From Vicinamibacterales bacterium (GTDB lineage Bacteria; Acidobacteriota; Vicinamibacteria; Vicinamibacterales; UBA8438): a stretch of DNA of 64,000 bases. The stretch spans positions 4,333,268-4,397,267 of the forward strand of contig OZ220728.1 of NCBI GenBank assembly GCA_965116845.1, read 5' to 3'. This document shows positions 1-64,000 of this stretch, piece after piece (position 1 is the stretch's first letter; each line of letters starts with the position of its first letter). The notes under the pieces are model-generated. The model had not been told where the DNA came from and made no database searches. It saw only the letters and a program-made list of their open reading frames with translations. The position numbers and the translations under genes were made by a program.

Positions 1-174
1 GGCTCGGTCTGTCGGAGCTCGAGACGGTCACGAGGGTCCCGGACGGCACATCCGGGCCCTCACCCCACGCCTGAGTCCGCCCCGTACGCTACCCGAACGC
101 CGGCCCCCTCGCCAGCGCCCCGGCTGTGGACGCTGCCGCTCCCGTGGACGCCAAGAGCGCGCCCACCGGAGCTT

Positions 175-200
175 GCGAAACCGCGCAGACGCGGTTTCGC
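175..200 (+). other. perfect 11-bp stem-loop in the non-coding leader upstream of the IS110 transposase
   Basis: GCGAAACCGCG (175-185), loop CAGA, CGCGGTTTCGC (190-200). Flanking CTTG..CAAG can extend the stem. No credible ORF covers it. Confidence 0.6.
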
Positions 201-449
201 ACAAGTGATGGGGTGGACGCCTGTACCGTTTTGCTTGACGACCGCGGGTATGCTCGCGGGAGTCGGGCAGGGCCGCCGGGAGCCACCCGAGTGGACGCGG
301 TGTTTTCGAGCACATGGGGAGGATTTGTGCCCCGGCGGCCCAGCCATCGATGGAAGCCCTGTGGGGAGTCTGCGCCGTAGAGCGCCAGTACAGGCACCGG
401 CGAGCATCGATGGCGCGCCCGTCTTGATTCGAGAGACAGGAGGGTCGAT

Positions 450-1715
450 GTGGAGCTGGCGTGGTTCGTAGGCATTGACTGGGGTTCACAGAGGCATCAA
501 GCATGCGTGCTCGATGCCGGCGGCAAAGTGCTCGGCGAACGGGAGTTCGAGCACGGGGGTGCGGGCCTGACCCAAATGGCGGACTGGCTGCTGGCCTTCG
601 CGAGCGACGCGGCCGCGGTCGGTGTGGCCGTCGAAACGCCACGGGGGCCGGTAGTCGAGAGCCTGATGGAGCGCGGCTTCGCCGTCCACTCGATCAACCC
701 GAAGCAGCTCGACCGTTTCCGCGATCGGTTCTCGCCGGCGGGTGCGAAGGACGACAGGCGGGACGCGCGAGTGCTGGCCTCGGCGCTGCGTACCGACCCG
801 CACTGCCTTCGAAGGCTGAAGCCGACGGACCCGGCGATCGTGGAGTTGCGCGAGTGGTCCCGTCTGAGCGAGGAGCTGACGCGGGAGCGGATACGCCTGG
901 CGAATCAGATGCGGGAACAGCTCTGGCGCTACTACCCTCAGTTCCTCGGCGCGGTTGATGACGACGTCGCGGCGCCGTGGGCGCTCGACCTGTGGCGCAG
1001 CCTGCCCACGCCGCGCGCCGGGCAACGGGTTCGCGAGGTGACGCTGACCAAGGTGCTGAAGCAGCACCGAATCCGCCGGATTGACTCGGCGTCGCTACGA
1101 GCTCGGTTGCGGGTGCCCGCCGTCAGGCTCACGCCGGGCGCGGCCGAGGCGGCCATGACGCATGTGCGGCTCGTCGTCGAACGCCTCGCGCTGGTCAATC
1201 GCCAACTTGATGACGTGCGCCGTCATCTGGATGGGCTGGTGCATCGGCTGACCGAGGCAGATTCGACGGGCGATTCGGACGCTTCGATGGAGGACCGGCA
1301 ATCGCCGAAAACACCGCCGGATGCGGCCATTCTGCTGTCGCTGCCCGGCGTTGGTACCAAGGTGCTCGCCACGCTTCTCGCCGAGGGAAACGACGCTGTG
1401 GGGCGCCGTGACTACGACGCGCTTCGTTGTCTCTGCGGAGTGGCTCCGGTCACTCGGCGTTCGGGCAAGAGTCTGATCGTGACGCAGCGACACGCGGCCC
1501 ACGACCGGCTGCGTGACGCGGTCTACCATTGGGCGCGGATCGCCGCCCAACGCGATCCGGTGAGCCACGACAAGTACCGGTCGCTACGTGCCCGCGGCCA
1601 CGGACACGCGCGCGCCCTGCGCTCGGTGGCGGACCGCCTGCTCAACGTCGCCTGCGCGATGCTCCGCGACGGAACTCGCTTCGACGCGCACCGTGTGAAG
1701 ATTGTCGCTACCTGA
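450..1715 (+). CDS. IS110 family transposase (DEDD-type), apparently intact
   Basis: 421-aa ORF with a GTG start 7 nt after AGGAGG. N-terminal WFVGIDWGSQRHQACVLD and C-terminal LLSLPGVGTKVLATLLAE / GVAPVTRRSGKS motifs are typical of IS110/IS1111 transposases. Confidence 0.9.
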   Translation: MELAWFVGIDWGSQRHQACVLDAGGKVLGEREFEHGGAGLTQMADWLLAFASDAAAVGVAVETPRGPVVESLMERGFAVHSINPKQLDRFRDRFSPAGAKDDRRDARVLASALRTDPHCLRRLKPTDPAIVELREWSRLSEELTRERIRLANQMREQLWRYYPQFLGAVDDDVAAPWALDLWRSLPTPRAGQRVREVTLTKVLKQHRIRRIDSASLRARLRVPAVRLTPGAAEAAMTHVRLVVERLALVNRQLDDVRRHLDGLVHRLTEADSTGDSDASMEDRQSPKTPPDAAILLSLPGVGTKVLATLLAEGNDAVGRRDYDALRCLCGVAPVTRRSGKSLIVTQRHAAHDRLRDAVYHWARIAAQRDPVSHDKYRSLRARGHGHARALRSVADRLLNVACAMLRDGTRFDAHRVKIVAT

Positions 1716-2120
1716 TCCGGAACCGCACTTGCCAGCTCCTCGTCTGAATCGTCGTCGACGGCCTTGGCGAGAACGCAGGGTCTCGCAGTTCCTCGCCCAT
1801 ATAGGCAGCTAATCGAAGGCGGCCCGCAAGGGCCTCCTGCTCCGTCGGCCCCGGCAATCGGTCGTAGGGCTGGGCGGCAGCGTAGGACGGCCGTGGTCGA
1901 CCGTGCGTGGTGACCGCGTGCGTGGCGAAGTGAGGACATCTGGCGACGTACACCGTCGCCCCTCGTAGCAACTTCAAACAGCGACATGAGGCAGCGGAGA
2001 CCTACGGCGAAGACTGACAAACCCAACTTGACTAACGGTGGGGAGTCCTCCCCCCGAACGGCATCGCGATGTGCCAAGGTGGAGCTGTCACAACGCACCA
2101 CCTGGAGGAGGAGGCATCCA

Positions 2121-3144
2121 ATGGAGCAGCCTACCATCATCGGAATCGATTTGGCGAAGCGGAGTTTCAGGTGCACGGCGCGCGGCCCGACGGTCGGTGG
2201 CCTTTCGCAAGAAGCTGAGCCGAGGCAAGGTTCTGGACTTCGTTGCCTCGCAACCACGATGCGTCGTCGCGATGGAGGCGTGCGCGAGTTCGCACCACTG
2301 GGCTCGGGCGTTTGAGGAGCTCGGTCACGAGGCGAAGCTGATCCCGCCGGTCTACGTGAAGCCGTTCGTAAAGCGCCAGAAGAACGACGCGGCCGACGCG
2401 GAAGCGATCTGCGAGGCAGCGTCCCGCCCGACGATGCGATTCGTGGCGGTGAAGACGCGTGAGCAGCAGGCGCGAGGCATGCTGTATCGCACGCGCGATC
2501 GGCTGGTTCGTCAACGTACGCAGACGATCAACGCGCTCCGGGGACACTTCGCGGAGTTCGGCGTCGTCGTTCCGCGGGGGCCGGCTCACGTGGAGCAGCT
2601 CGCGGAGGCGGTTGAAGATGCCGATTCGGGTCTACCCGACCTGGTTCGGGAGCTGGGTGCGCTGTTGCTGGTTCAGGTCGCCGACCTCGACGAGAAGATC
2701 GGAGAGCTCGACAATGACCTGCGCCAACAGGCGCGCGAAGACGAACAGACAAAGCGGCTGATGAGTGTCCCGGGAATCGGGACGGTGTGCGCGATGGCGA
2801 TCCAAGCCTTCGCGCCCCCGATGGAGAGCTTCCGGAGCGGCCGGGACTTCGCGGCCTGGCTGGGCTTGGTGCCCCGGCAGAACTCGACGGGCGGGAAGGC
2901 GCAGCTCGGCAAGATCTCCAAGATGGGTCAGCGTGACCTCCGGCGGCTGTTGATCACCGGCGCGATGTCGACGGTCAGCTGGGCGGTGCGGCGTGGCGCC
3001 GCGAAGGACCCCTGGCTGGCCCGGATGCTGGCGCGCAAGCCGCGCATGCTGGTCGCGGTGGCGTTGGCCAACCGGATGGCCCGCATCGCCTGGGCACTGC
3101 TGACGAAGAACGAGTACTACCGCGGACCGCAGCCAACAGCCTGA
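2121..3144 (+). pseudogene. IS110-family transposase, N-terminal frameshift(s)
   Basis: The frame of ORF 2038..3144 carries VAMEACASSHHWAR, MSVPGIGTVCAMA, LGLVPRQNSTGGK and ANRMARIAWALL (IS110-like). The expected N-terminus MEQPTIIGIDLAKRSF starts at ATG 2121 in another frame. FQVHG reads in the third frame near 2165-2180. At least one, probably two, frameshifts. Confidence 0.8.
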
Positions 3145-3893
3145 GAAGACAGGAGCTGGTGGTGGCGTCGTCGAGGATGCGAGCAGGTCGAACGATGGTA
3201 AGGGCAAACGGTCAACGAGACGGGGTCGGGAGAACCAGCCTGCGGGCGGGTGCCTCTGAGCACGCTCAAGCGATTGTGGACCCGACCCGCGTATCTCCAT
3301 ACAGGCCCGCGGGGCGTGACATCCCGCAATCCATGAGGCCGGACACACGACAGCACCTGACCGCATGCACCGGACCATCCGTCGGAGACGTCAACCTCGC
3401 GCACGGCCAACCGCGGCCGTCAACCCGCTTCGCGGCTCCTCCGCTCCGCTCCGGCCCCTCCGGGGTGACCGCCACGGCTGGCCGTGCGGGAAACTCTTGT
3501 CGGCCAGCCGGAAGGCTGGCCGTTCTTCAACGGAAGCGCGCGCGGGCTTCGGAAGCCGCCCCGTTGTAGGCGGCGAATCGACGCAGCAGAACTGAAGAAC
3601 GAGATCACGAAGAAGGAGCTTGCATTCGCGGAGGCGTCCACACACGCCCACAGCCTCATTGTTGTTGTTGGTACTCAAGTACCCGGACGAAACCCACACG
3701 ACGAACCGGAACACGTCCGGTGTCGAGATTCCTTCACTTCTACGTGACCGCTGACAGTCTGTGGGTCGTCGCCAGCGGCTTCCCGGGCCCGGGCCCGCTC
3801 GTACGAGGCTTCTCCCTGGTGTCACCGGTCACCCAATGGTCTCCCAGTCCTGGTCACTGAAAACTCCCCACCTCGGTCACTGAGGGGGGAGCG

Positions 3894-4349
3894 ATGTCGA
3901 CGACAGCGACGACGATCGACCTCGAGCGACGGATGCTCGGGGAGGTCGAGATGGTCGGACGGGACCAGTGGGAGGAGATTCATCGTCGAGCGCGTGCGGG
4001 CGGACCGATCCGGGCGATCGCTCGCGAACTGGACCTGGACCGGAAGACCGTGCGCCGGTGCCTGCGGCGGGCGGAGTGGAGGCCGTACCGGCGGGCAGCG
4101 CGGACGGACACGCTGCTGGTCGGGCACGCGGCGTATCTGCGGCGCCGGGCTGCAGAGGTCGGCTACTCGGCGCAGGTGCTGTTCCAGGAGCTCCGGCGGC
4201 GACAGTACCGCGGGAGCTACGAGACGGTGAAGCGGTTCGTGCGGCCGTTGCGAGAGGCGCAGTTGCACTCGGCGGTGACGCGGACGCGGTTCGAGACGCC
4301 ACCCGGACTGCACTATGTTGACTCCCGCGTTATGTTGAGTCCCCGGTAG
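3894..4349 (+). pseudogene. istA: IS21-family IstA transposase, N-terminal fragment (HTH region only)
   Basis: 151-aa ORF with a GGGGGAG RBS. IRAIARELDLDRKTVRRCLRR ... VLFQELRRRQYRGSYETVKRFVRPLR ... TRFETPPG matches the IstA N-terminus. Similarity stops near 4308, before the expected QAQVDW catalytic core. Confidence 0.8.
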
Positions 4350-4599
4350 ATCCGCCTCGTCCGCCGCGTCCGCGTCGCTCTTGTCGCTTGGTGTGCTTTC
4401 CATAAAGTCGCAGGCCGGGGTTCCCATCGGCCAGCCAGCCCAAGAGGGGAGGCGTTCGCGGTGAACCGCGCGATGCCATCGGCGGTTCCGGGATGAGGAC
4501 GCTCATCTCCGTCGAAGTGTTTGGAAACGCGCAGCGCCGCGGCGGCAGCGGCCGCTACAACAGAGCCACCGCTCCCTCGGAGGCCGTGGGCTAATGGGC

Positions 4600-7311
4600 T
4601 CATCCGCCCCAGTGGTAGCCGATCCGCACGTAGTAGTAGGCGCCGCTGAAGCCCCACGGGGTGTACTCGCTGTACTGCTCGCCGACTCGGTTCGCGAGCA
4701 CGGCTACTTGCGAGTACGTATCGAGGACGTTCTGACCGCCGACGGCCAGCGTCGTGCCCCGTCCGAGATCGAAGCTCACCTCCACGTCGAGGATCGGGCG
4801 GCCTTCGAAGAAGCCCTGCGCCAATCCGCCCGACGGCAGGAAGGTCTCCCCGTACCCGCTGTCCCAGTCGTACCAGCCGCCGTAGTAGCTGAGACGGCCC
4901 AACAGGCGCGCCCTGCCCATTCGCTGCGTCACCCCGACGTTCCCGCGCGTCCGGGGCAGGGAGTAGGCGTACTCGGCGAGCCGCCGGCCATCGAGCAGAC
5001 CCTGGCCGTTGTCCGTCACCCGCGTGTCGGTGTGGTTGAAGACGGCGTTGATGACGGTGTTGCCCCGGAACGCGAGCGGCGTGAAGGTGGAGACGACGTC
5101 GATGCCCTGCGACGACGTCGCGAAGGCGTTGGTGAAGAAGCCGAAGGCCCGCACGCTCTCCGCCGCCTCGAACCCGCCCGCCACGAGGTCGGCGATCTCG
5201 TCGCCCGTCAGCACGAAGTCGCTCGTGATCCCGATCCGATCCGACACGTCGATGCGGAAGTAGTCGGCGGTGAGCGTGAAGGGACCGGTGTCGAACACGA
5301 CGCCAGCCGTGTAGTTGACCGACCGCTCCGGCCCCAGCGGCAGCCCGCCCCGCAGCCGGGCCGCCGCCGAGATCGACGGGAAGACCGCGTTGTTGACGAG
5401 GTCGCCGACGGTCGGGTCGAACCGGCTCGAGATGTTGAAGCCGTTCTGCTGGCCCGGGGTGGGCGCCCGGAATCCGCTGCTCACGCTGGCCCGGACGAAG
5501 CCGAAGCGGCCGGACACCTTGCCGTTCGTCGTCGTCCCGAAGTCCTCGAAGTCCTCGATGCGAGCCGCGGCCCCCAGCGTCCAGGCACCGTCCCTGCCGC
5601 TCACCTCGAGGTCGCCGTAGGCCGCGACGTTGTAGCGGCTCCAGGCACCTGCGTGCTGCGGCCCGTACCCGAAGAACCCGTTGGCGCCCGACGTGAAGCG
5701 CTGCCGGGCGTAGGGGCCGACCAGCCACCCCTCGCGGTCGCCCTGCACGACGCTGAACTGCTCGTCCCGCCATTCGGCGCCGGCGGCGAGGTTGATCCGG
5801 TCGGCGACGGCATACGAAGCGTCGAAGTGGAAACTGACCTCCCGCTGTCGGTTCCCGCCGATGTCGAACGCGGTGGGCGAGGCGGGGCCGAGCGACGCGT
5901 TGACGGTGTCGTAGATGAACAGGTCGGTGCGGTGCGTGCCGACCGAGCCGCTCAGGTCCCAGTCGATGCCGCCAGCAGTAGAGCCGCGCACGCCGGCGAC
6001 CAGCGACGCGTCGGTCGCCGAGCCGCCCATCTGGGGGGTGAAGCCGCCCGGGAACCGCTCCTGGAACGAGAAGCAGTTCGGGTCGTCGAACACCTCCTGC
6101 AGCGCGATGGGGTCCGGCACGTCGTCGGTGACGGCGACCGTCGGGCAGTTGGCCGAGCCGCGGCCCTCGGCCGCGAGGACGTCGGCAACCAGCAGCGTGC
6201 GGCCTCCGTCGACGCTGAACACGCCGAGCCGAGAGTTGGGGTTGCGGAAGAAGAAGCTCTGCGTCACCGTCTTGCTCGCGTAGTTCGTGTGCGCGTACAG
6301 ATCCACGCCCGAGGGGAGGGCGTAGCCGAAATTGCCGAACGCCTTCAGGTCGTCGTCGACGTCGGGATCGCCCCAGCGGACCGGGCGCTCGGAACGCACG
6401 TGCGTGTTGCCGGCAGCAATGAGCGCTCTTGCGTCACTGCGGTACGCACTTCGGTCGGTCGGGTTGGCGTTGCCGTACTCCAGGCTCAGGTTGGCGAAGC
6501 CGTCGGCGCCCAGCGGGAGTCCGAGATTCCCGGCGAACTGGGCCGATCCCCCGTCTCCAGCGCCGTACATCCCCGTGTTGACCTCGACGGACCCGCCGGA
6601 GGCGGAGTCCTTGAGCTGGAAGTTCATCACCCCGGCGATCGCGTCGGAGCCGTACTGCGCCGCCGCGCCGTCCCGCAGCACCTCGACCTGCCGCAGCGCG
6701 ATCGCAGGGATGACGGAGATGTCCGGACCCTGCGAGCCGAGGCCCACGCCGTTGCCGCCGTGCCAGTCGACGACCGAGGAGCGGTGGCGACGCTTGCCGT
6801 TGATGAGGACCAGCGTGTGGTCCGGCGCCAGGTTGCGGAGCATGGCAGGACGGACCACCGTCGAGGCGGCGCTGATCGGCTGGGTGCTGGTGTTGAACGA
6901 CGGGATGATCGTGCGGAGCTGCTCGTTCAGGCCGCCCGTCCCCCGGCTGACCAGATCCGAGGCCGACAGCACGTCCACCGGGACCGCCGACTCGGTGGCG
7001 CTGCGCGGCTGCGCGCGCGAGCCCACGACCACCGTTTCCTCCGTGAATCCCGCCAGCAGGCTCCGCATCTCTTCGGGCGACAACCCCAGGGCTTCGATCT
7101 CGGCCGGCGTCATCCCGAGCGCGCGGCTCAACTCCTCCACCAGCACGTCCGTCCCGCCCTCCACCTGCCCCAGCCCATCCCTGACCGGAGGCTCGGCACC
7201 GGCTTCGGACTCGAGCGCGATCCACGCCGCCGGCAGCACGGCCAGCACTACAACGGCGCACCACGGGGCGCTTCTGGACTGCGTCGTAGCCGCCCCGAGA
7301 CGTCGATCCAT
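4600..7311 (-). CDS. TonB-dependent receptor
   Basis: ATG at 7311 preceded by GGGAG, with signal-like AVVVLAVLPAAWIA. Plug motifs: ETVVVGSRAQ, VDVLSASDL, HTLVLINGKRR, IEVLRDGAAAQYGSDAIAGVMNF. Long beta-barrel with an aromatic-rich C-terminus. The upstream part of the 983-aa ORF has no signal or RBS. Confidence 0.9.
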   Translation of the reverse strand: MDRRLGAATTQSRSAPWCAVVVLAVLPAAWIALESEAGAEPPVRDGLGQVEGGTDVLVEELSRALGMTPAEIEALGLSPEEMRSLLAGFTEETVVVGSRAQPRSATESAVPVDVLSASDLVSRGTGGLNEQLRTIIPSFNTSTQPISAASTVVRPAMLRNLAPDHTLVLINGKRRHRSSVVDWHGGNGVGLGSQGPDISVIPAIALRQVEVLRDGAAAQYGSDAIAGVMNFQLKDSASGGSVEVNTGMYGAGDGGSAQFAGNLGLPLGADGFANLSLEYGNANPTDRSAYRSDARALIAAGNTHVRSERPVRWGDPDVDDDLKAFGNFGYALPSGVDLYAHTNYASKTVTQSFFFRNPNSRLGVFSVDGGRTLLVADVLAAEGRGSANCPTVAVTDDVPDPIALQEVFDDPNCFSFQERFPGGFTPQMGGSATDASLVAGVRGSTAGGIDWDLSGSVGTHRTDLFIYDTVNASLGPASPTAFDIGGNRQREVSFHFDASYAVADRINLAAGAEWRDEQFSVVQGDREGWLVGPYARQRFTSGANGFFGYGPQHAGAWSRYNVAAYGDLEVSGRDGAWTLGAAARIEDFEDFGTTTNGKVSGRFGFVRASVSSGFRAPTPGQQNGFNISSRFDPTVGDLVNNAVFPSISAAARLRGGLPLGPERSVNYTAGVVFDTGPFTLTADYFRIDVSDRIGITSDFVLTGDEIADLVAGGFEAAESVRAFGFFTNAFATSSQGIDVVSTFTPLAFRGNTVINAVFNHTDTRVTDNGQGLLDGRRLAEYAYSLPRTRGNVGVTQRMGRARLLGRLSYYGGWYDWDSGYGETFLPSGGLAQGFFEGRPILDVEVSFDLGRGTTLAVGGQNVLDTYSQVAVLANRVGEQYSEYTPWGFSGAYYYVRIGYHWGG

Positions 7312-7720
7312 TGATCTCCCGCCATCTGATCCCCCAGGGCCGGACGATACCGGGAATCTATGTGGAGGGTACGTCTGCGGGCGCTTGTTGAAGGTGAATC
7401 GCACGTGATTGCGGTCGGGGCTGAAGGTGCGTCCGAGGCGCTGACACAGGACGGGTTTCGCCTGCGCCCGGGTGAACGGCGCTCGCGGTCGGACAGGAGG
7501 TGACCGACATACTGCCCCGTCTACACGGTGAGACTTCTCATCACCGTCCAAGACCGGACTATACTGGAATCAGCGTGAAGAGTTCGTCTCGTGACGTCGG
7601 GATTGGGTGAATTGTGCGTGGCTACGATCAGAGATTTGAAGGTCGTCGGAGGAGCCGACCCGGGACCGGTCCCGCCTGCGCCCGGGTGGGCGGCGCTCTC
7701 GGTCGGGCGAGAGGTGGCGG

Positions 7721-10048
7721 ATGAAGAGTTCGCGGGGCAGGATGGCGCAGCTGATGGCCGCCATCCGGCGCATCAACGGGAGCCTCGAGCTCGACACCGT
7801 CCTGCAGGAGGTCGTCGAGAGCGCCTGCGCGCTGACCTCCGCCCGCCGCGGCGGGATCCTCACCGTCGACCCGGCCGGCCAGTTGCAGGACCTCATCATC
7901 TCCGGGATCACGCCCGAGGAACGCAGCCGGTTGATCGACTGGCCGGAAGGACACCGGCTCTTCGAACACCTGCGGGACCTGCCCGGTCCGCTGCGACTGC
8001 ACGACCTCCCCGCCTACCTCCGTTCGCTCGACCTCTCCGCCGAGCTGCTGCCGACGAAGGTCTTGCTGTGGACCCCCATCCGCCACCGGGGCGCGCACGT
8101 CGGCAACTTCTTCCTCGGTGACAAGGAGGGCGGACGCAGGTTCACGGCCGAGGACGAGGAGGTGCTGCGGTTGTTCGCCTCGCAGGCGGCGACGGCGATC
8201 GCGAATGCCCGTACCTACCGCGACGAACAGCGCACCCGGGCCGACCTGGAAGCCCTGATCGAGACCTCGCCGGTAGGCGTCCTGGTCGTGAACGCCAGAA
8301 CCGGCGAGGCGGTGTCGCTCAATCAGGAGGCGCGGCGGATTGTCGAGGTCCTGCGGTCGCCGGGCCACCCGACCGAGGACCTGCTGAAGGTGGCGACCTG
8401 CCGCCGGGCGGACGGACGGGTGATCGCTCTCGACGAGTTGCCGCTGGCCCGCCGGCTGGAAGCCCCCGAGACCGTCCGTGCCGAGGAGATCGTGCTGTCG
8501 GTCCCGGACGGCCGAAGTGTCAGGACGCTGATCAACGCCACGCCGATCCACTCTGCCGCGGGCGTCGAATCGCTCGTCGTCACCATCCAGGACCTGGCGC
8601 CGCTCGAGGAGCTCGAGCGGCTGCGGACCGAGTTCCTCGCCATGGTGAGCCATGAGTTGCGGGCGCCGCTGACCTCCATCATCGGCTCGGTGACCGCCCT
8701 GCTGCGTGCCACCCCGGGGCTGGACCCGGCCGAGATGCACGAGTTCTTCCGCATCATCGACGCCCAGGCCAACCACATGCGGACCCTGATCAGCGACCTG
8801 CTCGACGCCGGGCGCATCGAGTCCGGCACCCTGTCGGTCGCCCCCGAGCCGACCGAGCTGACTCGCCTCGTCGACCAGGCCAGGAGCACCTTCCTGAGCG
8901 GTGGCACCCGGCATGCCGTACTGCTCGACCTGCCGCCGGACCTGACGCGCGTGATGGCGGACCGGCCGCGCATCGTCCAGGTCCTGAACAACCTCTTCTC
9001 GAACGCGGCCCGCCACGCCCCCGAATCCTCCCCCATCCGCGTCGCCGCCGGGCGGGACGGCGTCTACGTCGCCGTGTCGGTATCCGACGAGGGTCCGGGC
9101 GTCCCCCCGGACCGGTTGCCGCAGCTGTTCCAGAAGCACGCCGACCCGCTCGCCGCCGGACGGGAGAGCGGGACGGCAGGGGCTGGCCTGGGTCTGGCCA
9201 TCTGCAAGGGCCTGGTGGAGGCGCACGGAGGCCGCATCTGGGCCGAGAGCGGCGACCACGGGCGGGGGACGCGGTTCACCTTCACGCTCCCGGCGGCCGA
9301 CGAGTCCGCAGGCGGCGCCGCGGCCGCCCTCGTTCCCAGCCCATCCCGTTCGCCTCGGCAGGACCGGGAGCGGAAGCGCATCCTGGTGGTGGATGATGAC
9401 CCGCAGCTGCTCCGCTACGTGCGCCACGCGTTGACCGAGGCCGGATACGCCCCGGTCGCCACGGGCGACACCCGCGACCTTGCCCGCCAGATCGCGACCC
9501 ACCGACCCGAGCTCGTCCTGCTGGACCTGTTGCTGCCGGGGCCGGACGGCATCGAACTGCTGCAGCAGGTCCCTGAGCTCTCGGACCTTCCGGTCATCTT
9601 CATCTCCGGTTACGGGCGGGACGAAACGATTGCCCGGGCCCTGGAGGCGGGCGCCGTCGACTACATCGTCAAGCCCTTCTCGACGACGGAGCTGACGGCG
9701 CGCATCGGTGCGGCCCTGCGGCGGCGGGCCGAGCCCGAGTCGTTCATGCTGGGAGAGCTGGTCATCGACTACGACCGCCGGCGGGTAACGGTGGCGGGCC
9801 GCCCGGTAGAGCTGACGGCCATTGAGTACGAGCTGCTGCGCGTGCTGTCGGTCAACGCAGGGCGCGTCGCGACCCACGACCTGCTGCTTCGCCAGGTCTG
9901 GCGGGCACGGGGCAAGACCGACACGAAGCGCGTGCGGGCCGCGATCAAGAATCTCCGCGCGAAGCTGGGCGACGACGCCGCACAACCGGTCTACATCCTC
10001 AACGAGCGCGGCGTGGGCTACCGCATGCCCCACCCCGACGAACCGTAG
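7721..10048 (+). CDS. hybrid signalling protein: GAF - PAS - HisKA - HATPase_c - REC - OmpR/PhoB winged-helix DNA-binding domain
   Basis: 775 aa, RBS GAGGTGG. H-box MVSHELRAPLTSIIG and G-box GLGLAICKGLVEAHGGRIWAES. Receiver region RILVVDDD...LVLLDLLLPGPDG...DYIVKPF. C-terminal LTAIEYELLRVL...VRAAIKNLRAKLGDD...RGVGYRM. Confidence 0.9.
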   Translation: MKSSRGRMAQLMAAIRRINGSLELDTVLQEVVESACALTSARRGGILTVDPAGQLQDLIISGITPEERSRLIDWPEGHRLFEHLRDLPGPLRLHDLPAYLRSLDLSAELLPTKVLLWTPIRHRGAHVGNFFLGDKEGGRRFTAEDEEVLRLFASQAATAIANARTYRDEQRTRADLEALIETSPVGVLVVNARTGEAVSLNQEARRIVEVLRSPGHPTEDLLKVATCRRADGRVIALDELPLARRLEAPETVRAEEIVLSVPDGRSVRTLINATPIHSAAGVESLVVTIQDLAPLEELERLRTEFLAMVSHELRAPLTSIIGSVTALLRATPGLDPAEMHEFFRIIDAQANHMRTLISDLLDAGRIESGTLSVAPEPTELTRLVDQARSTFLSGGTRHAVLLDLPPDLTRVMADRPRIVQVLNNLFSNAARHAPESSPIRVAAGRDGVYVAVSVSDEGPGVPPDRLPQLFQKHADPLAAGRESGTAGAGLGLAICKGLVEAHGGRIWAESGDHGRGTRFTFTLPAADESAGGAAAALVPSPSRSPRQDRERKRILVVDDDPQLLRYVRHALTEAGYAPVATGDTRDLARQIATHRPELVLLDLLLPGPDGIELLQQVPELSDLPVIFISGYGRDETIARALEAGAVDYIVKPFSTTELTARIGAALRRRAEPESFMLGELVIDYDRRRVTVAGRPVELTAIEYELLRVLSVNAGRVATHDLLLRQVWRARGKTDTKRVRAAIKNLRAKLGDDAAQPVYILNERGVGYRMPHPDEP

Positions 10049-10131
10049 ACGCTACGCGGCCCCAAGAGTTGCTCGCACCGCTGACCGGTCTTCGTCCCCG
10101 GAGCACCCGGTCCGGTGGAATCGCGTCCAGG

Positions 10132-10569
10132 ATGAGGAACAGACGAATCCAACCGGCAGTTGCGGCGGTCTTCGGTGCGTTGGTGCTGTCCTGGCTGTCG
10201 GTCGTGGCCCAGCAACAGGCGGAGGAGCCGCCTCCCATGGGCTTCTTCATCACCAGTGCCGGCCTCGGCGACGGCGCCAACCTGGGTGGGCTGGACGGGG
10301 CGGACGCTCACTGCCAGACGCTGGCCGCCGCGGTGAGCGCCGGCAACCGCACCTGGCGGGCCTACCTGAGCACGCAGGGCCCTGGAGCCGTCAACGCACG
10401 TGATCGGATCGGGGAAGGACCGTGGGCGAACGCGGAGGGCCTCGTCATGGCCGGCGGCCGCCGCGCAAGACTCGAGCGCGACCGCCAGCCACCCGACTCA
10501 GGACCGAATCTCAGCGCGCGCGGCGCCGTTCCTCCGGTCCGGAAAGAGGCTCGAACCCCGATGGCCTGA
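10132..10569 (+). CDS. hypothetical exported protein, possibly truncated
   Basis: Signal peptide MRNRRIQPAVAAVFGALVLSWLSVVAQQ. The motif FFITSAGLGDGANLGGLDGADAHCQ...WRAYLST recalls a secreted family I associate with DUF1554-like proteins. The C-terminal 45 aa are Arg/Pro-rich and look non-native. Confidence 0.5.
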   Translation: MRNRRIQPAVAAVFGALVLSWLSVVAQQQAEEPPPMGFFITSAGLGDGANLGGLDGADAHCQTLAAAVSAGNRTWRAYLSTQGPGAVNARDRIGEGPWANAEGLVMAGGRRARLERDRQPPDSGPNLSARGAVPPVRKEARTPMA

Positions 10570-10598
10570 CGGTCACCGGGATTCGAGTCCGGAGCCCA

Positions 10599-10802
10599 CT
10601 AGGCGGGTGTGACGTTCTCGGCGCGCGGGCCCTTCGGGCCCTGGCCGAGCGTGAACGTCACGCTGTCGCCCTCGCGCATGGCGTCGAACGGCGTGCTCGT
10701 GCACGCGGACTGGTGAAAGAAGTACTCGACGCCGTCCGGCGCCGCGATGAAGCCGAAGCCCTTGTCGGTGATGCGCTTGATCGTGCCTGTCGAAGATGCC
10801 AT
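10599..10802 (-). CDS. cold-shock protein (CspA family)
   Basis: 67 aa from ATG 10802 (GAGGA RBS). GTIKRITDKGFGFIAAPDGVEYFFH carries the RNP-1/RNP-2 motifs. Confidence 0.9.
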   Translation of the reverse strand: MASSTGTIKRITDKGFGFIAAPDGVEYFFHQSACTSTPFDAMREGDSVTFTLGQGPKGPRAENVTPA

Positions 10803-11109
10803 GCTGGAGTCCTCTGTGTGTGGTCGGCCGAAATAGGCCATGAACGCATCGACGCGCTCTCGTCGATGCACTGTCACGATTGACAACGGCAACGCCCTGC
10901 CTCCTCATGAGGCCGCGCGCCCATGGTAGCTGCTTTGCTGAGGATTGGAGCTTCAGGTTCGGCAGAACGCCGAGGGAGTAAGCGCAAGTCTCTTCAAAAC
11001 GACTGGTCCAGTGTGGCACATCTTCGCCCGGTTGGCAAGGAAGCCTCGAGATTTTTCTTGACCGGGTCGCGGCCGGAACAAGCCTCGCGCGCGACGCGTC
11101 TGACTCCAC

Positions 11110-12915
11110 ATGACCATGGTACGGACCCGCAGCGGTCGGCCGCTGCGGCTGTGGCCCGGTGTGGTGGCCGCGCTCCTTCTGGCGTTGATCCGGTTCGGGG
11201 CGCCACTCGTGAGCTTCGCATCGGCCCCTCTGGTCGGGCTCTTGGGTGGCTTCGCCGGTGCCGCGGCGATCGTCATCTGGTGGGCGTTCTTCAGCCGGGC
11301 GCCGTTCGCCGAGCGCTGGGGTGCGGTCTGGCTGATGGTGGTCGCTCTGGCCGCGACGCCGCGCCTCCTTCACGAGTCGGTCGCCATGGGGAATCTGGGG
11401 CTCCAGTTCTTCCTCTACGCCGTCCCGACCCTGAGCCTGGTGCTCGTTGTCTGGGCGGTTGCGAGCCGTGACCTTGCTCCTGGACCTCGGCGCGTGTCGA
11501 TGGTCGCGGCCATTCTGCTCGCGAGCGGCGTGTGGACGCTCGTCCGCAGCGATGGGGTCACCGGCGACGGCGTGCCGGAGTTCGCGTGGCGCTGGTCGGC
11601 GACCGCCGAGGAGCGCCTCCTGGCTCCCGCCGCCACCGCGGACACGCCCGGGGCTCGCCCGCCGGCTCCGGCGGCGAGGCCTGAAGTCGCTGCGGAGAGC
11701 GGGACCGGCGGCGAGATGGCACCCGCGATCGCCAGCGGGAGCCCGCTCACGAAAGCCGAGTGGCCCGGCCTTCGCGGGCCGCGGCGCGACGGTGTCGTCC
11801 GCGGCATTCGCATCGAGACCGACTGGGCATCGTCGCCGCCGGTCGAGCTGTGGCGCCGGCCGATCGGGCCGGGCGTCTCGTCCTTCGCGGTGCAGGGCGA
11901 CCTTCTCTACACGCAGGAGCAGCGCGGCGAAGACGAGATCGTCTCCGCCTACCATGTCAAGACGGGGAAGCCGATCTGGAAACACCGCGACGCCAGCCGT
12001 TTCTGGGATGCCCATGTCGGCGCCGGCCCGCGCGCGACACCGGCGGTCGCCGACGGGCGCGTCTACGCGCTGGGCGCCACGGGCATCCTGAACGCGCTCG
12101 ACGCGGCCAGCGGCGACGTTGTCTGGTCGCGCAACGCGGCCTCCGATGCCGGCGCGGAGCTCCCGCTCTGGGGTTTCGTCAGCTCGCCATTGGTGGTCGA
12201 CGACGTCGTCATCGTCTACACCGACTCGCTCGCCGCGTATGACCTCGCCACCGGCGAGCCACGCTGGACCGGCCCGGGCGGTGGCGGAAGCCACAGCTCA
12301 CCGCAGCTCCTGACGATCGACGGCGTGGCGCAGGTGGCGCTGCTCGCGAACGACGGCGTGGTCAGCGTCGCGCCGGCCGACGGCAAGCTGCTCTGGGAGC
12401 ACCCGTGGCCCGGCGTCGGTATCGTGCAACCGGTCCTGACCGCGGCGGGCGACATCCTGTTCAGCATGGTCAACACCGCCGCCGCTCCCATCGGCACGCG
12501 CCGCATCGCCGTGGCGCAGGAACCCGGCGGCTGGACCACCGAGGAACGTTGGACGTCCTCCGGGCTCAAGCCTTCCTTCAGCTCCGTCGTCGTGCACGAC
12601 GGCCACGCCTTCGGCTTCGACGGCCGCATCCTCGCATCCATCGACGCCGAGGACGGGGAACGCAACTGGAAGGGCGGTCGCTACGGAAGCGGCCAGCTCT
12701 TGCTGCTGACCGACCAGGATCTGTTACTGGTAGTTGCGGAGCGCGGCGATCTCGCCCTGGTCGAGGCCTCCCCCGACCGCCATACGGAGCTTGCGCGGTT
12801 CCCGGCAATCGAGGGGAAGACCTGGAGCCAGCCGGCTCTGGCGGGCGACACGCTGCTGGTTCGCAACCGCCGGGAGATGGCGGCGTTCCGGCTGGCCATG
12901 GAACGGTCCCACTGA
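11110..12915 (+). CDS. PQQ-like beta-propeller (BamB-like) repeat protein with polytopic N-terminal membrane domain
   Basis: 601 aa. About 4-5 hydrophobic helices in the first 160 aa. Then repeated propeller blades (GDLLYTQ, DGRVYALG, SGDVVWS, TGEPRWT, DGKLLWE, DGERNWK, GDTLLVRN). Confidence 0.8.
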   Translation: MTMVRTRSGRPLRLWPGVVAALLLALIRFGAPLVSFASAPLVGLLGGFAGAAAIVIWWAFFSRAPFAERWGAVWLMVVALAATPRLLHESVAMGNLGLQFFLYAVPTLSLVLVVWAVASRDLAPGPRRVSMVAAILLASGVWTLVRSDGVTGDGVPEFAWRWSATAEERLLAPAATADTPGARPPAPAARPEVAAESGTGGEMAPAIASGSPLTKAEWPGLRGPRRDGVVRGIRIETDWASSPPVELWRRPIGPGVSSFAVQGDLLYTQEQRGEDEIVSAYHVKTGKPIWKHRDASRFWDAHVGAGPRATPAVADGRVYALGATGILNALDAASGDVVWSRNAASDAGAELPLWGFVSSPLVVDDVVIVYTDSLAAYDLATGEPRWTGPGGGGSHSSPQLLTIDGVAQVALLANDGVVSVAPADGKLLWEHPWPGVGIVQPVLTAAGDILFSMVNTAAAPIGTRRIAVAQEPGGWTTEERWTSSGLKPSFSSVVVHDGHAFGFDGRILASIDAEDGERNWKGGRYGSGQLLLLTDQDLLLVVAERGDLALVEASPDRHTELARFPAIEGKTWSQPALAGDTLLVRNRREMAAFRLAMERSH

Positions 12916-13037
12916 AGGAAGCCGGGATGCAGGCGGAAGGACCTCTCAGGCCTCGATCCCGCCCCCCGGCAGGGGGTCCGGTCGCTCGAGGCGCCCCGGA
13001 AATCGCCCGGTCCCGAAGGCGCCGCGCCCGCCGGGCG

Positions 13038-13901
13038 CTACGGATAATACTCGGGAGCCTTCCGGAGCGACTCGTGGTGGGCGTGGTCGTGCTCGATCCA
13101 GAGTTCGGCGCCCGTCTCCTCCATGAAGGCATCGAGCTTCTCGAACGAGGCGCGCGTCTGTGCCTCGTCGAAGTTGAACGTCGGCACCCGCCGCAGCTCG
13201 TAGCTCGGGGCCGTGTGATAGAGGTCGCCGCTCAGCACGATGGGGCCCGTCTCCGCCAGATCGACGAACAGCACCTGATGCCCCGGCGTGTGCCCGGGCG
13301 TCGACACGATGACGACCCGCCCGTCGCCGAAGACGTCGTGGTCGTCGTCGCCCTCGATCACGATCGTCTCGCTGTTCTCCAGCTCGCGGTATATCTCCGG
13401 AGTGCCCCAGCCGACGCCCTCCGCCTCCCCGGAGAAGGCGTATTCCCGCTCCGCTTCTCGCGCCAGCCAGATCGAATCCTTGAAGGCGTTCGCGTTGCCC
13501 GCGTGATCGCCGTGCATGTGCGACATCGCCACGTAGGTGATGTCGCCGAAACCGTAGCCCAGCCCGGCCAGTTGGCTTTCGAGCGTGTTCTCCGCGTCGG
13601 GGGCGAACGGCAGGCCGGTATCCCACACCAGCGTGCCCCGCGGATGCTCGACGAGATAGCACGGCACGGCCATGTCGCGCGACGGCACCTCGTCCGGCGC
13701 CAGCGAGAGAATCTCCAGAATCTCGTCGACCATGAAGATGTACCCGCAATCGAGCACGTACAGCCGCACGCTGCCCGACTCTTGCGACGCCGCCGGCTGG
13801 GGCTCCACCTCGCCGCTCGCCGACGGAGCGCCAGCGAGCGCGCCGAGCACGCCGACCGCGACGAGGGCGCGGAGCACACGAGCGCCTTTCACGAGCGTCA
13901 T
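13038..13901 (-). CDS. exported MBL-fold lactonase (N-acyl-homoserine-lactonase-like)
   Basis: Signal peptide. HMHGDHAGN (HxHxDH) plus TPGHTPGH and SGDLYH. Size and motif spacing resemble AiiA-type lactonases. Confidence 0.8.
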   Translation of the reverse strand: MTLVKGARVLRALVAVGVLGALAGAPSASGEVEPQPAASQESGSVRLYVLDCGYIFMVDEILEILSLAPDEVPSRDMAVPCYLVEHPRGTLVWDTGLPFAPDAENTLESQLAGLGYGFGDITYVAMSHMHGDHAGNANAFKDSIWLAREAEREYAFSGEAEGVGWGTPEIYRELENSETIVIEGDDDHDVFGDGRVVIVSTPGHTPGHQVLFVDLAETGPIVLSGDLYHTAPSYELRRVPTFNFDEAQTRASFEKLDAFMEETGAELWIEHDHAHHESLRKAPEYYP

Positions 13902-13919
13902 CGTTGGTTCTCCCCCTTC

Positions 13920-14921
13920 TCAGAAGGTCGCCAGGACATTGATCGACGAGCCTCCCCCGGCCTTGATGTTCAGCGGCGCTCCGGTGACCATGAACTCCCA
14001 GCGGTTCAGCTCCTCCGCCAGGTCTGCCACCGCTTCCAGGTCCTGACCGTCGAGGATGACCGCGCCCAACGCGACCAGCACCGCGCTGTGAATCGGCAAT
14101 CCGACACCCCGTTCCACGCCGGCCGGCCGCACGTCGTTCGGTCCGTCGTCGGCGACGATCGCCACGTCCCGCGCCTTGAACCACGGGATGACCGACCAGT
14201 GCCACCCGGCATCGGGCCCGGCCATGCCCACCTCCCACGGGCCCAGCGCCGCGCGCCGCGCCCACTTGCCCGTGCGCAGGAACACGGCGTCGCCCGGCAG
14301 CACCTCGATACCGGTCTCCTCCTCCCACGCCTCGATGTCCGCGAGGGTGACCGGGGTCCCCGGCTCGAGCCACGGGAGGCCCTTGAAACGGGGCATGTCG
14401 ATCAGCACGCCGCGCGTAATGAACCCATCCTTCCAGACGTCGATGCCGAGCTTGTGGCACCCGTCGTCGTCCTCGACCTCTTCCCGCGGATATCCGTTGT
14501 ACGCCTTGCCCTGGTAGAAGAAATGGCACAGGGCATCGACATGGCTGTGAAAGGTCCCGCCGTGCACGGTCTCCCAGATGAACTTGTTGCCGTGGTTGAA
14601 CTTCTGGAAGGGGGTATGGACGTCGGGGTCGGCCGTCTCTATCAACTGATGCTCCAGCGACACCGACCGGCCGGTCTCGACGAGCGCCGCCGCCTGCTTG
14701 CGCTTCTCGGGCGTGATGAGGTTGACGGCGCCGAGCTGGTCGTCCGGCCCCCAGCGGCCCCAGTTGGACACTTCCTGGAACATCCGGTCCCACGCCTCCT
14801 GGGTCAGCACGGGATAGCCGCCGATGCCCGGCGGCTCACTCTGCGACGACGGCCGTGCGACGAGCCCTCCGGCGACCAGAAGCGCGACCCCGGCGCCACA
14901 GGCAACGGATCTCAATCTCAT
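13920..14921 (-). CDS. exported cyclase-family protein (kynurenine-formamidase-like hydrolase)
   Basis: ATG 14921 preceded by GGAGGGAGGAG. Signal MRLRSVACGAGVALLVAGG. Motif HGGTFHSHVDALCH resembles the cyclase/formamidase metal site. The upstream part of the 528-aa ORF is Arg-rich shadow. Confidence 0.8.
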   Translation of the reverse strand: MRLRSVACGAGVALLVAGGLVARPSSQSEPPGIGGYPVLTQEAWDRMFQEVSNWGRWGPDDQLGAVNLITPEKRKQAAALVETGRSVSLEHQLIETADPDVHTPFQKFNHGNKFIWETVHGGTFHSHVDALCHFFYQGKAYNGYPREEVEDDDGCHKLGIDVWKDGFITRGVLIDMPRFKGLPWLEPGTPVTLADIEAWEEETGIEVLPGDAVFLRTGKWARRAALGPWEVGMAGPDAGWHWSVIPWFKARDVAIVADDGPNDVRPAGVERGVGLPIHSAVLVALGAVILDGQDLEAVADLAEELNRWEFMVTGAPLNIKAGGGSSINVLATF

Positions 14922-15040
14922 GATGCTCCTCCCTCCGACGTCGAGCCGGCGGCATGCTTTCGCCGAAGCGGGTCGGCCGCGCGACGCACTCGCGGCCGGA
15001 GCTGGCCGCGACATCGAGGCCGGGCGCCAGGACACCGTCG

Positions 15041-15718
15041 TCACGACCGCCCACCCGGTGCCGTCCTGCGCGCGGTGGCGACATTTCGGTACATCGGTCC
15101 GCGCTTCCGAACGGCGTCGAGCCGCCGGGTGTCGAAGGGTGCCGGCGGGCTCGCCGAATCGGCGTTCGAGATCCGCCCCATGGCCGCCAGCACCCTGGGC
15201 TCGCTGTAGTACCCGGTGTAGGCAGCCCGCAACAACGCGTCGAACGCGTCCTTCTTGTGCCGCGCCATCTCCCGAAGCCGGCCGTCCTGCTCTGCTTCGG
15301 ACAGGCTCGCAAACCGTTCCCCGGCATCCGCCTCGTTCAGCAACGCGATGACGCGCGGTCTCAGGTGCGGCGCATCCACGAGCACGCCATCGATGAACCG
15401 GGCAACCCCCACGTCGCCGGCGCCGGGCATCACATCGTCGGCGGGGATGATGCGGTGGAGGACCGCCGCCAACACGAGTGCCTGCGCCGGGGTCAGGACC
15501 TTGCAACCCCTCGCGTCGTCACCTGCACCGGTAGCGTCCACCGGGTCGCCTATCGGGGTGGGCGAGGTGCTGCCCCGGGCCTTCGCGGGCAACGCAGCCG
15601 CACCGGCCGCCGCCGAGACCACCACCGCACCCTGGATGAACTTCCGCCTGGAGATCGGCGATTCGGGATAGCGGTGTGTGCCCCGTCGACTTGCGTCACT
15701 CTTCGCGGGATTCGCCAT
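15041..15718 (-). CDS. gluconate 2-dehydrogenase subunit 3 family protein (Tat-signal small subunit)
   Basis: Twin-arginine signal SRRKFIQGAVVVSAAAGAAA. Sits directly downstream of the GMC flavoprotein gene. Confidence 0.75.
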   Translation of the reverse strand: MANPAKSDASRRGTHRYPESPISRRKFIQGAVVVSAAAGAAALPAKARGSTSPTPIGDPVDATGAGDDARGCKVLTPAQALVLAAVLHRIIPADDVMPGAGDVGVARFIDGVLVDAPHLRPRVIALLNEADAGERFASLSEAEQDGRLREMARHKKDAFDALLRAAYTGYYSEPRVLAAMGRISNADSASPPAPFDTRRLDAVRKRGPMYRNVATARRTAPGGRS

Positions 15719-15828
15719 GGTCTGCAGGTTCCCTTCGCCCCCGGCCAGCGGCCTCCGCTCCAGCCCGCCATTCGTCACCTGACGGCTCCGCCTGGCGCCC
15801 AGCCAAGCCTACAGGGGTTCGCGCCGCC

Positions 15829-17511
15829 CTACCGCGCAGACTCCTGGGCCAGCAGCTCCCGCGCGTTGCTCTTGACGTAGTCCGCCGTCCGCAGGGCGAT
15901 CGCCTGAATCGTCGACGTCGGAACGCACGAGGCGGCGGTCGTGAACACGCTGCCGTCGATGATGAACAGGTTCCTCACATCGTGGGCCCGGCCCCATCGA
16001 TCGACGACCGACAGGTCGGGGTCGGTCCCCATGCGGGCCGTGCCCAGGTAGTGGCCGGGCGCGGGAGCCACCTTCTCCGCCGAGACGATCCGGGTTGCAC
16101 CGGCCGCTTCCAACACTTCCTTGCAGCGCTCCATTCCGTAGTCGAGCATCTTCTGCGTGTTCTCTCCCCGCCGGTAGAACAGCTTCGGGGCCGGTATGCC
16201 CGCATCGTCGGTGAGGTCGGGATCGAGCTCCACGCGATTGAAGTCCTCGGAAAGCTCGTCGCAGTACATCATCAGGGCCACGGTCTGGTCGAGCCGCTCC
16301 CGGAGCGCGGCGTGGTGGGCCGCTCCCCACGGCACTTCCCGTCCGGAAGCGCGACTCGCGGCGAGCTCGGGGGGACCGGCCGAGGCGATCGACTCCGGGT
16401 TCGCACCGAGCGCCGCCTCGATGGGCCCGCGGTAGGCGCCGGACAGGATCCAGAAGCCGCGCGCGAATCCACGGCCGTCCGCGCTGTCGGAGAACTCGTC
16501 GCTCGTCAGAAACGTGCTGGCGGGCACCGGGGTCGCCAGCTCCTCGTAGTCGAACGAGCCCACCACCGTGGCCTTCGGGTGCCCCATGAGCCCCTTCCCG
16601 ACCAGCCCGCTGCCGTTGGCCAGGCCGTGCGCGAAGTACCGGGACCTGGAGTTGAGGAGCAGCCTCGGGGTGCCGATTCCGTTGCAGGCCACGACCACCA
16701 TGCGTGCCCGCTGCTCGGTGAGGCGTCCGTCGGCGTCGTAGTAGAGGGCGCCGCTTGCCAGGCCGTCCCCGCCCACGGTGATCTCCCGGACCCGGGCCCG
16801 CGTCTTCAGCACCACCCCGTTCCGCAGCGCCGCGGGCCAGTGGACGACGTCGGAGCTGTTCTTCGCCTCTCGGGGGCACCCCTGGTGACACGATTCGCAG
16901 TTCCGGGGGCACGGCTGCCGATCCTCGTGCGGCGCAGTCACCACCGCCCGCTCGCCCGGCCACCAGTGCCATCCCAGCCGGTCGAAGCCGCGGATGAGCA
17001 CCTCCCCGGCCTTGTTGAGCGGATGGGGAGGCATCAGGTCGACCGGCTTGGGCGGGTAGGCAGGATTGCCGGGGATCCCCGATACGCCGACCATCCGATC
17101 GTTCGAATCGTAGTACGGCGCCAGGTCCCAGTAATTGATGGGCCAGTCCTCACCCACGCCGGAGAGGCTGCCGGCCACGAAGTCCGAAGGGCGCAGCCTG
17201 GCCCACAGCGCGGCGTAGTGGACCGTGGCGCCCCCAACGGCGTTCCCCAGAATGGGCTGCCAGTACGACTCGGAGTGATCGTACGGGTAGCCGTTCGCAA
17301 AGTGACGAATCCCGTCGCGTGGCAGCGGCGTCACCAGCCGCTGACGTTCCCCGCCGCCTTCCGCGCGGGAGTCGGACGGCCGAGCCACCCAGTCGCCCTG
17401 CTCCAGACACACGACCCTGATGCCCGGAACCTGGCTGAGCGACCAGGCGAAAGCCCCCCCGGACGCGCCGCTGCCGATGATGAGGACGTCCGCGATGTCG
17501 GAAGTCGGCAT
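15829..17511 (-). CDS. GMC family FAD oxidoreductase (no own signal peptide)
   Basis: ATG 17511. N-terminal DVLIIGSGASGG Rossmann motif and C-terminal HYLGTARMG ... NLFIIDGSVF GMC signature. Start lies 5 nt after the ankyrin gene stop. Confidence 0.9.
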   Translation of the reverse strand: MPTSDIADVLIIGSGASGGAFAWSLSQVPGIRVVCLEQGDWVARPSDSRAEGGGERQRLVTPLPRDGIRHFANGYPYDHSESYWQPILGNAVGGATVHYAALWARLRPSDFVAGSLSGVGEDWPINYWDLAPYYDSNDRMVGVSGIPGNPAYPPKPVDLMPPHPLNKAGEVLIRGFDRLGWHWWPGERAVVTAPHEDRQPCPRNCESCHQGCPREAKNSSDVVHWPAALRNGVVLKTRARVREITVGGDGLASGALYYDADGRLTEQRARMVVVACNGIGTPRLLLNSRSRYFAHGLANGSGLVGKGLMGHPKATVVGSFDYEELATPVPASTFLTSDEFSDSADGRGFARGFWILSGAYRGPIEAALGANPESIASAGPPELAASRASGREVPWGAAHHAALRERLDQTVALMMYCDELSEDFNRVELDPDLTDDAGIPAPKLFYRRGENTQKMLDYGMERCKEVLEAAGATRIVSAEKVAPAPGHYLGTARMGTDPDLSVVDRWGRAHDVRNLFIIDGSVFTTAASCVPTSTIQAIALRTADYVKSNARELLAQESAR

Positions 17512-17516
17512 CTGGG

Positions 17517-19082
17517 TCACTGCGCAGGCAGCAGGTTCCGTTCGATCATCAAGCGGCGCAGCAGTCGTGCCGTGCTCTCGCGAACGTAGGAGGTCGCGTT
17601 CAGGGACGTGAACTCCGCCACCTCGAGCGGCGTCTGCCCGGCCTTGTCCTGCACGTCCAGCCGGGCGCCCCGGTCCACGAGGAACTGCACGATGGTGTCC
17701 GCTCCCCGCACGGCCGCGCCATGGAGCGCGGTCCACCCGCACACCAGGCCGGGGAGGTTCCGCGAACCGCCGCCGCCGGTGTAGTTGCGGGGGGTGCAGT
17801 CGGGGTCCGTCCCCTGCCGGTGATGGATGTCGGCACCGCGGTCCACCAGGAACCGGACGGCCTGCAGCGCGTCGACCTCCGAACCCGGCGTGGCCCCGTC
17901 CGTGAAGCCCACGCCCGCGGCCACCATGAGCGGCGTCGTGCCTCGTCGCGTCGCATGGTGGACGTCCGCTCCGTGCTCCGCCAGCACGCGCATCGTGCGG
18001 ATGTCGCCGGCACGGGCCGCCTGCCAGAACCCCGTGACGCCCAGCATCGCCTGTGGCTCCACGGAGAAGCCCGTGATGATGCCTCCGCCGAGCGCCTGCG
18101 TCAGTCCGGCGTTCACGTCGGCCCCGGCCGCGAGGAGCACCGCCAGCAGGTCCCGCGCATCGAGCCTGCCGGTGCCGGTCACCTCCGCGTCCGGCCCCAT
18201 CAGGCCCTCCCAGTTCATCGTCGACACCAGTGCGTGCAGCGCCGTCTGCCCCTCGCTGTCGGCATTCGGATCGGCACCCTGCTCCAGGAGATACCGCGCG
18301 AGCTCGTAGTGGGCATTCCCGATGGCCAGGACCAGCGCGGTCGTTCCTCGAGGCCAACCATCGTCCTCGTCATCGTCGCCTGCGCCGGCAGCGCCCGGCG
18401 CACCTCGCGGCGCAGGCAGTCTCTCGTTGGCGCTGGCACCGGCTCCGATCAACAGCCTGACCGACTCGAGATCGCCGGCCCGAACCGCAAACAACAGGGG
18501 CGTGAAGCCGACGACCGAGCGGGCGTGCACGTCGGCCCCCCGGGCGAGCAGGAGACGGACCAGGGAGGGATGCATCTCGGCCGCGGCCGTCATCAGGAGG
18601 GTCTGACCGCTTGCGAGCTCCGTCGCGCCGAGGTCCGCCCCGTGCGCGATCAGCAGCTGCACGACGTCGACGCTGCCGGTGCGTACGGCCGTCATGAGCG
18701 CCGTCTCGCCTTCGGTCCGGGCCTCGGGATCCGCTCCGGCGTCGAGGAGCCGGGCCACCACCTCCGCGCTCCGGTTGGTGCAGGCGAGCGAGAGCGGGGT
18801 CACGCCGTAGTCGTTGGTGAGGTTGACGTCCGCGCCCGCGCCGATCAGCAGCTCCACGATCGCCGGGTCGTCACGGTGCGCCGCCCAGTGGAGCGCGGTC
18901 GTGCCGTCGGGCTCGGGGGTATCGACGTCCATCCGTCCGGCGTCCAGGAGCGTGCGCACCGTCGCCGAGTCCCCTGCCCTGGCGGCTGCCACGACCGATT
19001 CGCCAGGCTGGACGGCCGCGCCTCCCGCGGTCAGCAGGAAGACCAGCATCGACAGCGCACCGAACCAACCCGGGCGCATCAT
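17517..19082 (-). CDS. Sec-exported ankyrin-repeat protein (about 10 or more repeats)
   Basis: ATG 19082 lies 7 nt after AGGAGG. Signal MMRPGWFGALSMLVFLLTAGGAAV. Repeated G.TALHWAA...VELLI.AGADVN units run throughout. Confidence 0.85.
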   Translation of the reverse strand: MMRPGWFGALSMLVFLLTAGGAAVQPGESVVAAARAGDSATVRTLLDAGRMDVDTPEPDGTTALHWAAHRDDPAIVELLIGAGADVNLTNDYGVTPLSLACTNRSAEVVARLLDAGADPEARTEGETALMTAVRTGSVDVVQLLIAHGADLGATELASGQTLLMTAAAEMHPSLVRLLLARGADVHARSVVGFTPLLFAVRAGDLESVRLLIGAGASANERLPAPRGAPGAAGAGDDDEDDGWPRGTTALVLAIGNAHYELARYLLEQGADPNADSEGQTALHALVSTMNWEGLMGPDAEVTGTGRLDARDLLAVLLAAGADVNAGLTQALGGGIITGFSVEPQAMLGVTGFWQAARAGDIRTMRVLAEHGADVHHATRRGTTPLMVAAGVGFTDGATPGSEVDALQAVRFLVDRGADIHHRQGTDPDCTPRNYTGGGGSRNLPGLVCGWTALHGAAVRGADTIVQFLVDRGARLDVQDKAGQTPLEVAEFTSLNATSYVRESTARLLRRLMIERNLLPAQ

Positions 19083-19199
19083 CACGACCTCCTGCTTCAC
19101 GACCTCCCGCCTCGAGGCCGGCGTGCTACGGACCCGCCCGCGCCGTAAGCCACGCACGCAGGGTGCGACAGAGGCCCCGGCTGCGTCACGCCCCGGCAC

Positions 19200-20549
19200 T
19201 CACACATCCGGGAGCGTTTCGGTCACGCCCGCCGCATTGCCGAACTGCTCCGCCGGCGCCCCGAACTTGTCCAGCAGGCTCAGCAGCAGGCTCGACATCG
19301 GCGTGCGATGCGGATAGACGAGGTGCCGTCCGCCCCTGAGGGCGCCCGCGCCGCCTCCGGCCAGGACGACGGGCAGCGGATAGTGCGCGTGGGTCTGCGG
19401 ATCGGCCATCCCGCCGCCGTACAGCAGCAGCGAGTGGTCGAGCAGAGAGCCGTCGCCGTCGGGGGTCGCGCGGAGCTTCTCGAGGAACGACGCGAAGCCC
19501 TGCACGTGATAGGCGTTCACCCGGGCCAGCTTCGCGATCTTCTCGGGGTTGTACTGATGGTGCGACAGATTGTGGTGCCCCTCCGGCACGCCGATGCTCG
19601 GATAGGTGCGGGTGGTCGTCTCGCGTCCGAGGAGCAGGGTCGTCACCCGCGTCAGGTCGGCCTGGAAAGCCACCACCTGCAGGTCGTACATCAGCGCCAT
19701 GTGCTCGTCGAAGGTCTCGGGAACGCCGAGCGGGGTCGCGGGCGGCTGCAGCGGATTCTCCCGGTTGCGGCTCTCCACCAACTGGATGCGGCGTTCGACA
19801 TCCCGAATGCTGTCGAGGTACTGGTCCAGCTTCTGCCGATCCCGGGGACCGAGCCGCCCCGAGAGCCGCCCCAGCTTGGCGCCGACCGCGTCGAGGATGC
19901 TGGCGTTCTCGCGGTTGATGCGGCTGCGCTCCTCGGCGCTCGCCCCGTCTCCGAAGAGCCGTTCGAAGACGACGCGGGGGTTCATCTCCATCGGCAACGG
20001 GAGCGTCGGCGAGCGCCAGGAGATCGTGTTGACGTACGCGCAGGCGTACCCCGCATCGCAGTCGCCGACGAACTCGGCCGAATCGAGCGCCAGCTCCAGC
20101 GACGAGAGCGGCGTGTCCCGACCGATCTGCTGCGCGATGAGCTGATCGACGGTGGTGCCGGCCCGGACCTCCACGCCGGCAGTCTTCTTCGCACGCACGC
20201 CGGTCAGGTACACGGCCGAGCTGCGGGCGTGCTCGCCGGCCCCGTCGTTCTCCGACTCGGCGTTCGCATGACCCAGGTTGCTCAGCACGACCACCTGATC
20301 GCGAAGCGGCTCGAGCGACTGCAGCGTCGGCGAGAACCGGAACCCCTCCCCCGTTTCGACCGGGGTCCAGGAGTCCATCGCCGCGCCGTTCGGGATGTAC
20401 ACGAATCCGATGCGCCGCACCGGCTTCGCCGGGGTCCTGGCCAGCGCGGTCAGGGCTGGCGCCATGGCGTCCAGCAGCGGCAGGGCCACCATCGCCCCCA
20501 TCCCTCGGAGCACCGTCCGCCTCGGCAGGGCCGCTCTCGTGATGAACAT
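19200..20549 (-). CDS. DUF1552 domain-containing protein (Tat signal)
   Basis: MFITRAALPRRTVLRGMGAMVALPLLDAM is the typical N-terminus of this family. Paired with the upstream DUF1592-family gene. Confidence 0.85.
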   Translation of the reverse strand: MFITRAALPRRTVLRGMGAMVALPLLDAMAPALTALARTPAKPVRRIGFVYIPNGAAMDSWTPVETGEGFRFSPTLQSLEPLRDQVVVLSNLGHANAESENDGAGEHARSSAVYLTGVRAKKTAGVEVRAGTTVDQLIAQQIGRDTPLSSLELALDSAEFVGDCDAGYACAYVNTISWRSPTLPLPMEMNPRVVFERLFGDGASAEERSRINRENASILDAVGAKLGRLSGRLGPRDRQKLDQYLDSIRDVERRIQLVESRNRENPLQPPATPLGVPETFDEHMALMYDLQVVAFQADLTRVTTLLLGRETTTRTYPSIGVPEGHHNLSHHQYNPEKIAKLARVNAYHVQGFASFLEKLRATPDGDGSLLDHSLLLYGGGMADPQTHAHYPLPVVLAGGGAGALRGGRHLVYPHRTPMSSLLLSLLDKFGAPAEQFGNAAGVTETLPDV

Positions 20550-20587
20550 CCGTCTGCCTCGAGCCTGTCTGCTGCCAGTCTCCGCCG

Positions 20588-23107
20588 TCACGGCTGCGCC
20601 AGGAGTCTGCGCCGCGGAACCGGCGCTGCAAGAGTCTCGCGCGCGCGCAGGCTCCCAACGCGCCCGTCAGGGCGCGCCAGCGCATCGGCGTCCGGCTCCG
20701 GCACCCTTCTCAACTGAAAGGGCGCGCTCCGGACGACGCCCAACACGATGGACGAAAAGCGGTAGTCGGTCGCTGCCGCATCCCGCAGGATGCCGCGGAC
20801 GGCCGGCATGTCGCGGTACTCGACCCCGCGCCCCAGGGCGTAGGTGAGCAGCTTCTCGGTGAGCGTCTGCACGAACTGGTCGGAGCGGCCCACGAGGATG
20901 TCGCGCAGACCGGCCGCCCCCTCGAACGCCGTCCCGTCCGGCATCACGCCGGAGACGTCGATCGGCTCGGCGGAGCTCCCGCGTACCGTTCGAAGATGGC
21001 CGACCGCGTCGAAAGACTCGAGCGCGAGACCCAGCGGATCCATCTGGTTGTGGCAGCCCGCGCAGGCCGGGTTCGCGCGATGGCGCTCCATGCGTTCGCG
21101 CATCGTCAGGCGCGACAGGTCGGCCGCGTCCTGGAGCGGTGGCACGCCGGGAGGCGGCTCCGGAGGCGGCGTCCCGAGGATGTTCTCCAGGATCCACTTC
21201 CCGCGGACCACCGGCGACGTCCGTGTGGCGTGGGAGGTGACCGTCAGCAGGCTCCCCTGCCCCAGCAGCCCGCCCCGCTGATCGTCATCCGCCAATGCGA
21301 TGCGCCGGAAGCGGCTTCCGTACACCCCCTCGATCCCGTAGTGCCGCGCCAGCCGCTCGTTGACGAACGTGTAGTTCGCGGTCAGCAGATCGATGACGCT
21401 GCGATCCTCCCGCAGGATGCTGTCGAACAGCAGCTCCGTCTCCTGCCGCATCGCCTGCCGCAGGTTGTCGTCGTAGTCCGGGTACAGGGCCCCGTTGGGG
21501 TACGTCGCGCCCATGTTGCGGGTGTACAGCCACTGCGCGGCAAAGTTGTTCACCAGCTCTTCCGCGCGCGGATCGACCAGCATGCGGCGTACCTGCTGCT
21601 CCAGGACCGCCGGCTCGCGCAGCCGCCCGGCTTCCGCCAGCGCCAGCAGCTCCTCGTCCGGAATGCTGCTCCAGAGAAAGAACGACAGCCGCGAAGCGAG
21701 CTCCAGGTCACTGACCGGATGGGCAATGCCCGTTGCGGAACCCGGGAGCGCCTCCTCGATCCGGAACAGGAACTCCGGCTGCACCAGCAGCGCGCGCAGC
21801 GCCATCTGGATTCCGGACTCGAAGCCCGCCGTCCGTCGCGCGGTCTCATAGTGAACGAGCAGCTCCCGCACCTCTGCGTCGGTAGGCGGCCGGCGGTACG
21901 CGCGCCGGGCCAGGGCGCCGACGATCTCCTCGGCGCAGGGAGCCTCCTCGGCCACCGTCTCGGGATGGCAGACGAATATGCGCCGCCGGCTCGGCGTGTC
22001 CCCGGAGCCGGTGACGCGATACGGCCCCTCGACGAACACCCGGTGAACCTGCGGCAGCCCGGAAACGCTGCCGTAGCTGACGTTGCTCGCGATGTACGGC
22101 TTCCGCAGCAGCGGCCGGGATCCCGGCCGAAACTCGATGCCCCCCGTCTCCCGCTGCGCGTGGCTCTGCTTGGGGAACGTGACGGTGATCTCGTGCAGGC
22201 CAGCCGTCACCGGGACCCGCACGACCAGGTGCGAATCGAGATCGTGACCGCGGACATCCTGGCCGAAGTACCGGCCGATGCCCCCGGCTTCGAGCCGCTT
22301 CACGAACGCCCCGTCCAGGCGGACATCCACCGGCTGCACGAGAGCCAGCCCGCGCACGGTCCCCCAGGTGGTTCGAGCGAGCCGGACCCGAATGTCGTAC
22401 TCGCCGTCGACCGGGAACGTGTGGCGAATCACCGTGCCGCCGCGCGTCCCGAACGGCAATCCGTCGACGTGGTAATCCTGGGAGAGATCGGGGGCGACGC
22501 TGTAAGTCGAGGCCGTGGGCGCGATCGACGTATCCCCGACCGCGGCCCGGCTGATCCTCAGGGCGGCCGACAGATAGCGCTCCAGCATGTACGGCGAGAC
22601 GTTGAGGACCTCGGCGATGTTGTCGAAGCCGTAGCTCGAATCGTCGGGCGGCAACACGGAGGCCACGTCGATCTCGAGCGCCAGCAAGTCCCGGATCGCG
22701 TTGCCGTACTCCGTCCGGTTCAGGCGGTGCAGGGTGCGACGCCCCGGATCGGGGTCGGCCGCGGCCGCACGGTCGACAGCTCCTTCCAGCGTGGCGACGA
22801 CGCGGTCGACGGTGGCTGCGTCCGGTCGCCGCCGCCCCGCCGGCGGCATCAGCCCCCCGCGCAGCTTGCGGATTGCCTTCTCCCACACCTCCGCGCCCGC
22901 GGCGATGTGATGCGTGTCCGCCCGGTCGAGCAGCAGGTCGGCCGTCCGGAGCCGTTCGTTGTGGCACGCCACGCAGTACGTGTCGAGCACCTCTCGGAGC
23001 TCGGCGCCGGACATCGGGGGCGCATGCTCCTGCGCTCCGACGCTCCCGCTCGCCCCACCGACGGACAGCACCCACGCCGCCACGAGCGCGCAAGCCAGCC
23101 GTTTCAT
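20588..23107 (-). CDS. DUF1592/DUF1595/DUF1587/DUF1588/DUF1585 family protein with cytochrome c motifs
   Basis: ATG 23107 with a signal peptide. CVACHNERLRTADLLLD (planctomycete cytochrome C-type CxxCH), HRLNRTEYGNAIRDLL, and C-terminal NPACAGCHNQMDPLGLALESFD. Confidence 0.85.
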   Translation of the reverse strand: MKRLACALVAAWVLSVGGASGSVGAQEHAPPMSGAELREVLDTYCVACHNERLRTADLLLDRADTHHIAAGAEVWEKAIRKLRGGLMPPAGRRRPDAATVDRVVATLEGAVDRAAAADPDPGRRTLHRLNRTEYGNAIRDLLALEIDVASVLPPDDSSYGFDNIAEVLNVSPYMLERYLSAALRISRAAVGDTSIAPTASTYSVAPDLSQDYHVDGLPFGTRGGTVIRHTFPVDGEYDIRVRLARTTWGTVRGLALVQPVDVRLDGAFVKRLEAGGIGRYFGQDVRGHDLDSHLVVRVPVTAGLHEITVTFPKQSHAQRETGGIEFRPGSRPLLRKPYIASNVSYGSVSGLPQVHRVFVEGPYRVTGSGDTPSRRRIFVCHPETVAEEAPCAEEIVGALARRAYRRPPTDAEVRELLVHYETARRTAGFESGIQMALRALLVQPEFLFRIEEALPGSATGIAHPVSDLELASRLSFFLWSSIPDEELLALAEAGRLREPAVLEQQVRRMLVDPRAEELVNNFAAQWLYTRNMGATYPNGALYPDYDDNLRQAMRQETELLFDSILREDRSVIDLLTANYTFVNERLARHYGIEGVYGSRFRRIALADDDQRGGLLGQGSLLTVTSHATRTSPVVRGKWILENILGTPPPEPPPGVPPLQDAADLSRLTMRERMERHRANPACAGCHNQMDPLGLALESFDAVGHLRTVRGSSAEPIDVSGVMPDGTAFEGAAGLRDILVGRSDQFVQTLTEKLLTYALGRGVEYRDMPAVRGILRDAAATDYRFSSIVLGVVRSAPFQLRRVPEPDADALARPDGRVGSLRARETLAAPVPRRRLLAQP

Positions 23108-23256
23108 GCCGTCACCGTCTTCACAGGCAGGGTTCCCGGACTGACTGGATGTCCCCCGACGCCCACCTCGCCGCCAACGGCCGCTCCTGATCCGCCTCGC
23201 GCAACATAGCTCGGCAGGCACGGTTGCGCAACCCGGCGAGCGCGCCGACCGTGGAC

Positions 23257-23865
23257 TCAGCCGCCGCGCCAGCCGACGCTTGCCGCCCACTCGTCGCGCG
23301 CTCTCACGTACGCCTGATGAGCTGCCGGCGGCCGCTCTCCCTCGGCCCCCGCCCGGCTGCGCGCCTTCTCGATCTGTTCCTCCAGCGGGGGGAGCCCGAC
23401 GGCGAGTCGGCGCTCGGCCAGCCGATGCGGGTCCTCCACCTCGCCTGGAGAGAGCTTCCCCTCGACGTCCCAATCCAGCTGGGTCCCGTACCGCTGGGGC
23501 CGGCCCTCGAAGAACCGGATCCGGTCCTCGAGCATGGCCGCGTGGGCTGGGTCCGCCCGTCCCTCCCGCGCGGCCGTCTCGAGGAGAGCTGACGCGCTGC
23601 GGAGCAGGTCGGGCTCGGCGATCGCGTGTTGCAGGATCAGCCAGGCAGCCTCTGCGCCGTCGGGACCGACGAGGTCCGTCCCCGGCCATCCGACGGACTC
23701 GATCACTCGCCGCAGGCGTTGCGCATTCCGCGCATGGACGCGGGCCATCCGGGGCTCGTAGCCGGCGTCGAACAGGCTGCCCGAGGCGGCGAGCTCAGCC
23801 CGCGTGACGCGGTCCAGCGCAGCCATCTCCAGGAGGTCCCGCCGGAGAGACTCGTTCCTCGGCAT
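23257..23865 (-). CDS. hypothetical protein (possibly DUF6624-like)
   Basis: 202-aa ORF with normal composition. The GWPG..LVG..GA.AAWLILQH motif is one I associate with DUF6624. No search possible. Confidence 0.55.
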   Translation of the reverse strand: MPRNESLRRDLLEMAALDRVTRAELAASGSLFDAGYEPRMARVHARNAQRLRRVIESVGWPGTDLVGPDGAEAAWLILQHAIAEPDLLRSASALLETAAREGRADPAHAAMLEDRIRFFEGRPQRYGTQLDWDVEGKLSPGEVEDPHRLAERRLAVGLPPLEEQIEKARSRAGAEGERPPAAHQAYVRARDEWAASVGWRGG

Positions 23866-24003
23866 CGTCGAACCGTGCGGCAGCCGGGTGCTACGACCGG
23901 CCTACGGGGTCACGTCCCACGACCGCTCCCAGGGCCGGAGCGGACGCCGTCGGGCGATGAGGGGCAGGTCCTGCCGCTGCAACTCCGCTGGAGCAAGGCG
24001 CAC

Positions 24004-24225
24004 TCACTCGACGCCGGTCACCACGGACCACAGGTACAGCAACATGCCGGCACCCATGAGCGCCGCGCCCGGCACGGCGAACAGGAAGAACGAGACCGGG
24101 TGGTTCCAGAAGAACGTGGCCAGCTCCACGCCGAGCCCCGACACGATCAGCAGGCCGGACAGCCGCAGCCGCCCGGGCAGTCCCCCCGGCAGCCGCGGCA
24201 GGCGTCCCCGGCTCCTCGTGCTCAT
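24004..24225 (-). CDS. small two-helix membrane protein, translationally coupled to the NapC/NirT-like gene
   Basis: 73 aa, two hydrophobic helices. ATGA start/stop overlap with the upstream gene at 24222-24225. Confidence 0.5.
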   Translation of the reverse strand: MSTRSRGRLPRLPGGLPGRLRLSGLLIVSGLGVELATFFWNHPVSFFLFAVPGAALMGAGMLLYLWSVVTGVE

Positions 24226-24839
24226 CGTGCGGTCCCCGGGTCCCAGCGCGGGAACCGATCGAGTTGCGCCACTTCATGTACCAGGTTGTGGCACATCACG
24301 CAGGACCTCGTCCCCTCCCGCAGGTCGGCCAGAAAGCGTGCATGGGCGGCCTGCTCCTCGTAGGAGCGGCCGCCCCGGTGGCAGGCGAGGCACGCGCGGT
24401 TCTCGAACGGCTCGTAGAGCTCGACGGGATCGGAGACCGTCCCCCACACGGCGTGCCACACGTGCCGCACGCCCCGCACCTTGTCGTCGACGCCGCCGAA
24501 CATCGTGTAGTTCGTATGGCAGGTGTAACAGGCGCGGTCCACGGGAACGCGCCGGTTCTGGTAGTGCGCCGCCGGCAGGAACCGCGGATCGTCGACGAGG
24601 AGGCTCTGCCGCCAGGGCTCCATCCGGTGACAGGACAGGCAGAACGTCGTCGTCTTGGCCTGCTCGTAGTGCCGGACCGCGCCGCCCAGCAGCACGAGCC
24701 CGGGCAGCGCGAAGAGGGCCGCGAAGGCGGCGATCCTGCCCCCGAGCGTGGCCGCCGCCTCGGGGCGGCGGACCACGACCGCGATGAGCACAAGGGCCGC
24801 AACGGCGAGGACGCCCAGGCTGAGGTCGGCGCCGGTCAT
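24222..24839 (-). CDS. NapC/NirT-family tetrahaem cytochrome c (membrane-anchored)
   Basis: Four CxxCH motifs (CLSCH, CYTCH, CLACH, CVMCH). N-terminal hydrophobic helices. Confidence 0.85.
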   Translation of the reverse strand: MTGADLSLGVLAVAALVLIAVVVRRPEAAATLGGRIAAFAALFALPGLVLLGGAVRHYEQAKTTTFCLSCHRMEPWRQSLLVDDPRFLPAAHYQNRRVPVDRACYTCHTNYTMFGGVDDKVRGVRHVWHAVWGTVSDPVELYEPFENRACLACHRGGRSYEEQAAHARFLADLREGTRSCVMCHNLVHEVAQLDRFPRWDPGTAR

Positions 24840-24861
24840 CGAAGAGGCTCCGTGCCGCCGT

Positions 24862-26160
24862 CTAGCGGCGCTCGCGCAACTCCTCGGCCAGCGTCCGGAT
24901 CTCGGTCAGGTCCTGCACCATCTCGCTCCAGCCGTACCACAGGGAGTAGTCGGGGTTGTTGTGGAAGGCGCCCTGGAAGGTCCGCATCCGGTGCTCCAGG
25001 TGCATCCTGAACAGGCGCTGCTCGATCACGGACGGCGCGTCGTGGAACGCCAGCAGGTCCGGGTAGTCGTAGGCGTAGTGGTCCGGCTTGCGCAGCACGC
25101 CGTCGGCGTAGAGATCGGCGACGATGCGGATGGCTTCGGCCAGCAGGCGGTCCGCCTCCCGGATCATGTCGTCGCCCTTCTGGAGCTCCGCGCGCACGAA
25201 GTTGCCCGAGTGGCACTCCTCGCAGACCGCGATCATGCGGTCCCGTTCCCGCTGCCAGTCCTCCTGGGTCAGCCGGGCGACGTCGGCCTGCTCGACGACC
25301 TCCAGGCGCGGCGTCGGGTTGCCTTCGGGGTCGAGCACCCCGAGGGCCTGCAGGATGGTCGCCTGGTCGGCCGCCCACGCCGGATCCTCGGACAGGGGCA
25401 GGCGCACAGCCAGGAACCCCCACGCGGTCCGGACCTCGTGGTCTCCCTGCGGCATGTGACACGTTTGGCAGGTGGGCGCAGCGGCCTCGTCCGGCAGCGT
25501 CCCGTTCTGCTTCAGGAGGTGCCGCACGCCGTGCTTCGACGACGAGTACATCTCCCACTGCGGGTGGTCGATGCCCATGTGGCACGTCCGGCACGCCTGC
25601 GGCTCCCGCGCCTCCGCCACCGAGAACAGGTGGCGGGTATGACAGGCGTCGCACGACGCCAGGCCGAACGTGGCGCCGTCGGCCCGCAACTGCCGCATGT
25701 CGTCCTCGGTCTTGATCCCGACCCGGTGGCACCCGCCGCAGCCCTTCATGCCCTCGGTGAGCGCCATCGGCAGCCAGTGCGTCGTCGGCATCGCGTTCAT
25801 GCTGGCCCACGCCAGGGCGTGCTTGCCGCCCGTGAACTGCTCCGCCTGGATCGGATGGCAGTCCGCGCACACCTCGACGGTCGCCATCCAGACGAGGGCG
25901 ACGTCTTCCGCCGTGCGGTGCCCGTCGCCGTGACACAGGCTGCACTCGACGCCTGCCTCTCTGTGCCGGCTCAGCTCCCAGTCCGTGACGACACCGGGCG
26001 TCGCCTCGCGATGACACCCGACGCAGGAGGAAGCATCGGCGGCCTCGGGGGGAGCGTCCCCGCCGCCGCACGCGGCGAGGCACGCAACGAGGAACGGGAG
26101 GCACCACGCCGCGACGGTGAAACGACGGCCGTCAGGAAGCAGCGCCATCACTCCCATCAT
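24862..26160 (-). CDS. octahaem cytochrome c of the hydroxylamine oxidoreductase (HAO) family, lipoprotein-type signal
   Basis: Eight CxxCH motifs (CVGCH, CSLCH, CADCH, CGGCH, CDACH, CRTCH, CQTCH, CEECH). LVACLAAC lipobox. C-terminal FQGAFHNNPDYSLWYGWSEM region resembles HAO-family proteins. Confidence 0.8.
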   Translation of the reverse strand: MMGVMALLPDGRRFTVAAWCLPFLVACLAACGGGDAPPEAADASSCVGCHREATPGVVTDWELSRHREAGVECSLCHGDGHRTAEDVALVWMATVEVCADCHPIQAEQFTGGKHALAWASMNAMPTTHWLPMALTEGMKGCGGCHRVGIKTEDDMRQLRADGATFGLASCDACHTRHLFSVAEAREPQACRTCHMGIDHPQWEMYSSSKHGVRHLLKQNGTLPDEAAAPTCQTCHMPQGDHEVRTAWGFLAVRLPLSEDPAWAADQATILQALGVLDPEGNPTPRLEVVEQADVARLTQEDWQRERDRMIAVCEECHSGNFVRAELQKGDDMIREADRLLAEAIRIVADLYADGVLRKPDHYAYDYPDLLAFHDAPSVIEQRLFRMHLEHRMRTFQGAFHNNPDYSLWYGWSEMVQDLTEIRTLAEELRERR

Positions 26161-26549
26161 AGTAGGCCGCGCCGTTCGACGAGAATCGGCGCGCGCTCCT
26201 GGTCCAGCTCCCCCGCCCCTGTTCCGCAGCGCGGAGAGCGGCGAGGCCGATGTGAGCGCTCGCGGCTCGTGCCGGACGGCGCGAGCACGACCGCGCTGTC
26301 ATCGCGCGCTGATCAGCGCGCGCTCCGGGAGGCGGGCCTCCCGGGTGCAACCGACCGACGCACCCGCACCGGCCCGAGGTCGGGGCCGTCGGAGGTCCGT
26401 TCGCAAGGGACTGGAGGGCTGGATCATCGGTTGACGAGCGCGGCTACAATACGGGCACGCTCGGGGTGTCATATCCCGTTCCGGCGCGCTCTTTGTGCCG
26501 GAGATCGCCGTTCATCGGCTCGCCGGGTCTATCGAGGAGGACGAGAGTT

Positions 26550-27215
26550 ATGAAGCGTCATCTGCCTTTCCTGTTCGCGTTGGCCGTCGCACTCGTGCTG
26601 CCGCCGGCCGCTGCGCACGCGCATTTCCAGTTGGTGGAACCGCCGCCCTGGATCGTAATGAACGCCCTCGGCGACCCGCAGAAGGTCGGACCGTGCGGCG
26701 GCAACCCCAACGGCGACAACAGCGAGATTCTGTCCGGCATCGTCACCGAGGTCACCGGCGGGACGGATCTGCATCTGAAGATCCAGGAGACGATCTTCCA
26801 CTCGGGCCACTACCGGGTCGCGCTCTCGGTGAACTCCCGCAACGAGCTGCCGGCGGATCCGACCGCGGTCGAGAAGTACACGGACCGGGGCCTCTATTCG
26901 GTCTGGGGCGTAATCCAGAGCCCGCCGCAGGTCCCGATCCTCGCCGACGGGCTGTTCCGGCACTACCCGGAGGGGGACCAGCGCGCGTCGTTCCGGCCCG
27001 AGACCCCGATGGATCCCTGGGAGGCCGACATCCCCATCCCGAACATCAACTGCGAGAAGTGCACGCTGCAGGTGATTCAGTTCATGGCCGACCACGTGTA
27101 CAACCAGCCGGGCGGCTACTCCTACCACCACTGCGCCGACCTCAAGATCACGGCGGACCCGTCGAAGCCCATCGACGACCGCTGGCCGGCGCCGGCGGAC
27201 ATGACCAACGACTGA
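26550..27215 (+). CDS. LPMO-like exported protein with N-terminal histidine (SCE4755-like family, from memory)
   Basis: ATG 26550 after GAGGAGG. Signal ends AAHA, so the mature protein begins HFQLVEPPPW. Also GDPQKVGPCGG, HSGHYRVAL and a C-terminal HHCADLKI. Confidence 0.7.
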   Translation: MKRHLPFLFALAVALVLPPAAAHAHFQLVEPPPWIVMNALGDPQKVGPCGGNPNGDNSEILSGIVTEVTGGTDLHLKIQETIFHSGHYRVALSVNSRNELPADPTAVEKYTDRGLYSVWGVIQSPPQVPILADGLFRHYPEGDQRASFRPETPMDPWEADIPIPNINCEKCTLQVIQFMADHVYNQPGGYSYHHCADLKITADPSKPIDDRWPAPADMTND

Positions 27216-27232
27216 CGGAGGTCGCGCTACTC

Positions 27233-27264
27233 GGGGCAGGCGCCGGGAGACCCGCGCCTGCCCC
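27233..27264 (+). terminator. strong GC hairpin 18 nt downstream of the LPMO-like gene
   Basis: GGGGCAGGCGC (27233-27243) pairs perfectly with GCGCCTGCCCC (27254-27264). The loop can pair further (GGG/CCC). No U-tract follows, so it is not a canonical intrinsic terminator. Confidence 0.5.
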
Positions 27265-27469
27265 CTGTCCCCCAGCGGCGCCGGGACACGCGCCCGCCGT
27301 CGTTGCCGGGTTGCGGGACGTCGATCCGGAACCCGGGAGCCTGCAGTCGCAAGACCCTCGCTGTCGGACTCCTTCTCGCGCCCGTTCTGCTCGTTCGCCG
27401 CCGGCGTCCGCGACCCGCGAATACCGCGATCCCAGGCAATCACCGTCGTCAGCGAATGTGGAGGTAGCG

Positions 27470-28261
27470 ATGAGAACGCGTCCGACGCACGCGGCCCTGG
27501 CCGGTCTGTTGCTGATTCTCGGCGCCCGCGACGCCGCGGCGCAGGAGGTCATGCGGTGGCAGGTGGACGGCGAGACGCGCGAAGCCATCGTCTACGCTCC
27601 CGCGTCATCGGGAGAGGAAGCGGCGCCGCTGGTGCTGGCATTCCATGGGTTCGGCGACAACGCGCAGAACTTTCAGTACACCGCGGTGCACGCCGCCTGG
27701 CCCGACGCGATCGTCGTGTACTTTCAGGGACTCGTGACGCGCCGCGGCCTCCCCGGCTGGCAGGTGGAACGCGGCGGCGACGACCGGGACCTCGAGCTCG
27801 TCGACGTGGCGCTCCGTTCGCTGCGTGAGACGTACCGCGTCGACGACGATCGCATCTACGCGACCGGCTATTCGAACGGCGGGATGTTCACCTACCTGCT
27901 GTGGGCGGAGCGGCCCGGGGTGTTTGCCGCGTATGCCCCGGTGGCGGCCCGTCTCCGTCCCTCGGTGCGGCCGACCGAGGCGCGACCCGTCCTGCACATC
28001 GGCGGGGAGCGTGATCGCGTGGTCCGCTTCTCGGATCAGCAGGCCGCGATCGCGATCGCCCTGGAGGTGAACGACCTGGATGGCGTGAATGACGTGAACG
28101 ACGGCGCCGGACCGACGCCGTGCGGAGCCGGCTGCACCGTGCACGGAGCCGGCACGGCCGCGCCGGTCATGACCTGGATCCACGGCGGCGCCCACATCTA
28201 CCCGCGCGGGACCAGCCAGCGAATCGTCTCTTTCTTTCGCGAGCACTCCCGCACGCGTTGA
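27470..28261 (+). CDS. exported alpha/beta-hydrolase esterase (PHB-depolymerase/LpqC-type family)
   Basis: ATG 27470 after GGAGG. Signal peptide. LVLAFHGFGDNAQNF and nucleophile elbow GYSNGG. Confidence 0.8.
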   Translation: MRTRPTHAALAGLLLILGARDAAAQEVMRWQVDGETREAIVYAPASSGEEAAPLVLAFHGFGDNAQNFQYTAVHAAWPDAIVVYFQGLVTRRGLPGWQVERGGDDRDLELVDVALRSLRETYRVDDDRIYATGYSNGGMFTYLLWAERPGVFAAYAPVAARLRPSVRPTEARPVLHIGGERDRVVRFSDQQAAIAIALEVNDLDGVNDVNDGAGPTPCGAGCTVHGAGTAAPVMTWIHGGAHIYPRGTSQRIVSFFREHSRTR

Positions 28262-28265
28262 TCGC

Positions 28266-29264
28266 GTGTCCCCAGAACCCGCCGCCCTTCGGCACCCGGC
28301 GCCGCCGCCCATGATCCGCGAGCCGATCACCGGCCCGCGGGCCTGGACCCGGCGCACGATTCGCGAGAGCGACTGGCGGATCGCAATCCCCTCGAGTTGT
28401 CTCGACGAAATCGAGCAGCTCGCCCGCGCGCTGCAGCGCGACCCGGTGCCGACCTGCCTGCTCGACCCCGCGGACTACGAGCTCGACGCGTGCCGCGACC
28501 TGCTCGGCGAGGTGCGCCGGCGCCTGGAGGAAGGCCCCGGCGTCGTCGTGGTGGACCGGATCCCGATCGAGGAGTTGCCGGACCGCCCGCAGATCGAGGC
28601 CGTGTTCTGGCTGCTCGCGAGCATGGTCGGCCGCCCCGTGGTCCAGACCCTCGATGGCCGAATCCTTGCGGAAGTGACCGACACCGGAGTGAAGAAGCGG
28701 ATCGGGGTCCGCGGATTCCGCACTAACGTCGCCCAGCCGCCGCACGTCGACAACTCCTTCAACCGCACGCCGCCGGACCATGTCAGTCTGCTTTGCCTCC
28801 GCTCGGCCCGCGAGGGTGGGGCGAGCCGCTTCGTGAGCTTCTGCTCCGTCCACAACGTACTGCTCGCGGAGCACGCGCGGCTGCTCGAACGCCTCTACCG
28901 CCCCTTCCATCAGGACCGGCAGGGCGACTACTGGCCGAACGAACCGCAGACCGTCTTCTTCCCCGTCTTCGAGCTGCAGCCCGACCTCCGCTGCCGCTAC
29001 ACGCACTTCACCATCCCGGCCGGCTACGCGACGGCGGGGGTCGAAATGGACCCGGAGACGCGGGCCGCGTTCGAGACGATGACCCGCATCGTGCAGGACC
29101 CGGCCCTGTGCTGCGAGTTCACGCTCCGGCCGGGCGAGCTGCAGTTCGTCAACAACCGCTGGTGCGGCCACGGACGGACCGCCTACGTCGACGATCCGGA
29201 ACGCAGGCGCCTCATGCTGCGGCTCTGGCACCGGGACGGTGGCTCGCGCCGCTATCGCGGCTGA
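28266..29264 (+). CDS. TauD/TfdA-family Fe(II)/2-oxoglutarate dioxygenase
   Basis: PPHVDNSF (HxD) and C-terminal NNRWCGHGRTAY. GTG 28266 lies 4 nt after the esterase stop; an alternative ATG is at 28311. Confidence 0.8.
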   Translation: MSPEPAALRHPAPPPMIREPITGPRAWTRRTIRESDWRIAIPSSCLDEIEQLARALQRDPVPTCLLDPADYELDACRDLLGEVRRRLEEGPGVVVVDRIPIEELPDRPQIEAVFWLLASMVGRPVVQTLDGRILAEVTDTGVKKRIGVRGFRTNVAQPPHVDNSFNRTPPDHVSLLCLRSAREGGASRFVSFCSVHNVLLAEHARLLERLYRPFHQDRQGDYWPNEPQTVFFPVFELQPDLRCRYTHFTIPAGYATAGVEMDPETRAAFETMTRIVQDPALCCEFTLRPGELQFVNNRWCGHGRTAYVDDPERRRLMLRLWHRDGGSRRYRG

Positions 29265-29309
29265 GCGGGCCCGGTCGGTCCTGTCTTCCCTTCGCCGAAT
29301 CGCCGAAGG

Positions 29310-30242
29310 CTACCTGTCGATGCGCCGGTCGGGGAAGGCGTGCAGCGCAACGTCCGGCCGCGGCACGCGGACCGTGACGAGATCTGCCGGCGGATCGGGG
29401 CGCTCGTAGGCGACGACGTAGAGATGGGAAGCCTCGTCGTAATGGGCCCCGATGTCCGATGCGAGCTTCGCCATCGCGTCCGCCATCCGGTTGGCGACCA
29501 CCACGGCTGCATAGCGGCCCGCGGTGTTCTGGGCAAGGTCGACCGCGAAATCGACTGCCGAGTCGGGTCGGTTGCGCCCCGCCGCGGACCACTGCACGGC
29601 GTGCACCGTCACGCCGGCCGCCCGGAGTCCGTTGACGAAGCGCCGGTAGCGGCGGCTGTTCGCGAACGCGTGCCAGTCGGGCAGGAACGCGCTCGCCTCG
29701 GGCCCATCGCCGAGCAGCGAGACGAACACGGGCCATGCTTCGTCGCCCTCGTACCGTCGATCGAGCGTCTCCCGGATGCCGTCGACGAACCGGACGCCGC
29801 CCACCTCGTCGGCGAAGAGGGCGCGCCCCGCATCGACGAGCTCCCGCCGATCCGTCGTGAAGTCGACGCGGCGACGCACCTGGCCCCCGATCGTGATCAG
29901 GCTGACGGCGTGCTGCGGCGGCAGCGCCTCGAGAAACGCGGCGACCGCGTCGCGCAAGGGAACGACCGCGTGGCCGGCCCGCATCGCTGCGCCGTTGTCG
30001 ACGAGCAAGGCGATCTTCATCGGCTCCCGAGCGCTCCGGACCGCGAGGACTCTCGCTTCCTTCCCGCCCTCGGTCACCCGGAACGCGCCCGGATCGAGAT
30101 CCGTGACCGGCTGCCCGGCCGGGTCGGTGGCCTCGACGTAGGCCACCCGAACATCCTGCGCCGAGGCGGCTCCCGCGACGACCCCCGCGCCGAACGAGGC
30201 GACAAGGGCAACGGCCGCGATGCGGATGCGAGGTCCAGCCAT
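29310..30242 (-). CDS. exported VWA domain-containing protein
   Basis: ATG 30242 after GAAGGAGGG. Signal peptide. MKIALLVDNGAAM (MIDAS-like start). Overall VWA-like pattern. Confidence 0.7.
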   Translation of the reverse strand: MAGPRIRIAAVALVASFGAGVVAGAASAQDVRVAYVEATDPAGQPVTDLDPGAFRVTEGGKEARVLAVRSAREPMKIALLVDNGAAMRAGHAVVPLRDAVAAFLEALPPQHAVSLITIGGQVRRRVDFTTDRRELVDAGRALFADEVGGVRFVDGIRETLDRRYEGDEAWPVFVSLLGDGPEASAFLPDWHAFANSRRYRRFVNGLRAAGVTVHAVQWSAAGRNRPDSAVDFAVDLAQNTAGRYAAVVVANRMADAMAKLASDIGAHYDEASHLYVVAYERPDPPADLVTVRVPRPDVALHAFPDRRIDR

Positions 30243-30383
30243 GACCGACCCTCCTTCTCCGGCGGTGCACCGGGGCCGCGAAGTTCCGGGGAGCCGGCCC
30301 GGCCGGAGATCCGGAACCGAAATCACTCCCATCGGTCAGTGTATGCCGGCGGCAAGTCACGTACGATAGGGTGGGAGAAGTTC

Positions 30384-30530
30384 ATGAGCACATTCGGATT
30401 GATGGGGATGGTGTTCGGCACGGCCGGGCTCATTCTCGGCACGATGGGTCTCATCTTCGGCGTTACCGCCATCCGGAAGATCAAAGAACTGGAAGCCCGC
30501 CTGGCCGAGGAGGCTCCGCGGCGGGACTGA
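30384..30530 (+). CDS. small membrane protein (48 aa)
   Basis: ATG after GGGAG. Gly-zipper-like hydrophobic segment FGLMGMVFGTAGLILGTMGLIFGV followed by a charged tail. Confidence 0.45.
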   Translation: MSTFGLMGMVFGTAGLILGTMGLIFGVTAIRKIKELEARLAEEAPRRD

Positions 30531-30542
30531 ACCCGCGCCGAC

Positions 30543-31268
30543 TCACGGGTGGCGCATGCGTCGATAGACCAGCGCGTTGCCGCGTTTGCCGCAGACCTCG
30601 CTGACGCCCCCTTCGCGGAAGCAGAACGCCGCCTGCCCGGCCAGCCGACGCGGCGACCGCATGGCCGCCGCGAGGTCGTCGGTGGTGAACCGCTCGGGCA
30701 ACTCGGCGTCGAGCATCGCGAAGAGATCCGCCATCGATTCGATGCAGCACGTTGCGGCAACGTCCACCAGCCGACGGTCCACGCGGACCCAGGCGTAGCG
30801 CCAGCGGCTGCGGCCCTCGTTGACCGCGCGAACCTCCTCTTCGACCGTGAGCAGGACCTCCAGGGTGAGGTTGGGGTGCGCGAGCAGCGCGGGGATGCTG
30901 ACGAGGGCCGAGAAGACCTCGAACACCGATCCGTGCTTGGGCGACTTGCGCCGCTTCGCGGGTGCGAGCGGGTCGGTCGACGCCTTGACGATGTACCGGT
31001 CCCGGGCGATGGGGTGCACCAGCGTGACCCGATGCCGCGCGAGCAGGCGCGGCAGCTTCCGCTTGAGCGGCGCGAAGCCGCCCGTGTGGACCTCGACGAT
31101 CCGGTCGCCGACGACCACATCGGCAACGAACCCGTCGATCGTCTGCTCGGTCGCGTTGCCGCCGGCGGCATAGCGGACCTTCAGTGCGCGATGCAGCGAG
31201 CGCTCGTTGAGCTCGCCGATGGAGTTGGTCCTGGCCAAGCGCCGCTGCTCGTCCTTCCCGTGGCACAT
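30543..31268 (-). CDS. conserved hypothetical protein, possible PD-(D/E)xK nuclease-like N-terminal core
   Basis: ATG 31268. ELNERSLHRALK ... IDGFVADVVVGDRIVEVHTGGFAPLKRKL matches a widespread uncharacterised family as I recall it. The nuclease fold is inference only. Confidence 0.55.
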   Translation of the reverse strand: MCHGKDEQRRLARTNSIGELNERSLHRALKVRYAAGGNATEQTIDGFVADVVVGDRIVEVHTGGFAPLKRKLPRLLARHRVTLVHPIARDRYIVKASTDPLAPAKRRKSPKHGSVFEVFSALVSIPALLAHPNLTLEVLLTVEEEVRAVNEGRSRWRYAWVRVDRRLVDVAATCCIESMADLFAMLDAELPERFTTDDLAAAMRSPRRLAGQAAFCFREGGVSEVCGKRGNALVYRRMRHP

Positions 31269-31384
31269 TGTAGCGGCGGTTGGCGGGGCGCCAGCGCGTC
31301 TACTCGGAGCGAAGGACTCCGGGGACTGGGACGACATCCGGTAGGATCCGGACTCGCGGGGCTCGACCACGAAGGAGAGACACC

Positions 31385-31813
31385 ATGTCCGACGGCAGTG
31401 GCGTCCTGGCGATGCAGGACCTGACCGAGAGCGAGCGATCGCTGTTCCTGGCCGATCTCAACAACCGGCGGAAGGACACGACGGTGGCGGTCCTGCTGTG
31501 TCTCTTCCTGGGCGGGCTGGGTGCGCACCGTTTCTACCTGGGGCAGAACCTGCTGGGCTTCCTCTACGTGTGTTGCATCATTCCGTACTGGATCGTCTCG
31601 ATGTTGCTGTTCTTCGGCATTCCGCTGATCTTCCCGTTCTTCGTCCTGGTCATCGAGGCCTTTCTCGTCGGCGGTCGCGTACGCAGCTACAACGAGAACG
31701 CCGCCAACCAGATCGCGTCGAAGCTGAAGGCGCTGCGGAAGGGCGCCGACTCCCCGCGAACGCTCGACCCGGCACCGGAGGGCACGGCCGGCGCCCATGA
31801 GGCTGCGCCGTAG
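31385..31813 (+). CDS. TM2 domain-containing membrane protein
   Basis: ATG after GGAGAG. VAVLLCLFLGGLGAHRFYLGQ is the TM2 signature. Confidence 0.8.
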   Translation: MSDGSGVLAMQDLTESERSLFLADLNNRRKDTTVAVLLCLFLGGLGAHRFYLGQNLLGFLYVCCIIPYWIVSMLLFFGIPLIFPFFVLVIEAFLVGGRVRSYNENAANQIASKLKALRKGADSPRTLDPAPEGTAGAHEAAP

Positions 31814-31879
31814 CACGGTGCAGACGCCTGGCAGGCATGGCTGGGCGCCGAGCGGAGCCGCTGGCGACGATTGGCGGGC
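31799..31879. repeat. direct repeat copy A (about 81 bp) spanning the TM2 gene stop
   Basis: Hand alignment with 36863-36943 gives about 70 identical of 82 columns. It includes identical blocks GAGGCTGCGCCGT, AGGCATGGCTGGGCGC and GGCGACGATTGGCGGGC. Confidence 0.85.
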
Positions 31880-32008
31880 CAGGCGGACGGGCGAAGCGCC
31901 CACGCCCCACCGCCGTTCTCACCCGCCGTTGACGCTGCGACGGCGCGTCCTCTAAGGTGCGTTGCTGAGGCCCGGCGCCGCGTTCCGCTTCCAGGGGGTT
32001 TGAGACGC

Positions 32009-35000
32009 ATGCGTATCGTCCCTCGCTCCACGAGCACCTTTCGGCACGGCGCCTGGCTGGTTGCGCTGTCGGCCGTCGTGGCCTGCTCCACCTGGGGCCT
32101 CCTCGCCCAGAACGCGGCCCCCGAGCCCGAGCCTCTTCCCGAGACGGTTCGCTTCAACCGCGACATCCGCCCGATCCTCTCGGACAAGTGCTACACGTGC
32201 CACGGCCCCGATTCCGGCACCCGGCGGGCGGGGCTGCGCCTCGACGACGCCGACTCCGTCCGCAAGGCGGCGACCCGCACCACGCCGGCGCAGGGCGCGC
32301 TGGCCGTAATTGCGCCTGGCGACCCGGGCGGCAGCGTCCTGATGCACCGCATCACCGCGACCGATCCCCAACGGCGCATGCCCTTCCGCGAGGAGCCGCT
32401 CGAGCCCCGCGAGGTGGCGCTGATCACCCGCTGGATCGAGCAAGGCGCGCAGTACGAGCCGCACTGGTCGTTCATCCCGCCCGTGCGGTCCGCTCCGCCG
32501 GCAGTGCGCGATGCGGCGTGGCCCCGCAACGCGATTGACGCGTTCGTCCTCGACCGCCTGGAGCACGAGGGGCTGCGCCCGTCTCCGGAAGCCGACCGCG
32601 CAACGCTCCTGCGGCGGGTAACGCTCGACCTGACCGGCCTGCCGCCGACCCCCGGCGAGGTGGCGGCGTTCCTGGGCGACGACTCGCCGGACGCCTACGA
32701 GAAGGCCGTCGACCGACTGCTGGCATCGCCCCGCTACGGCGAGCGGATGGCGGCATCCTGGCTGGCCGCGGCCCGCTTCGCGGACTCGTCCGGGTACTTC
32801 GCCGACCAGCGCCGCGATATGTCCCGCTGGCGCGACTGGGTCATCGACGCCTTCAACCGCAACCTGCCCTTCGACCGGTTCACCATCGAGCAGATTGCCG
32901 GCGACCTGCTGCCGGACGCGACGCTCGACCAGCGCATTGCCACCGGGTTCAACCGCAACCACCGCATGAACTCCGAGATGGGCATCATCCCGGAGGAGTT
33001 CTTCGTCGAGAACGTCGTCGACCGCGTCTCGACGACCGGCACCGTCTGGATGGGACTGACCGTGGGCTGCGCCCGCTGCCACGACCACAAGTTCGACCCG
33101 CTCCAGCAGGAGGAGTTCTACCAGCTCTTCGCCTACTTCAACAGCATCGCCGAGTCGGGCATCGGGCAGAAGACCGGCAACTCGCCGCCGCTGGTCTACG
33201 CCCCGACGCCGGAGCAGCAGGAAGAGCTGCGGGCAATCGAGAATCGCATCGCGGCTGCCGAGGCGCAGCTCGCAGAACTGCAGCCGGTAATCGAAGAAGC
33301 GCAGCGAGCGTGGGAGCAGTCGCTGGGCGACGCCGATCCGATCGTGGGATCCCCTGACGAGGGCCTGACGGCCCACTTCCCGCTGGCGTCCGCCAGGGAG
33401 CGCCGCTTCGACGGCCGGCGCTACGTGGACGGCGGCTCGGCCGGCCGCCGTGGTCCGAAGACGCTCGACGCCTACCTGCAGGATCCCGACGACAACGCTT
33501 TCGACGGGGTCTACGGCGGCGGGCGGGCGATGACTCTCGCGGCCTGGATCGAGCCGGAGGCGCCCAGCGGCCCCGTCATCACGCGCACGCTCCTCGACAC
33601 GCCGCGGGGGCAGGGCTTCAGCCTGCTGCTTGTCGACGGCAAGCTGCAGCTCAACCTCGTCGGCGGCAACACCGGCCTCTGGATGGACAACGACTCGGGA
33701 CACGTCGAGACGGCGGAGCCCCTGGCCCTGGACGGCCCGCGTCACGTGGCGGCGACCTACGACGGCTCGCGGCAGATCGAGGGCATCACCCTCTACTTGG
33801 ACGGCGCGCCGCAGAGGCTCGCCGTGCTCTTCAACGGCCTCGGTCCGCAGGACCCGACCGAGCATCCGCTTCGCATCGGCGCTGGCGGAAGCCCCGCACG
33901 CTTCCGGGGATCGATCTGGGACGTCCGCGCGTACGACCGGGCCCTGCCGGCGGAGCGGATCGCCGCGCTTGCGGAGACCGCTTCCCTCGGGGAGATCGCG
34001 GCGCTTCCCCCCGCGGAGCGGACGCCGCGGCAGGCGCGCAAGATCGATTCGTACTTTCTCGCCCACCAGGCCAACGATCGGATCGACGCGGTTCGCATCG
34101 AGGCGCGGCGGCGCGAACGACCCGGCGTGACGCCGCCACGCTACCCGAAGCCGGACGTCACGGTGGGCAAGCTCCTGGACGAGCTGAGAGCCGCCCGACG
34201 GGAACGCGCCGCGCTCCGCAACACCTTCCCGACCGTGATGGTGATGCAGGAGCTGCCGGAGCCGCGCGACGCCCACCTGCTGGTCCGCGGCAACTACGAC
34301 CGGCCCGGCAAGCGGGTGGCGCGCGCGACGCCCGCGTGGCTGCCGCCGCTGCCGGAAGGCGCCCCCAACAACCGGCTCGGCCTGGCCCTGTGGCTGGTCG
34401 ACCCGTCGCATCCCCTGACGGCGCGGATCGCGGTGAACCGCTACTGGCAGATGCTCTTCGGCACCGGGCTCGTGAAGAGCGCCGACAACTTCGGCTCGCA
34501 GGGCGATTTGCCCTCGCATCCGGCGCTGCTCGACTGGCTGGCCACCGAGTTCGTGAGGACCGGCTGGGACCTGAAGGCGATGCAGAGGCTCCTCGTCACC
34601 AGCGCGACCTACCGCCAGGCGTCGACCGTCACGCCGGAGCTGCTCGAGCGAGACGAGGACAACCGGCTGCTGGCGCGCGGGCCGCGCTACCGCCTGCCGG
34701 CCGAGATGCTGCGCGACCAGCTTCTGGCCGTCTCCGGTCTGCTCGTCGAGAAGATCGGCGGTCCGTCCGTGAAGCCGTACCAGCCCGACGGGCTGTGGGC
34801 GAGCCAGTTCGGCACCTACGAGCAGGCAGAGGGCGACGACCTCTACCGGCGCAGCCTCTACACCTACGTGCGGCGCAGCGTGCTGCCGCCGGCGATGTCG
34901 CTCTTCGACGTCACCGACCGGGACAACCCGCACGTCGGAACCGACCCGACGAACACGCCGCTCCAGGCGCTGAACCTGATGAACGACGTGACCGCTCTCG

Positions 35001-35302
35001 AGGCCGCGCGGATGCTCGCGGAGCGGATGCTCACGGAGGGCGGCCCGGCGGCCGCGGACCGGTTGGGCTTCGCCTTCCGGATGGCTACCGCCCGGCGACC
35101 CTCCGAGGCCGAGCTCGAGGTACTCCGGAACAGCCTCGCGGCGTTCGGCGAACGGTACGGGAACGACCCGGAGGCGGCGCTCGAGCTTCTGAGTCACGGC
35201 GAACACCCGCGGAACGAGGGCCTCGACGTCGCCGAGCTGGCCGCGCACGCCGCGGTTGCGAGTCTGATCCTCAACCTCGACGAGGTCCTGACGCAGCACT
35301 GA
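32009..35302 (+). CDS. PSD1-type protein: planctomycete cytochrome C domain + DUF1549 + LamG-like + DUF1553
   Basis: ATG 32009 with a signal peptide. DKCYTCHGPDSGTRRAGLRLD, AIDAFVLDRLEHEGLRPSPEADRATLLRRVTLDLTGLPPTP, CARCHDHKFDP, NRYWQMLFGTGLV. Confidence 0.9.
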   Translation: MRIVPRSTSTFRHGAWLVALSAVVACSTWGLLAQNAAPEPEPLPETVRFNRDIRPILSDKCYTCHGPDSGTRRAGLRLDDADSVRKAATRTTPAQGALAVIAPGDPGGSVLMHRITATDPQRRMPFREEPLEPREVALITRWIEQGAQYEPHWSFIPPVRSAPPAVRDAAWPRNAIDAFVLDRLEHEGLRPSPEADRATLLRRVTLDLTGLPPTPGEVAAFLGDDSPDAYEKAVDRLLASPRYGERMAASWLAAARFADSSGYFADQRRDMSRWRDWVIDAFNRNLPFDRFTIEQIAGDLLPDATLDQRIATGFNRNHRMNSEMGIIPEEFFVENVVDRVSTTGTVWMGLTVGCARCHDHKFDPLQQEEFYQLFAYFNSIAESGIGQKTGNSPPLVYAPTPEQQEELRAIENRIAAAEAQLAELQPVIEEAQRAWEQSLGDADPIVGSPDEGLTAHFPLASARERRFDGRRYVDGGSAGRRGPKTLDAYLQDPDDNAFDGVYGGGRAMTLAAWIEPEAPSGPVITRTLLDTPRGQGFSLLLVDGKLQLNLVGGNTGLWMDNDSGHVETAEPLALDGPRHVAATYDGSRQIEGITLYLDGAPQRLAVLFNGLGPQDPTEHPLRIGAGGSPARFRGSIWDVRAYDRALPAERIAALAETASLGEIAALPPAERTPRQARKIDSYFLAHQANDRIDAVRIEARRRERPGVTPPRYPKPDVTVGKLLDELRAARRERAALRNTFPTVMVMQELPEPRDAHLLVRGNYDRPGKRVARATPAWLPPLPEGAPNNRLGLALWLVDPSHPLTARIAVNRYWQMLFGTGLVKSADNFGSQGDLPSHPALLDWLATEFVRTGWDLKAMQRLLVTSATYRQASTVTPELLERDEDNRLLARGPRYRLPAEMLRDQLLAVSGLLVEKIGGPSVKPYQPDGLWASQFGTYEQAEGDDLYRRSLYTYVRRSVLPPAMSLFDVTDRDNPHVGTDPTNTPLQALNLMNDVTALEAARMLAERMLTEGGPAAADRLGFAFRMATARRPSEAELEVLRNSLAAFGERYGNDPEAALELLSHGEHPRNEGLDVAELAAHAAVASLILNLDEVLTQH

Positions 35303-35383
35303 GAGTCTCGCGCCGGGGGGCACCGCAAGCTCCGGGCCGGGCACGGCGGAGTCGACCGACCAGAGCGAAGGGATGACAGCGAG

Positions 35384-36862
35384 ATGGCGGACCCGAGAGA
35401 CGAATACGCACGCTTGATGACCCGGCGCTCGTTCTTCCGTGCCAGCGGGACCGGCCTCGGTTTCGCGGCGCTGGCGACGCTGCTCCGCGAGGACCTCGGC
35501 GCCGTGCAGACCGGCTCGGAGGCGTTCGGGGGCCTCCCCGACCTGCCGCACTTCGCCCCCAAGGCGAAGCGGGTCATCTACCTCTGCATGTCGGGAGCGC
35601 CGTCGCACCTCGATCTGTTCGACCACAAGCCGGGCCTGCAGCGGATGGCAGGCGAGGAGTTGCCGGACTCGGTGCGGGAGCGCCTACGGCTCAGCACGAT
35701 GACGGCGACGCAGAACACGCTGCCGATCATCCCGACCGTCTTCGAGTTCGCGCAGCGCGGACAGTCCGGCGCGTGGCTGAGCGAGCTGCTGCCGCATACC
35801 GCGAAGGTCGCCGACAACCTCTGCTTCGTGAAGTCGCTCTGGAACAGCCAACTCAATCACGACCCCGCCCAGACGCACCTCTTCACCGGCTTCCAGCTCA
35901 CGGGACGGCCCACCATCGGCGCGTGGGTCTCCTACGCGCTCGGCAGCGAGAACGACAACCTCCCGGCGTACGTGGCGATGCCGACCACCGGCTCGAGCAC
36001 GGGCGGCGGCCCGTTCCTGTCGCGCTACTGGGGCAGCGGATTCCTCCCCGCCCGCTACGGGGGCGTCAAGTTCGGGACGGGGCCGGACCCGGTGCTCTAC
36101 CTGTCCAACCCGAAGGGCTTCGACGCCGCCGACCGGCGCCGCTTCCTCGACGACCTGGCCGCGCTCAACCAGATGCAGCTCGAGGAATCGGGCGACCCGG
36201 AGATTGCGGCCCGCATCGAGCAGTACGAGATGGCCGCGCGCATGCAGCTCTCGGTGCCGGAGCTGACGGACCTGTCCACCGAGCCGGAGAGCACGTTCGA
36301 GCTGTACGGGGACGACGCCCGCCGGCAGGGCACCTTCGCGGCCAACTGCCTGCTGGCGCGGCGGCTGGCGGAGCGGGGCGTGCGCTACGTGATGCTGTCG
36401 CACACCGGCTGGGACCACCACAGCGACCTGCCGAACCAGCTTCCGCGGCAGACGCGCGAGGTCGACCAGGGCTCGGCTGCCCTGGTGCACGACCTGCAGC
36501 AGCGCGGCATGCTCGACGAGACGCTCGTGGTCTGGGGCGGCGAGTTCGGGCGCACGGTGTACGGCCAGTTCAACGCCGCCAACGACACCCGGGCCACGGC
36601 CAGCAGCTACGGGCGCGACCACAACCCCCGCTGCTACACCGTCTGGATGGCCGGCGGAGGCATCAAGCCCGGCATCACCCACGGGGAGACCGACGACTTC
36701 AGCGCCAGCATCGTGCGCGACCCGGTGAGCATCCACGACCTGCAGGCGACCATCCTGCACTGCGTGGGCATCGACCACCGGCGCCTCACCTACCGCTACC
36801 AGGGCCGAGACTTCCGCCTGACCGACGTCGGCGGCCGCATCGTGGAGGAGATCCTCGCATAG
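35384..36862 (+). CDS. DUF1501 domain-containing protein (sulfatase-like fold, Tat signal)
   Basis: TRRSFFRASGTGLGFAALATLL, then YLCMSGAPSHLDLFDHKP, and C-terminal GRDHN...MAGGGIKPG. Confidence 0.9.
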   Translation: MADPRDEYARLMTRRSFFRASGTGLGFAALATLLREDLGAVQTGSEAFGGLPDLPHFAPKAKRVIYLCMSGAPSHLDLFDHKPGLQRMAGEELPDSVRERLRLSTMTATQNTLPIIPTVFEFAQRGQSGAWLSELLPHTAKVADNLCFVKSLWNSQLNHDPAQTHLFTGFQLTGRPTIGAWVSYALGSENDNLPAYVAMPTTGSSTGGGPFLSRYWGSGFLPARYGGVKFGTGPDPVLYLSNPKGFDAADRRRFLDDLAALNQMQLEESGDPEIAARIEQYEMAARMQLSVPELTDLSTEPESTFELYGDDARRQGTFAANCLLARRLAERGVRYVMLSHTGWDHHSDLPNQLPRQTREVDQGSAALVHDLQQRGMLDETLVVWGGEFGRTVYGQFNAANDTRATASSYGRDHNPRCYTVWMAGGGIKPGITHGETDDFSASIVRDPVSIHDLQATILHCVGIDHRRLTYRYQGRDFRLTDVGGRIVEEILA

Positions 36863-36943
36863 GAGGCTGCGCCGTGGAACGGCGCGGACTCCTGTAGGCA
36901 TGGCTGGGCGCGAAGCGGAACCGTCAGGCGACGATTGGCGGGC
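36863..36943. repeat. direct repeat copy B (about 81 bp) spanning the methyltransferase start codon
   Basis: See copy A. Begins immediately after the DUF1501 TAG stop and contains ATG 36900. Confidence 0.85.
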
Positions 36944-37559
36944 GAACCCACGTGGCCCGAACCCGCAGATCGCGAAGTGGGACGCCCGCTACGCGGAGCG
37001 CCGGCCCGGCGCCCTGGAGGAGCCCTCGGCACCGCTGGCGCAAGCCGTCTCCGGCGTGCGAGCGGGGCGTGCGCTCGACCTCGCCTGCGGTGCCGGACGC
37101 CACGCCGTCTGGCTCGCGGCGCGCGGTTGGCGGGTGGACGGCGTGGACGGATCGGACACCGCCGTCCGCCTGTTGCTGGCCAACGCCACCCACGGCGGGT
37201 GCGGCGAGCGGGTCGCGGGTCACGTCGCCGATCTCGAGGCGGATCCGCCGGCGTTCGCCATCGCCCCGGCCGCCTACGACCTGATCGTCGACTGCTACTT
37301 CCTCCATCGGCCGCTCTTCGCGGCCATCCGGCAGGGCGTGCGGCCGGGCGGGTTGTTCGTGGCCGCGCTGCACCTGCCGGCCCCGGACGGCGGCCGCGAG
37401 CATCGCTTCGTGCTGCAGCCGGGCGAACTCGAAGGCATGGTGCGCGCCTGGGGCTGGGACGTCCGCCATAGCGTCGAGCGGCCCGCGGACCCGAAGGCGG
37501 ACCACGATCTGCGCACGGCCGAGATCGTCGCCCGAAGGCCAGCCGCCCCGGGGCCCTGA
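36900..37559 (+). CDS. class I SAM-dependent methyltransferase
   Basis: ALDLACGAGRHAVWLAARGWRVDGVD (motif I) and an overall TehB-like layout. Confidence 0.8.
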   Translation: MAGREAEPSGDDWRANPRGPNPQIAKWDARYAERRPGALEEPSAPLAQAVSGVRAGRALDLACGAGRHAVWLAARGWRVDGVDGSDTAVRLLLANATHGGCGERVAGHVADLEADPPAFAIAPAAYDLIVDCYFLHRPLFAAIRQGVRPGGLFVAALHLPAPDGGREHRFVLQPGELEGMVRAWGWDVRHSVERPADPKADHDLRTAEIVARRPAAPGP

Positions 37560-37593
37560 CGCACGGGAGCCTCGTCCGCCAGGGCGTCCACCG

Positions 37594-38007
37594 TCAGGGC
37601 GCGTCGGCGGTCTTCTTCGCGATGGTGACGACGTTGCGCCCGTCCACCCGGCGGAACTCGACGCGGTCCATCATCTGGTGGACGATGAAGAGACCGAGGC
37701 CGCCGACGGCGCGGTCCTCGAGAGCGGCCTCGGTATCGGGTTCGGGAACGCCCGACGACTCGAACTCCTGCCCGTCGTCGACGATCTGCACGACGACCGC
37801 ATCGGCATCGAGACGCAGGCTCAACTCGATGGTGTGCCGCTTGTCGTCCGCATAGCCGTAGCTGATCGTGTTGTTCAGCAGCTCGTCGACCGAAACGTTC
37901 ACGGCGTAGGCCACCTGTGGCGGGATGTCGTGCGACTCGCAGAACTCGTCGATGCGGGCTCCGACAGCGGCGATCTCGTCGAGATCGTTGGCGAGCGATA
38001 TCTTCAT
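37594..38007 (-). CDS. anti-sigma regulatory factor (RsbW/SpoIIAB-like Ser/Thr kinase, HATPase fold)
   Basis: ATG 38007. VDELLNNTISYGY ... VDDGQEF ... GGLGLFIVHQMMD. Confidence 0.75.
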   Translation of the reverse strand: MKISLANDLDEIAAVGARIDEFCESHDIPPQVAYAVNVSVDELLNNTISYGYADDKRHTIELSLRLDADAVVVQIVDDGQEFESSGVPEPDTEAALEDRAVGGLGLFIVHQMMDRVEFRRVDGRNVVTIAKKTADAP

Positions 38008-38059
38008 GCCGGCCGGGTCCTCGATTGCGTCCGCGCCATCTTCGCACAACCCCGGCGAC

Positions 38060-38644
38060 TCACGGCGACACGATGACCACGGCGCGGCAGCGCCTGCGGC
38101 CGATGCGGCGGTACCCGTGAGGCCGAGTGGCCCGGAAGTACGCCGAGTCCTCCGCCTCGAGGACCAGCTCGTGATCCTCCACGTACAGGCCGAGCGTGCC
38201 GGTGAGCACGAAAAGGAACTCGTCGCCCTCGTGCCGGTGGAGCCGCACGTCGTCCACCGGCATCGACTCGAACTCGGCCAGGTAGGCGCTGAGCTTCCGC
38301 TCCGTCGCCCCGTAGTCGAGAGACTCGAAGCGATAGGCGGCGTTCGTTTCGCCCGGCCGGTCCGGGAAGCGAAGGCGCTCGGCCCTTCGCATGAGTGCGA
38401 CCTCCGAGCCTCCGATGCTGAAGAAGTGGCCGAGGTCGACGCTGAACACCAGCGCGATCCGCAACAGCGTGGGCAGCGTCGGGTACATCTTGCCGCGTTC
38501 GATCTTGGAGAGGAGCGACGGCGAGAGCCCGGTGTGCCGGCCGAGCTCCGCCAGCCCCATCCGCTTGCGCCGGCGCAGCTCGCGGAGCTTGGCGCCGATG
38601 GCGTAGCGATCCAGCCCCTCGGTCAGGGCGGCAGTCAGCGCCAT
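38060..38644 (-). CDS. XRE-family transcriptional regulator with C-terminal cupin domain
   Basis: LRELRRRKRMGLAELGRHTGLSPSLLSKIERG (HTH_3), then HRHEGDEFLFVLTGTL cupin motif. The start overlaps the desaturase stop by 10 nt. Confidence 0.85.
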   Translation of the reverse strand: MALTAALTEGLDRYAIGAKLRELRRRKRMGLAELGRHTGLSPSLLSKIERGKMYPTLPTLLRIALVFSVDLGHFFSIGGSEVALMRRAERLRFPDRPGETNAAYRFESLDYGATERKLSAYLAEFESMPVDDVRLHRHEGDEFLFVLTGTLGLYVEDHELVLEAEDSAYFRATRPHGYRRIGRRRCRAVVIVSP

Positions 38645-39645
38645 GCCGGCCGCGACGGCGCCCGATGCGTCCGCGAAGGCCGGCCCGCTCCTTCCACGAG
38701 CACGGTCGGGGCGGGACCACGAACGTCCCAGACGATGCCGAGCCACGACAGGACCACGATTCCGTAGTGCGTCAGGTCGCACTCCCACCAGTAGAAGCCC
38801 TGCCGCTCGGAGGTCGGATAGCGGTGGTGGTTGTTGTGCCAGCCTTCCCCGGCGGTGATGAGGGCCAGCCACCAGAGGTTGCGGCTGTCGTCTCCGGTGT
38901 CGTAGCGGCGGCTCCCGTAGCGATGCGCCAGTGAATTGACGGCGAAAGTGACGTGATAGAGCGCCGTCGTGCTCCAGAACAGGGCGACGACGACAAGCTG
39001 CGCGCCGCTGGTGCCGAGCTCCGGGCTGGCGGCCCCCAGCCGCTCTCCGAGGGCGAAGAGCGCCGCTCCCAGCGCGAGGGGGGCGAGGTAGTGATTGCGG
39101 TCGAGCCAGCGCAACTCGGGAAACCGCAGCAGATCCGGCACCCACTCGGTCTTCGTTCGCTGGTTGGCGCGGCTCAGGATCCAGCCGAAGTGCGCCGTGA
39201 GAAAGCCGTGCGCGGACGGCGAGTGGACGTCGTCGCCCGTATCGCTGTGGCGATGGTGGCTGCGATGGTGCCCCGCCCACCAGAGCGGTCCCATCTGGGC
39301 CGCGGAGGCGCCCAGCCACGCCAGGACGAACTGGAACGCGCGTGTGGTGCGGAACGACCGGTGGCAGAAGTAGCGGTGATAACCGGCCGTGAGCCCGAAC
39401 ATGCGGGTCAGCAGCGTCACTGCGCCGACGGCGACCGCGATCGGGCTGACACCGGTCCAGACCACGGCGAGGCACGCCGCGTGAACGGCCAGGAATGGGA
39501 AGCCACCGAGCCAGTCGATGCCGTCGCCGGCCTCCGGGACAACCTCCTGCGGCGCGGAGGCGCGATCGCTGTGCCTCCGCTCCCTTGCCGACGATGTAGC
39601 CACGACCTCTCCTTCCTCGACGGCTCCGGAAGCGTGCCCAACCAT
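38635..39645 (-). CDS. membrane fatty-acid (acyl-CoA/acyl-lipid) desaturase
   Basis: Three His boxes: HRYFCH, HRSHHRH, HNNHH. Hydrophobic helices. Confidence 0.85.
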   Translation of the reverse strand: MVGHASGAVEEGEVVATSSARERRHSDRASAPQEVVPEAGDGIDWLGGFPFLAVHAACLAVVWTGVSPIAVAVGAVTLLTRMFGLTAGYHRYFCHRSFRTTRAFQFVLAWLGASAAQMGPLWWAGHHRSHHRHSDTGDDVHSPSAHGFLTAHFGWILSRANQRTKTEWVPDLLRFPELRWLDRNHYLAPLALGAALFALGERLGAASPELGTSGAQLVVVALFWSTTALYHVTFAVNSLAHRYGSRRYDTGDDSRNLWWLALITAGEGWHNNHHRYPTSERQGFYWWECDLTHYGIVVLSWLGIVWDVRGPAPTVLVEGAGRPSRTHRAPSRPAWR

Positions 39646-39676
39646 GATAGTCGGAGTTCGTCGCGAGGCTCCTCGC

Positions 39677-40456
39677 TCAACCGCGTGGCGGCCACGGGAA
39701 GAACGGGCTCGTGCGGGCGATGTAAGCGCGATAGCCCGGCTTGGAGCGCCGGAGGTCGGGCTCCAGCATCGCCACCCCGGAGACCCGCACCAGCAGCACC
39801 GTCATGAGCAGCGGGCCGACGGCGCTCCACCAACCGCCCGGGGTGGCGGCGGCGAACGCGAAGAATCCCCACCAGACGACCGCATCGCCGAAGTAGTTGG
39901 GATGGCGCGTGTAGCGCCAGAAGCCGCTGTCGCACACCCGACCCCGATTGGCGGGGTCGCGGCGGAAGCGCGCAAGCTGCCAGTCGCCGCCCGCCTCGAA
40001 GAGCAAGCCGACCGCGACGAGCGCGATCCCCAATCCGTCGAGTCCGCCGAGCGTGGCCGGCGCCTCCGCCAGGAGCGCCACGCCCACCGGCGCGGAGACT
40101 ATCCAGGCCAGGGCCGCCTGCAACCAGAACACCTTGAACAGGCTGGCCCACCAGAAGCTCCCGCCTCCACGCTCCCGCATGCGGCGGTAGCGTCGATCCT
40201 CCGGACTGCCCCAGTTGCGCCGCAGCAGGTGCAGCGCGAGCCGGAGCCCCCAGAGGTGCAACAGGACCAGAACCAGCACCTGCCGCGACGTCGCCGCCTC
40301 CGCGGACACCTGGTAGGCCCAGGCGGCCGCCAGAAAGCCAAGGCCCCAGGCGATGTCGACGATGCTGGCGTCGCGCCGCGCGACGCTCAACAGCCACACC
40401 GCGGTCATGAAGAGCACGACCGTGCCGAGCGCCGCGAGCGCAGCGTCGACGCTCAT
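39677..40456 (-). CDS. DUF1295 domain-containing membrane protein (steroid-5-alpha-reductase/ICMT-like)
   Basis: ATGA overlap with the upstream gene. GFWRYTRHPNYFGD motif. Multi-helix. Confidence 0.8.
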   Translation of the reverse strand: MSVDAALAALGTVVLFMTAVWLLSVARRDASIVDIAWGLGFLAAAWAYQVSAEAATSRQVLVLVLLHLWGLRLALHLLRRNWGSPEDRRYRRMRERGGGSFWWASLFKVFWLQAALAWIVSAPVGVALLAEAPATLGGLDGLGIALVAVGLLFEAGGDWQLARFRRDPANRGRVCDSGFWRYTRHPNYFGDAVVWWGFFAFAAATPGGWWSAVGPLLMTVLLVRVSGVAMLEPDLRRSKPGYRAYIARTSPFFPWPPRG

Positions 40457-41571
40457 CGGTACACAGGCCTCGACGACGTGCCGGCGGGAGAAGGAGCGCC
40501 GGCGGGGCGCGGCGGGTCGAAGGAGGCGTTCGGTCCGCCGGCCGCCGGTTGCAGCAGGTAGTGAACCACCCCCCACTCGGCTCCCCCCCGGAGGCCGAAC
40601 AGCTCGGCGCACGCGAGCAGGAAGAGCCGCCACCGCAACGTCGCGAGCCGTCCCGCCGCGCGACCGCGCCCGCGCGACAGCATCGCCTCGACCTCCGGCC
40701 GGCGCGCGTCGAGCCGGGCCAGCCACGCCCGGAGCGTCCGCTCGTAGTGTCGGCCGCCCATCGACCACTGTCGTTCCAGCGAGAGCCCGTGCAGGCATCG
40801 CGGGAGCAGGTCGACCGAGGGCATCATCCCGCCCGTGAAGAAGTGCCGAGCCATCCAGTCGTCATCTCCGTCGCGCTCGAAGAAGTAGCAGTATCGCCGA
40901 TGTGCGAACAGGTGCACGAACAGCCGCCCGCCCGGCTCCAGCCAGGAGCGGATGCGGCCGAGCAGCCGTTCGTGGTTGCGCATGTGCTCGAACATTTCGA
41001 TCGACACGACCCGATCGAAGAACCCCGGGGGGTCGAACCGATTCATGTCGGCGGTGACCACGTCGAGGTTTCCGAGGCCCTCACGGTCGCGCTCGACCTC
41101 GATGTGCCGGCGCTGCGCCGCCGCGTTCGATACCGCGACCACCTGCGCCCCGGGGTACCGCCGGGCGATCCACAGCGCGAGCGCCCCCCAGCCGCAGCCG
41201 AGATCGAGGACCCGCATGCCGTCGGCGATCCCGGCCCGCGCGCAGGTCCGCTCGAGGGACGCCGCCTCCGCCGCATCGAGCGAGGTCACCCCGGCGGGCC
41301 ACGCGCAGGCGCTGTACTTCATGCGGGGACCGAGCACCACGCGAAAGAAGTCGGCCGGCACCTCGTAGTGCTGCGCGTTCGCCTCGCCGGTCGCCAGCGC
41401 GATGGGGCTCTCGCGCATCGCGGCCAGCATCCGGCAGAGCACGGGCTCGCTCCCCTCCCCGGCCTGGCGGTGCTCGACCTCCAGCCTGCGCCGCAGCAGG
41501 CGTCGGATGCCGCGGCGGACCGCCCAGTCGGGCAACCAGCCCCGCTCCGCCGCTTCGATGGCGAGGCTCAC
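40453..41571 (-). CDS. cyclopropane-fatty-acyl-phospholipid-synthase-like SAM methyltransferase (second copy)
   Basis: GTGA overlap with the upstream cfa. HYEVPADFF, VLDLGCGWGALALW, SIEMFEHM. Confidence 0.85.
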   Translation of the reverse strand: MSLAIEAAERGWLPDWAVRRGIRRLLRRRLEVEHRQAGEGSEPVLCRMLAAMRESPIALATGEANAQHYEVPADFFRVVLGPRMKYSACAWPAGVTSLDAAEAASLERTCARAGIADGMRVLDLGCGWGALALWIARRYPGAQVVAVSNAAAQRRHIEVERDREGLGNLDVVTADMNRFDPPGFFDRVVSIEMFEHMRNHERLLGRIRSWLEPGGRLFVHLFAHRRYCYFFERDGDDDWMARHFFTGGMMPSVDLLPRCLHGLSLERQWSMGGRHYERTLRAWLARLDARRPEVEAMLSRGRGRAAGRLATLRWRLFLLACAELFGLRGGAEWGVVHYLLQPAAGGPNASFDPPRPAGAPSPAGTSSRPVYR

Positions 41572-42839
41572 GGCCGCTCCCCGGCACCGGCGCCCGGCTT
41601 CGTCAGCAGGAGCTGCACGTCCCCGATGGCACGCTCCAGGAAGCCCGCCTCCGAGTAGCAGAAGTAGTACTCCCAGAGCCGCAGCAACGAGTCCCGGTAG
41701 CCGAGCGCCGACAGCTCCTCCCAGTGGTCGATGAGGCGCGACCGCCAGGCGCGGAGCGTCGGCGGATAGTGGGCCGTGATGTCGTCCACGTCCGCGACCG
41801 CCAACCTGGTTCGGGACTCGAACCGCCGGCGCAGGTCGGACAGCGAGGGGAGGAAGCCGCCGGGAAAGAGGTAGCGCTGAATGACGTCGACCGACCGGCG
41901 GTACGACTCGTAGCGGTCGTCCGCGATGACGATGGACTGCAGCAGCATGCGGCCGCCCGGCCTCGTCAGGCGGTCGCAGATGTCTACGTAGGTGTCGAGG
42001 AATGCCTCTCCGACCGCTTCGATCATCTCGATCGAGGCGACCTTGTCGAAGCGCCGGCCGACCACGCGTGGCAGGTCGCGGTAGTCCACCTCGAGGACGC
42101 GCACGCGATCGGCGAGACCAGCCGCAGCGACCCGCGCCCGGACGTGGGCGTACTGCTCCCCGGAGATGGTCGTCGTCGTCACGCGGCAGCCGTAGATGGT
42201 CGCCGCGTGCAGGGCGAGGCTGCCCCAGCCGCCGCCGATCTCGACCAGCTCGTCGCCGCGGGAGAGCTGCAGCTTGCGGCAGACGAGATCGAGCTTGTGG
42301 CGCGAGGCCTCCTCCAGCGTGCGACGCTCGTCGCGGAACACACCGCAGGAATAGGTCAGCGTCGGGTCAAGAAACGCCGCGAAGAACGCGTTCCCCAGGT
42401 CGTAGTGGGCCGCGATGTTGCGGCGGCTCCCGCGGCGGCGGTTCGGGCGCAGCCTGTGCCGCACGCGGTGGACGGCCATCGCGGCACGCGTCGTCCAGCC
42501 GTCGATCCCCGTCGCAACCTCCGGGTTGCGGGCGACGATCCGGATGAGGGCGGTCAGGTCGGACGCCGTCCACCAGCCGCCGGCGTAGGCCTCCGCGGCC
42601 CCCATGGCGCCCCCGAGTGCGATCGACCGGTAGGCGCGCGGATCGCGAATCTCGATTCGCGCCGCGAGCGCCGGGTCGACCGGCGTCCCGAACCGCCGGA
42701 GCCGATCGCCGTCCTCCACCTCCACCACGCCCTCCCGCAGGGCGCTCAGCCGGTTCTCGAGGAGGCGCCGGTACGTGCCCGAGAGGAACGACCCCCGCAT
42801 CGCGGGCGGGGCTCCGGTGAGCGGCTCGGAGTGGATCAT
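41568..42839 (-). CDS. cfa: cyclopropane-fatty-acyl-phospholipid synthase family methyltransferase
   Basis: HYDLGNAFFAAFLDPTLTYSCG, LVEIGGGWGSLALHAA, SIEMIEAVG, YFCYSEAGF. Confidence 0.85.
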   Translation of the reverse strand: MIHSEPLTGAPPAMRGSFLSGTYRRLLENRLSALREGVVEVEDGDRLRRFGTPVDPALAARIEIRDPRAYRSIALGGAMGAAEAYAGGWWTASDLTALIRIVARNPEVATGIDGWTTRAAMAVHRVRHRLRPNRRRGSRRNIAAHYDLGNAFFAAFLDPTLTYSCGVFRDERRTLEEASRHKLDLVCRKLQLSRGDELVEIGGGWGSLALHAATIYGCRVTTTTISGEQYAHVRARVAAAGLADRVRVLEVDYRDLPRVVGRRFDKVASIEMIEAVGEAFLDTYVDICDRLTRPGGRMLLQSIVIADDRYESYRRSVDVIQRYLFPGGFLPSLSDLRRRFESRTRLAVADVDDITAHYPPTLRAWRSRLIDHWEELSALGYRDSLLRLWEYYFCYSEAGFLERAIGDVQLLLTKPGAGAGERP

Positions 42840-43021
42840 GCGGTTCGCGTCGGCGCCGTCCTCTGCGTGACAGGCCCTACTGTAATGTTACGGAGCCTCG
42901 CCCCGCCCGGAATGGCGCCGGCCGCGGGGTAGTGATTTTCGGGACAATGCGGCCGCCCGGACTGCACCCTCACGCATGTCCGCCCGTCCGCGCGCCGGAA
43001 GATCGGCGATGCTATGGGGAG

Positions 43022-44293
43022 ATGAGAGTCGCCGTCGTCGGTAGCGGCGTTTCCGGCCTCGTGGCCGCCGGCGAGCTGCACCGCGAGCACGAGGTAACGG
43101 TCTTCGAGCGGAACGACTACCTCGGCGGCCACGCCCGCACGCATCTGGTCGACGACCGGAGGACGGGCCGCACGCTCGCCCTCGACACCGGGTTCCTCGT
43201 GTTCAACGAGCCGAACTACCCGCTGTTCTCCCGGCTGCTCGATCGGCTCGGGGTGACGAGCCAGGCCGCCGACATGTCGTTCGGCGTCCGGTGCGCGCGC
43301 TGCGGCGTGGAGTACAGCAGCCGGGGGCTGCGCGGGCTGTTCGCCCGGCCGCGGCAGGCGTTCTCCCCGGCGTTCCACCGCATGGCCGTCGACATCGTCC
43401 GCTTCAACCGCTGGGCCCGGGAACGGCGTCTGCGGCTCGGCGCGATGTCGGTCGCCGACCTGCGGCGCGCGCGCCTGTTCGGCGACGGCCTGTTCCGCCA
43501 CTACCTCCTACCGATGGGGGCCGCGATCTGGTCGGCGGCGGCGGCGGACATCGGCCGGTTGCCCCTCCGCTTCCTGGTCGACTTCTTCCACAACCACGGG
43601 CTGCTGCAGATCGCCGGCCATCCGCCGTGGCGGACGGTGGTCGGCGGCAGCCGGCGCTACGTCGAGGCCCTCGTGCGGCCGTTCGCAGACGGGGTACGGC
43701 TTCGAAGCCCGGTCCGCGCGGTGCGGCGGCGGCCCGACGGTGTCACCGTGCAGACCGACGCGGCGGGCGCGGAGTCGTTCGATCGGGTGGTATTGGCCAC
43801 GCACACCGACCAGGCGCTGGCGCTGCTGGAGGACGCGGACGAGACCGAGCGCCGCGCCCTGGCCGCGCTTCCGTACCGGCGCAACGCGGTGGTGCTGCAC
43901 ACCGATGCACGGCAGCTTCCCCGCGCCGCATTCGCCCGCGCCGCCTGGAACTACCGCACCGCCGACTGCCGGAACGGGTCGGCGGCGGTCGGCATCACCT
44001 ACTGCCTCAACCGACTGCAGCGGCTGGACACCGGCACGGCCTACTGCGTCACGCTGAACCCACCCGACGGAGCGGCGGCCATCGAGCCGTCGGCGGTCAT
44101 CGCGCGGCTGTCCTACTCCCACCCGATCTACGCACCGGAGGGCCTGGCCGGCCGGCGCGCGCTCGCCGCCATCAACGGCCGGCGGCGCACCGCCTACTGC
44201 GGGGCCTGGCTCGGCAACGGCTTCCACGAGGACGGAGTCCGGGCCGGGCTCGAGGCGGCCCGCACGATCCGCGAGGCGCGCGAGGCGACATGA
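43022..44293 (+). CDS. NAD(P)/FAD-dependent oxidoreductase (amine-oxidase/phytoene-desaturase fold)
   Basis: MRVAVVGSGVSGLVAA...VFERNDYLGGHA dinucleotide-binding motif. Divergent from the cfa genes. Confidence 0.85.
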   Translation: MRVAVVGSGVSGLVAAGELHREHEVTVFERNDYLGGHARTHLVDDRRTGRTLALDTGFLVFNEPNYPLFSRLLDRLGVTSQAADMSFGVRCARCGVEYSSRGLRGLFARPRQAFSPAFHRMAVDIVRFNRWARERRLRLGAMSVADLRRARLFGDGLFRHYLLPMGAAIWSAAAADIGRLPLRFLVDFFHNHGLLQIAGHPPWRTVVGGSRRYVEALVRPFADGVRLRSPVRAVRRRPDGVTVQTDAAGAESFDRVVLATHTDQALALLEDADETERRALAALPYRRNAVVLHTDARQLPRAAFARAAWNYRTADCRNGSAAVGITYCLNRLQRLDTGTAYCVTLNPPDGAAAIEPSAVIARLSYSHPIYAPEGLAGRRALAAINGRRRTAYCGAWLGNGFHEDGVRAGLEAARTIREAREAT

Positions 44294-45204
44294 CCTCCTG
44301 CCTTTACGCAGGCTACCTTCGACATCGGCGCCGCCGTCCCCGCGTGCACGCGTTCCGCTACCGCCTCTGCCTGTTCTATCTCGACCTGGATGAGCTGCCG
44401 GAGATCCACCGCACGGTCCGGCTTTTCTCGGTCAACCGCCTAAACGCGGTCGCCTTCCACGACCGCGACCACCTGGACGGGCGCCTCGCCGACACCCGGG
44501 CGCGGGTGGCGGCGCTGGTCCGGGATGCCGGCGTGCCCCTTGCCGCCCCGAAGATCTACCTACTGACCCAGTGTCGCATCCTGGGCTACGCCTTCAACCC
44601 AATCAGCGTCTTCTACTGCCACGACGGCCCCGGCGGGCCGCTCCGCGCCGTCGTCGCCGAGGTGAACAACACCTTCGGGGAGCGGCATCTGTACGTGTTG
44701 CGGAACCGGCTCAACCCCGCGGCCGACGTGTCGCGGCACGCCGCGCGCTATCGCGCCCCCAAGGCGATGTACGTGTCGCCCTTCCTCGCGAGCGAGGGAC
44801 ACTACGACTTCCACTTCGCGCCGGTCGGCCCGAGGCTGAGCGTGAGCATCCTGCAGTACGAGCGCGGCCGGCCGACCCTCGACGCACAGCTCTGGGGCCG
44901 CCGGACCGAGCTGACGTCCCGGTCGGTCGCCCGCCTGCTGACGACCCATCCGCTGGCGGCCGTCAAGACGATTGCGGCGATTCACGCAGAGGCGCTGCGC
45001 CTCTGGTGGAAAGGGATCCCGGTGCGCCCGCGGCCCCCGCGTCACACCGGGGCGCTCGGCCTGCGGGTGAGCGTGGACGACGTTGCGCCGGCGCCGGATG
45101 CACCCGTTCCGGCGGCGCCGTTTCCGGCGGCGCTCGTTCCGCCGCCGGTTCCAGCGGGAGTGATTTCGGAGGATGCGAGTCATGCGATTCGACGGCATTC
45201 GTAG
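44290..45204 (+). CDS. DUF1365 domain-containing protein
   Basis: ATGA overlap with the FAD oxidoreductase. LYAGYLRHRRRRPRVHAFRYRLCLFYLDLDEL is the typical DUF1365 N-terminus. Confidence 0.85.
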   Translation: MTSCLYAGYLRHRRRRPRVHAFRYRLCLFYLDLDELPEIHRTVRLFSVNRLNAVAFHDRDHLDGRLADTRARVAALVRDAGVPLAAPKIYLLTQCRILGYAFNPISVFYCHDGPGGPLRAVVAEVNNTFGERHLYVLRNRLNPAADVSRHAARYRAPKAMYVSPFLASEGHYDFHFAPVGPRLSVSILQYERGRPTLDAQLWGRRTELTSRSVARLLTTHPLAAVKTIAAIHAEALRLWWKGIPVRPRPPRHTGALGLRVSVDDVAPAPDAPVPAAPFPAALVPPPVPAGVISEDASHAIRRHS

Positions 45205-46015
45205 GGCAGTCACGGCTGCGGGAGCGCTGCTGGCCGTTGGGAGCCTGGCGGCCCCGGCGGGCGCCCAGGAGTGGACGGCGCAGGAGATCGTCGAACGGGC
45301 GGTGGCGCACGCGGAGGAACAGCGCGACACCGGGGCGGAAATCCGCTATCGCGCGACCCTCGAGTCGATCACGGAGAAGCTGAGCGGCGACGGCGAGGTG
45401 GAGGAGACGGAGAGCGCGACCTACGAGCAGTACCCGCTCGAGGGCGTGCTCTACGAGGAGCTCGTCGCGCGCGATGGCGAACCGCTCGACGCCGACGACG
45501 CGCGGGAGGAACGCGAGCGGCGGCGGGATTTCGTCGAGGAGGTGCGCGAGCGCCGGGCCCGGGGCGACGATCCCCGCCCCGAGGACGAGAACCGCGTCGA
45601 GCTGAACGACGACTTCATCTCGCGCTACCAGTACTCCATCGCCGGCGAGGAGGTGCGCGAAGGCTACGACTCCTGGATCATCCAGCTCGTGCCGCGTCCC
45701 GGCGACCTCCCCGTCAACCGCCGCATCGACACGGCGCTCAACAAGTCGACCGGCCGCCTCTGGATCGTGAAGGAGGACTTCGGGCTCAGCCGGGTCGAGT
45801 TCGAGATGGACGAGCCGGTGCGCTTCTGGGGCGGAATCGCCGGCGTACTGCGCAACACCGTCGGCCGCCTGCAGTTCACGCGGACCGACGAGGGCGCCTG
45901 GGTCCCGAAGCGGCTCGACATCCGCCTGGACCTGCGCATCGTCTTCTGGAACCTCCGGCGCCGCATCGTCCGCGAGTGGGACGAGTACTCGCTCATTCCC
46001 GAGACGGATCAGTAG
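45182..46015 (+). CDS. hypothetical exported protein (LolA-like/lipoprotein-sorting-like suspected)
   Basis: ATG 45182 lies 9 nt after GGAGG. Signal MRFDGIRRAVTAAGALLAVGSLAAPAGAQ. Normal composition. The fold guess is inference. Confidence 0.6.
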   Translation: MRFDGIRRAVTAAGALLAVGSLAAPAGAQEWTAQEIVERAVAHAEEQRDTGAEIRYRATLESITEKLSGDGEVEETESATYEQYPLEGVLYEELVARDGEPLDADDAREERERRRDFVEEVRERRARGDDPRPEDENRVELNDDFISRYQYSIAGEEVREGYDSWIIQLVPRPGDLPVNRRIDTALNKSTGRLWIVKEDFGLSRVEFEMDEPVRFWGGIAGVLRNTVGRLQFTRTDEGAWVPKRLDIRLDLRIVFWNLRRRIVREWDEYSLIPETDQ

Positions 46016-46763
46016 ACACCGCGCGGCGCCGCGCCGTGTCGAGGGCCAGCGCCAGACCCGCCCGCGGGCTGAAGCCGAGCGGGCGGTAACCGAGCTCGCT
46101 CGCCGCCTCGTCGCCGTACAGGCAGGCGATGGCAGTCGGGCGGTCCCCCGCCCGGAGGTGGGCTGCCATCATCTCTCGCGTGTAGGCGAGATCGTCGGCG
46201 TCGAGCGCCGGCTCGCGGCAACCCGCTGCCGCCATGGCCTCGCCCTCCTGCGCCAGCATCGCCTTCAGGGTCGTCGCCGGACCGTAGCGGCGCACATGCG
46301 CGAAGCGATGGATCGCGGTCGCCACCTCGCGCCGCGCCGCCTCCGCGGACGGCTCCTCGCTGGTCCAGAGGATGCCGGTGATCCAGCCGCGCTTGTAGAG
46401 TGCCCCGCCCCCGAAACGATGATCGAACTCGCTCTGGTAGCGGTTGGTCCAGCCTCCGTGCACGTCGTCGGCGACGACGAGGGCAACCCGGTACCGGCCG
46501 GGCACGGCACGCGTCGCCGGCTTCTCGGCCGCGACCGCCGCCGCGGCGGCGCAGGCCGCGTCCGCCTCGACCGCCAGCAGCCGGTCGAGGAGCGCCGGGA
46601 CGTGGTCCTTACCCATCGGGTTCATGGCCACCAGTGGCAGCTCCAGGTCTCCCGTGCGAGCGTCGACCATCGTGCGCAGGTAGCTTCGGAACCGCTCCAT
46701 GCCACGCGGCTGGTCGTACAGTTGCCGCTGCACGCGCAGCAGGGGAACGAATTCCAGCTCCAT
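45993..46763 (-). CDS. hypothetical protein
   Basis: 256-aa ORF with balanced composition, downstream of and co-directional with the PQQ dehydrogenase. No family recognised. Confidence 0.6.
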   Translation of the reverse strand: MELEFVPLLRVQRQLYDQPRGMERFRSYLRTMVDARTGDLELPLVAMNPMGKDHVPALLDRLLAVEADAACAAAAAVAAEKPATRAVPGRYRVALVVADDVHGGWTNRYQSEFDHRFGGGALYKRGWITGILWTSEEPSAEAARREVATAIHRFAHVRRYGPATTLKAMLAQEGEAMAAAGCREPALDADDLAYTREMMAAHLRAGDRPTAIACLYGDEAASELGYRPLGFSPRAGLALALDTARRRAVSTDPSRE

Positions 46764-46774
46764 CGGCGGCGCCA

Positions 46775-46808
46775 GGCGTCACGGCGTCTACGGCGTCTAC
46801 GGCGTCAC
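46775..46808. repeat. short intergenic tandem repeat GGCGTC(T)AC x4
   Basis: ggcgtcac ggcgtctac ggcgtctac ggcgtcac, between the PQQ dehydrogenase stop and the next start. Confidence 0.8.
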
Positions 46809-46820
46809 CGCGGCGCCGCT

Positions 46821-48494
46821 TCACTGCACGGCGGCGGTCGGCGCCTGCGGCAGCGCGAAGGCGAAGACCGCGTTCGTCCGGTCGCCGCCGACCGTCACGG
46901 CCAGGTACTGCCGGCCGCCCGCCGCGTAGGTGATCGGGAAGCCCGACGCCGAGCCGGGCAGCCGCGTGTGGAACAGCACCTCGCCGGTCGCCGCGTCGTG
47001 GACGTTGACGTTGCGGGCGGTGTCGCCGCTCACCACCAGGCCGCCGGCCGTGGTCAGGGCCGCCGCTCCCGGGCGGGTCAGCATCGAGTGCCGCCACAAG
47101 ATGCGCCCGGTCCCGATCTCCATCGCGATCAGGTAGCCGCGGTAGGGATCGGCGTCGGGATGGACGACGCTGCCGCGCGACAGCCAGCCGGTGTTCGTGT
47201 AGTAGGGTGCGCCGGGCTCGTTGTCGACCTCGGTGAACGCGCCGCTGACGCAGGTCGGATGGATCGGGATGTAGAGCGCCTGCGTCTCGGGATGGTAGGC
47301 CGAGGCGCGCCAGTTCCGAATGCCGAGGAAGTCGGGGCAGAACTCGATCAGCTCGTCCTTGGCCGGAAACGTCTCGGGCCGGAAGGTGACCTCGCCGGTC
47401 TGCGTGTCGACGTCGAGGACGTCCTGGTAGCCGAGGTCGTGGGCGGCGACGAACCCCCCGGTGTCGCGGTCGAGCTCCCACAGGATGCCGAGCTTGCCCA
47501 TCTTGAAGAGCGAGCGGCGGCCGTCGTGGTCGATGAGGACGCTCTCGAACACGTCGTCGAGGTCGTGCGTCTCCGCCGGCGTGAACTGGTAGTACCACGA
47601 GAGCTCGCCCGTGTCCGCGTCGAGCGCCAGCACGCTGTTGCTGTAGAGCGCGTCGCCGTCCGTGCCGCGCTGGAGGCTGGCCCACGGCTTGGCCTGCGAG
47701 GTCGACCAGAAGGTGAGGTTGCTGCCCGGGTCGAAGCTGCCCGGGATCCAGGCGTCGGCGCCGGCGCGGTACAGCAACGGCAGGTCGCCCCACGTGTCGC
47801 CGCCCGGATCGCCCGGCCGCGCGATGGTCGACGTCCGCCACAGCTCCTCGCCGGTCTCTGCGTCGTGGGCCGAGATGAAGCAGACGTCTTCCTTGAAGCG
47901 CTCGCAGCCGGTCATGCCGGCGACGACCTTCCCGTTGGCCACGATGGGACCGCTCGAGTAGCGGTAGCCGAGCGCGTTGTCGGCCACCTCGTGGTCCCAC
48001 GCCACCTCGCCCGTGCGGGCGTCGAGTGCAACGATGTGGGCGTCGGCGGTGTTCAGGTAGACCTTGTCGCCGTAGATGGCGATCGACCGGCTGCGAGGGC
48101 TGAGCACCGTATCGACCATCGCGCTCAGGTCGCGGTCGTACTGCCAGATGCGATCGCCGGTGACCGCGTCGACCGCCTGCACGACGTTGCCGGGGCTGGG
48201 CAGGTACATCACTCCGTCGTGCACGAGGGGCGTCGCCTGATTGACGCCCGGCGCCATCGGCCAGGCCCAGGCGAGCTGCAGCCGGTGGACGTTGTCGCGG
48301 TCGATCTCGTCCAGCGGGCTGTAGCCCCACCCGTCGAGGGTACGCCGCCAGTTCAGCCAGTCGGCCGGGTCGGGGTCCTGGAGCATCGCGTCGGTCACGG
48401 GCGCGAAGTCGCGGTCCTGGGCCGCGGCCGGGACGGCGGCGAGGAGCACGAGCGCGGCGAGGAAGCAGCAACCACGACGAAAGCTGGCAGGCAT
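46821..48494 (-). CDS. PQQ-dependent dehydrogenase (quinoprotein alcohol/sugar dehydrogenase family)
   Basis: AAGGAGG RBS and signal peptide. DWLNWRRTLDGWGYSPLDEI, repeated W-motif blades, and the vicinal-Cys-like region GCERFKEDVCFISAHD. Confidence 0.85.
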   Translation of the reverse strand: MPASFRRGCCFLAALVLLAAVPAAAQDRDFAPVTDAMLQDPDPADWLNWRRTLDGWGYSPLDEIDRDNVHRLQLAWAWPMAPGVNQATPLVHDGVMYLPSPGNVVQAVDAVTGDRIWQYDRDLSAMVDTVLSPRSRSIAIYGDKVYLNTADAHIVALDARTGEVAWDHEVADNALGYRYSSGPIVANGKVVAGMTGCERFKEDVCFISAHDAETGEELWRTSTIARPGDPGGDTWGDLPLLYRAGADAWIPGSFDPGSNLTFWSTSQAKPWASLQRGTDGDALYSNSVLALDADTGELSWYYQFTPAETHDLDDVFESVLIDHDGRRSLFKMGKLGILWELDRDTGGFVAAHDLGYQDVLDVDTQTGEVTFRPETFPAKDELIEFCPDFLGIRNWRASAYHPETQALYIPIHPTCVSGAFTEVDNEPGAPYYTNTGWLSRGSVVHPDADPYRGYLIAMEIGTGRILWRHSMLTRPGAAALTTAGGLVVSGDTARNVNVHDAATGEVLFHTRLPGSASGFPITYAAGGRQYLAVTVGGDRTNAVFAFALPQAPTAAVQ

Positions 48495-48699
48495 GGGGCC
48501 TCCTTGGGGGCTGGAATCAGGCGCGCCGGCACCGCGGGGCGGCGGCCGACCCGTTCACTATAGGGTTCCCGCCCGGCACGGTCCAGAGCCTTCGCGCGGC
48601 CGGTACGCGGCGCTTCGCGGTATGCTCCCCGCGGCCCGGGCGAGACGTGGTCCGGTCGAGGCACTCCCCGGCCGACCGTCCCCGGCGTTCTGCTACCCC

Positions 48700-49680
48700 A
48701 TGGCGCCAGCTCGAAGAAGGATCGCGATCGCGTGCCTGCTCCTGGCGCTGGCCCCGACGGAGGCGCGGGCCCAAGCGCCCGACCAGGGGGCCGACTCGGA
48801 CGAGCCGCCCGCCTGGTCGAACGCGTCCGAGCTCAGCATCGTCCGTACCGGAGGCAACTCCGAGACCCAAACGTTCGGTTATCGGAACACGCTGGAGCGC
48901 AGCTGGACGTCGATGCGCCTGCGCGCACGGGTCGAAGGCGTGCGCTCGCGAACCGCCGGCGAGCGCTTCCTCGCGGTCGAGCCGGGGCTCCGCTTTCGTC
49001 CCGGGGCGCAGCCGGACACCTTCGAGACCAGCGTCGATCGACGGGGCGGCGCAGCGGGCGTGGAGCAGTACTTCGTCGAAGGCCGCGTGGAGTGGACGGT
49101 CAGCGATCGGTTCTTCTGGAACGCCGGAACGAGCTGGGACCGCAACGACGAGGCGGGCATCCGCAACCGGTACGTGAGCTTCGGGGGCGTCGGTCACGTG
49201 TGGGCCGACGGCGAGGACCTCTCGCTGTCGACCAGCTACGGCGTCAGCCACACCGTCCGCGAAGAAGGCGAGACGGAAGCCGGCCGGCACAACCGGTTCG
49301 GCGGCATCCGAGCCGACGGCGACTACCGGCATCGCGTTGCCGACGCGGTCGAGCTGGACAGCGAGGCGGCGCTGAACGTCAATCTGCTGTCGCTGTCGGA
49401 CTACTCGCTCAACCTGACCAGCGCGGTCGGCGTGGCGATGAGCGAGCACCTCTCGCTGCGGGTCAGCCTGCAGCACCTCTACGAGCACGAGCCGGCGCTC
49501 GAGGACGCCGGCATCGTCGCGCGAGTGACGCTCGTCGACCCGGACGGAGTCCCCGGAAGCGGAGATGAGCTCTTCGAGACGGTCGCGGCGGGCGGCGCCG
49601 GCGTCGACTTCGGCACCGGCCGCATCCGCAAGCGGGGTCTCGACGTCGTCTTCCGGACCGCCCTCGTGATCAGTTTCTGA
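48700..49680 (+). CDS. DUF481 domain-containing outer-membrane beta-barrel protein
   Basis: ATG 48700 with a signal peptide. WSNASELSIVRTGGNSETQTFGY. Alternating beta-strand pattern and a terminal Phe. Confidence 0.75.
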   Translation: MAPARRRIAIACLLLALAPTEARAQAPDQGADSDEPPAWSNASELSIVRTGGNSETQTFGYRNTLERSWTSMRLRARVEGVRSRTAGERFLAVEPGLRFRPGAQPDTFETSVDRRGGAAGVEQYFVEGRVEWTVSDRFFWNAGTSWDRNDEAGIRNRYVSFGGVGHVWADGEDLSLSTSYGVSHTVREEGETEAGRHNRFGGIRADGDYRHRVADAVELDSEAALNVNLLSLSDYSLNLTSAVGVAMSEHLSLRVSLQHLYEHEPALEDAGIVARVTLVDPDGVPGSGDELFETVAAGGAGVDFGTGRIRKRGLDVVFRTALVISF

Positions 49681-49811
49681 CAGACTGACGCAACCGCCTG
49701 CCGCAGCACCGCTTCTGACAGCGGACGCAACCGCCTGCCGCAGCGCCGCAAACCCCGCAGCGCCGCAAACCCCGCAGCGCCGCAAGCCCGCCGTGCCGCA
49801 AGCCCCGCAGC
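49675..49811. repeat. composite intergenic tandem repeat array (2 x about 38 bp, then 4 x 16-17 bp)
   Basis: TTCTGACAG..GACGCAACCGCCTGCCGCAGC occurs at 49675-49707 and 49713-49744. GCCGCAA(A/G)CCCCGCAGC-type units occur at 49745, 49762, 49779 and 49795. A CCCGCAG/CTGCGGG hairpin follows at 49804-49825. Confidence 0.85.
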
Positions 49812-49852
49812 ACCGTCTCTGCGGGCCGTCGCGCGGTTCCGGTCTCGCGCGT

Positions 49853-51085
49853 CTACCAGCCGGGGCGCGGATAGCGGATGCGGTCCACGGTCACCTCGTC
49901 CCCGCCGGAGCGCGAGAACTCGACCCAGCCCGAGCCGTACCGCCATTCGCCGCCCTCGCCGACGCGCTCCGGCTCACCGAGCAACTCGCGTACCCGCGCC
50001 GGCGTGGTCACGCCCCACTCGATGAAGTCCCAGCGCGCGAGCGACTGCCACGCATAGCTCGGAGCCGGCGTGTCCGTCAGTTGCGCGATGGCGCGCTCCA
50101 CGGCGCCGCGCGCGGGGTACTCCGGAGGCTCCGACGCCAACCGGTCCCGAAGCGGCGCGACCGCGTCGGTGACGTCGGCCTCGGCCACCGCCTCGGCCAC
50201 CTCGCGGTGCACGTAGGGGTCGGCATCGTCGAGCCGCGCGAGGAGCGCGCGGCGGGCGGCCGTGTCACCGGCGGCGCGGGCGGCCAGCCGGTCGATGGCG
50301 CGGGAGCGGAGGGCCGCGAGGGCATCGTGCGAGGCCCGCACCAGCCCGGCCGTTCCGCAAGCCTCCTCCGCAACGTCGACGAGCGCGTCGAGGTAGACCG
50401 TGCCTTCGAGGATGGGGCGCCACACCTCGGCCCGATCCGGAGCCGGCCGCCCCTCGCCCTGCAGCACCGCGGCGAACGTCGCAGCCACCGGCGCCTCCGC
50501 CGTCAGCCCGTCGCGGCCGGGCGTCGGATAGAGCAGGCTCGGGTAGAGGATGGCCGAGAAGCGCGCGGCGTGGATGTACGCCCCTCCGTCGAGCACGACG
50601 TCACCGGCGAGGTCGGCGCCGGTGAAGCCGACGCGCATCTCGCCGTACCGCCCGCCGATGCCGTTGCCTCGGGCGCGAACGGTGAGCGTCGCGTTGGGTG
50701 CCGCTTGCGCCGCAGCGCTCACCACGCGGTAGCCGCAGTGCCCGAGCACACGCCCCGCGAGATCGGCAAGCGGCAGGCGGTCGTTCGGCATCGGAACGTA
50801 GTCCGCGCCGACGAGAGTGCGATCGCGGTCCGGCCCCGGCGTCACCAGCACGGCGAGCGTGGCGGGCGCGTCCGGCGGCGGCATCGACTGCGCGGCGGCC
50901 CCGCCGACCGCAGCAGTCGCGACCACCCCAACGGCAGCGAGCGTCAGCACGGCAGTCCACGCAGGCGGCGGCGCGCAGGCGCGGCGCGCCGTGCGCGCAG
51001 CGGGTGCGCGGCGCGGGTCGGGGACCCGGCGAAGGTCGGTCCGGAGCGGGGTTCGCCGTGAGGGGCTGCGCACGCCGCTGGTCAT
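49853..51085 (-). CDS. hypothetical exported protein with HEAT/PBS-lyase-like repeats
   Basis: ATG 51085 after AGGAGGAG, with a signal/TM segment. DPYVHREVAEAVAE-type helical repeats. No confident family. Confidence 0.6.
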   Translation of the reverse strand: MTSGVRSPSRRTPLRTDLRRVPDPRRAPAARTARRACAPPPAWTAVLTLAAVGVVATAAVGGAAAQSMPPPDAPATLAVLVTPGPDRDRTLVGADYVPMPNDRLPLADLAGRVLGHCGYRVVSAAAQAAPNATLTVRARGNGIGGRYGEMRVGFTGADLAGDVVLDGGAYIHAARFSAILYPSLLYPTPGRDGLTAEAPVAATFAAVLQGEGRPAPDRAEVWRPILEGTVYLDALVDVAEEACGTAGLVRASHDALAALRSRAIDRLAARAAGDTAARRALLARLDDADPYVHREVAEAVAEADVTDAVAPLRDRLASEPPEYPARGAVERAIAQLTDTPAPSYAWQSLARWDFIEWGVTTPARVRELLGEPERVGEGGEWRYGSGWVEFSRSGGDEVTVDRIRYPRPGW

Positions 51086-51272
51086 CGGTCTCCTCCTGCA
51101 CTCCGCGCGAAGCGTAGATCCTACCCCACGCGCGCCGGTCTCGGGGCGCCGGAGCCGCGCCGCATCCCGTTCCCCGCCGGGCCATGGCGGGGCGGAGTCC
51201 CGGCGCCTCCGCCCACGCCACCTCTACGGCGCTCAGCCAATCCCGCCTGCAGCGCGGGACCAGGGAATCCGG

Positions 51273-52130
51273 CTACCCGCCGAGCGGCAGGAAGAACTGC
51301 CACCCCTCGTCCAGCCGCTCCTGCATGCGGCTGCGCGAGTCGCCGCAGCCGCAGACCACGCGGTCCTGTGCGCGGCACGCCTCCAGCACGGTTTGGAAAG
51401 CCTCGTCGACCTCCGGGTGGTTCTGCGCCCCCCGCGGTCCGAGGCCGAGGTCGATGCTCATGTCGCCCGGCACGACGAAGATGGCGCTCACCGGCGCGGC
51501 CAGGATGTCGTGGATGTTGGCTACCGCCTCCGCCGACTCGATCATCGCCACCGCGAAGAGCTCGCCCTCGGGGTTGAGCGGCCACACGTCGGCCTTCGCG
51601 TGGTACTCCGCCGCGTCGGCGGCCCCCCAGATGCGGGTCGCCCGGGCCGGGCCCCAGCCGCGCTCGCCGCGGGGCTCGGCGATCGCGGAGCCGCGCGTGG
51701 GCGGATAGCGCATCGCACGCACCAGGCGAACCGCCTCCTCGCCGGTGTCGACGTGCGGCAGGATGACGCCGAACGCCCCCATGTCGAGCACCTGCTTGAC
51801 GGCCCACTTGAAGTCCTCGTCGCCGTCCTGCGGGATGCGGACGAGCGGCGTCAGGCTCAGCCGTCCGTCGGCGTCGCGGTTCTCGTCCATCTCCGTGAGG
51901 ATCGCGTAGAGCCGCTCCGCCGAGAACGGGGCGTGCTCCATGTCGATGAAGCGCCAGTGCTCGTTGGCCACCGCGGCCCCGCCGGCCTCGATCACCTCGA
52001 TCGTCTTGCTCCACCGAGTCTGCGCGGCGCCATTCGCGGCGGCGCCCAGCACGAGGGCGGCGACGGCTGCCAGTGCGAGCGTTGTCGAGACGGAAGCCGA
52101 ACCGGACACCGGGCGAATCGCGCGTGTCAT
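51273..52130 (-). CDS. HpcH/HpaI aldolase/citrate-lyase family protein with N-terminal signal-like peptide
   Basis: ATG 52130 after GAAGGAGG. FIDMEHAPFS, VRIPQ, and GDMSIDLG motifs. The N-terminal 38 aa are hydrophobic and Ala-rich. Confidence 0.75.
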   Translation of the reverse strand: MTRAIRPVSGSASVSTTLALAAVAALVLGAAANGAAQTRWSKTIEVIEAGGAAVANEHWRFIDMEHAPFSAERLYAILTEMDENRDADGRLSLTPLVRIPQDGDEDFKWAVKQVLDMGAFGVILPHVDTGEEAVRLVRAMRYPPTRGSAIAEPRGERGWGPARATRIWGAADAAEYHAKADVWPLNPEGELFAVAMIESAEAVANIHDILAAPVSAIFVVPGDMSIDLGLGPRGAQNHPEVDEAFQTVLEACRAQDRVVCGCGDSRSRMQERLDEGWQFFLPLGG

Positions 52131-52239
52131 GCAACCTCCTTCGGGGTACGCCAGCCGTCGAGCGACGGCCCGCGACGGCCCACAGTGTTGCACGTTGCCG
52201 CCGCCGGATCCATCATGGTGCGCGCATGTGGAGGGACCC

Positions 52240-53328
52240 ATGAGTCAGCGACGCGGTCGGTTCGTGGCAGCGGCCGGGGCGGCGGCGTTCATCACGCTGG
52301 CGCCCGCTCTGGGTGCGGCCCAGGAGGCAGAAGGCGGGGCGCTCCCCAGGACGCCGTGGGGGCACCCGGTGCTCCAGGGGATCTGGACCAGCTCGACCTA
52401 CACGCCGCTGGAGCGGCCCGACACCCTGGCGGACCAGGCGGAGCTGTCCGAGGAGGAGCTCGCGGAGCTCAACTCGCTGCTGACGGCCGAGGGGGTCGAC
52501 CCGCTGCGCGCCCGCAGCGTGCTGGGGGCCGAGACCGAGGCAGAACGCCTCGAGCGCATGCGCCAGACGCAGGAGAACATTCACTACGACAACTCGATCT
52601 GGTTGCGCGAGCCGCAGCCGCGCCGGCTCACCACCCGCCGCACGTCGCTGATCGTCGACCCGCCGGACGGCAGGATCCCGCCGCTGGTCCCGTCCGCGCA
52701 GGAGCGCGAGGCGCTGCGGCGGGCCGAGAGCCGCTGGCTCATCCAGAACATCGACCCGCAGTCGTTCGACAGCCACGAGACCCGCACGCTCCAGGAGCGC
52801 TGCCTCGTGTGGCGCCACGAGGGGCCGCCCATGCTGCCGCCCTCCTACAACGACCTCACGCAAATCCTCCAGACCGAGGACTACGTGGTCATCATGCAGG
52901 AGATGCGCGAGAACGACGCCCGCATCATTCCGCTCGACGGCCGGCCGCACCTGCCGCCGAGCATGCGCGAGTGGTCGGGCGACTCGCGGGGCCGGTGGGA
53001 GGGCGACACGCTCGTCGTCGAGTCCACCAACTTCAACGAGAAGGTGCACTTCCACGGCTCGAGCACCGGGCTGCGCGTCGTGGAGCGCTTCACCCGCGTC
53101 GACGACGAGACGATCCGCTACGAGTTCACCGTCGAGGACCCGACGACCTGGACCCGCCCCTGGAGCGTCGAGTACCCGCTGATGAAACGCGAGGGGCCGC
53201 TCTACGAATACGCCTGCCACGAAGGCAACCACGACGCCCGGCACATCCTGGAGGTCGCGCGGAACCTCGACAAGGCCGAGGCGGCCAAGGCGCAGGCAGC
53301 TCAGGAAGGCACGGAGGGAGCTCGCTAG
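52240..53328 (+). CDS. hypothetical exported protein
   Basis: ATG 52240 after GGAGGG. Signal MSQRRGRFVAAAGAAAFITLAPALGAAQ. Balanced composition with conserved-looking WGHPVLQGIW and YEYACHEGNH. Confidence 0.65.
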   Translation: MSQRRGRFVAAAGAAAFITLAPALGAAQEAEGGALPRTPWGHPVLQGIWTSSTYTPLERPDTLADQAELSEEELAELNSLLTAEGVDPLRARSVLGAETEAERLERMRQTQENIHYDNSIWLREPQPRRLTTRRTSLIVDPPDGRIPPLVPSAQEREALRRAESRWLIQNIDPQSFDSHETRTLQERCLVWRHEGPPMLPPSYNDLTQILQTEDYVVIMQEMRENDARIIPLDGRPHLPPSMREWSGDSRGRWEGDTLVVESTNFNEKVHFHGSSTGLRVVERFTRVDDETIRYEFTVEDPTTWTRPWSVEYPLMKREGPLYEYACHEGNHDARHILEVARNLDKAEAAKAQAAQEGTEGAR

Positions 53329-53354
53329 AGTCGGCCGGCCCGACCGGCAGACCG

Positions 53355-54428
53355 TTACAGCAGGAGCGCGATGAGCACCGCGACCGCCGCGAGCTGCCAC
53401 CACAGCTCGGTCCGCTCCTGAAGGGCGAGGCTCCCGAGGACCAGGAGCGCGGCCGCGGCGGCCAGGCAGTACCAGTAGAGCTCGGTGAACGTCTCCTCGC
53501 GCTGCAGGACGCCGCGGGCCGACTGCTGGGCGTCGCGCACGATCCGCAGTGCGATCACCTCGTCGGGCTCCGAACCGAGCTCGAAGTACGAGCCGCCGCC
53601 AGCGTCGGCGATGGCCCGTAGCGAGCGGCGGTCGAGCACGGCGTGGATCGGAGGCTCCGGATCGTCGTAGCGGCCAGGCGGCGGCTGGGGGATGAATCCC
53701 CCGGCCGTGGTGCCGACGCCGACGACGTAGACGCGGATGCCGCGGTCGCGGGCCAGCGCCAGCGCCCTCTCCACCTCGCCACTCCACGCCTGCCCGTCGG
53801 AGAGCACGACGAAGGCCACGGCGTTCAGCCGCGGGCCGTTGAGCTCGACGTCCTTGTCGACCATGCGGACGGCCCAGGTCAGGCCGTGCTCGATGTTCGT
53901 GTCCCAGCTCGTGTCGTCCCGCAGGCGGAACGGCGGCTCGCGCCGCAGGTGATCGAGGAAGAAGAACAGGGCATTCGGGTCGCTCGTCAGGCGGACCTGC
54001 GGAGCGGCGCGGCTCGCGAAGAGCGCCAGGGCCACGCGCTCGCGGCGCCAGCCGAGCACGTCGGCGAAGGTGCGCAGCCAGGCCATGGACCGTTGCCAGC
54101 GGTCGGGCGCCACGTCGGTCACGCGCATCGAGGTCGACCCGTCCTGCAGCACCACAAAGTCCACGCCCGCGCTCTCGACCACCGAAACCAGCGCCTGCGG
54201 CCGGGCTAGCGCGACGACGACGAGGGCCGAGGCCAGAATGACGCACAGCCAGAAGGCGAGCCCCCCCGCGAAGGCCCAGCGCTCCGGAACCGGCACCAGC
54301 CGGCCGGCGCGCAGGCGCCGGATGTCGCGCCGCCGCCGCACCAGGCGCAGGAACCACACCCCGAGGAGCGCGGCGGGCACCGCCAGCAGCCAGAGGAACT
54401 CGGGATGGAGCAGGCGGATGGGCGCCAT
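53355..54428 (-). CDS. VWA domain-containing membrane protein (BatA-like)
   Basis: N-terminal F..P..LWLL pattern plus two TM helices. VDFVVLQDGSTSM (MIDAS). C-terminal TM. Confidence 0.8.
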   Translation of the reverse strand: MAPIRLLHPEFLWLLAVPAALLGVWFLRLVRRRRDIRRLRAGRLVPVPERWAFAGGLAFWLCVILASALVVVALARPQALVSVVESAGVDFVVLQDGSTSMRVTDVAPDRWQRSMAWLRTFADVLGWRRERVALALFASRAAPQVRLTSDPNALFFFLDHLRREPPFRLRDDTSWDTNIEHGLTWAVRMVDKDVELNGPRLNAVAFVVLSDGQAWSGEVERALALARDRGIRVYVVGVGTTAGGFIPQPPPGRYDDPEPPIHAVLDRRSLRAIADAGGGSYFELGSEPDEVIALRIVRDAQQSARGVLQREETFTELYWYCLAAAAALLVLGSLALQERTELWWQLAAVAVLIALLL

Positions 54429-55123
54429 CAGCCCCGCTTGCGGATCTCACCGCCGCCGCCGAGCGTCGGCTGCTCGTCGAACTCGGGATCGACCTCGCGC
54501 TGGACGGGCACGTAGATGCGGATCTCCTCGAGCGCGGCGTCCTCGGGCGCCTCGCCCTCCCGGCCGTGTTGCCCCTGGTCCGCGGCAGGCAGGTCGGCCC
54601 CCGACGCGACGTCCGCCCGCAGCCGCACCAGGTACTCGTAGTTGTAGGCCGCGTCCCGCTGCCCGTCGCTCGCCTGCAGGACGCCGAGGTAGGCATCGAT
54701 CGCCCCGTCGAGCGAGCGCAGCAGCCGGTCGCGGTCCTCACCTGCCGCGAGACCTGCCCGGTAGGCGGCGTTGGCAACGATGAACTGCAGCGCCGGGCTC
54801 GCCTCTCCCCCGCCCCCGGCGACGTCGGCGTAATCGGCCAGGAGCCCTGCGTAGTCGCCCTGCCAGTACCGGACCGCGGCCTGGCGCGCGGCCACGCCGC
54901 CGTCGCCGCCACCGAAGCCCCACCGGGCGGCGGAACCGCCGAGCGAGGCGGCGATCTCGGCCAGCGCGACGGCCGACGCGTCGAGGTCGAGCGTGGCGCT
55001 CTGCTGCTGCGCGCGGGCCAGGCGGCGGTCCATCTGACTACCCGACCAGAGCAGCGCCGCCGCGGCGGCGAGCGCGACGGCGGCACCGGCCAGAATGCCG
55101 AGCGAATTCTTGCCCCTGCTCAT
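54428..55123 (-). CDS. hypothetical membrane-anchored protein in the Bat-like operon
   Basis: ATG 55123. Single N-terminal helix, helical Ala/Gly-rich body. The stop shares 1 nt with the next start. Confidence 0.55.
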   Translation of the reverse strand: MSRGKNSLGILAGAAVALAAAAALLWSGSQMDRRLARAQQQSATLDLDASAVALAEIAASLGGSAARWGFGGGDGGVAARQAAVRYWQGDYAGLLADYADVAGGGGEASPALQFIVANAAYRAGLAAGEDRDRLLRSLDGAIDAYLGVLQASDGQRDAAYNYEYLVRLRADVASGADLPAADQGQHGREGEAPEDAALEEIRIYVPVQREVDPEFDEQPTLGGGGEIRKRG

Positions 55124-55246
55124 GACGGGCGCCTGTTGCTCATGACGGATCGCCTCTCGTTCCACACCCGTCGCACGTCCGAAGGAATCGTCACCGAAGG
55201 AGTCGCCGCCATTGGAATCGTCACCACGAGAGACTCCGCATCCCGC

Positions 55247-56353
55247 TCAAGGAAAGCGTTGCATGCGGGCCACGCCGAGCGCCAGCGCCGCCGCGGCCAG
55301 CCACAGCCCGGCACCGGCGAGGGCGAGCGGAGCGAAGCGCGGCTGGTTCGTCACGTAGCGCCGGACGCGGATGCTTCCCTCGGCGACCTCGTCGATCTGG
55401 CGCACGGCCTCCAGGATGGCCGCCTCGTCCGCGGCCGGGAAGAAGCGGCCCCCGGTCTGCTCGACGGCCAGCTTCCACTGCTGGTCGGAGATCAGGTCGC
55501 CGAGCGCCCGGTCGTAGGCGGTCCGGATGAAGTAGACCGGAATCGCGTTGTCGGCCGCCTCCTGCATGATGGCGTCGAGCGTCACGTCCTCGAAGCGGGC
55601 GTGTGTGTCCTGTCCGTCGCTGAAGATCACGATCAGGTTGCCGGCCGCGCCCAGGAAGTCGAACGTGCGGAACAACTGCACGCCCCGGTTGATGGCCCGC
55701 ATGATGAGCGTGCCGTGGTCGGGGAAGCGGCGGTATTCCTCCGGCGTCCCGATGAGGCTGATGCTCAGCAGGATGTTCTCGTAGTCGTTCGTGAACGGCG
55801 TCACGATGTACGCCTCGTTCCCGAACTGCACCAGCGACACCAGGTCGTGGTACGGCCCTTCCATGCGGCGCCGGACGAAGTACTCCGCCGCCGCCACGTT
55901 GGCGAGGAAGGTGTTGCCGGCCGCGAGCTGCTCGGTGGCGAACGCGGTGTTCATGCTGAGCGAGGCGTCGATGAGGATCGTGATGCGATGCCCGGGGTAG
56001 GTGACCTCCTCGTCGACCCTCGGCGTCTGCGGATCCGCCAGCGCCACGGCGAACGGCACGACGCCGGCCAGGAAGACCGCGAACGCGAGATGCCGAACCG
56101 CCGCGGGACCCAGGCGTCGCCGGCGGAGCGCCCGCGGCAGGGCGGGCAGGACGATGGCGCCCCGGCCGGGCGAGCGCCGGCGGAGGCTCCGCACGGCGAG
56201 CGCCGCAAGCGTCGCGAGTGCCATCCCCCCGAGGACGAGGACGGCCGCCTCGCGCTCGAGAAGCGGCGCGGAATCGCCGGTCGAAGCCACGAGCTGCCGC
56301 AACTCGGCCAGCGCCGCGCCGAGGCGCGCCAGGAGGTCGCTCAGCGTCCCCAT
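55247..56353 (-). CDS. VWA domain-containing membrane protein (BatA/BatB-like)
   Basis: ATG 56353 overlaps the upstream gene by 13 nt. ITILIDASLSM (MIDAS), VIFSDGQD, and a C-terminal TM. Confidence 0.8.
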   Translation of the reverse strand: MGTLSDLLARLGAALAELRQLVASTGDSAPLLEREAAVLVLGGMALATLAALAVRSLRRRSPGRGAIVLPALPRALRRRRLGPAAVRHLAFAVFLAGVVPFAVALADPQTPRVDEEVTYPGHRITILIDASLSMNTAFATEQLAAGNTFLANVAAAEYFVRRRMEGPYHDLVSLVQFGNEAYIVTPFTNDYENILLSISLIGTPEEYRRFPDHGTLIMRAINRGVQLFRTFDFLGAAGNLIVIFSDGQDTHARFEDVTLDAIMQEAADNAIPVYFIRTAYDRALGDLISDQQWKLAVEQTGGRFFPAADEAAILEAVRQIDEVAEGSIRVRRYVTNQPRFAPLALAGAGLWLAAAALALGVARMQRFP

Positions 56354-57843
56354 GCCCGCTCCCAGGCCTCCACGACGCGACGCAGTGCGGCGATGCGCCG
56401 CACTGCGGGCGCCCCCTCCCGGGCGCGGTCGGCGAGCGCACCCGCGGCGCGGTCGAGCTGCTCGGTCAGGGGCGCGCCGGGGACGTCGGCGGGCCGCCCG
56501 TAGCGGACCGAGCCGAACAGGCGGAGGGCATCGCGGAGGGTCTCCGCGAGGTGCGCATCCCGCGGGCGCCGCGACCGGAGCTCGGGCAGGGCCCGCTCGA
56601 GCCGCTCCGGGGTCGTCGCCGACGAAATGTGAACCGCCCCGCCTGCGCGCCCACCTCCACGCCGGACCAGGAGTTGACCCACTCGGTCGACGCCCGCTCG
56701 GTCGACACCCGCTCGGTCGACACCCGCTCGGTCGACACCCGCTCGGTCGTCGCCCACTCCGACTTGGGTGCCGCCTTCCGCGGGCGACTGCGCCGGGGGC
56801 CGACCGAGCGCCACGGCACCCGCGACGCGAAAAGCGGCGACGGCGCGCCCGACCTCCGCCATGCTCCAGCCGTCCCGGCCGACCGCCTGACGCACCGCGG
56901 CCAGCTCGCCCAAGACGCCGTCCGCCACCCGCCACTCGGGGACGATGGCCGCGCCGTCCGCCGTCCCTCCGCGCGCCCGGTACAGTCCGAGCCCCGCCGC
57001 CAGCGCCGCCGCCACGGCCGCGAGGGCGAGGACTGCCGCTCCGAGCGCCGTGAGATTGGCCCGGAAGAGCCGCGCCTCCGCGTCTCCGAACGTCTCCCCC
57101 GGCAGCTCCCGGATGTCGGCCCCCTCGGCCGGAACCAGGGCCAGCACCCGCACCGGCTCCGGCGGCAGCACGTAGGTCAGCTCGCGGCCGGCGGTCGCCG
57201 CATCGCCGTCGAGCGACCGCTCGATGCGGTAGCGGACGTCGAGCGGCGGAAGCTCGACGTCCGCCCCGAAGTACTCCTCACCGATGATGCGCAGGGTGTA
57301 GCGGTACTGGAAGAAGCGCCGGGGTCCGCGGACCAGGTCGGCGTAGCTCTGCCCCTCGAGCACCTCGAACGGCGAGACGCGGAGCGACTCGGGCTCCAGC
57401 CCGGCCAGGTCCGGCACGGCTCGCGCCGCAGCGGTCTCCGCCACGCTGCAGGTGACGAGCAGGTCGAAGCGCTCGCCGACGTAGACGGCGTTCCGGCCCA
57501 CCCGGCGCCAGCAGCGAATCGCCTCGATGGATCCGCGGTCGCGGTCGCGGTCGCTGCCGCTGGCCGTGGCGGCTCCGTCACCCGCCGCGGGGGTGCGCGG
57601 GACGGCCTGTGCAGCGGTGGCAGGTGCGCCCGCGAAGGCCTGTGCCTGGGCGGCAGGTGCGCCCGCGAAGGCCTGCGCAACGGCGGCAGGTGCGCCCCGG
57701 ACGGCCTGCCCGCCGGCGAGGCCCGCCGGGCCGGCGGCACGTGCGACAGGTCCCGCGGACGCGACAGCCGCGAGCAAGCCGGCCGCGAACGCCACCGCGA
57801 GGAGCGTCCCCCGCCAGCCGCCGCACGGCGCGTCGTCGTTCAT
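56341..57843 (-). CDS. hypothetical signal-peptide/TM protein (BatD-like position) with internal tandem repeats
   Basis: 500 aa. Signal peptide, central TM LTALGAAVLALAAVAAALAAGLGLY. Repeats AQAFAGAPA, DRDRDR and (DRAGV)x4-5. Confidence 0.65.
   Translation of the reverse strand: MNDDAPCGGWRGTLLAVAFAAGLLAAVASAGPVARAAGPAGLAGGQAVRGAPAAVAQAFAGAPAAQAQAFAGAPATAAQAVPRTPAAGDGAATASGSDRDRDRGSIEAIRCWRRVGRNAVYVGERFDLLVTCSVAETAAARAVPDLAGLEPESLRVSPFEVLEGQSYADLVRGPRRFFQYRYTLRIIGEEYFGADVELPPLDVRYRIERSLDGDAATAGRELTYVLPPEPVRVLALVPAEGADIRELPGETFGDAEARLFRANLTALGAAVLALAAVAAALAAGLGLYRARGGTADGAAIVPEWRVADGVLGELAAVRQAVGRDGWSMAEVGRAVAAFRVAGAVALGRPPAQSPAEGGTQVGVGDDRAGVDRAGVDRAGVDRAGVDRVGQLLVRRGGGRAGGAVHISSATTPERLERALPELRSRRPRDAHLAETLRDALRLFGSVRYGRPADVPGAPLTEQLDRAAGALADRAREGAPAVRRIAALRRVVEAWERAWGR
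56681..56755. repeat. 15-bp in-frame tandem repeat x5
   Basis: (a/g)ctcggtcg(a/t)c(g/a)ccc units, encoding GVDRA repeats on the minus strand. Confidence 0.9.
57619..57717. repeat. 33-bp in-frame tandem repeat x3 (a partial 4th copy upstream)
   Basis: ggcaggtgcgcccgcgaaggcctg(t/c)gc.... units encode the AQAFAGAPA repeats. An adjacent (gcggtc)x3 lies at 57535-57552. Confidence 0.9.
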
Positions 57844-57881
57844 CGCCGCTGCCTCATCGCCGCTGCCTCATCGCTGCCGCC

Positions 57882-58973
57882 TCATCGCCGCCGCATCCGC
57901 CGGTCGGCCAGGAAGTCGACCACCGTCTCGTGGAACCGGCCCGCGTCCGCGCCGAGCCGGAGCACCTCCAGCCCGAGCTCCTCCGCGCGGTCGGCGACGG
58001 TGTCCTGCCACACCCGCACCTCCGCGGCGAGGGACCGCAGCTCGCCCGCCGAGAGCAACGCCGCCTGACCGGTCTCGACGTCGCACACCTCGGTCCATCC
58101 CGCCGGCGCCACCGCCAGCTCGAAGGCGTAGGCGGCGTCGATGAGGACCGCGAAGACGTCGTGCCGGGCGTTCAGGTTGGCAAGCTCCCCCAGCAGCACC
58201 TCGGCCCCGTCGAAGAGAAAGTCGGACACTACCGGAACGAGCGACGTCCGGCGCAGCAGGGCGGACAGGTCCGCGTCCGTCCGCACGCCGGAGTCCGTCC
58301 CGCCGGCGGCAGCCCCGGTCGCGAACCCGGCGGTCGCGCTCCCGCTCCCCGCGGTCCAGCTCGCGCCCCCGGCAGCCTCGCTCCCCAACCCTGGAGTCTC
58401 GCTCCCGCCCCCTGCGGCCCCGCTCCCGAACCCTGCAGTCTCGCTCCCGCGCCAGGCGGTCTCGCTCCCGGACCAGGGTCCGCCCGTCGCCACCGTCGAC
58501 TGGTAGGTTTCGAGGCAGTGCACGGCGTGGCTCTTCCCCACCCGCGGGCGCACCGCGAGGCGGCGGCGGGGCCCGTCGAGGGTGACCAGGCCCACCTGGT
58601 CCTGGAAGAGCGCGCCGGCGAGGGCGAGGGTTCCCACCGTGCGCGCGACGATCGTCGCCACCGGTACCCCGCCGGCGCCGCACCGGGTGGAGAGCGACGT
58701 GTCGGCCACGATCACGAGCCGGGCCGTGCTCTCGTGCTCCTGTTCGCGGGTGACCAGCGGCGCGAAGTTCGTCAGCGTCGACTGCGCCCAGTCGATGGCC
58801 GACGGACGGTCGCCCGGCTGCCAGTCGCGGAGGCCGGCCGGCTCGTGGCCCGCGCCCCGGAACGCGCTCGGATGGGCGCCGGCGGCGTGCTCGCGCATGC
58901 GGCGCACGATCACCAGCTCGATGTCCTGGATCTCGTCCCAGCCGACGAGGGCGTCGCTCGGGGGTGCGCTCAC
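57882..58973 (-). CDS. DUF58 domain-containing protein with a Gly/Ser/Thr-rich repeat insertion
   Basis: GTG 58973 overlaps the MoxR stop (GTGA). GLRDWQPGDRPSAIDW and LVIVADTS motifs. About 60-aa GSETA-type insertion. Confidence 0.8.
   Translation of the reverse strand: MSAPPSDALVGWDEIQDIELVIVRRMREHAAGAHPSAFRGAGHEPAGLRDWQPGDRPSAIDWAQSTLTNFAPLVTREQEHESTARLVIVADTSLSTRCGAGGVPVATIVARTVGTLALAGALFQDQVGLVTLDGPRRRLAVRPRVGKSHAVHCLETYQSTVATGGPWSGSETAWRGSETAGFGSGAAGGGSETPGLGSEAAGGASWTAGSGSATAGFATGAAAGGTDSGVRTDADLSALLRRTSLVPVVSDFLFDGAEVLLGELANLNARHDVFAVLIDAAYAFELAVAPAGWTEVCDVETGQAALLSAGELRSLAAEVRVWQDTVADRAEELGLEVLRLGADAGRFHETVVDFLADRRMRRR
58318..58478. repeat. degenerate 21-24-bp in-frame repeats (tctcgctcccg core)
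   Basis: The core gtctcgctcccg recurs at about 58396, 58438 and 58459, with variants upstream. It encodes GSETAxxGS repeats. Confidence 0.75.
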
Positions 58974-60010
58974 GGGATGGGCACCTGCTCGATGATGTCG
59001 TCGATCACGGCCTCCACGGTGACGCCCTGGCCCGCGGCGTGCGGAGCAAGCCAGATGCGGTGCCCGAGGATGTAGCGCGCCAGGTCCTGCACATCCTCCG
59101 GGTAGACCTCGGCCCGCCCGCGGTCGATGAGCGCCCACACCTTCACGAGGCGGCCCCAGCAGATCGTCGCCCGCGGGGACGCGCCAAGGTCGACGAAGCG
59201 CTCGACCAGCTCCGACGGCGACTGGTGGTGCCAACTGGTCTCGGCGTCGTAGGGGCGCGACGCGGTCACCAGCCGCCGGATGTAGCGGGCCAACGCGTCG
59301 TGCAGGAACACCTCTTCGCCCACCGCCGAGCGCAGCTCGACCACCCGCTCCTTCGACATCAGTCCCTCGATGGACACCCGCTTGAAATCGAAGTGGATCA
59401 GCTTCTCCTCCTCCTCCGGCGGGAGGTAGCCGATCGTGATCATGATCGCGAAGCGGTCCGTCGCCGCCTCCGACAGCGGAAAGGTCCCCTGCCCGAGCTC
59501 GATGGGGTTCATCGTGGCGATGGCGAAGCTGAACGACGGCAGTCGGTAGCTGGTCCGGCCGACCGTAACCGACCGGTCCTGCAACCCTTCGAGGAAGGCG
59601 CTCTGCGACTTGAGCGGGATGCGGTTGATCTCGTCGAGGAGCACGACCTCGGCCGAGGCCAGGGGACCGAACTCGGTCAGGAACTCTCCCGTGGCCGGGT
59701 TGATCATCTGGAAGCCGACCACCTCGGTCGGCTGCAGGTCGGCCCGTCCCTGGAGCCGGGCGAACTTCGCCCCGCTGATGGCGGCCAGAATGACCCCGAA
59801 GAACGTCTTCCCGACCCCCGGCACCCCGCGCAGCAGCAGGTTCCCCGCGTTGACCTGCCGCTCCTCCTCCCGGTCGTAGGTGGTCGGGATCTCGGCCAGC
59901 AGCACCATGTTGGCCAGCGCCTTCTCCCGCTCGTACCCGACCAGCGCCTTGGCGCCCTCGGCGACGATCGCCCGGTGAAAGTCGATCGTCTCCTGCAGAT
60001 CCGCGTGCAC
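58970..60010 (-). CDS. moxR: MoxR-family AAA+ ATPase
   Basis: Walker A LLRGVPGVGKT, Walker B VVLLDEINR, and TMNPIE. 346 aa, GTG start. Confidence 0.9.
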   Translation of the reverse strand: MHADLQETIDFHRAIVAEGAKALVGYEREKALANMVLLAEIPTTYDREEERQVNAGNLLLRGVPGVGKTFFGVILAAISGAKFARLQGRADLQPTEVVGFQMINPATGEFLTEFGPLASAEVVLLDEINRIPLKSQSAFLEGLQDRSVTVGRTSYRLPSFSFAIATMNPIELGQGTFPLSEAATDRFAIMITIGYLPPEEEEKLIHFDFKRVSIEGLMSKERVVELRSAVGEEVFLHDALARYIRRLVTASRPYDAETSWHHQSPSELVERFVDLGASPRATICWGRLVKVWALIDRGRAEVYPEDVQDLARYILGHRIWLAPHAAGQGVTVEAVIDDIIEQVPIP

Positions 60011-60145
60011 GGAGCCCCACCGTCGGCCCCGGGGTGTCGGTCGCGTCCCGGTGGGTGCGCGTGCCTGCCGCCGGGCCGAGCGCGGGCAGGCGCTCAGATC
60101 CTACAACGGCCCCGATGTATACTGTTCAGTCGCGCCGGCTGCATG

Positions 60146-60221
60146 GTCCCCATCGTCCAGAGGCCTAGGATCTAGCCCTTTCAAGGCTAAGACACGGGTT
60201 CGAATCCCGTTGGGGACGCCA
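60146..60221 (+). tRNA. tRNA-Glu: tRNA-Glu (anticodon UUC)
   Basis: GTCCCCA acceptor pairs with TGGGGAC. Anticodon loop is CTTTCAA, T-arm is GGGTTCGAATCCC, and CCA is encoded. Closely parallels the canonical bacterial tRNA-Glu sequence. Confidence 0.9.
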
Positions 60222-60416
60222 CCCCCCGATTCCGCCGGCGCCCAGTCGCTCCCAAGACATCCCATGGTTATTGGCTAGACTGGCCTCCCGGCGTTTCACG
60301 ACCCCCCACGGCGTTTCCTCGATTCCCACGTTTCCCGTGGTATTGCTGGTGGGATCGCGATGTGGGAAACAGAACCGGCATGGGGAAGCTGACACACGGG
60401 AAGGTCCGCGCCCTAA

Positions 60417-61787
60417 CCCGGACTATTCCTGACGACCTCGATTCGACCACAAATCGAAGTTCGAGAGGCGGCGAGCAGGAGGTTGCGATGGAACGAGTGA
60501 GCTCACGTCGAACGTTGTCGGCTCGCTGAGGACGCGGAACTGGTTCGCTGCGAACCGGCAGCAGCTGGTGCGGTCGATCTGCAGCCCGTCGAGCAGCTCC
60601 TTGATCCGGTTCTCGATGTCCCCGCGCGCGCAATAGACCTTCTCGTAGACGGACCGCGGCGGTCGGTCCAGGTTGGTCACAACGAAGCGGGGATTGTCGC
60701 GCGGCTCGCGCCCCGCGAGTCGGACGACTTCGGCCTTGATCACGACACGCCGTTGCCGCTTCCACGAGCCGGCCGCGTAGCGGGTCTCGCCGTAGACGTG
60801 CTCGCTTTGACCGCTACGCGCGCTGCGTGCCCGCGCACGCGTCATGGCGGATTCGGCGTGCCGCACCAGCACGGCGTTCTTCGGCATCGAGACGACGTAG
60901 TCGAGCCGCGGGCAGGCATCGAGGAAATCGAAGACCTCCGGGGTCGCAAAACCCGAGTCGAGCCGGACCAGGAACCGCGCCCGTGGAACGCGCAGCGCAG
61001 CAGCGGCAGCAGGCGCGACAACAGGGCCACCGTTCCGTCGGAGGCCACCGCGTTGCCGGGCCGCAGCACCGCCGCACAGAGGTACTGCTCCGCTTCGCGG
61101 CCGAACGTCACGAACGCCAGCAGCGGCAGATAGCACCACGTGTCGTAGTACCCGTTGAAGAAGGTGAGCTGTTGCGCCCCGTGCGTCGGGTCGTCCGTCG
61201 GGTCCAGATCGATCGTGATCCGCCGTGCCCGCCCCCGTCGGCGTTGCCGGTGCCCTTCGATGACGCTCTCGGCCAACACCCGGGCCATCTCGTACAAGGC
61301 GCCCCGGCCCACGCCGTTCTCGAATCGCGACAGCGTCGGTTGCGACGCCAGGCGCTCGCCGGTGACCGGGTCCCGGCCCAACAGCAGTTTGTGGATGGGA
61401 TCCTCGGCGAGGTGGTCGGCATCGTTCCCGTCCGGATGACCGCACGCGATGCCGAAGACCCGCTGGCCGACCAGGTCCGCCAGCGTGTGCCGAATCTTCT
61501 CCGGCGCGCGCTTGTCCACCAGACACCGGGCGAATCTCTGGACGAGGTCGTACACCCGCTCGGCTGCCTTGAGCAGCACGGCGCCGCCGTCGGAGCTCGC
61601 CTGCTCCCGGTCGAAGGTGGCCACGACCGGCTTGCCGCCGAGCTCCGGGAACAGAACACGCTGTGGCATCGTGGGGTCCGTCATGCAAGGGCCTCCATGG
61701 TGCCGAAAACGCCTGTTGCCAGCAGTGTTTAGCACACGGAGGCTCTTGCTTCCCTACCGAAACCCCAACCTTCCTGAATAGTCCAGG
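60417..61787 (-). mobile_element. IS1380-family element copy 1 (about 1.37 kb) with candidate terminal inverted repeats
   Basis: CCCGGACTATTC at 60417-60428 matches the reverse complement of 61776-61787 (CCTGGACTATTC), 11 of 12. The transposase stop TAG lies inside the right IR. Flanks CTAA / CTAC could be a degraded 4-bp duplication. Confidence 0.7.
60423..61684 (-). pseudogene. IS1380-family DDE transposase with one frameshift
   Basis: The N-terminal 230 aa (frame of ORF 60842..61735) read ATFDREQASSDGGAVLL...QRVFGIACGHPDGND...ASQPTLSRFEN...DLDPTDDPTHGAQQLTFFNGYYDTWCYLPLL. The continuation ARFLVRLDSGFATPEVFDFLD...RGDIENRIKEL is in the frame of ORF 60423..61688. The shift lies near 60981-60989 and looks like a 1-nt loss in TTCCCACGG. 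Confidence 0.8.
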
Positions 61788-61906
61788 CTACTAATTCTTC
61801 ACAGTCCAAGTACTTGGCGGGCCCTCGGAGAGCACGAGGAGTGCGTACAAATACGAGGAGTGTAGTCCTGATGGGGACAGTTTGGGGACAGCGATAGCTA
61901 ACAACC

Positions 61907-62929
61907 TCATGCCGCAGAGAATCGAGACGGCCGGCGAGGCGAGCTGAGTCCGCGCACGGCTTCCGGCGTTTGACCCGTCCAGCGACTGAACGCCCGATAG
62001 AACGAGGTCGTTTCCCGAAAACCCAGAAGGAAGGAAATCTCTGGCGACGCCAAGCTCGTACGACGCAGGTAGTGATCCGCAAGCTCCTGTCTAACAGAAT
62101 CGAGGACGAGCTGGAACGTACAGTACTCCGCGCCCAATCTTCGCTGGAGCGTACGTTTGCTCATAGCGAGTTTTCGAGCGACCGCTTCCATCCCGACGAC
62201 GCCGCCTGGCAGTGCCTCGAGCAGAGCGGCCTTGGTGCGCTCTCGTGTCGATGCGACCTCTTCGAGCTGCGCCAAACGGCGACGAAGCTCGGGTTCGAAC
62301 GTGTGCCAGAGCGCCTCGTCCGCTGTGAGAAACGGGCGTAGAGCGTCCTCCCTCGTGAAGATCACATGGTTCCCAGTGCCCTCTTCCAGATGAACGCCGA
62401 ACCTCTTGGTGTAGGCATCCACGGACGCGGGTAGCTCCTCTGCCAGAACTCGAACAGGAGTGATCGTTTCGCGGGTACCGACTCGCGCGAGGCGCACCAC
62501 GAACAGGAGATCGGCGAGGACCAGAGAGATCGGCGGCTGTCGGGTCGTTCTCAACCAGACCGGTGTCACGACGACGGTCTCACCTTCCTCATGTACCTCT
62601 ACCTTCATCGGAGCAACGAGCGCCTTGTACTGCCCAATCCGTTGAGCAGCGACGAGGAGATTGGGGCTACATAGGGCCGCGAAGATCGGTGGAGAAAACG
62701 ACTCCGTTCTGAGCGTCTCGTGAAACCGAATCGCGAAATGGGGGTCACCGTGCTCCGACTCGACGCTCTCCCAGAATCGGTAGAACTCCTCTGGCTGGAG
62801 GTGGGCCATCGGCCGCGACAACAAGTCGTCTGAAAGACTCGCCCGCCTCAAGACGTCAGCAGGTTGCAGCCCCAGATCCTTGATGAGGACTCGCCATTCC
62901 TTATCGATCGGGTAGCGACGAGCGGTCAT
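61907..62929 (-). CDS. AraC-family transcriptional regulator (N-terminal AraC-type ligand-binding-like domain)
   Basis: 340 aa. C-terminal double HTH: VARKLAMSKRTLQRRL ... EISFLLGFRETTSFYRAFSRWTGQTP. Visibly lower GC and more A/T-ending codons than its neighbours. Confidence 0.85.
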   Translation of the reverse strand: MTARRYPIDKEWRVLIKDLGLQPADVLRRASLSDDLLSRPMAHLQPEEFYRFWESVESEHGDPHFAIRFHETLRTESFSPPIFAALCSPNLLVAAQRIGQYKALVAPMKVEVHEEGETVVVTPVWLRTTRQPPISLVLADLLFVVRLARVGTRETITPVRVLAEELPASVDAYTKRFGVHLEEGTGNHVIFTREDALRPFLTADEALWHTFEPELRRRLAQLEEVASTRERTKAALLEALPGGVVGMEAVARKLAMSKRTLQRRLGAEYCTFQLVLDSVRQELADHYLRRTSLASPEISFLLGFRETTSFYRAFSRWTGQTPEAVRGLSSPRRPSRFSAA

Positions 62930-62942
62930 GTTGCCATCCTAG

Positions 62943-64000
62943 GCCGGAAAATTCGTGAGGGGTGCGGTCTCGGTAGAGACACAAGAGCCTCCGTGTGCTA
63001 AACGCTGTTGACTACGGGTGTTTTCGGCACGACGGAGGCTCTTGCGTGACGGACCCCACGATAGCACAGACTGTTCTGTTCCCGGATCTGTTCGACAAGC
63101 CGCTCGTGGCGACGTTCGACCGCGAGCAGGCGAGCTCGGGTGTTCGGCATCGCCTGCGGCCATCCCGACGGCAACGATTCGGACCGGCTCGCCGACGACC
63201 CGATTCACAAGCTGCTGCTCGGGCGCGACCCGGTGGCGGGCGGTCGGCTGGCGTCGCAGCCAACGGTCTCGCGGTTCGAGAACGGTGCGGGCCGGGTCGC
63301 GCTCTGTCGGCTGGGGCGCGAGCTGGCGGCTGCGGTCATCGAGCGGCATCGCCGCCGGCTGCGCGGGCGGGTGCGACGCATCACGATCAACCTCGACCCG
63401 ACCGACGACCCGACGCATGGCGCGCAGCAGCTGACCCTTTCAACGGGCACTACGACAGCTGGTGCTACCTGCCCTTGCTGGCCTTCGTGAGCTTCGACCG
63501 CGAGGTCGAGCAGTATCTGTGCGGGGCGGTGCTGCGGCCGGGCAGCGCGCAGGCGCCCGACGGAACGCTGGGCGTGCTGTGTCGGCTGCTCGCGTTGCTG
63601 CGGGCGGCGTTTCCCAAGGCGCGCTTTCTCGTTCGGCTCGACGGCGGCTTCGCCTCCCCGGAGGTCTTCGATTTCCTCGATCCCGAGCCGCGGCTCGACT
63701 ACGTCGTGGCGATGGCCAAGAACGCCGTGTTGTTGCGGCTGCCGAGCCCGTCATGGTGGCGGCCCGCACCGAGAACCTGCTGCGTGAGAAGACGGCGCAC
63801 TTCTACCTCGACACCCGCTATCGCGCGGACTCGTGGGCTCGTGAGCGCCGCGTGGTGATCAAGGCTGAAGTCGTGAGCTCAGCGGCCGGCAGCCGCGCGA
63901 CAACCCGCGCTTTGTCGTGACCAATCTGCGCCAGACCCCGCGCTTCATTTACGAGAAGATCTACGACGGGCGCGGCGACATCGAGAACCGCATCAAGGAA
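62943..64000 (+). mobile_element. IS1380-family element copy 2, heavily decayed, runs off the window end
   Basis: The left end and 5-prime region align with copy 1 (AAGAGCCTCCGTGTGCTAAAC..GTTTTCGGCAC..TGACGGACCCCACGAT). Relative to copy 1 it has an internal deletion of about 130 bp near 63138 and frame changes near 63440, 63740 and 63890. Confidence 0.8.

Follow-up and report, generated by a model that had tools for sequence, protein, structure and literature searches.

In some metagenomes, few nitrogen-cycle annotations are more abundant than 'hao' and 'hydroxylamine dehydrogenase' (PMC8940962), and such annotations are often taken as a sign of nitrification. The locus described here, from what is probably the genome of a soil Acidobacteriota (Vicinamibacterales), encodes an octahaem cytochrome of the HAO family beside a NapC/NirT-family tetrahaem cytochrome, and it raises the question of whether such an enzyme oxidises hydroxylamine or works in the reductive direction. 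Within the 64-kb stretch of DNA that was analysed (the window), the genes form a compact three-gene operon on the minus strand in the order octahaem, NapC-like tetrahaem, and 73-aa membrane protein, with the following features:

26161..26465, no strand: upstream intergenic region, presumed operon promoter, 305 bp, next gene divergent
24862..26160, minus strand: octahaem c-type cytochrome gene, HAO family, 432 aa, predicted lipoprotein
26068..26160, minus strand: signal peptide ending in the lipobox L-A-A-C, translation MMGVMALLPDGRRFTVAAWCLPFLVACLAAC
25726..25740, minus strand: fourth CxxCH motif, CGGCH, C141-H145 (motif position)
25564..25569, minus strand: Asp198-His199, distal acid-base pair, just after the sixth motif (CRTCHMGIDH)
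24934..24939, minus strand: Trp408-Tyr409, region of the cross-link tyrosine (His400 + 8 = Trp408)
24840..24861, minus strand: spacer of 22 nt separating the octahaem and NapC-like genes
24222..24839, minus strand: NapC/NirT-family tetrahaem gene, 205 aa, two N-terminal hydrophobic helices
24004..24225, minus strand: small two-helix membrane protein gene, 73 aa, unannotated family
24097..24126, minus strand: conserved motif E-x2-T-x2-W-x-H-P of the 73-aa protein

The original prediction had described a 432-aa protein with exactly eight CxxCH motifs and an LAAC lipoprotein signal, a four-haem NapC/NirT-type gene 22 nt further on, and a 73-aa two-helix protein with an ATGA overlap, and all of these were present. 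The eight motifs begin at C46, C73, C98, C141, C170, C190, C231, and C313, the gap occupies 24840-24861, and the small ORF has two hydrophobic segments. At 24222-24225 (ATGA), the TGA stop of the NapC-like gene overlaps the ATG of the 73-aa ORF, by which the two are translationally coupled. All three ORFs had a GC3 of 0.91-0.95 (0.95 for the 73-aa ORF) in a genome of about 70% GC, which is evidence of coding, and chance could not plausibly produce the eight haem motifs together with the strong family matches. A search of 23200-26700 for sigma-70-like promoter and intrinsic terminator consensus sequences found neither; thus, the promoter was placed in the upstream intergenic region by position only.

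Sequence comparison confirmed that the octahaem belongs to the HAO family. The protein matched the PF13447 profile with 87.9 bits (E 9e-25; cut-off, 21.9 bits), and its only significant sequence matches in the PDB were 6h5l, 4n4j, 6t5e, 6hif, 1fgj/4fas/6m0p, and 4qo5, all structures of the HAO, HDH, or IhOCC type, which bears out the HAO-like C-terminal region recognised earlier. Kustc0458 (6h5l_A) was the best of these solved relatives (8e-31 with the single sequence and 2.7e-41 with the family profile), followed by HOX, HDH, NeHAO, and IhOCC. A Foldseek search with the AlphaFold model gave significant matches to HAO-family chains only, with NrfA at an E value of 0.85, but the model was poor (mean pLDDT, 57.8), and the fold match is therefore supportive only. 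The helices 319-352, 378-399, and 403-431 of this poor overall model mostly had a pLDDT of >80, and the C-terminal helices aligned with those of Kustc0458, HOX, and NeHAO, which in HAOs make up the trimer interface. Another octahaem family (tetrathionate or nitrite reductase types), which had been raised as an alternative, gave no significant match by sequence or fold; OTR, ONR, and MccA were rejected as identities on these grounds, all eight motifs being CxxCH with no CxxCK.

The fourth haem motif lies at what we take to be the position of the catalytic five-coordinate haem of HAO enzymes. The CRTCHMGIDH segment of the octahaem aligned with CATCHSGvDH of NeHAO and CRVCHMGIDH of Kuenenia HOX, so that Asp198-His199 corresponds to Asp267-His268 of NeHAO (chain numbering). 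This pair was invariant in 26 close relatives, and among 54 distant representatives Asp198 was kept in 35 and His199 in 37.

The original prediction had left the cross-linking tyrosine that makes HAO oxidative to an alignment with the Nitrosomonas and anammox proteins, naming candidates in NPDYSLWYGW. In both oxidative enzymes the tyrosine follows a conserved histidine at a spacing of 8 (His459 to Tyr467 in NeHAO and His407 to Tyr415 in the Kuenenia HOX chain), whereas His400 + 8 in the octahaem is Trp408; Kustc0458 also has Trp at His+8, and it aligned gap-free with the octahaem in this region, Trp on Trp. HMMER set NeHAO Tyr467 opposite Leu407 or Trp408, depending on gap placement, and the GW..M anchor just downstream set Tyr409 opposite NeHAO Glu469 rather than Tyr467. 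However, single-sequence and profile alignments to Kuenenia HOX paired Tyr409 with the cross-link Tyr415, and the pattern H-x-[NS]-P-D-[YF]-x-[LF]-W-Y-G-W, which includes Tyr409, was found in all 120 closest homologs. In the 54 distant representatives, position 408 was Trp in 29, while position 409 was Tyr in only 17. Of the candidates in NPDYSLWYGW, Tyr409 directly adjoins the canonical site and is invariant in close relatives. A haem-Tyr cross-link appears unlikely from these alignments, with a small doubt because the invariant Tyr409 adjoins the canonical position. The Tyr at His+8 that marks oxidative HAOs of the P460 type was not found, Trp408 standing in its place, with the pairing of Tyr409 with the HOX tyrosine as a caveat. 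Trp408 at His+8 therefore supports the earlier view that the layout is nearer to the reverse HAO plus NapC/NrfH-like modules than to a nitrifier cluster, and the conserved adjacency of the NapC-like gene agrees with it.

The N terminus of the octahaem, MMGVMALLPDGRRFTVAAWCLPFLVACLAAC followed by GGGD, contains the lipobox LAAC, and Cys31 is predicted to carry the lipid and to begin the mature protein. All 31 octahaems of the high-identity group (at least 75% identity) have a corresponding lipobox with GG after it, and these include L016, where the contig stops short of any partner gene. Of 49 lone-gene relatives, only two (L043 and L070) matched a loose lipobox pattern, and the others had plain Sec-type signal peptides. 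A lipobox throughout the partner-carrying subclade that is essentially absent outside it fits a membrane-bound assembly. Asp at position +2 of a lipoprotein directs inner-membrane retention in E. coli; residue +2 here is Gly, not Asp, and retention in the inner membrane is therefore not assured by this rule.

The NapC-like protein has four CxxCH motifs (C67, C104, C150, and C180) and matched PF03264 (NapC/NirT) with 54.8 bits (cut-off, 24.1 bits). Its N terminus carries two hydrophobic segments (approximately 1-32 and 31-57), compared with the one usual in NapC/NirT/NrfH, and both helices were kept across the subfamily together with an invariant R25-P26 loop; in the first motif, CxxCHxM, the Met was replaced by Ile in several subfamily members. 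NapC proper (TIGR02161) and NrfH proper (TIGR03153) were rejected at 41.7 and 34.0 bits, respectively, against NCBIfam curated cut-offs of 310.6 and 134.2, and a sequence search returned no related solved structure. We predict that this protein is the interface to the quinone pool. The 73-aa protein was encoded directly after it in 29 related loci, at 55-82% identity, so that the small ORF is conserved as had been asked. Residues R19, L20, G30, L31, E34, T37, W40, H42, and F49 were invariant among 8 diverse members of its family, which comprises 319 clusters in the protein database, all labelled 'hypothetical', and has no Pfam match. The pair of NapC-like gene and small ORF was also found without any HAO, next to MtrAB-like porin-cytochrome genes; of four contexts sampled for the closest pair paralogs, three had genes for a decahaem MtrA-like cytochrome and an MtrB/PioB porin alongside. 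This joint inheritance outside HAO contexts suggests that the pair is a portable quinone-pool module, and the fact that it also serves porin-cytochrome clusters suggests a NapC/CymA quinol dehydrogenase with two subunits, a form not described before. NapC-family proteins can carry electrons either way, and the NapC-like paralogs sit in Mto/Pio-like clusters that are elsewhere thought to be iron oxidising, two observations that count against a reductive reading.

Within an uncharacterised octahaem clade that spans more than 15 phyla, with >7,000 clusters at 65-95% identity, the lipoprotein form with three genes makes up a single monophyletic subclade, whose members come from Acidobacteriota, Latescibacterota, and Gemmatimonadota. 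The wider clade consists mostly of lone genes with ordinary signal peptides, and in a tree that covered 30 of the module octahaems these formed a single clade with no lone-gene member within it. The NapC-like gene immediately followed the octahaem gene in 31 related loci (L001-L030, except L016, and L033), in two of which (L014 and L020) it is cut by the contig end, and the three-gene set was complete in 29. Members of the wider clade occurred in Calditrichota MAGs at 67-68% identity, and in Cytophagia MAGs three lone-gene relatives were followed by Rieske and cytochrome b genes. Our literature search found no biochemical study of any clade member and no description of the exact three-gene layout.

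We scanned the 33 larger likely-coding ORFs of the window and found no haoB, cycA-type (c554), or cycB gene, in agreement with the reported absence of haoB and cycA, and no other nitrogen-cycle gene, including ammonia monooxygenase near the operon. Genes for nap, nar, nrf, hcp, nor, or regulators were not in the window and not consistently in related loci; porin-cytochrome genes accompanied the HAO operon neither in the window nor among conserved neighbours. With no linked nitrogen-oxide genes, the context therefore gives no pointer to nitrogen oxides.

On balance, we lean towards the reading that the products of the three genes form a single membrane-bound complex for respiration or detoxification, a quinol-fed reductive enzyme of the HAO type, which most likely uses quinol to reduce nitrite, hydroxylamine, or NO. 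The octahaem, the predicted catalytic subunit, would be tethered to the membrane through its N-terminal lipid, while the two helices of the tetrahaem would form a four-helix anchor with the 73-aa protein, which may also take part in the quinone site. This anchor pair would oxidise quinol in the membrane, and the four haems would pass the electrons to the octahaem. As the octahaem lacks the tyrosine that makes an oxidase, we propose that it works reductively: nitrite, and probably hydroxylamine and NO too, would be reduced at the fourth haem with the aid of Asp198-His199, giving one of two products, the ammonium formed by the epsilonproteobacterial epsilon-Hao or the NO formed by Kuenenia HAOr. 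Tyr-less HAOs with published activities are reductases; Kustc0458 converts nitrite to NO and does not oxidise hydroxylamine (PMC8042395), and four epsilon-Hao enzymes reduce nitrite and hydroxylamine, according to a passage of the same paper that cites this work (PMC8042395). Caldithrix abyssi forms ammonium from nitrate without NrfA, via a HAO of a similar general kind (PMC5317091).

It is quite unlikely, in our judgement, that the same parts run forwards as a hydroxylamine:quinone oxidoreductase, with Tyr409 (or Tyr405) cross-linking the haem from a slightly shifted position, hydroxylamine going to NO or nitrite, and electrons passing via the NapC-like protein into the quinone pool. Such a system would be a compact form of the nitrifier HAO-c554-cM552 chain, for heterotrophic hydroxylamine oxidation, and that chain likewise ends in a NapC/NirT-family cytochrome, cM552 (PMC3701875); the NapC-like paralogs also lie in a cluster type proposed elsewhere to feed electrons to quinone. 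The invariance of Tyr409 in the closest homologs and its pairing with HOX Tyr415 favour such a cross-link, but the Trp at the spacing of both oxidative enzymes, the GW..M anchor, the gap-free alignment with the cross-link-free Kustc0458, and the variability of position 409 in distant relatives, where 408 is mostly Trp, all argue otherwise, and the surroundings contain no gene for ammonia monooxygenase or c554 and no haoB. We also count against it a result of Haase et al. from 2017, who reportedly introduced a Tyr into epsilon-Hao and obtained neither a P460 band nor oxidase activity. We hold it to be very improbable that the invariant Tyr409 forms a non-canonical haem-Tyr link and makes the operon a self-contained hydroxylamine:quinone oxidoreductase of heterotrophic Acidobacteriota and their relatives; if true, this would mean widespread unrecognised hydroxylamine oxidation in soils, outside the classical nitrifiers.

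The invariant Asp-His pair of the close family argues for small-molecule catalysis over plain electron transfer, and every characterised relative acts on nitrogen compounds (PMC8042395, PMC9250108). This makes it unlikely that the octahaem has a non-nitrogen role, as a periplasmic or outer-membrane electron carrier or a terminal reductase for another acceptor (metals, humics, or sulfur oxyanions, for example), with a CymA-like quinol dehydrogenase as its electron source. The absence of nitrogen-cycle neighbours in the window and related loci would fit such a role, as would the Gly at +2, which could mean outer-membrane sorting, and the several substrates that many multihaem enzymes of the superfamily take in vitro (PMC9250108); the closest pair paralogs do stand beside MtrA-like and MtrB/PioB genes, but the operon itself has no accompanying porin-cytochrome genes. 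We give only a small chance to the same chemistry serving protection rather than growth, in which case an aerobic or facultative heterotroph would use it to detoxify NO, hydroxylamine, or nitrite. In favour, the operon has no nitrate reductase genes beside it, the wider clade is met with as single genes across very different phyla and gene contexts, a pattern that transfer of a stress function would be expected to produce, and NrfA and other related multihaem reductases have a detoxifying role in certain organisms (PMC12285233); a dedicated quinol-oxidising partner in the operon, however, is more like respiratory NrfHA-type systems than a scavenger. The present data fit both the respiratory and the protective role.

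The clade is very large, strongly conserved, and biochemically untouched, and since it lacks the oxidase-defining Tyr, counting its genes as nitrification is probably wrong; its function bears on whether soil nitrogen is retained or lost. The three-gene form would be self-sufficient and portable, combining a catalytic subunit, a quinone-pool interface, and a small anchor protein, as their roles are predicted.

Among known systems, the epsilon-Hao of Campylobacter, Nautilia, and Caminibacter (Haase et al., 2017, cited in PMC8042395 and PMC8940962) is likewise a short HAO-family octahaem without the cross-link Tyr, with a NapC/NrfH-family tetrahaem as its presumed quinol-oxidising donor, the gene for which is adjacent in our locus. 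The octahaem described here differs in being a lipoprotein, its partner has two helices, and a 73-aa protein comes as a third subunit; no linkage to nap or hcp was found in the window or among conserved neighbours. The partner gene lies downstream of the octahaem gene, whereas in epsilon-Hao a NapC/NrfH-type partner gene is reportedly upstream. Like Trp408, the residue at the Tyr position of epsilon-Hao is Trp, as given in a passage of PMC8940962 citing Haase 2017, and the same reduction of nitrite or hydroxylamine is predicted in the 'reverse HURM' proposal (PMC3701875); in Nautilia, the epsilon-Hao and partner genes are not adjacent (PMC3701875). The best solved relative by sequence and fold, HAOr of Kuenenia stuttgartiensis (Kustc0458/Kustc0457, PDB 6h5l), shares the Trp at His+8 and the Asp-His pair, but identity is only about 26-30%, the octahaem is about 85 residues shorter, and His+9 is Tyr instead of Trp. 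HAOr is soluble with a dihaem cytochrome partner, in contrast to the membrane NapC-type partner here; a complex of the HAOr type was rejected, as the adjacent gene encodes a four-haem NapC-type protein and not a dihaem cytochrome.

NrfHA follows the same logic as predicted here, a membrane tetrahaem of the NapC/NrfH family feeding a periplasmic multihaem nitrite reductase encoded by the adjacent gene. Its catalytic subunit is a pentahaem with CxxCK, whereas ours is a HAO-type octahaem with His-ligated CxxCH at the active haem, and the partner falls below the NrfH cut-off and comes with one more helix and an additional small subunit. The nitrifier hydroxylamine-ubiquinone redox module (HAO, c554, and cM552) also joins a HAO-family octahaem to a NapC/NirT-family membrane cytochrome, but the canonical cross-link Tyr, the c554 and haoB genes, and the longer nitrifier C terminus are missing here, and the predicted direction is opposite. 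In CymA-type systems of the Mto/Pio/Mtr clusters, the NapC-like paralogs, which are about 48% identical and likewise paired with the small partner ORF, adjoin decahaem MtrA-like, MtrB/PioB-like, and monohaem cytochrome genes, which we take to be the Mto cluster layout known from Sideroxydans, while the module in the window serves a HAO-type enzyme. To our knowledge, CymA-type proteins have not been described with a small two-helix partner. Tyr-less HAO-like proteins are also wired to different quinol-oxidising modules, Kuste4574 to the anammox Rieske/cytochrome b complex R/b-3 (PMC12485887) and the Caldithrix epsilon-Hao to adjoining Rieske/cytochrome b genes (PMC5317091), and in the operon of the window a NapC-type module takes this place. 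Overall, the operon is most likely a variation on the known reductive-HAO theme and not a new system.

Three ORFs of one strand filled positions 24004-26160 (-) in the ORF map:

24862-26160 (-), octahaem protein of 432 aa with exactly eight CxxCH motifs
24222-24839 (-), NapC-like protein of 205 aa with four CxxCH motifs
24004-24225 (-), small protein of 73 aa, its ATG overlapping the TGA stop of the NapC-like ORF as ATGA

Since the third-position GC was 0.91-0.95 in all three ORFs of a genome with approximately 70% GC, we consider them to be real genes. The CxxCH cysteines of the octahaem were C46, C73, C98, C141, C170, C190, C231, and C313, its N-terminus carried the lipobox LAAC followed by GGGD, and a spacer of 22 nt separated it from the NapC-like ORF. 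The original prediction of an eight-haem lipoprotein, a four-haem NapC/NirT-type gene, and an overlapping two-helix protein was thus borne out by the window sequence in lengths, motifs, and spacing. A promoter and terminator scan of the operon region found no consensus.

The octahaem matched the HAO-type multihaem family PF13447 of Pfam with 87.9 bits (cut-off, 21.9), and by sequence its significant matches among all solved structures were HAO-family proteins only. The top match was Kuenenia Kustc0458 (6h5l; 8e-31), and the others were the Kuenenia and Brocadia hydroxylamine oxidases, hydrazine dehydrogenase, Nitrosomonas HAO, and an Ignicoccus octahaem protein. A profile of 26 relatives gave the same list with stronger scores (2.7e-41 for Kustc0458). 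The AlphaFold2 model, built haem-free from a 26-sequence alignment, was poor (mean pLDDT, 57.8); low-confidence models are usual for haem proteins predicted without haems. A Foldseek search with this poor model, used as family confirmation only, returned only the same HAO-family chains, and NrfA was not significant. These matches uphold the HAO-family resemblance proposed at the outset. The candidates OTR, ONR, and MccA were rejected, with no matches by sequence (among structures) or by fold. Because the structure and fold matches were HAO-family only, an octahaem family of the tetrathionate- or nitrite-reductase type is excluded. Source annotations of the relatives read only 'cytochrome C', 'multiheme c-type cytochrome', or 'hydroxylamine dehydrogenase', and where named cultured hosts were sought among the protein-search matches, we found only MAG-derived entries.

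That search gave more than 7,000 clusters, the best 120 of which all had 68-95% identity, and with one genome scanned for each species, the octahaem loci numbered at least 526. The best 80 of these came from Acidobacteriota, Gemmatimonadota, Latescibacterota, Zixibacteria, Calditrichota, Ignavibacteriota, Bacteroidota, Nitrospirota, Elusimicrobia, Poribacteria, Desulfobacterota, and others, the nearest being Vicinamibacterales MAGs (93-94% identity), so this order is the most likely origin of the window. The relatives divide cleanly into a three-gene form and a lone-gene form.

Comparison of the two forms of octahaem locus
Loci: three-gene form, L001-L030 except L016, plus L033; lone-gene form, 49 loci
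Octahaem identity to the query: three-gene form, at least 75%; lone-gene form, 65-73%
NapC-like gene: three-gene form, directly next, 53-93% identity; lone-gene form, no homolog nearby
Small ORF: three-gene form, after the NapC-like gene in 29 loci, 55-82% identity; lone-gene form, no homolog nearby
Signal peptide: three-gene form, lipobox then Gly-Gly in every case; lone-gene form, plain Sec in 47/49
Neighbours: three-gene form, the three genes alone conserved; lone-gene form, heterogeneous

Contig ends truncate three high-identity loci, L016 before the partners and L014 and L020 inside the NapC-like gene. The small ORF, for which the original prediction proposed a conservation test, is conserved in the three-gene form. 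The 30 three-gene members included in a neighbour-joining tree grouped as one clade, with zero lone-gene members within it. Given the two-form split and this tree, the window holds a distinct monophyletic variant in which a lipid-anchored octahaem has its own membrane module.

Two lone-gene relatives (L043 and L070) had a loose lipobox pattern. The commonest partners in the 49 lone-gene loci were Rieske plus cytochrome b, in 3 Cytophagia, and NapH-like ferredoxins, also in 3. The Cytophagia MAGs with this order after the lone octahaem were L043 (6001-10446), where a nine-haem protein also followed, L035, and L065; their layout is reminiscent of the anammox Rieske/cytochrome b complex with its Kuste4574 and of the Caldithrix epsilon-Hao neighbourhood. 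Some lone-gene relatives were longer (501-513 aa; observed for search match P0112 and L038:5998-7503), and one had a dockerin-type domain match to PF00404. The L038 octahaem had as neighbours a nine-haem protein and proteins bearing dockerin-like DGDGKV repeats, a hint that in some lineages it is attached to the cell surface or a scaffold.

The NapC-like protein matched PF03264 with 54.8 bits. It was rejected both as NrfH proper (34 versus the NCBI cut-off of 134) and as NapC proper (41.7 versus 310.6), CxxCHxM was dropped as an NrfH signature since the Met was not conserved in the subfamily, and no solved relative was found by sequence. The anchor of the NapC family usually is a single helix; this N-terminus had two conserved hydrophobic segments with an invariant Arg-Pro loop between them. 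Four invariant histidines outside the motifs could provide for four bis-His haems. The 73-aa protein had a positively charged N-terminus, two hydrophobic helices, and a conserved E-x2-T-x2-W-x-H-P at the end of helix 1; it had no match in Pfam and NCBIfam, and its family comprised 319 database clusters, all 'hypothetical'. Paralogs of the NapC-like protein (about 48% identity) also preceded an overlapping small ORF of this family, and two small ORFs left out of model building scored 72.6 and 67.2 bits against the model. In 3/4 sampled contexts, these pairs adjoined porin-cytochrome genes (a decahaem MtrA/PioA-like protein, an MtrB/PioB porin, and a monohaem cytochrome c), with HAO absent. Since the paralog pairs occur without HAO, the NapC-like and small proteins are passed on together and work with more than one periplasmic partner. 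We infer that they form a two-subunit, four-helix quinone-pool module, and we speculate that Glu34 and His42 of the small protein take part in quinone binding or anchoring. The paralog clusters in Acidobacteriota contigs (L081:3428-5880, L084:5523-10130, and L085:2076-6803) are of the Mto/Pio type, with an undescribed small partner for the CymA-like component.

Among the other larger likely-coding ORFs scanned in the window, no nitrogen-cycle function was recognisable, in line with the predicted absence of haoB and c554. The genes found instead included DUF1552 and DUF1592-type pairs, an ankyrin-repeat protein, a TauD-like dioxygenase, an esterase, VWA-domain proteins, cyclopropane fatty-acid synthases, PQQ dehydrogenases, and a hybrid sensor kinase. 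Beyond the three genes, related loci shared lineage-level synteny only (sodium:solute symporters, an NHL-repeat protein, a dipeptidase, and DUF6624). The operon is an autonomous unit, and its context is silent on the substrate. The DUF6624 gene, directly downstream on the same strand (23257-23865, -), probably lies outside the module, because, of the related loci, only L003 and L005, the two closest from Vicinamibacteria, keep it in this position. A divergent gene at 26466-27215 (+), not conserved beside the operon in related loci, encodes a secreted protein of 249 aa (signal ...AAAHA, then HFQLVEPP). Its mature N-terminus would start with His, and it had a weak, sub-threshold match to a BIM1-like copper-binding domain, which makes it a possible histidine-brace copper protein. 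Two 'planctomycete-type' gene pairs lay at 19200-23140 (-) and 31871-36862 (+), one of DUF1552 plus a DUF1592/1588/1585/1587/1595 protein with a cytochrome-c-like N-terminus and the other of a DUF1549/DUF1553 protein plus DUF1501; a 560-aa protein made mostly of ankyrin repeats (17517-19199, -) was directly downstream of the DUF1552 gene. A lipid-modification cluster at 38635-44293 contained a fatty-acid desaturase, a flavin amine-oxidase-type gene, and two cyclopropane-fatty-acyl-phospholipid-synthase-like methyltransferases. The local GC maximum at 56001-58000 (0.773 versus approximately 0.70-0.72 elsewhere in the window) overlapped a 500-aa ORF, 56341-57843 (-), with very high first-position GC.

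In the active site, CRTCHMGIDH of the query aligned with CATCHSGvDH of Nitrosomonas HAO and CRVCHMGIDH of the Kuenenia hydroxylamine oxidase HOX, so Asp198-His199, invariant among close relatives, is the counterpart of the distal HAO pair Asp267-His268. The cross-linking Tyr467 of Nitrosomonas HAO is eight residues past the conserved His459 (chain numbering printed by HMMER).

Residue eight positions past the conserved His
Nitrosomonas HAO (oxidative): Tyr467, in HVNPGGWTYTEGW
Kuenenia HOX (oxidative): Tyr415 (chain numbering), in HMSMYNQTYG
Kustc0458 (crystal without cross-link, PMC8042395): Trp, in HAQQDVSWWWG
Query octahaem: Trp408, in HNNPDYSLWYGW

The query segment aligned with that of Kustc0458 free of gaps, and the motif H-x-[NS]-P-D-[YF]-x-[LF]-W-Y-G-W was fixed across the 120 closest homologs listed. 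Farther out in the wider family, 29 of 54 distant representatives had Trp at position 408, and only 17 had Tyr at position 409. PMC8940962, citing Haase 2017, likewise reports Trp at the tyrosine position of epsilon-Hao. We conclude from these alignments that the canonical cross-link tyrosine is, at its predicted position, replaced by tryptophan. For the candidate tyrosines pointed out in NPDYSLWYGW, this means that the canonical site lacks Tyr, while the adjacent Tyr409 stays ambiguous: alignments to HOX slip one residue past the His and pair Tyr409 with the HOX cross-link Tyr, which leaves a slim chance of a haem-tyrosine cross-link.

A module that oxidises hydroxylamine with quinone as acceptor would draw on that pairing of Tyr409; however, the GW..M anchor just after aligns Tyr409 with Glu469 of Nitrosomonas HAO instead of Tyr467, and with Trp408 at the canonical site we regard this direction as very unlikely. 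The Trp and experiments on the two characterised Tyr-less groups support the reductive direction. Kustc0458 converts nitrite to NO and does not oxidise hydroxylamine (PMC8042395), epsilon-Hao enzymes are cited in the same paper as reducing nitrite and hydroxylamine, and Caldithrix abyssi ammonifies nitrate without NrfA, via an HAO-like protein (PMC5317091). We therefore lean, by a little over even chances, to reduction of a nitrogen oxide, the reverse-HAO plus NapC/NrfH reading favoured originally. Quinol would be oxidised by the anchor of NapC-like and small proteins, and electrons would pass through the four NapC-like haems to the octahaem, which is held by its lipid anchor and presumably forms a trimer as its relatives do. 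Haem 4 of the octahaem, together with the Asp-His pair, would then reduce the nitrogen oxide. The product may be either ammonium or NO, and the complex may serve in respiration or in detoxification; the same chemistry serving detoxification only seems improbable. An electron-transfer role outside nitrogen metabolism, suggested by the NapC-like paralogs in porin-cytochrome clusters and by the lack of nitrogen-cycle neighbours, is unlikely as well.

In the literature searched, we found no description of the lipoprotein three-gene module or of the 73-aa family; an uncharacterised small membrane protein is reported beside hao in Deferribacter (PMC6896113). The chemistry of the operon is what specialists would predict, and the module offers a well-defined unit with which to test a gene family that is abundant and routinely mis-annotated. 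Its overall logic is that of epsilon-Hao with a NapC/NrfH partner and of NrfHA, but the gene order, lipid anchor, two-helix partner, and third subunit differ, and there is no nap or hcp linkage. Haase et al. reportedly found in 2017 that epsilon-Hao yields ammonium and that its gene usually adjoins a NapC/NrfH-type gene. Kuenenia HAOr (Kustc0458/Kustc0457) has a similar local sequence at the cross-link site but, unlike the lipid-anchored query, is soluble with a dihaem partner. The nitrifier HAO-c554-cM552 module likewise pairs a NapC/NirT-family cytochrome with an octahaem of the HAO family, whereas the operon lacks the Tyr, c554, and haoB.
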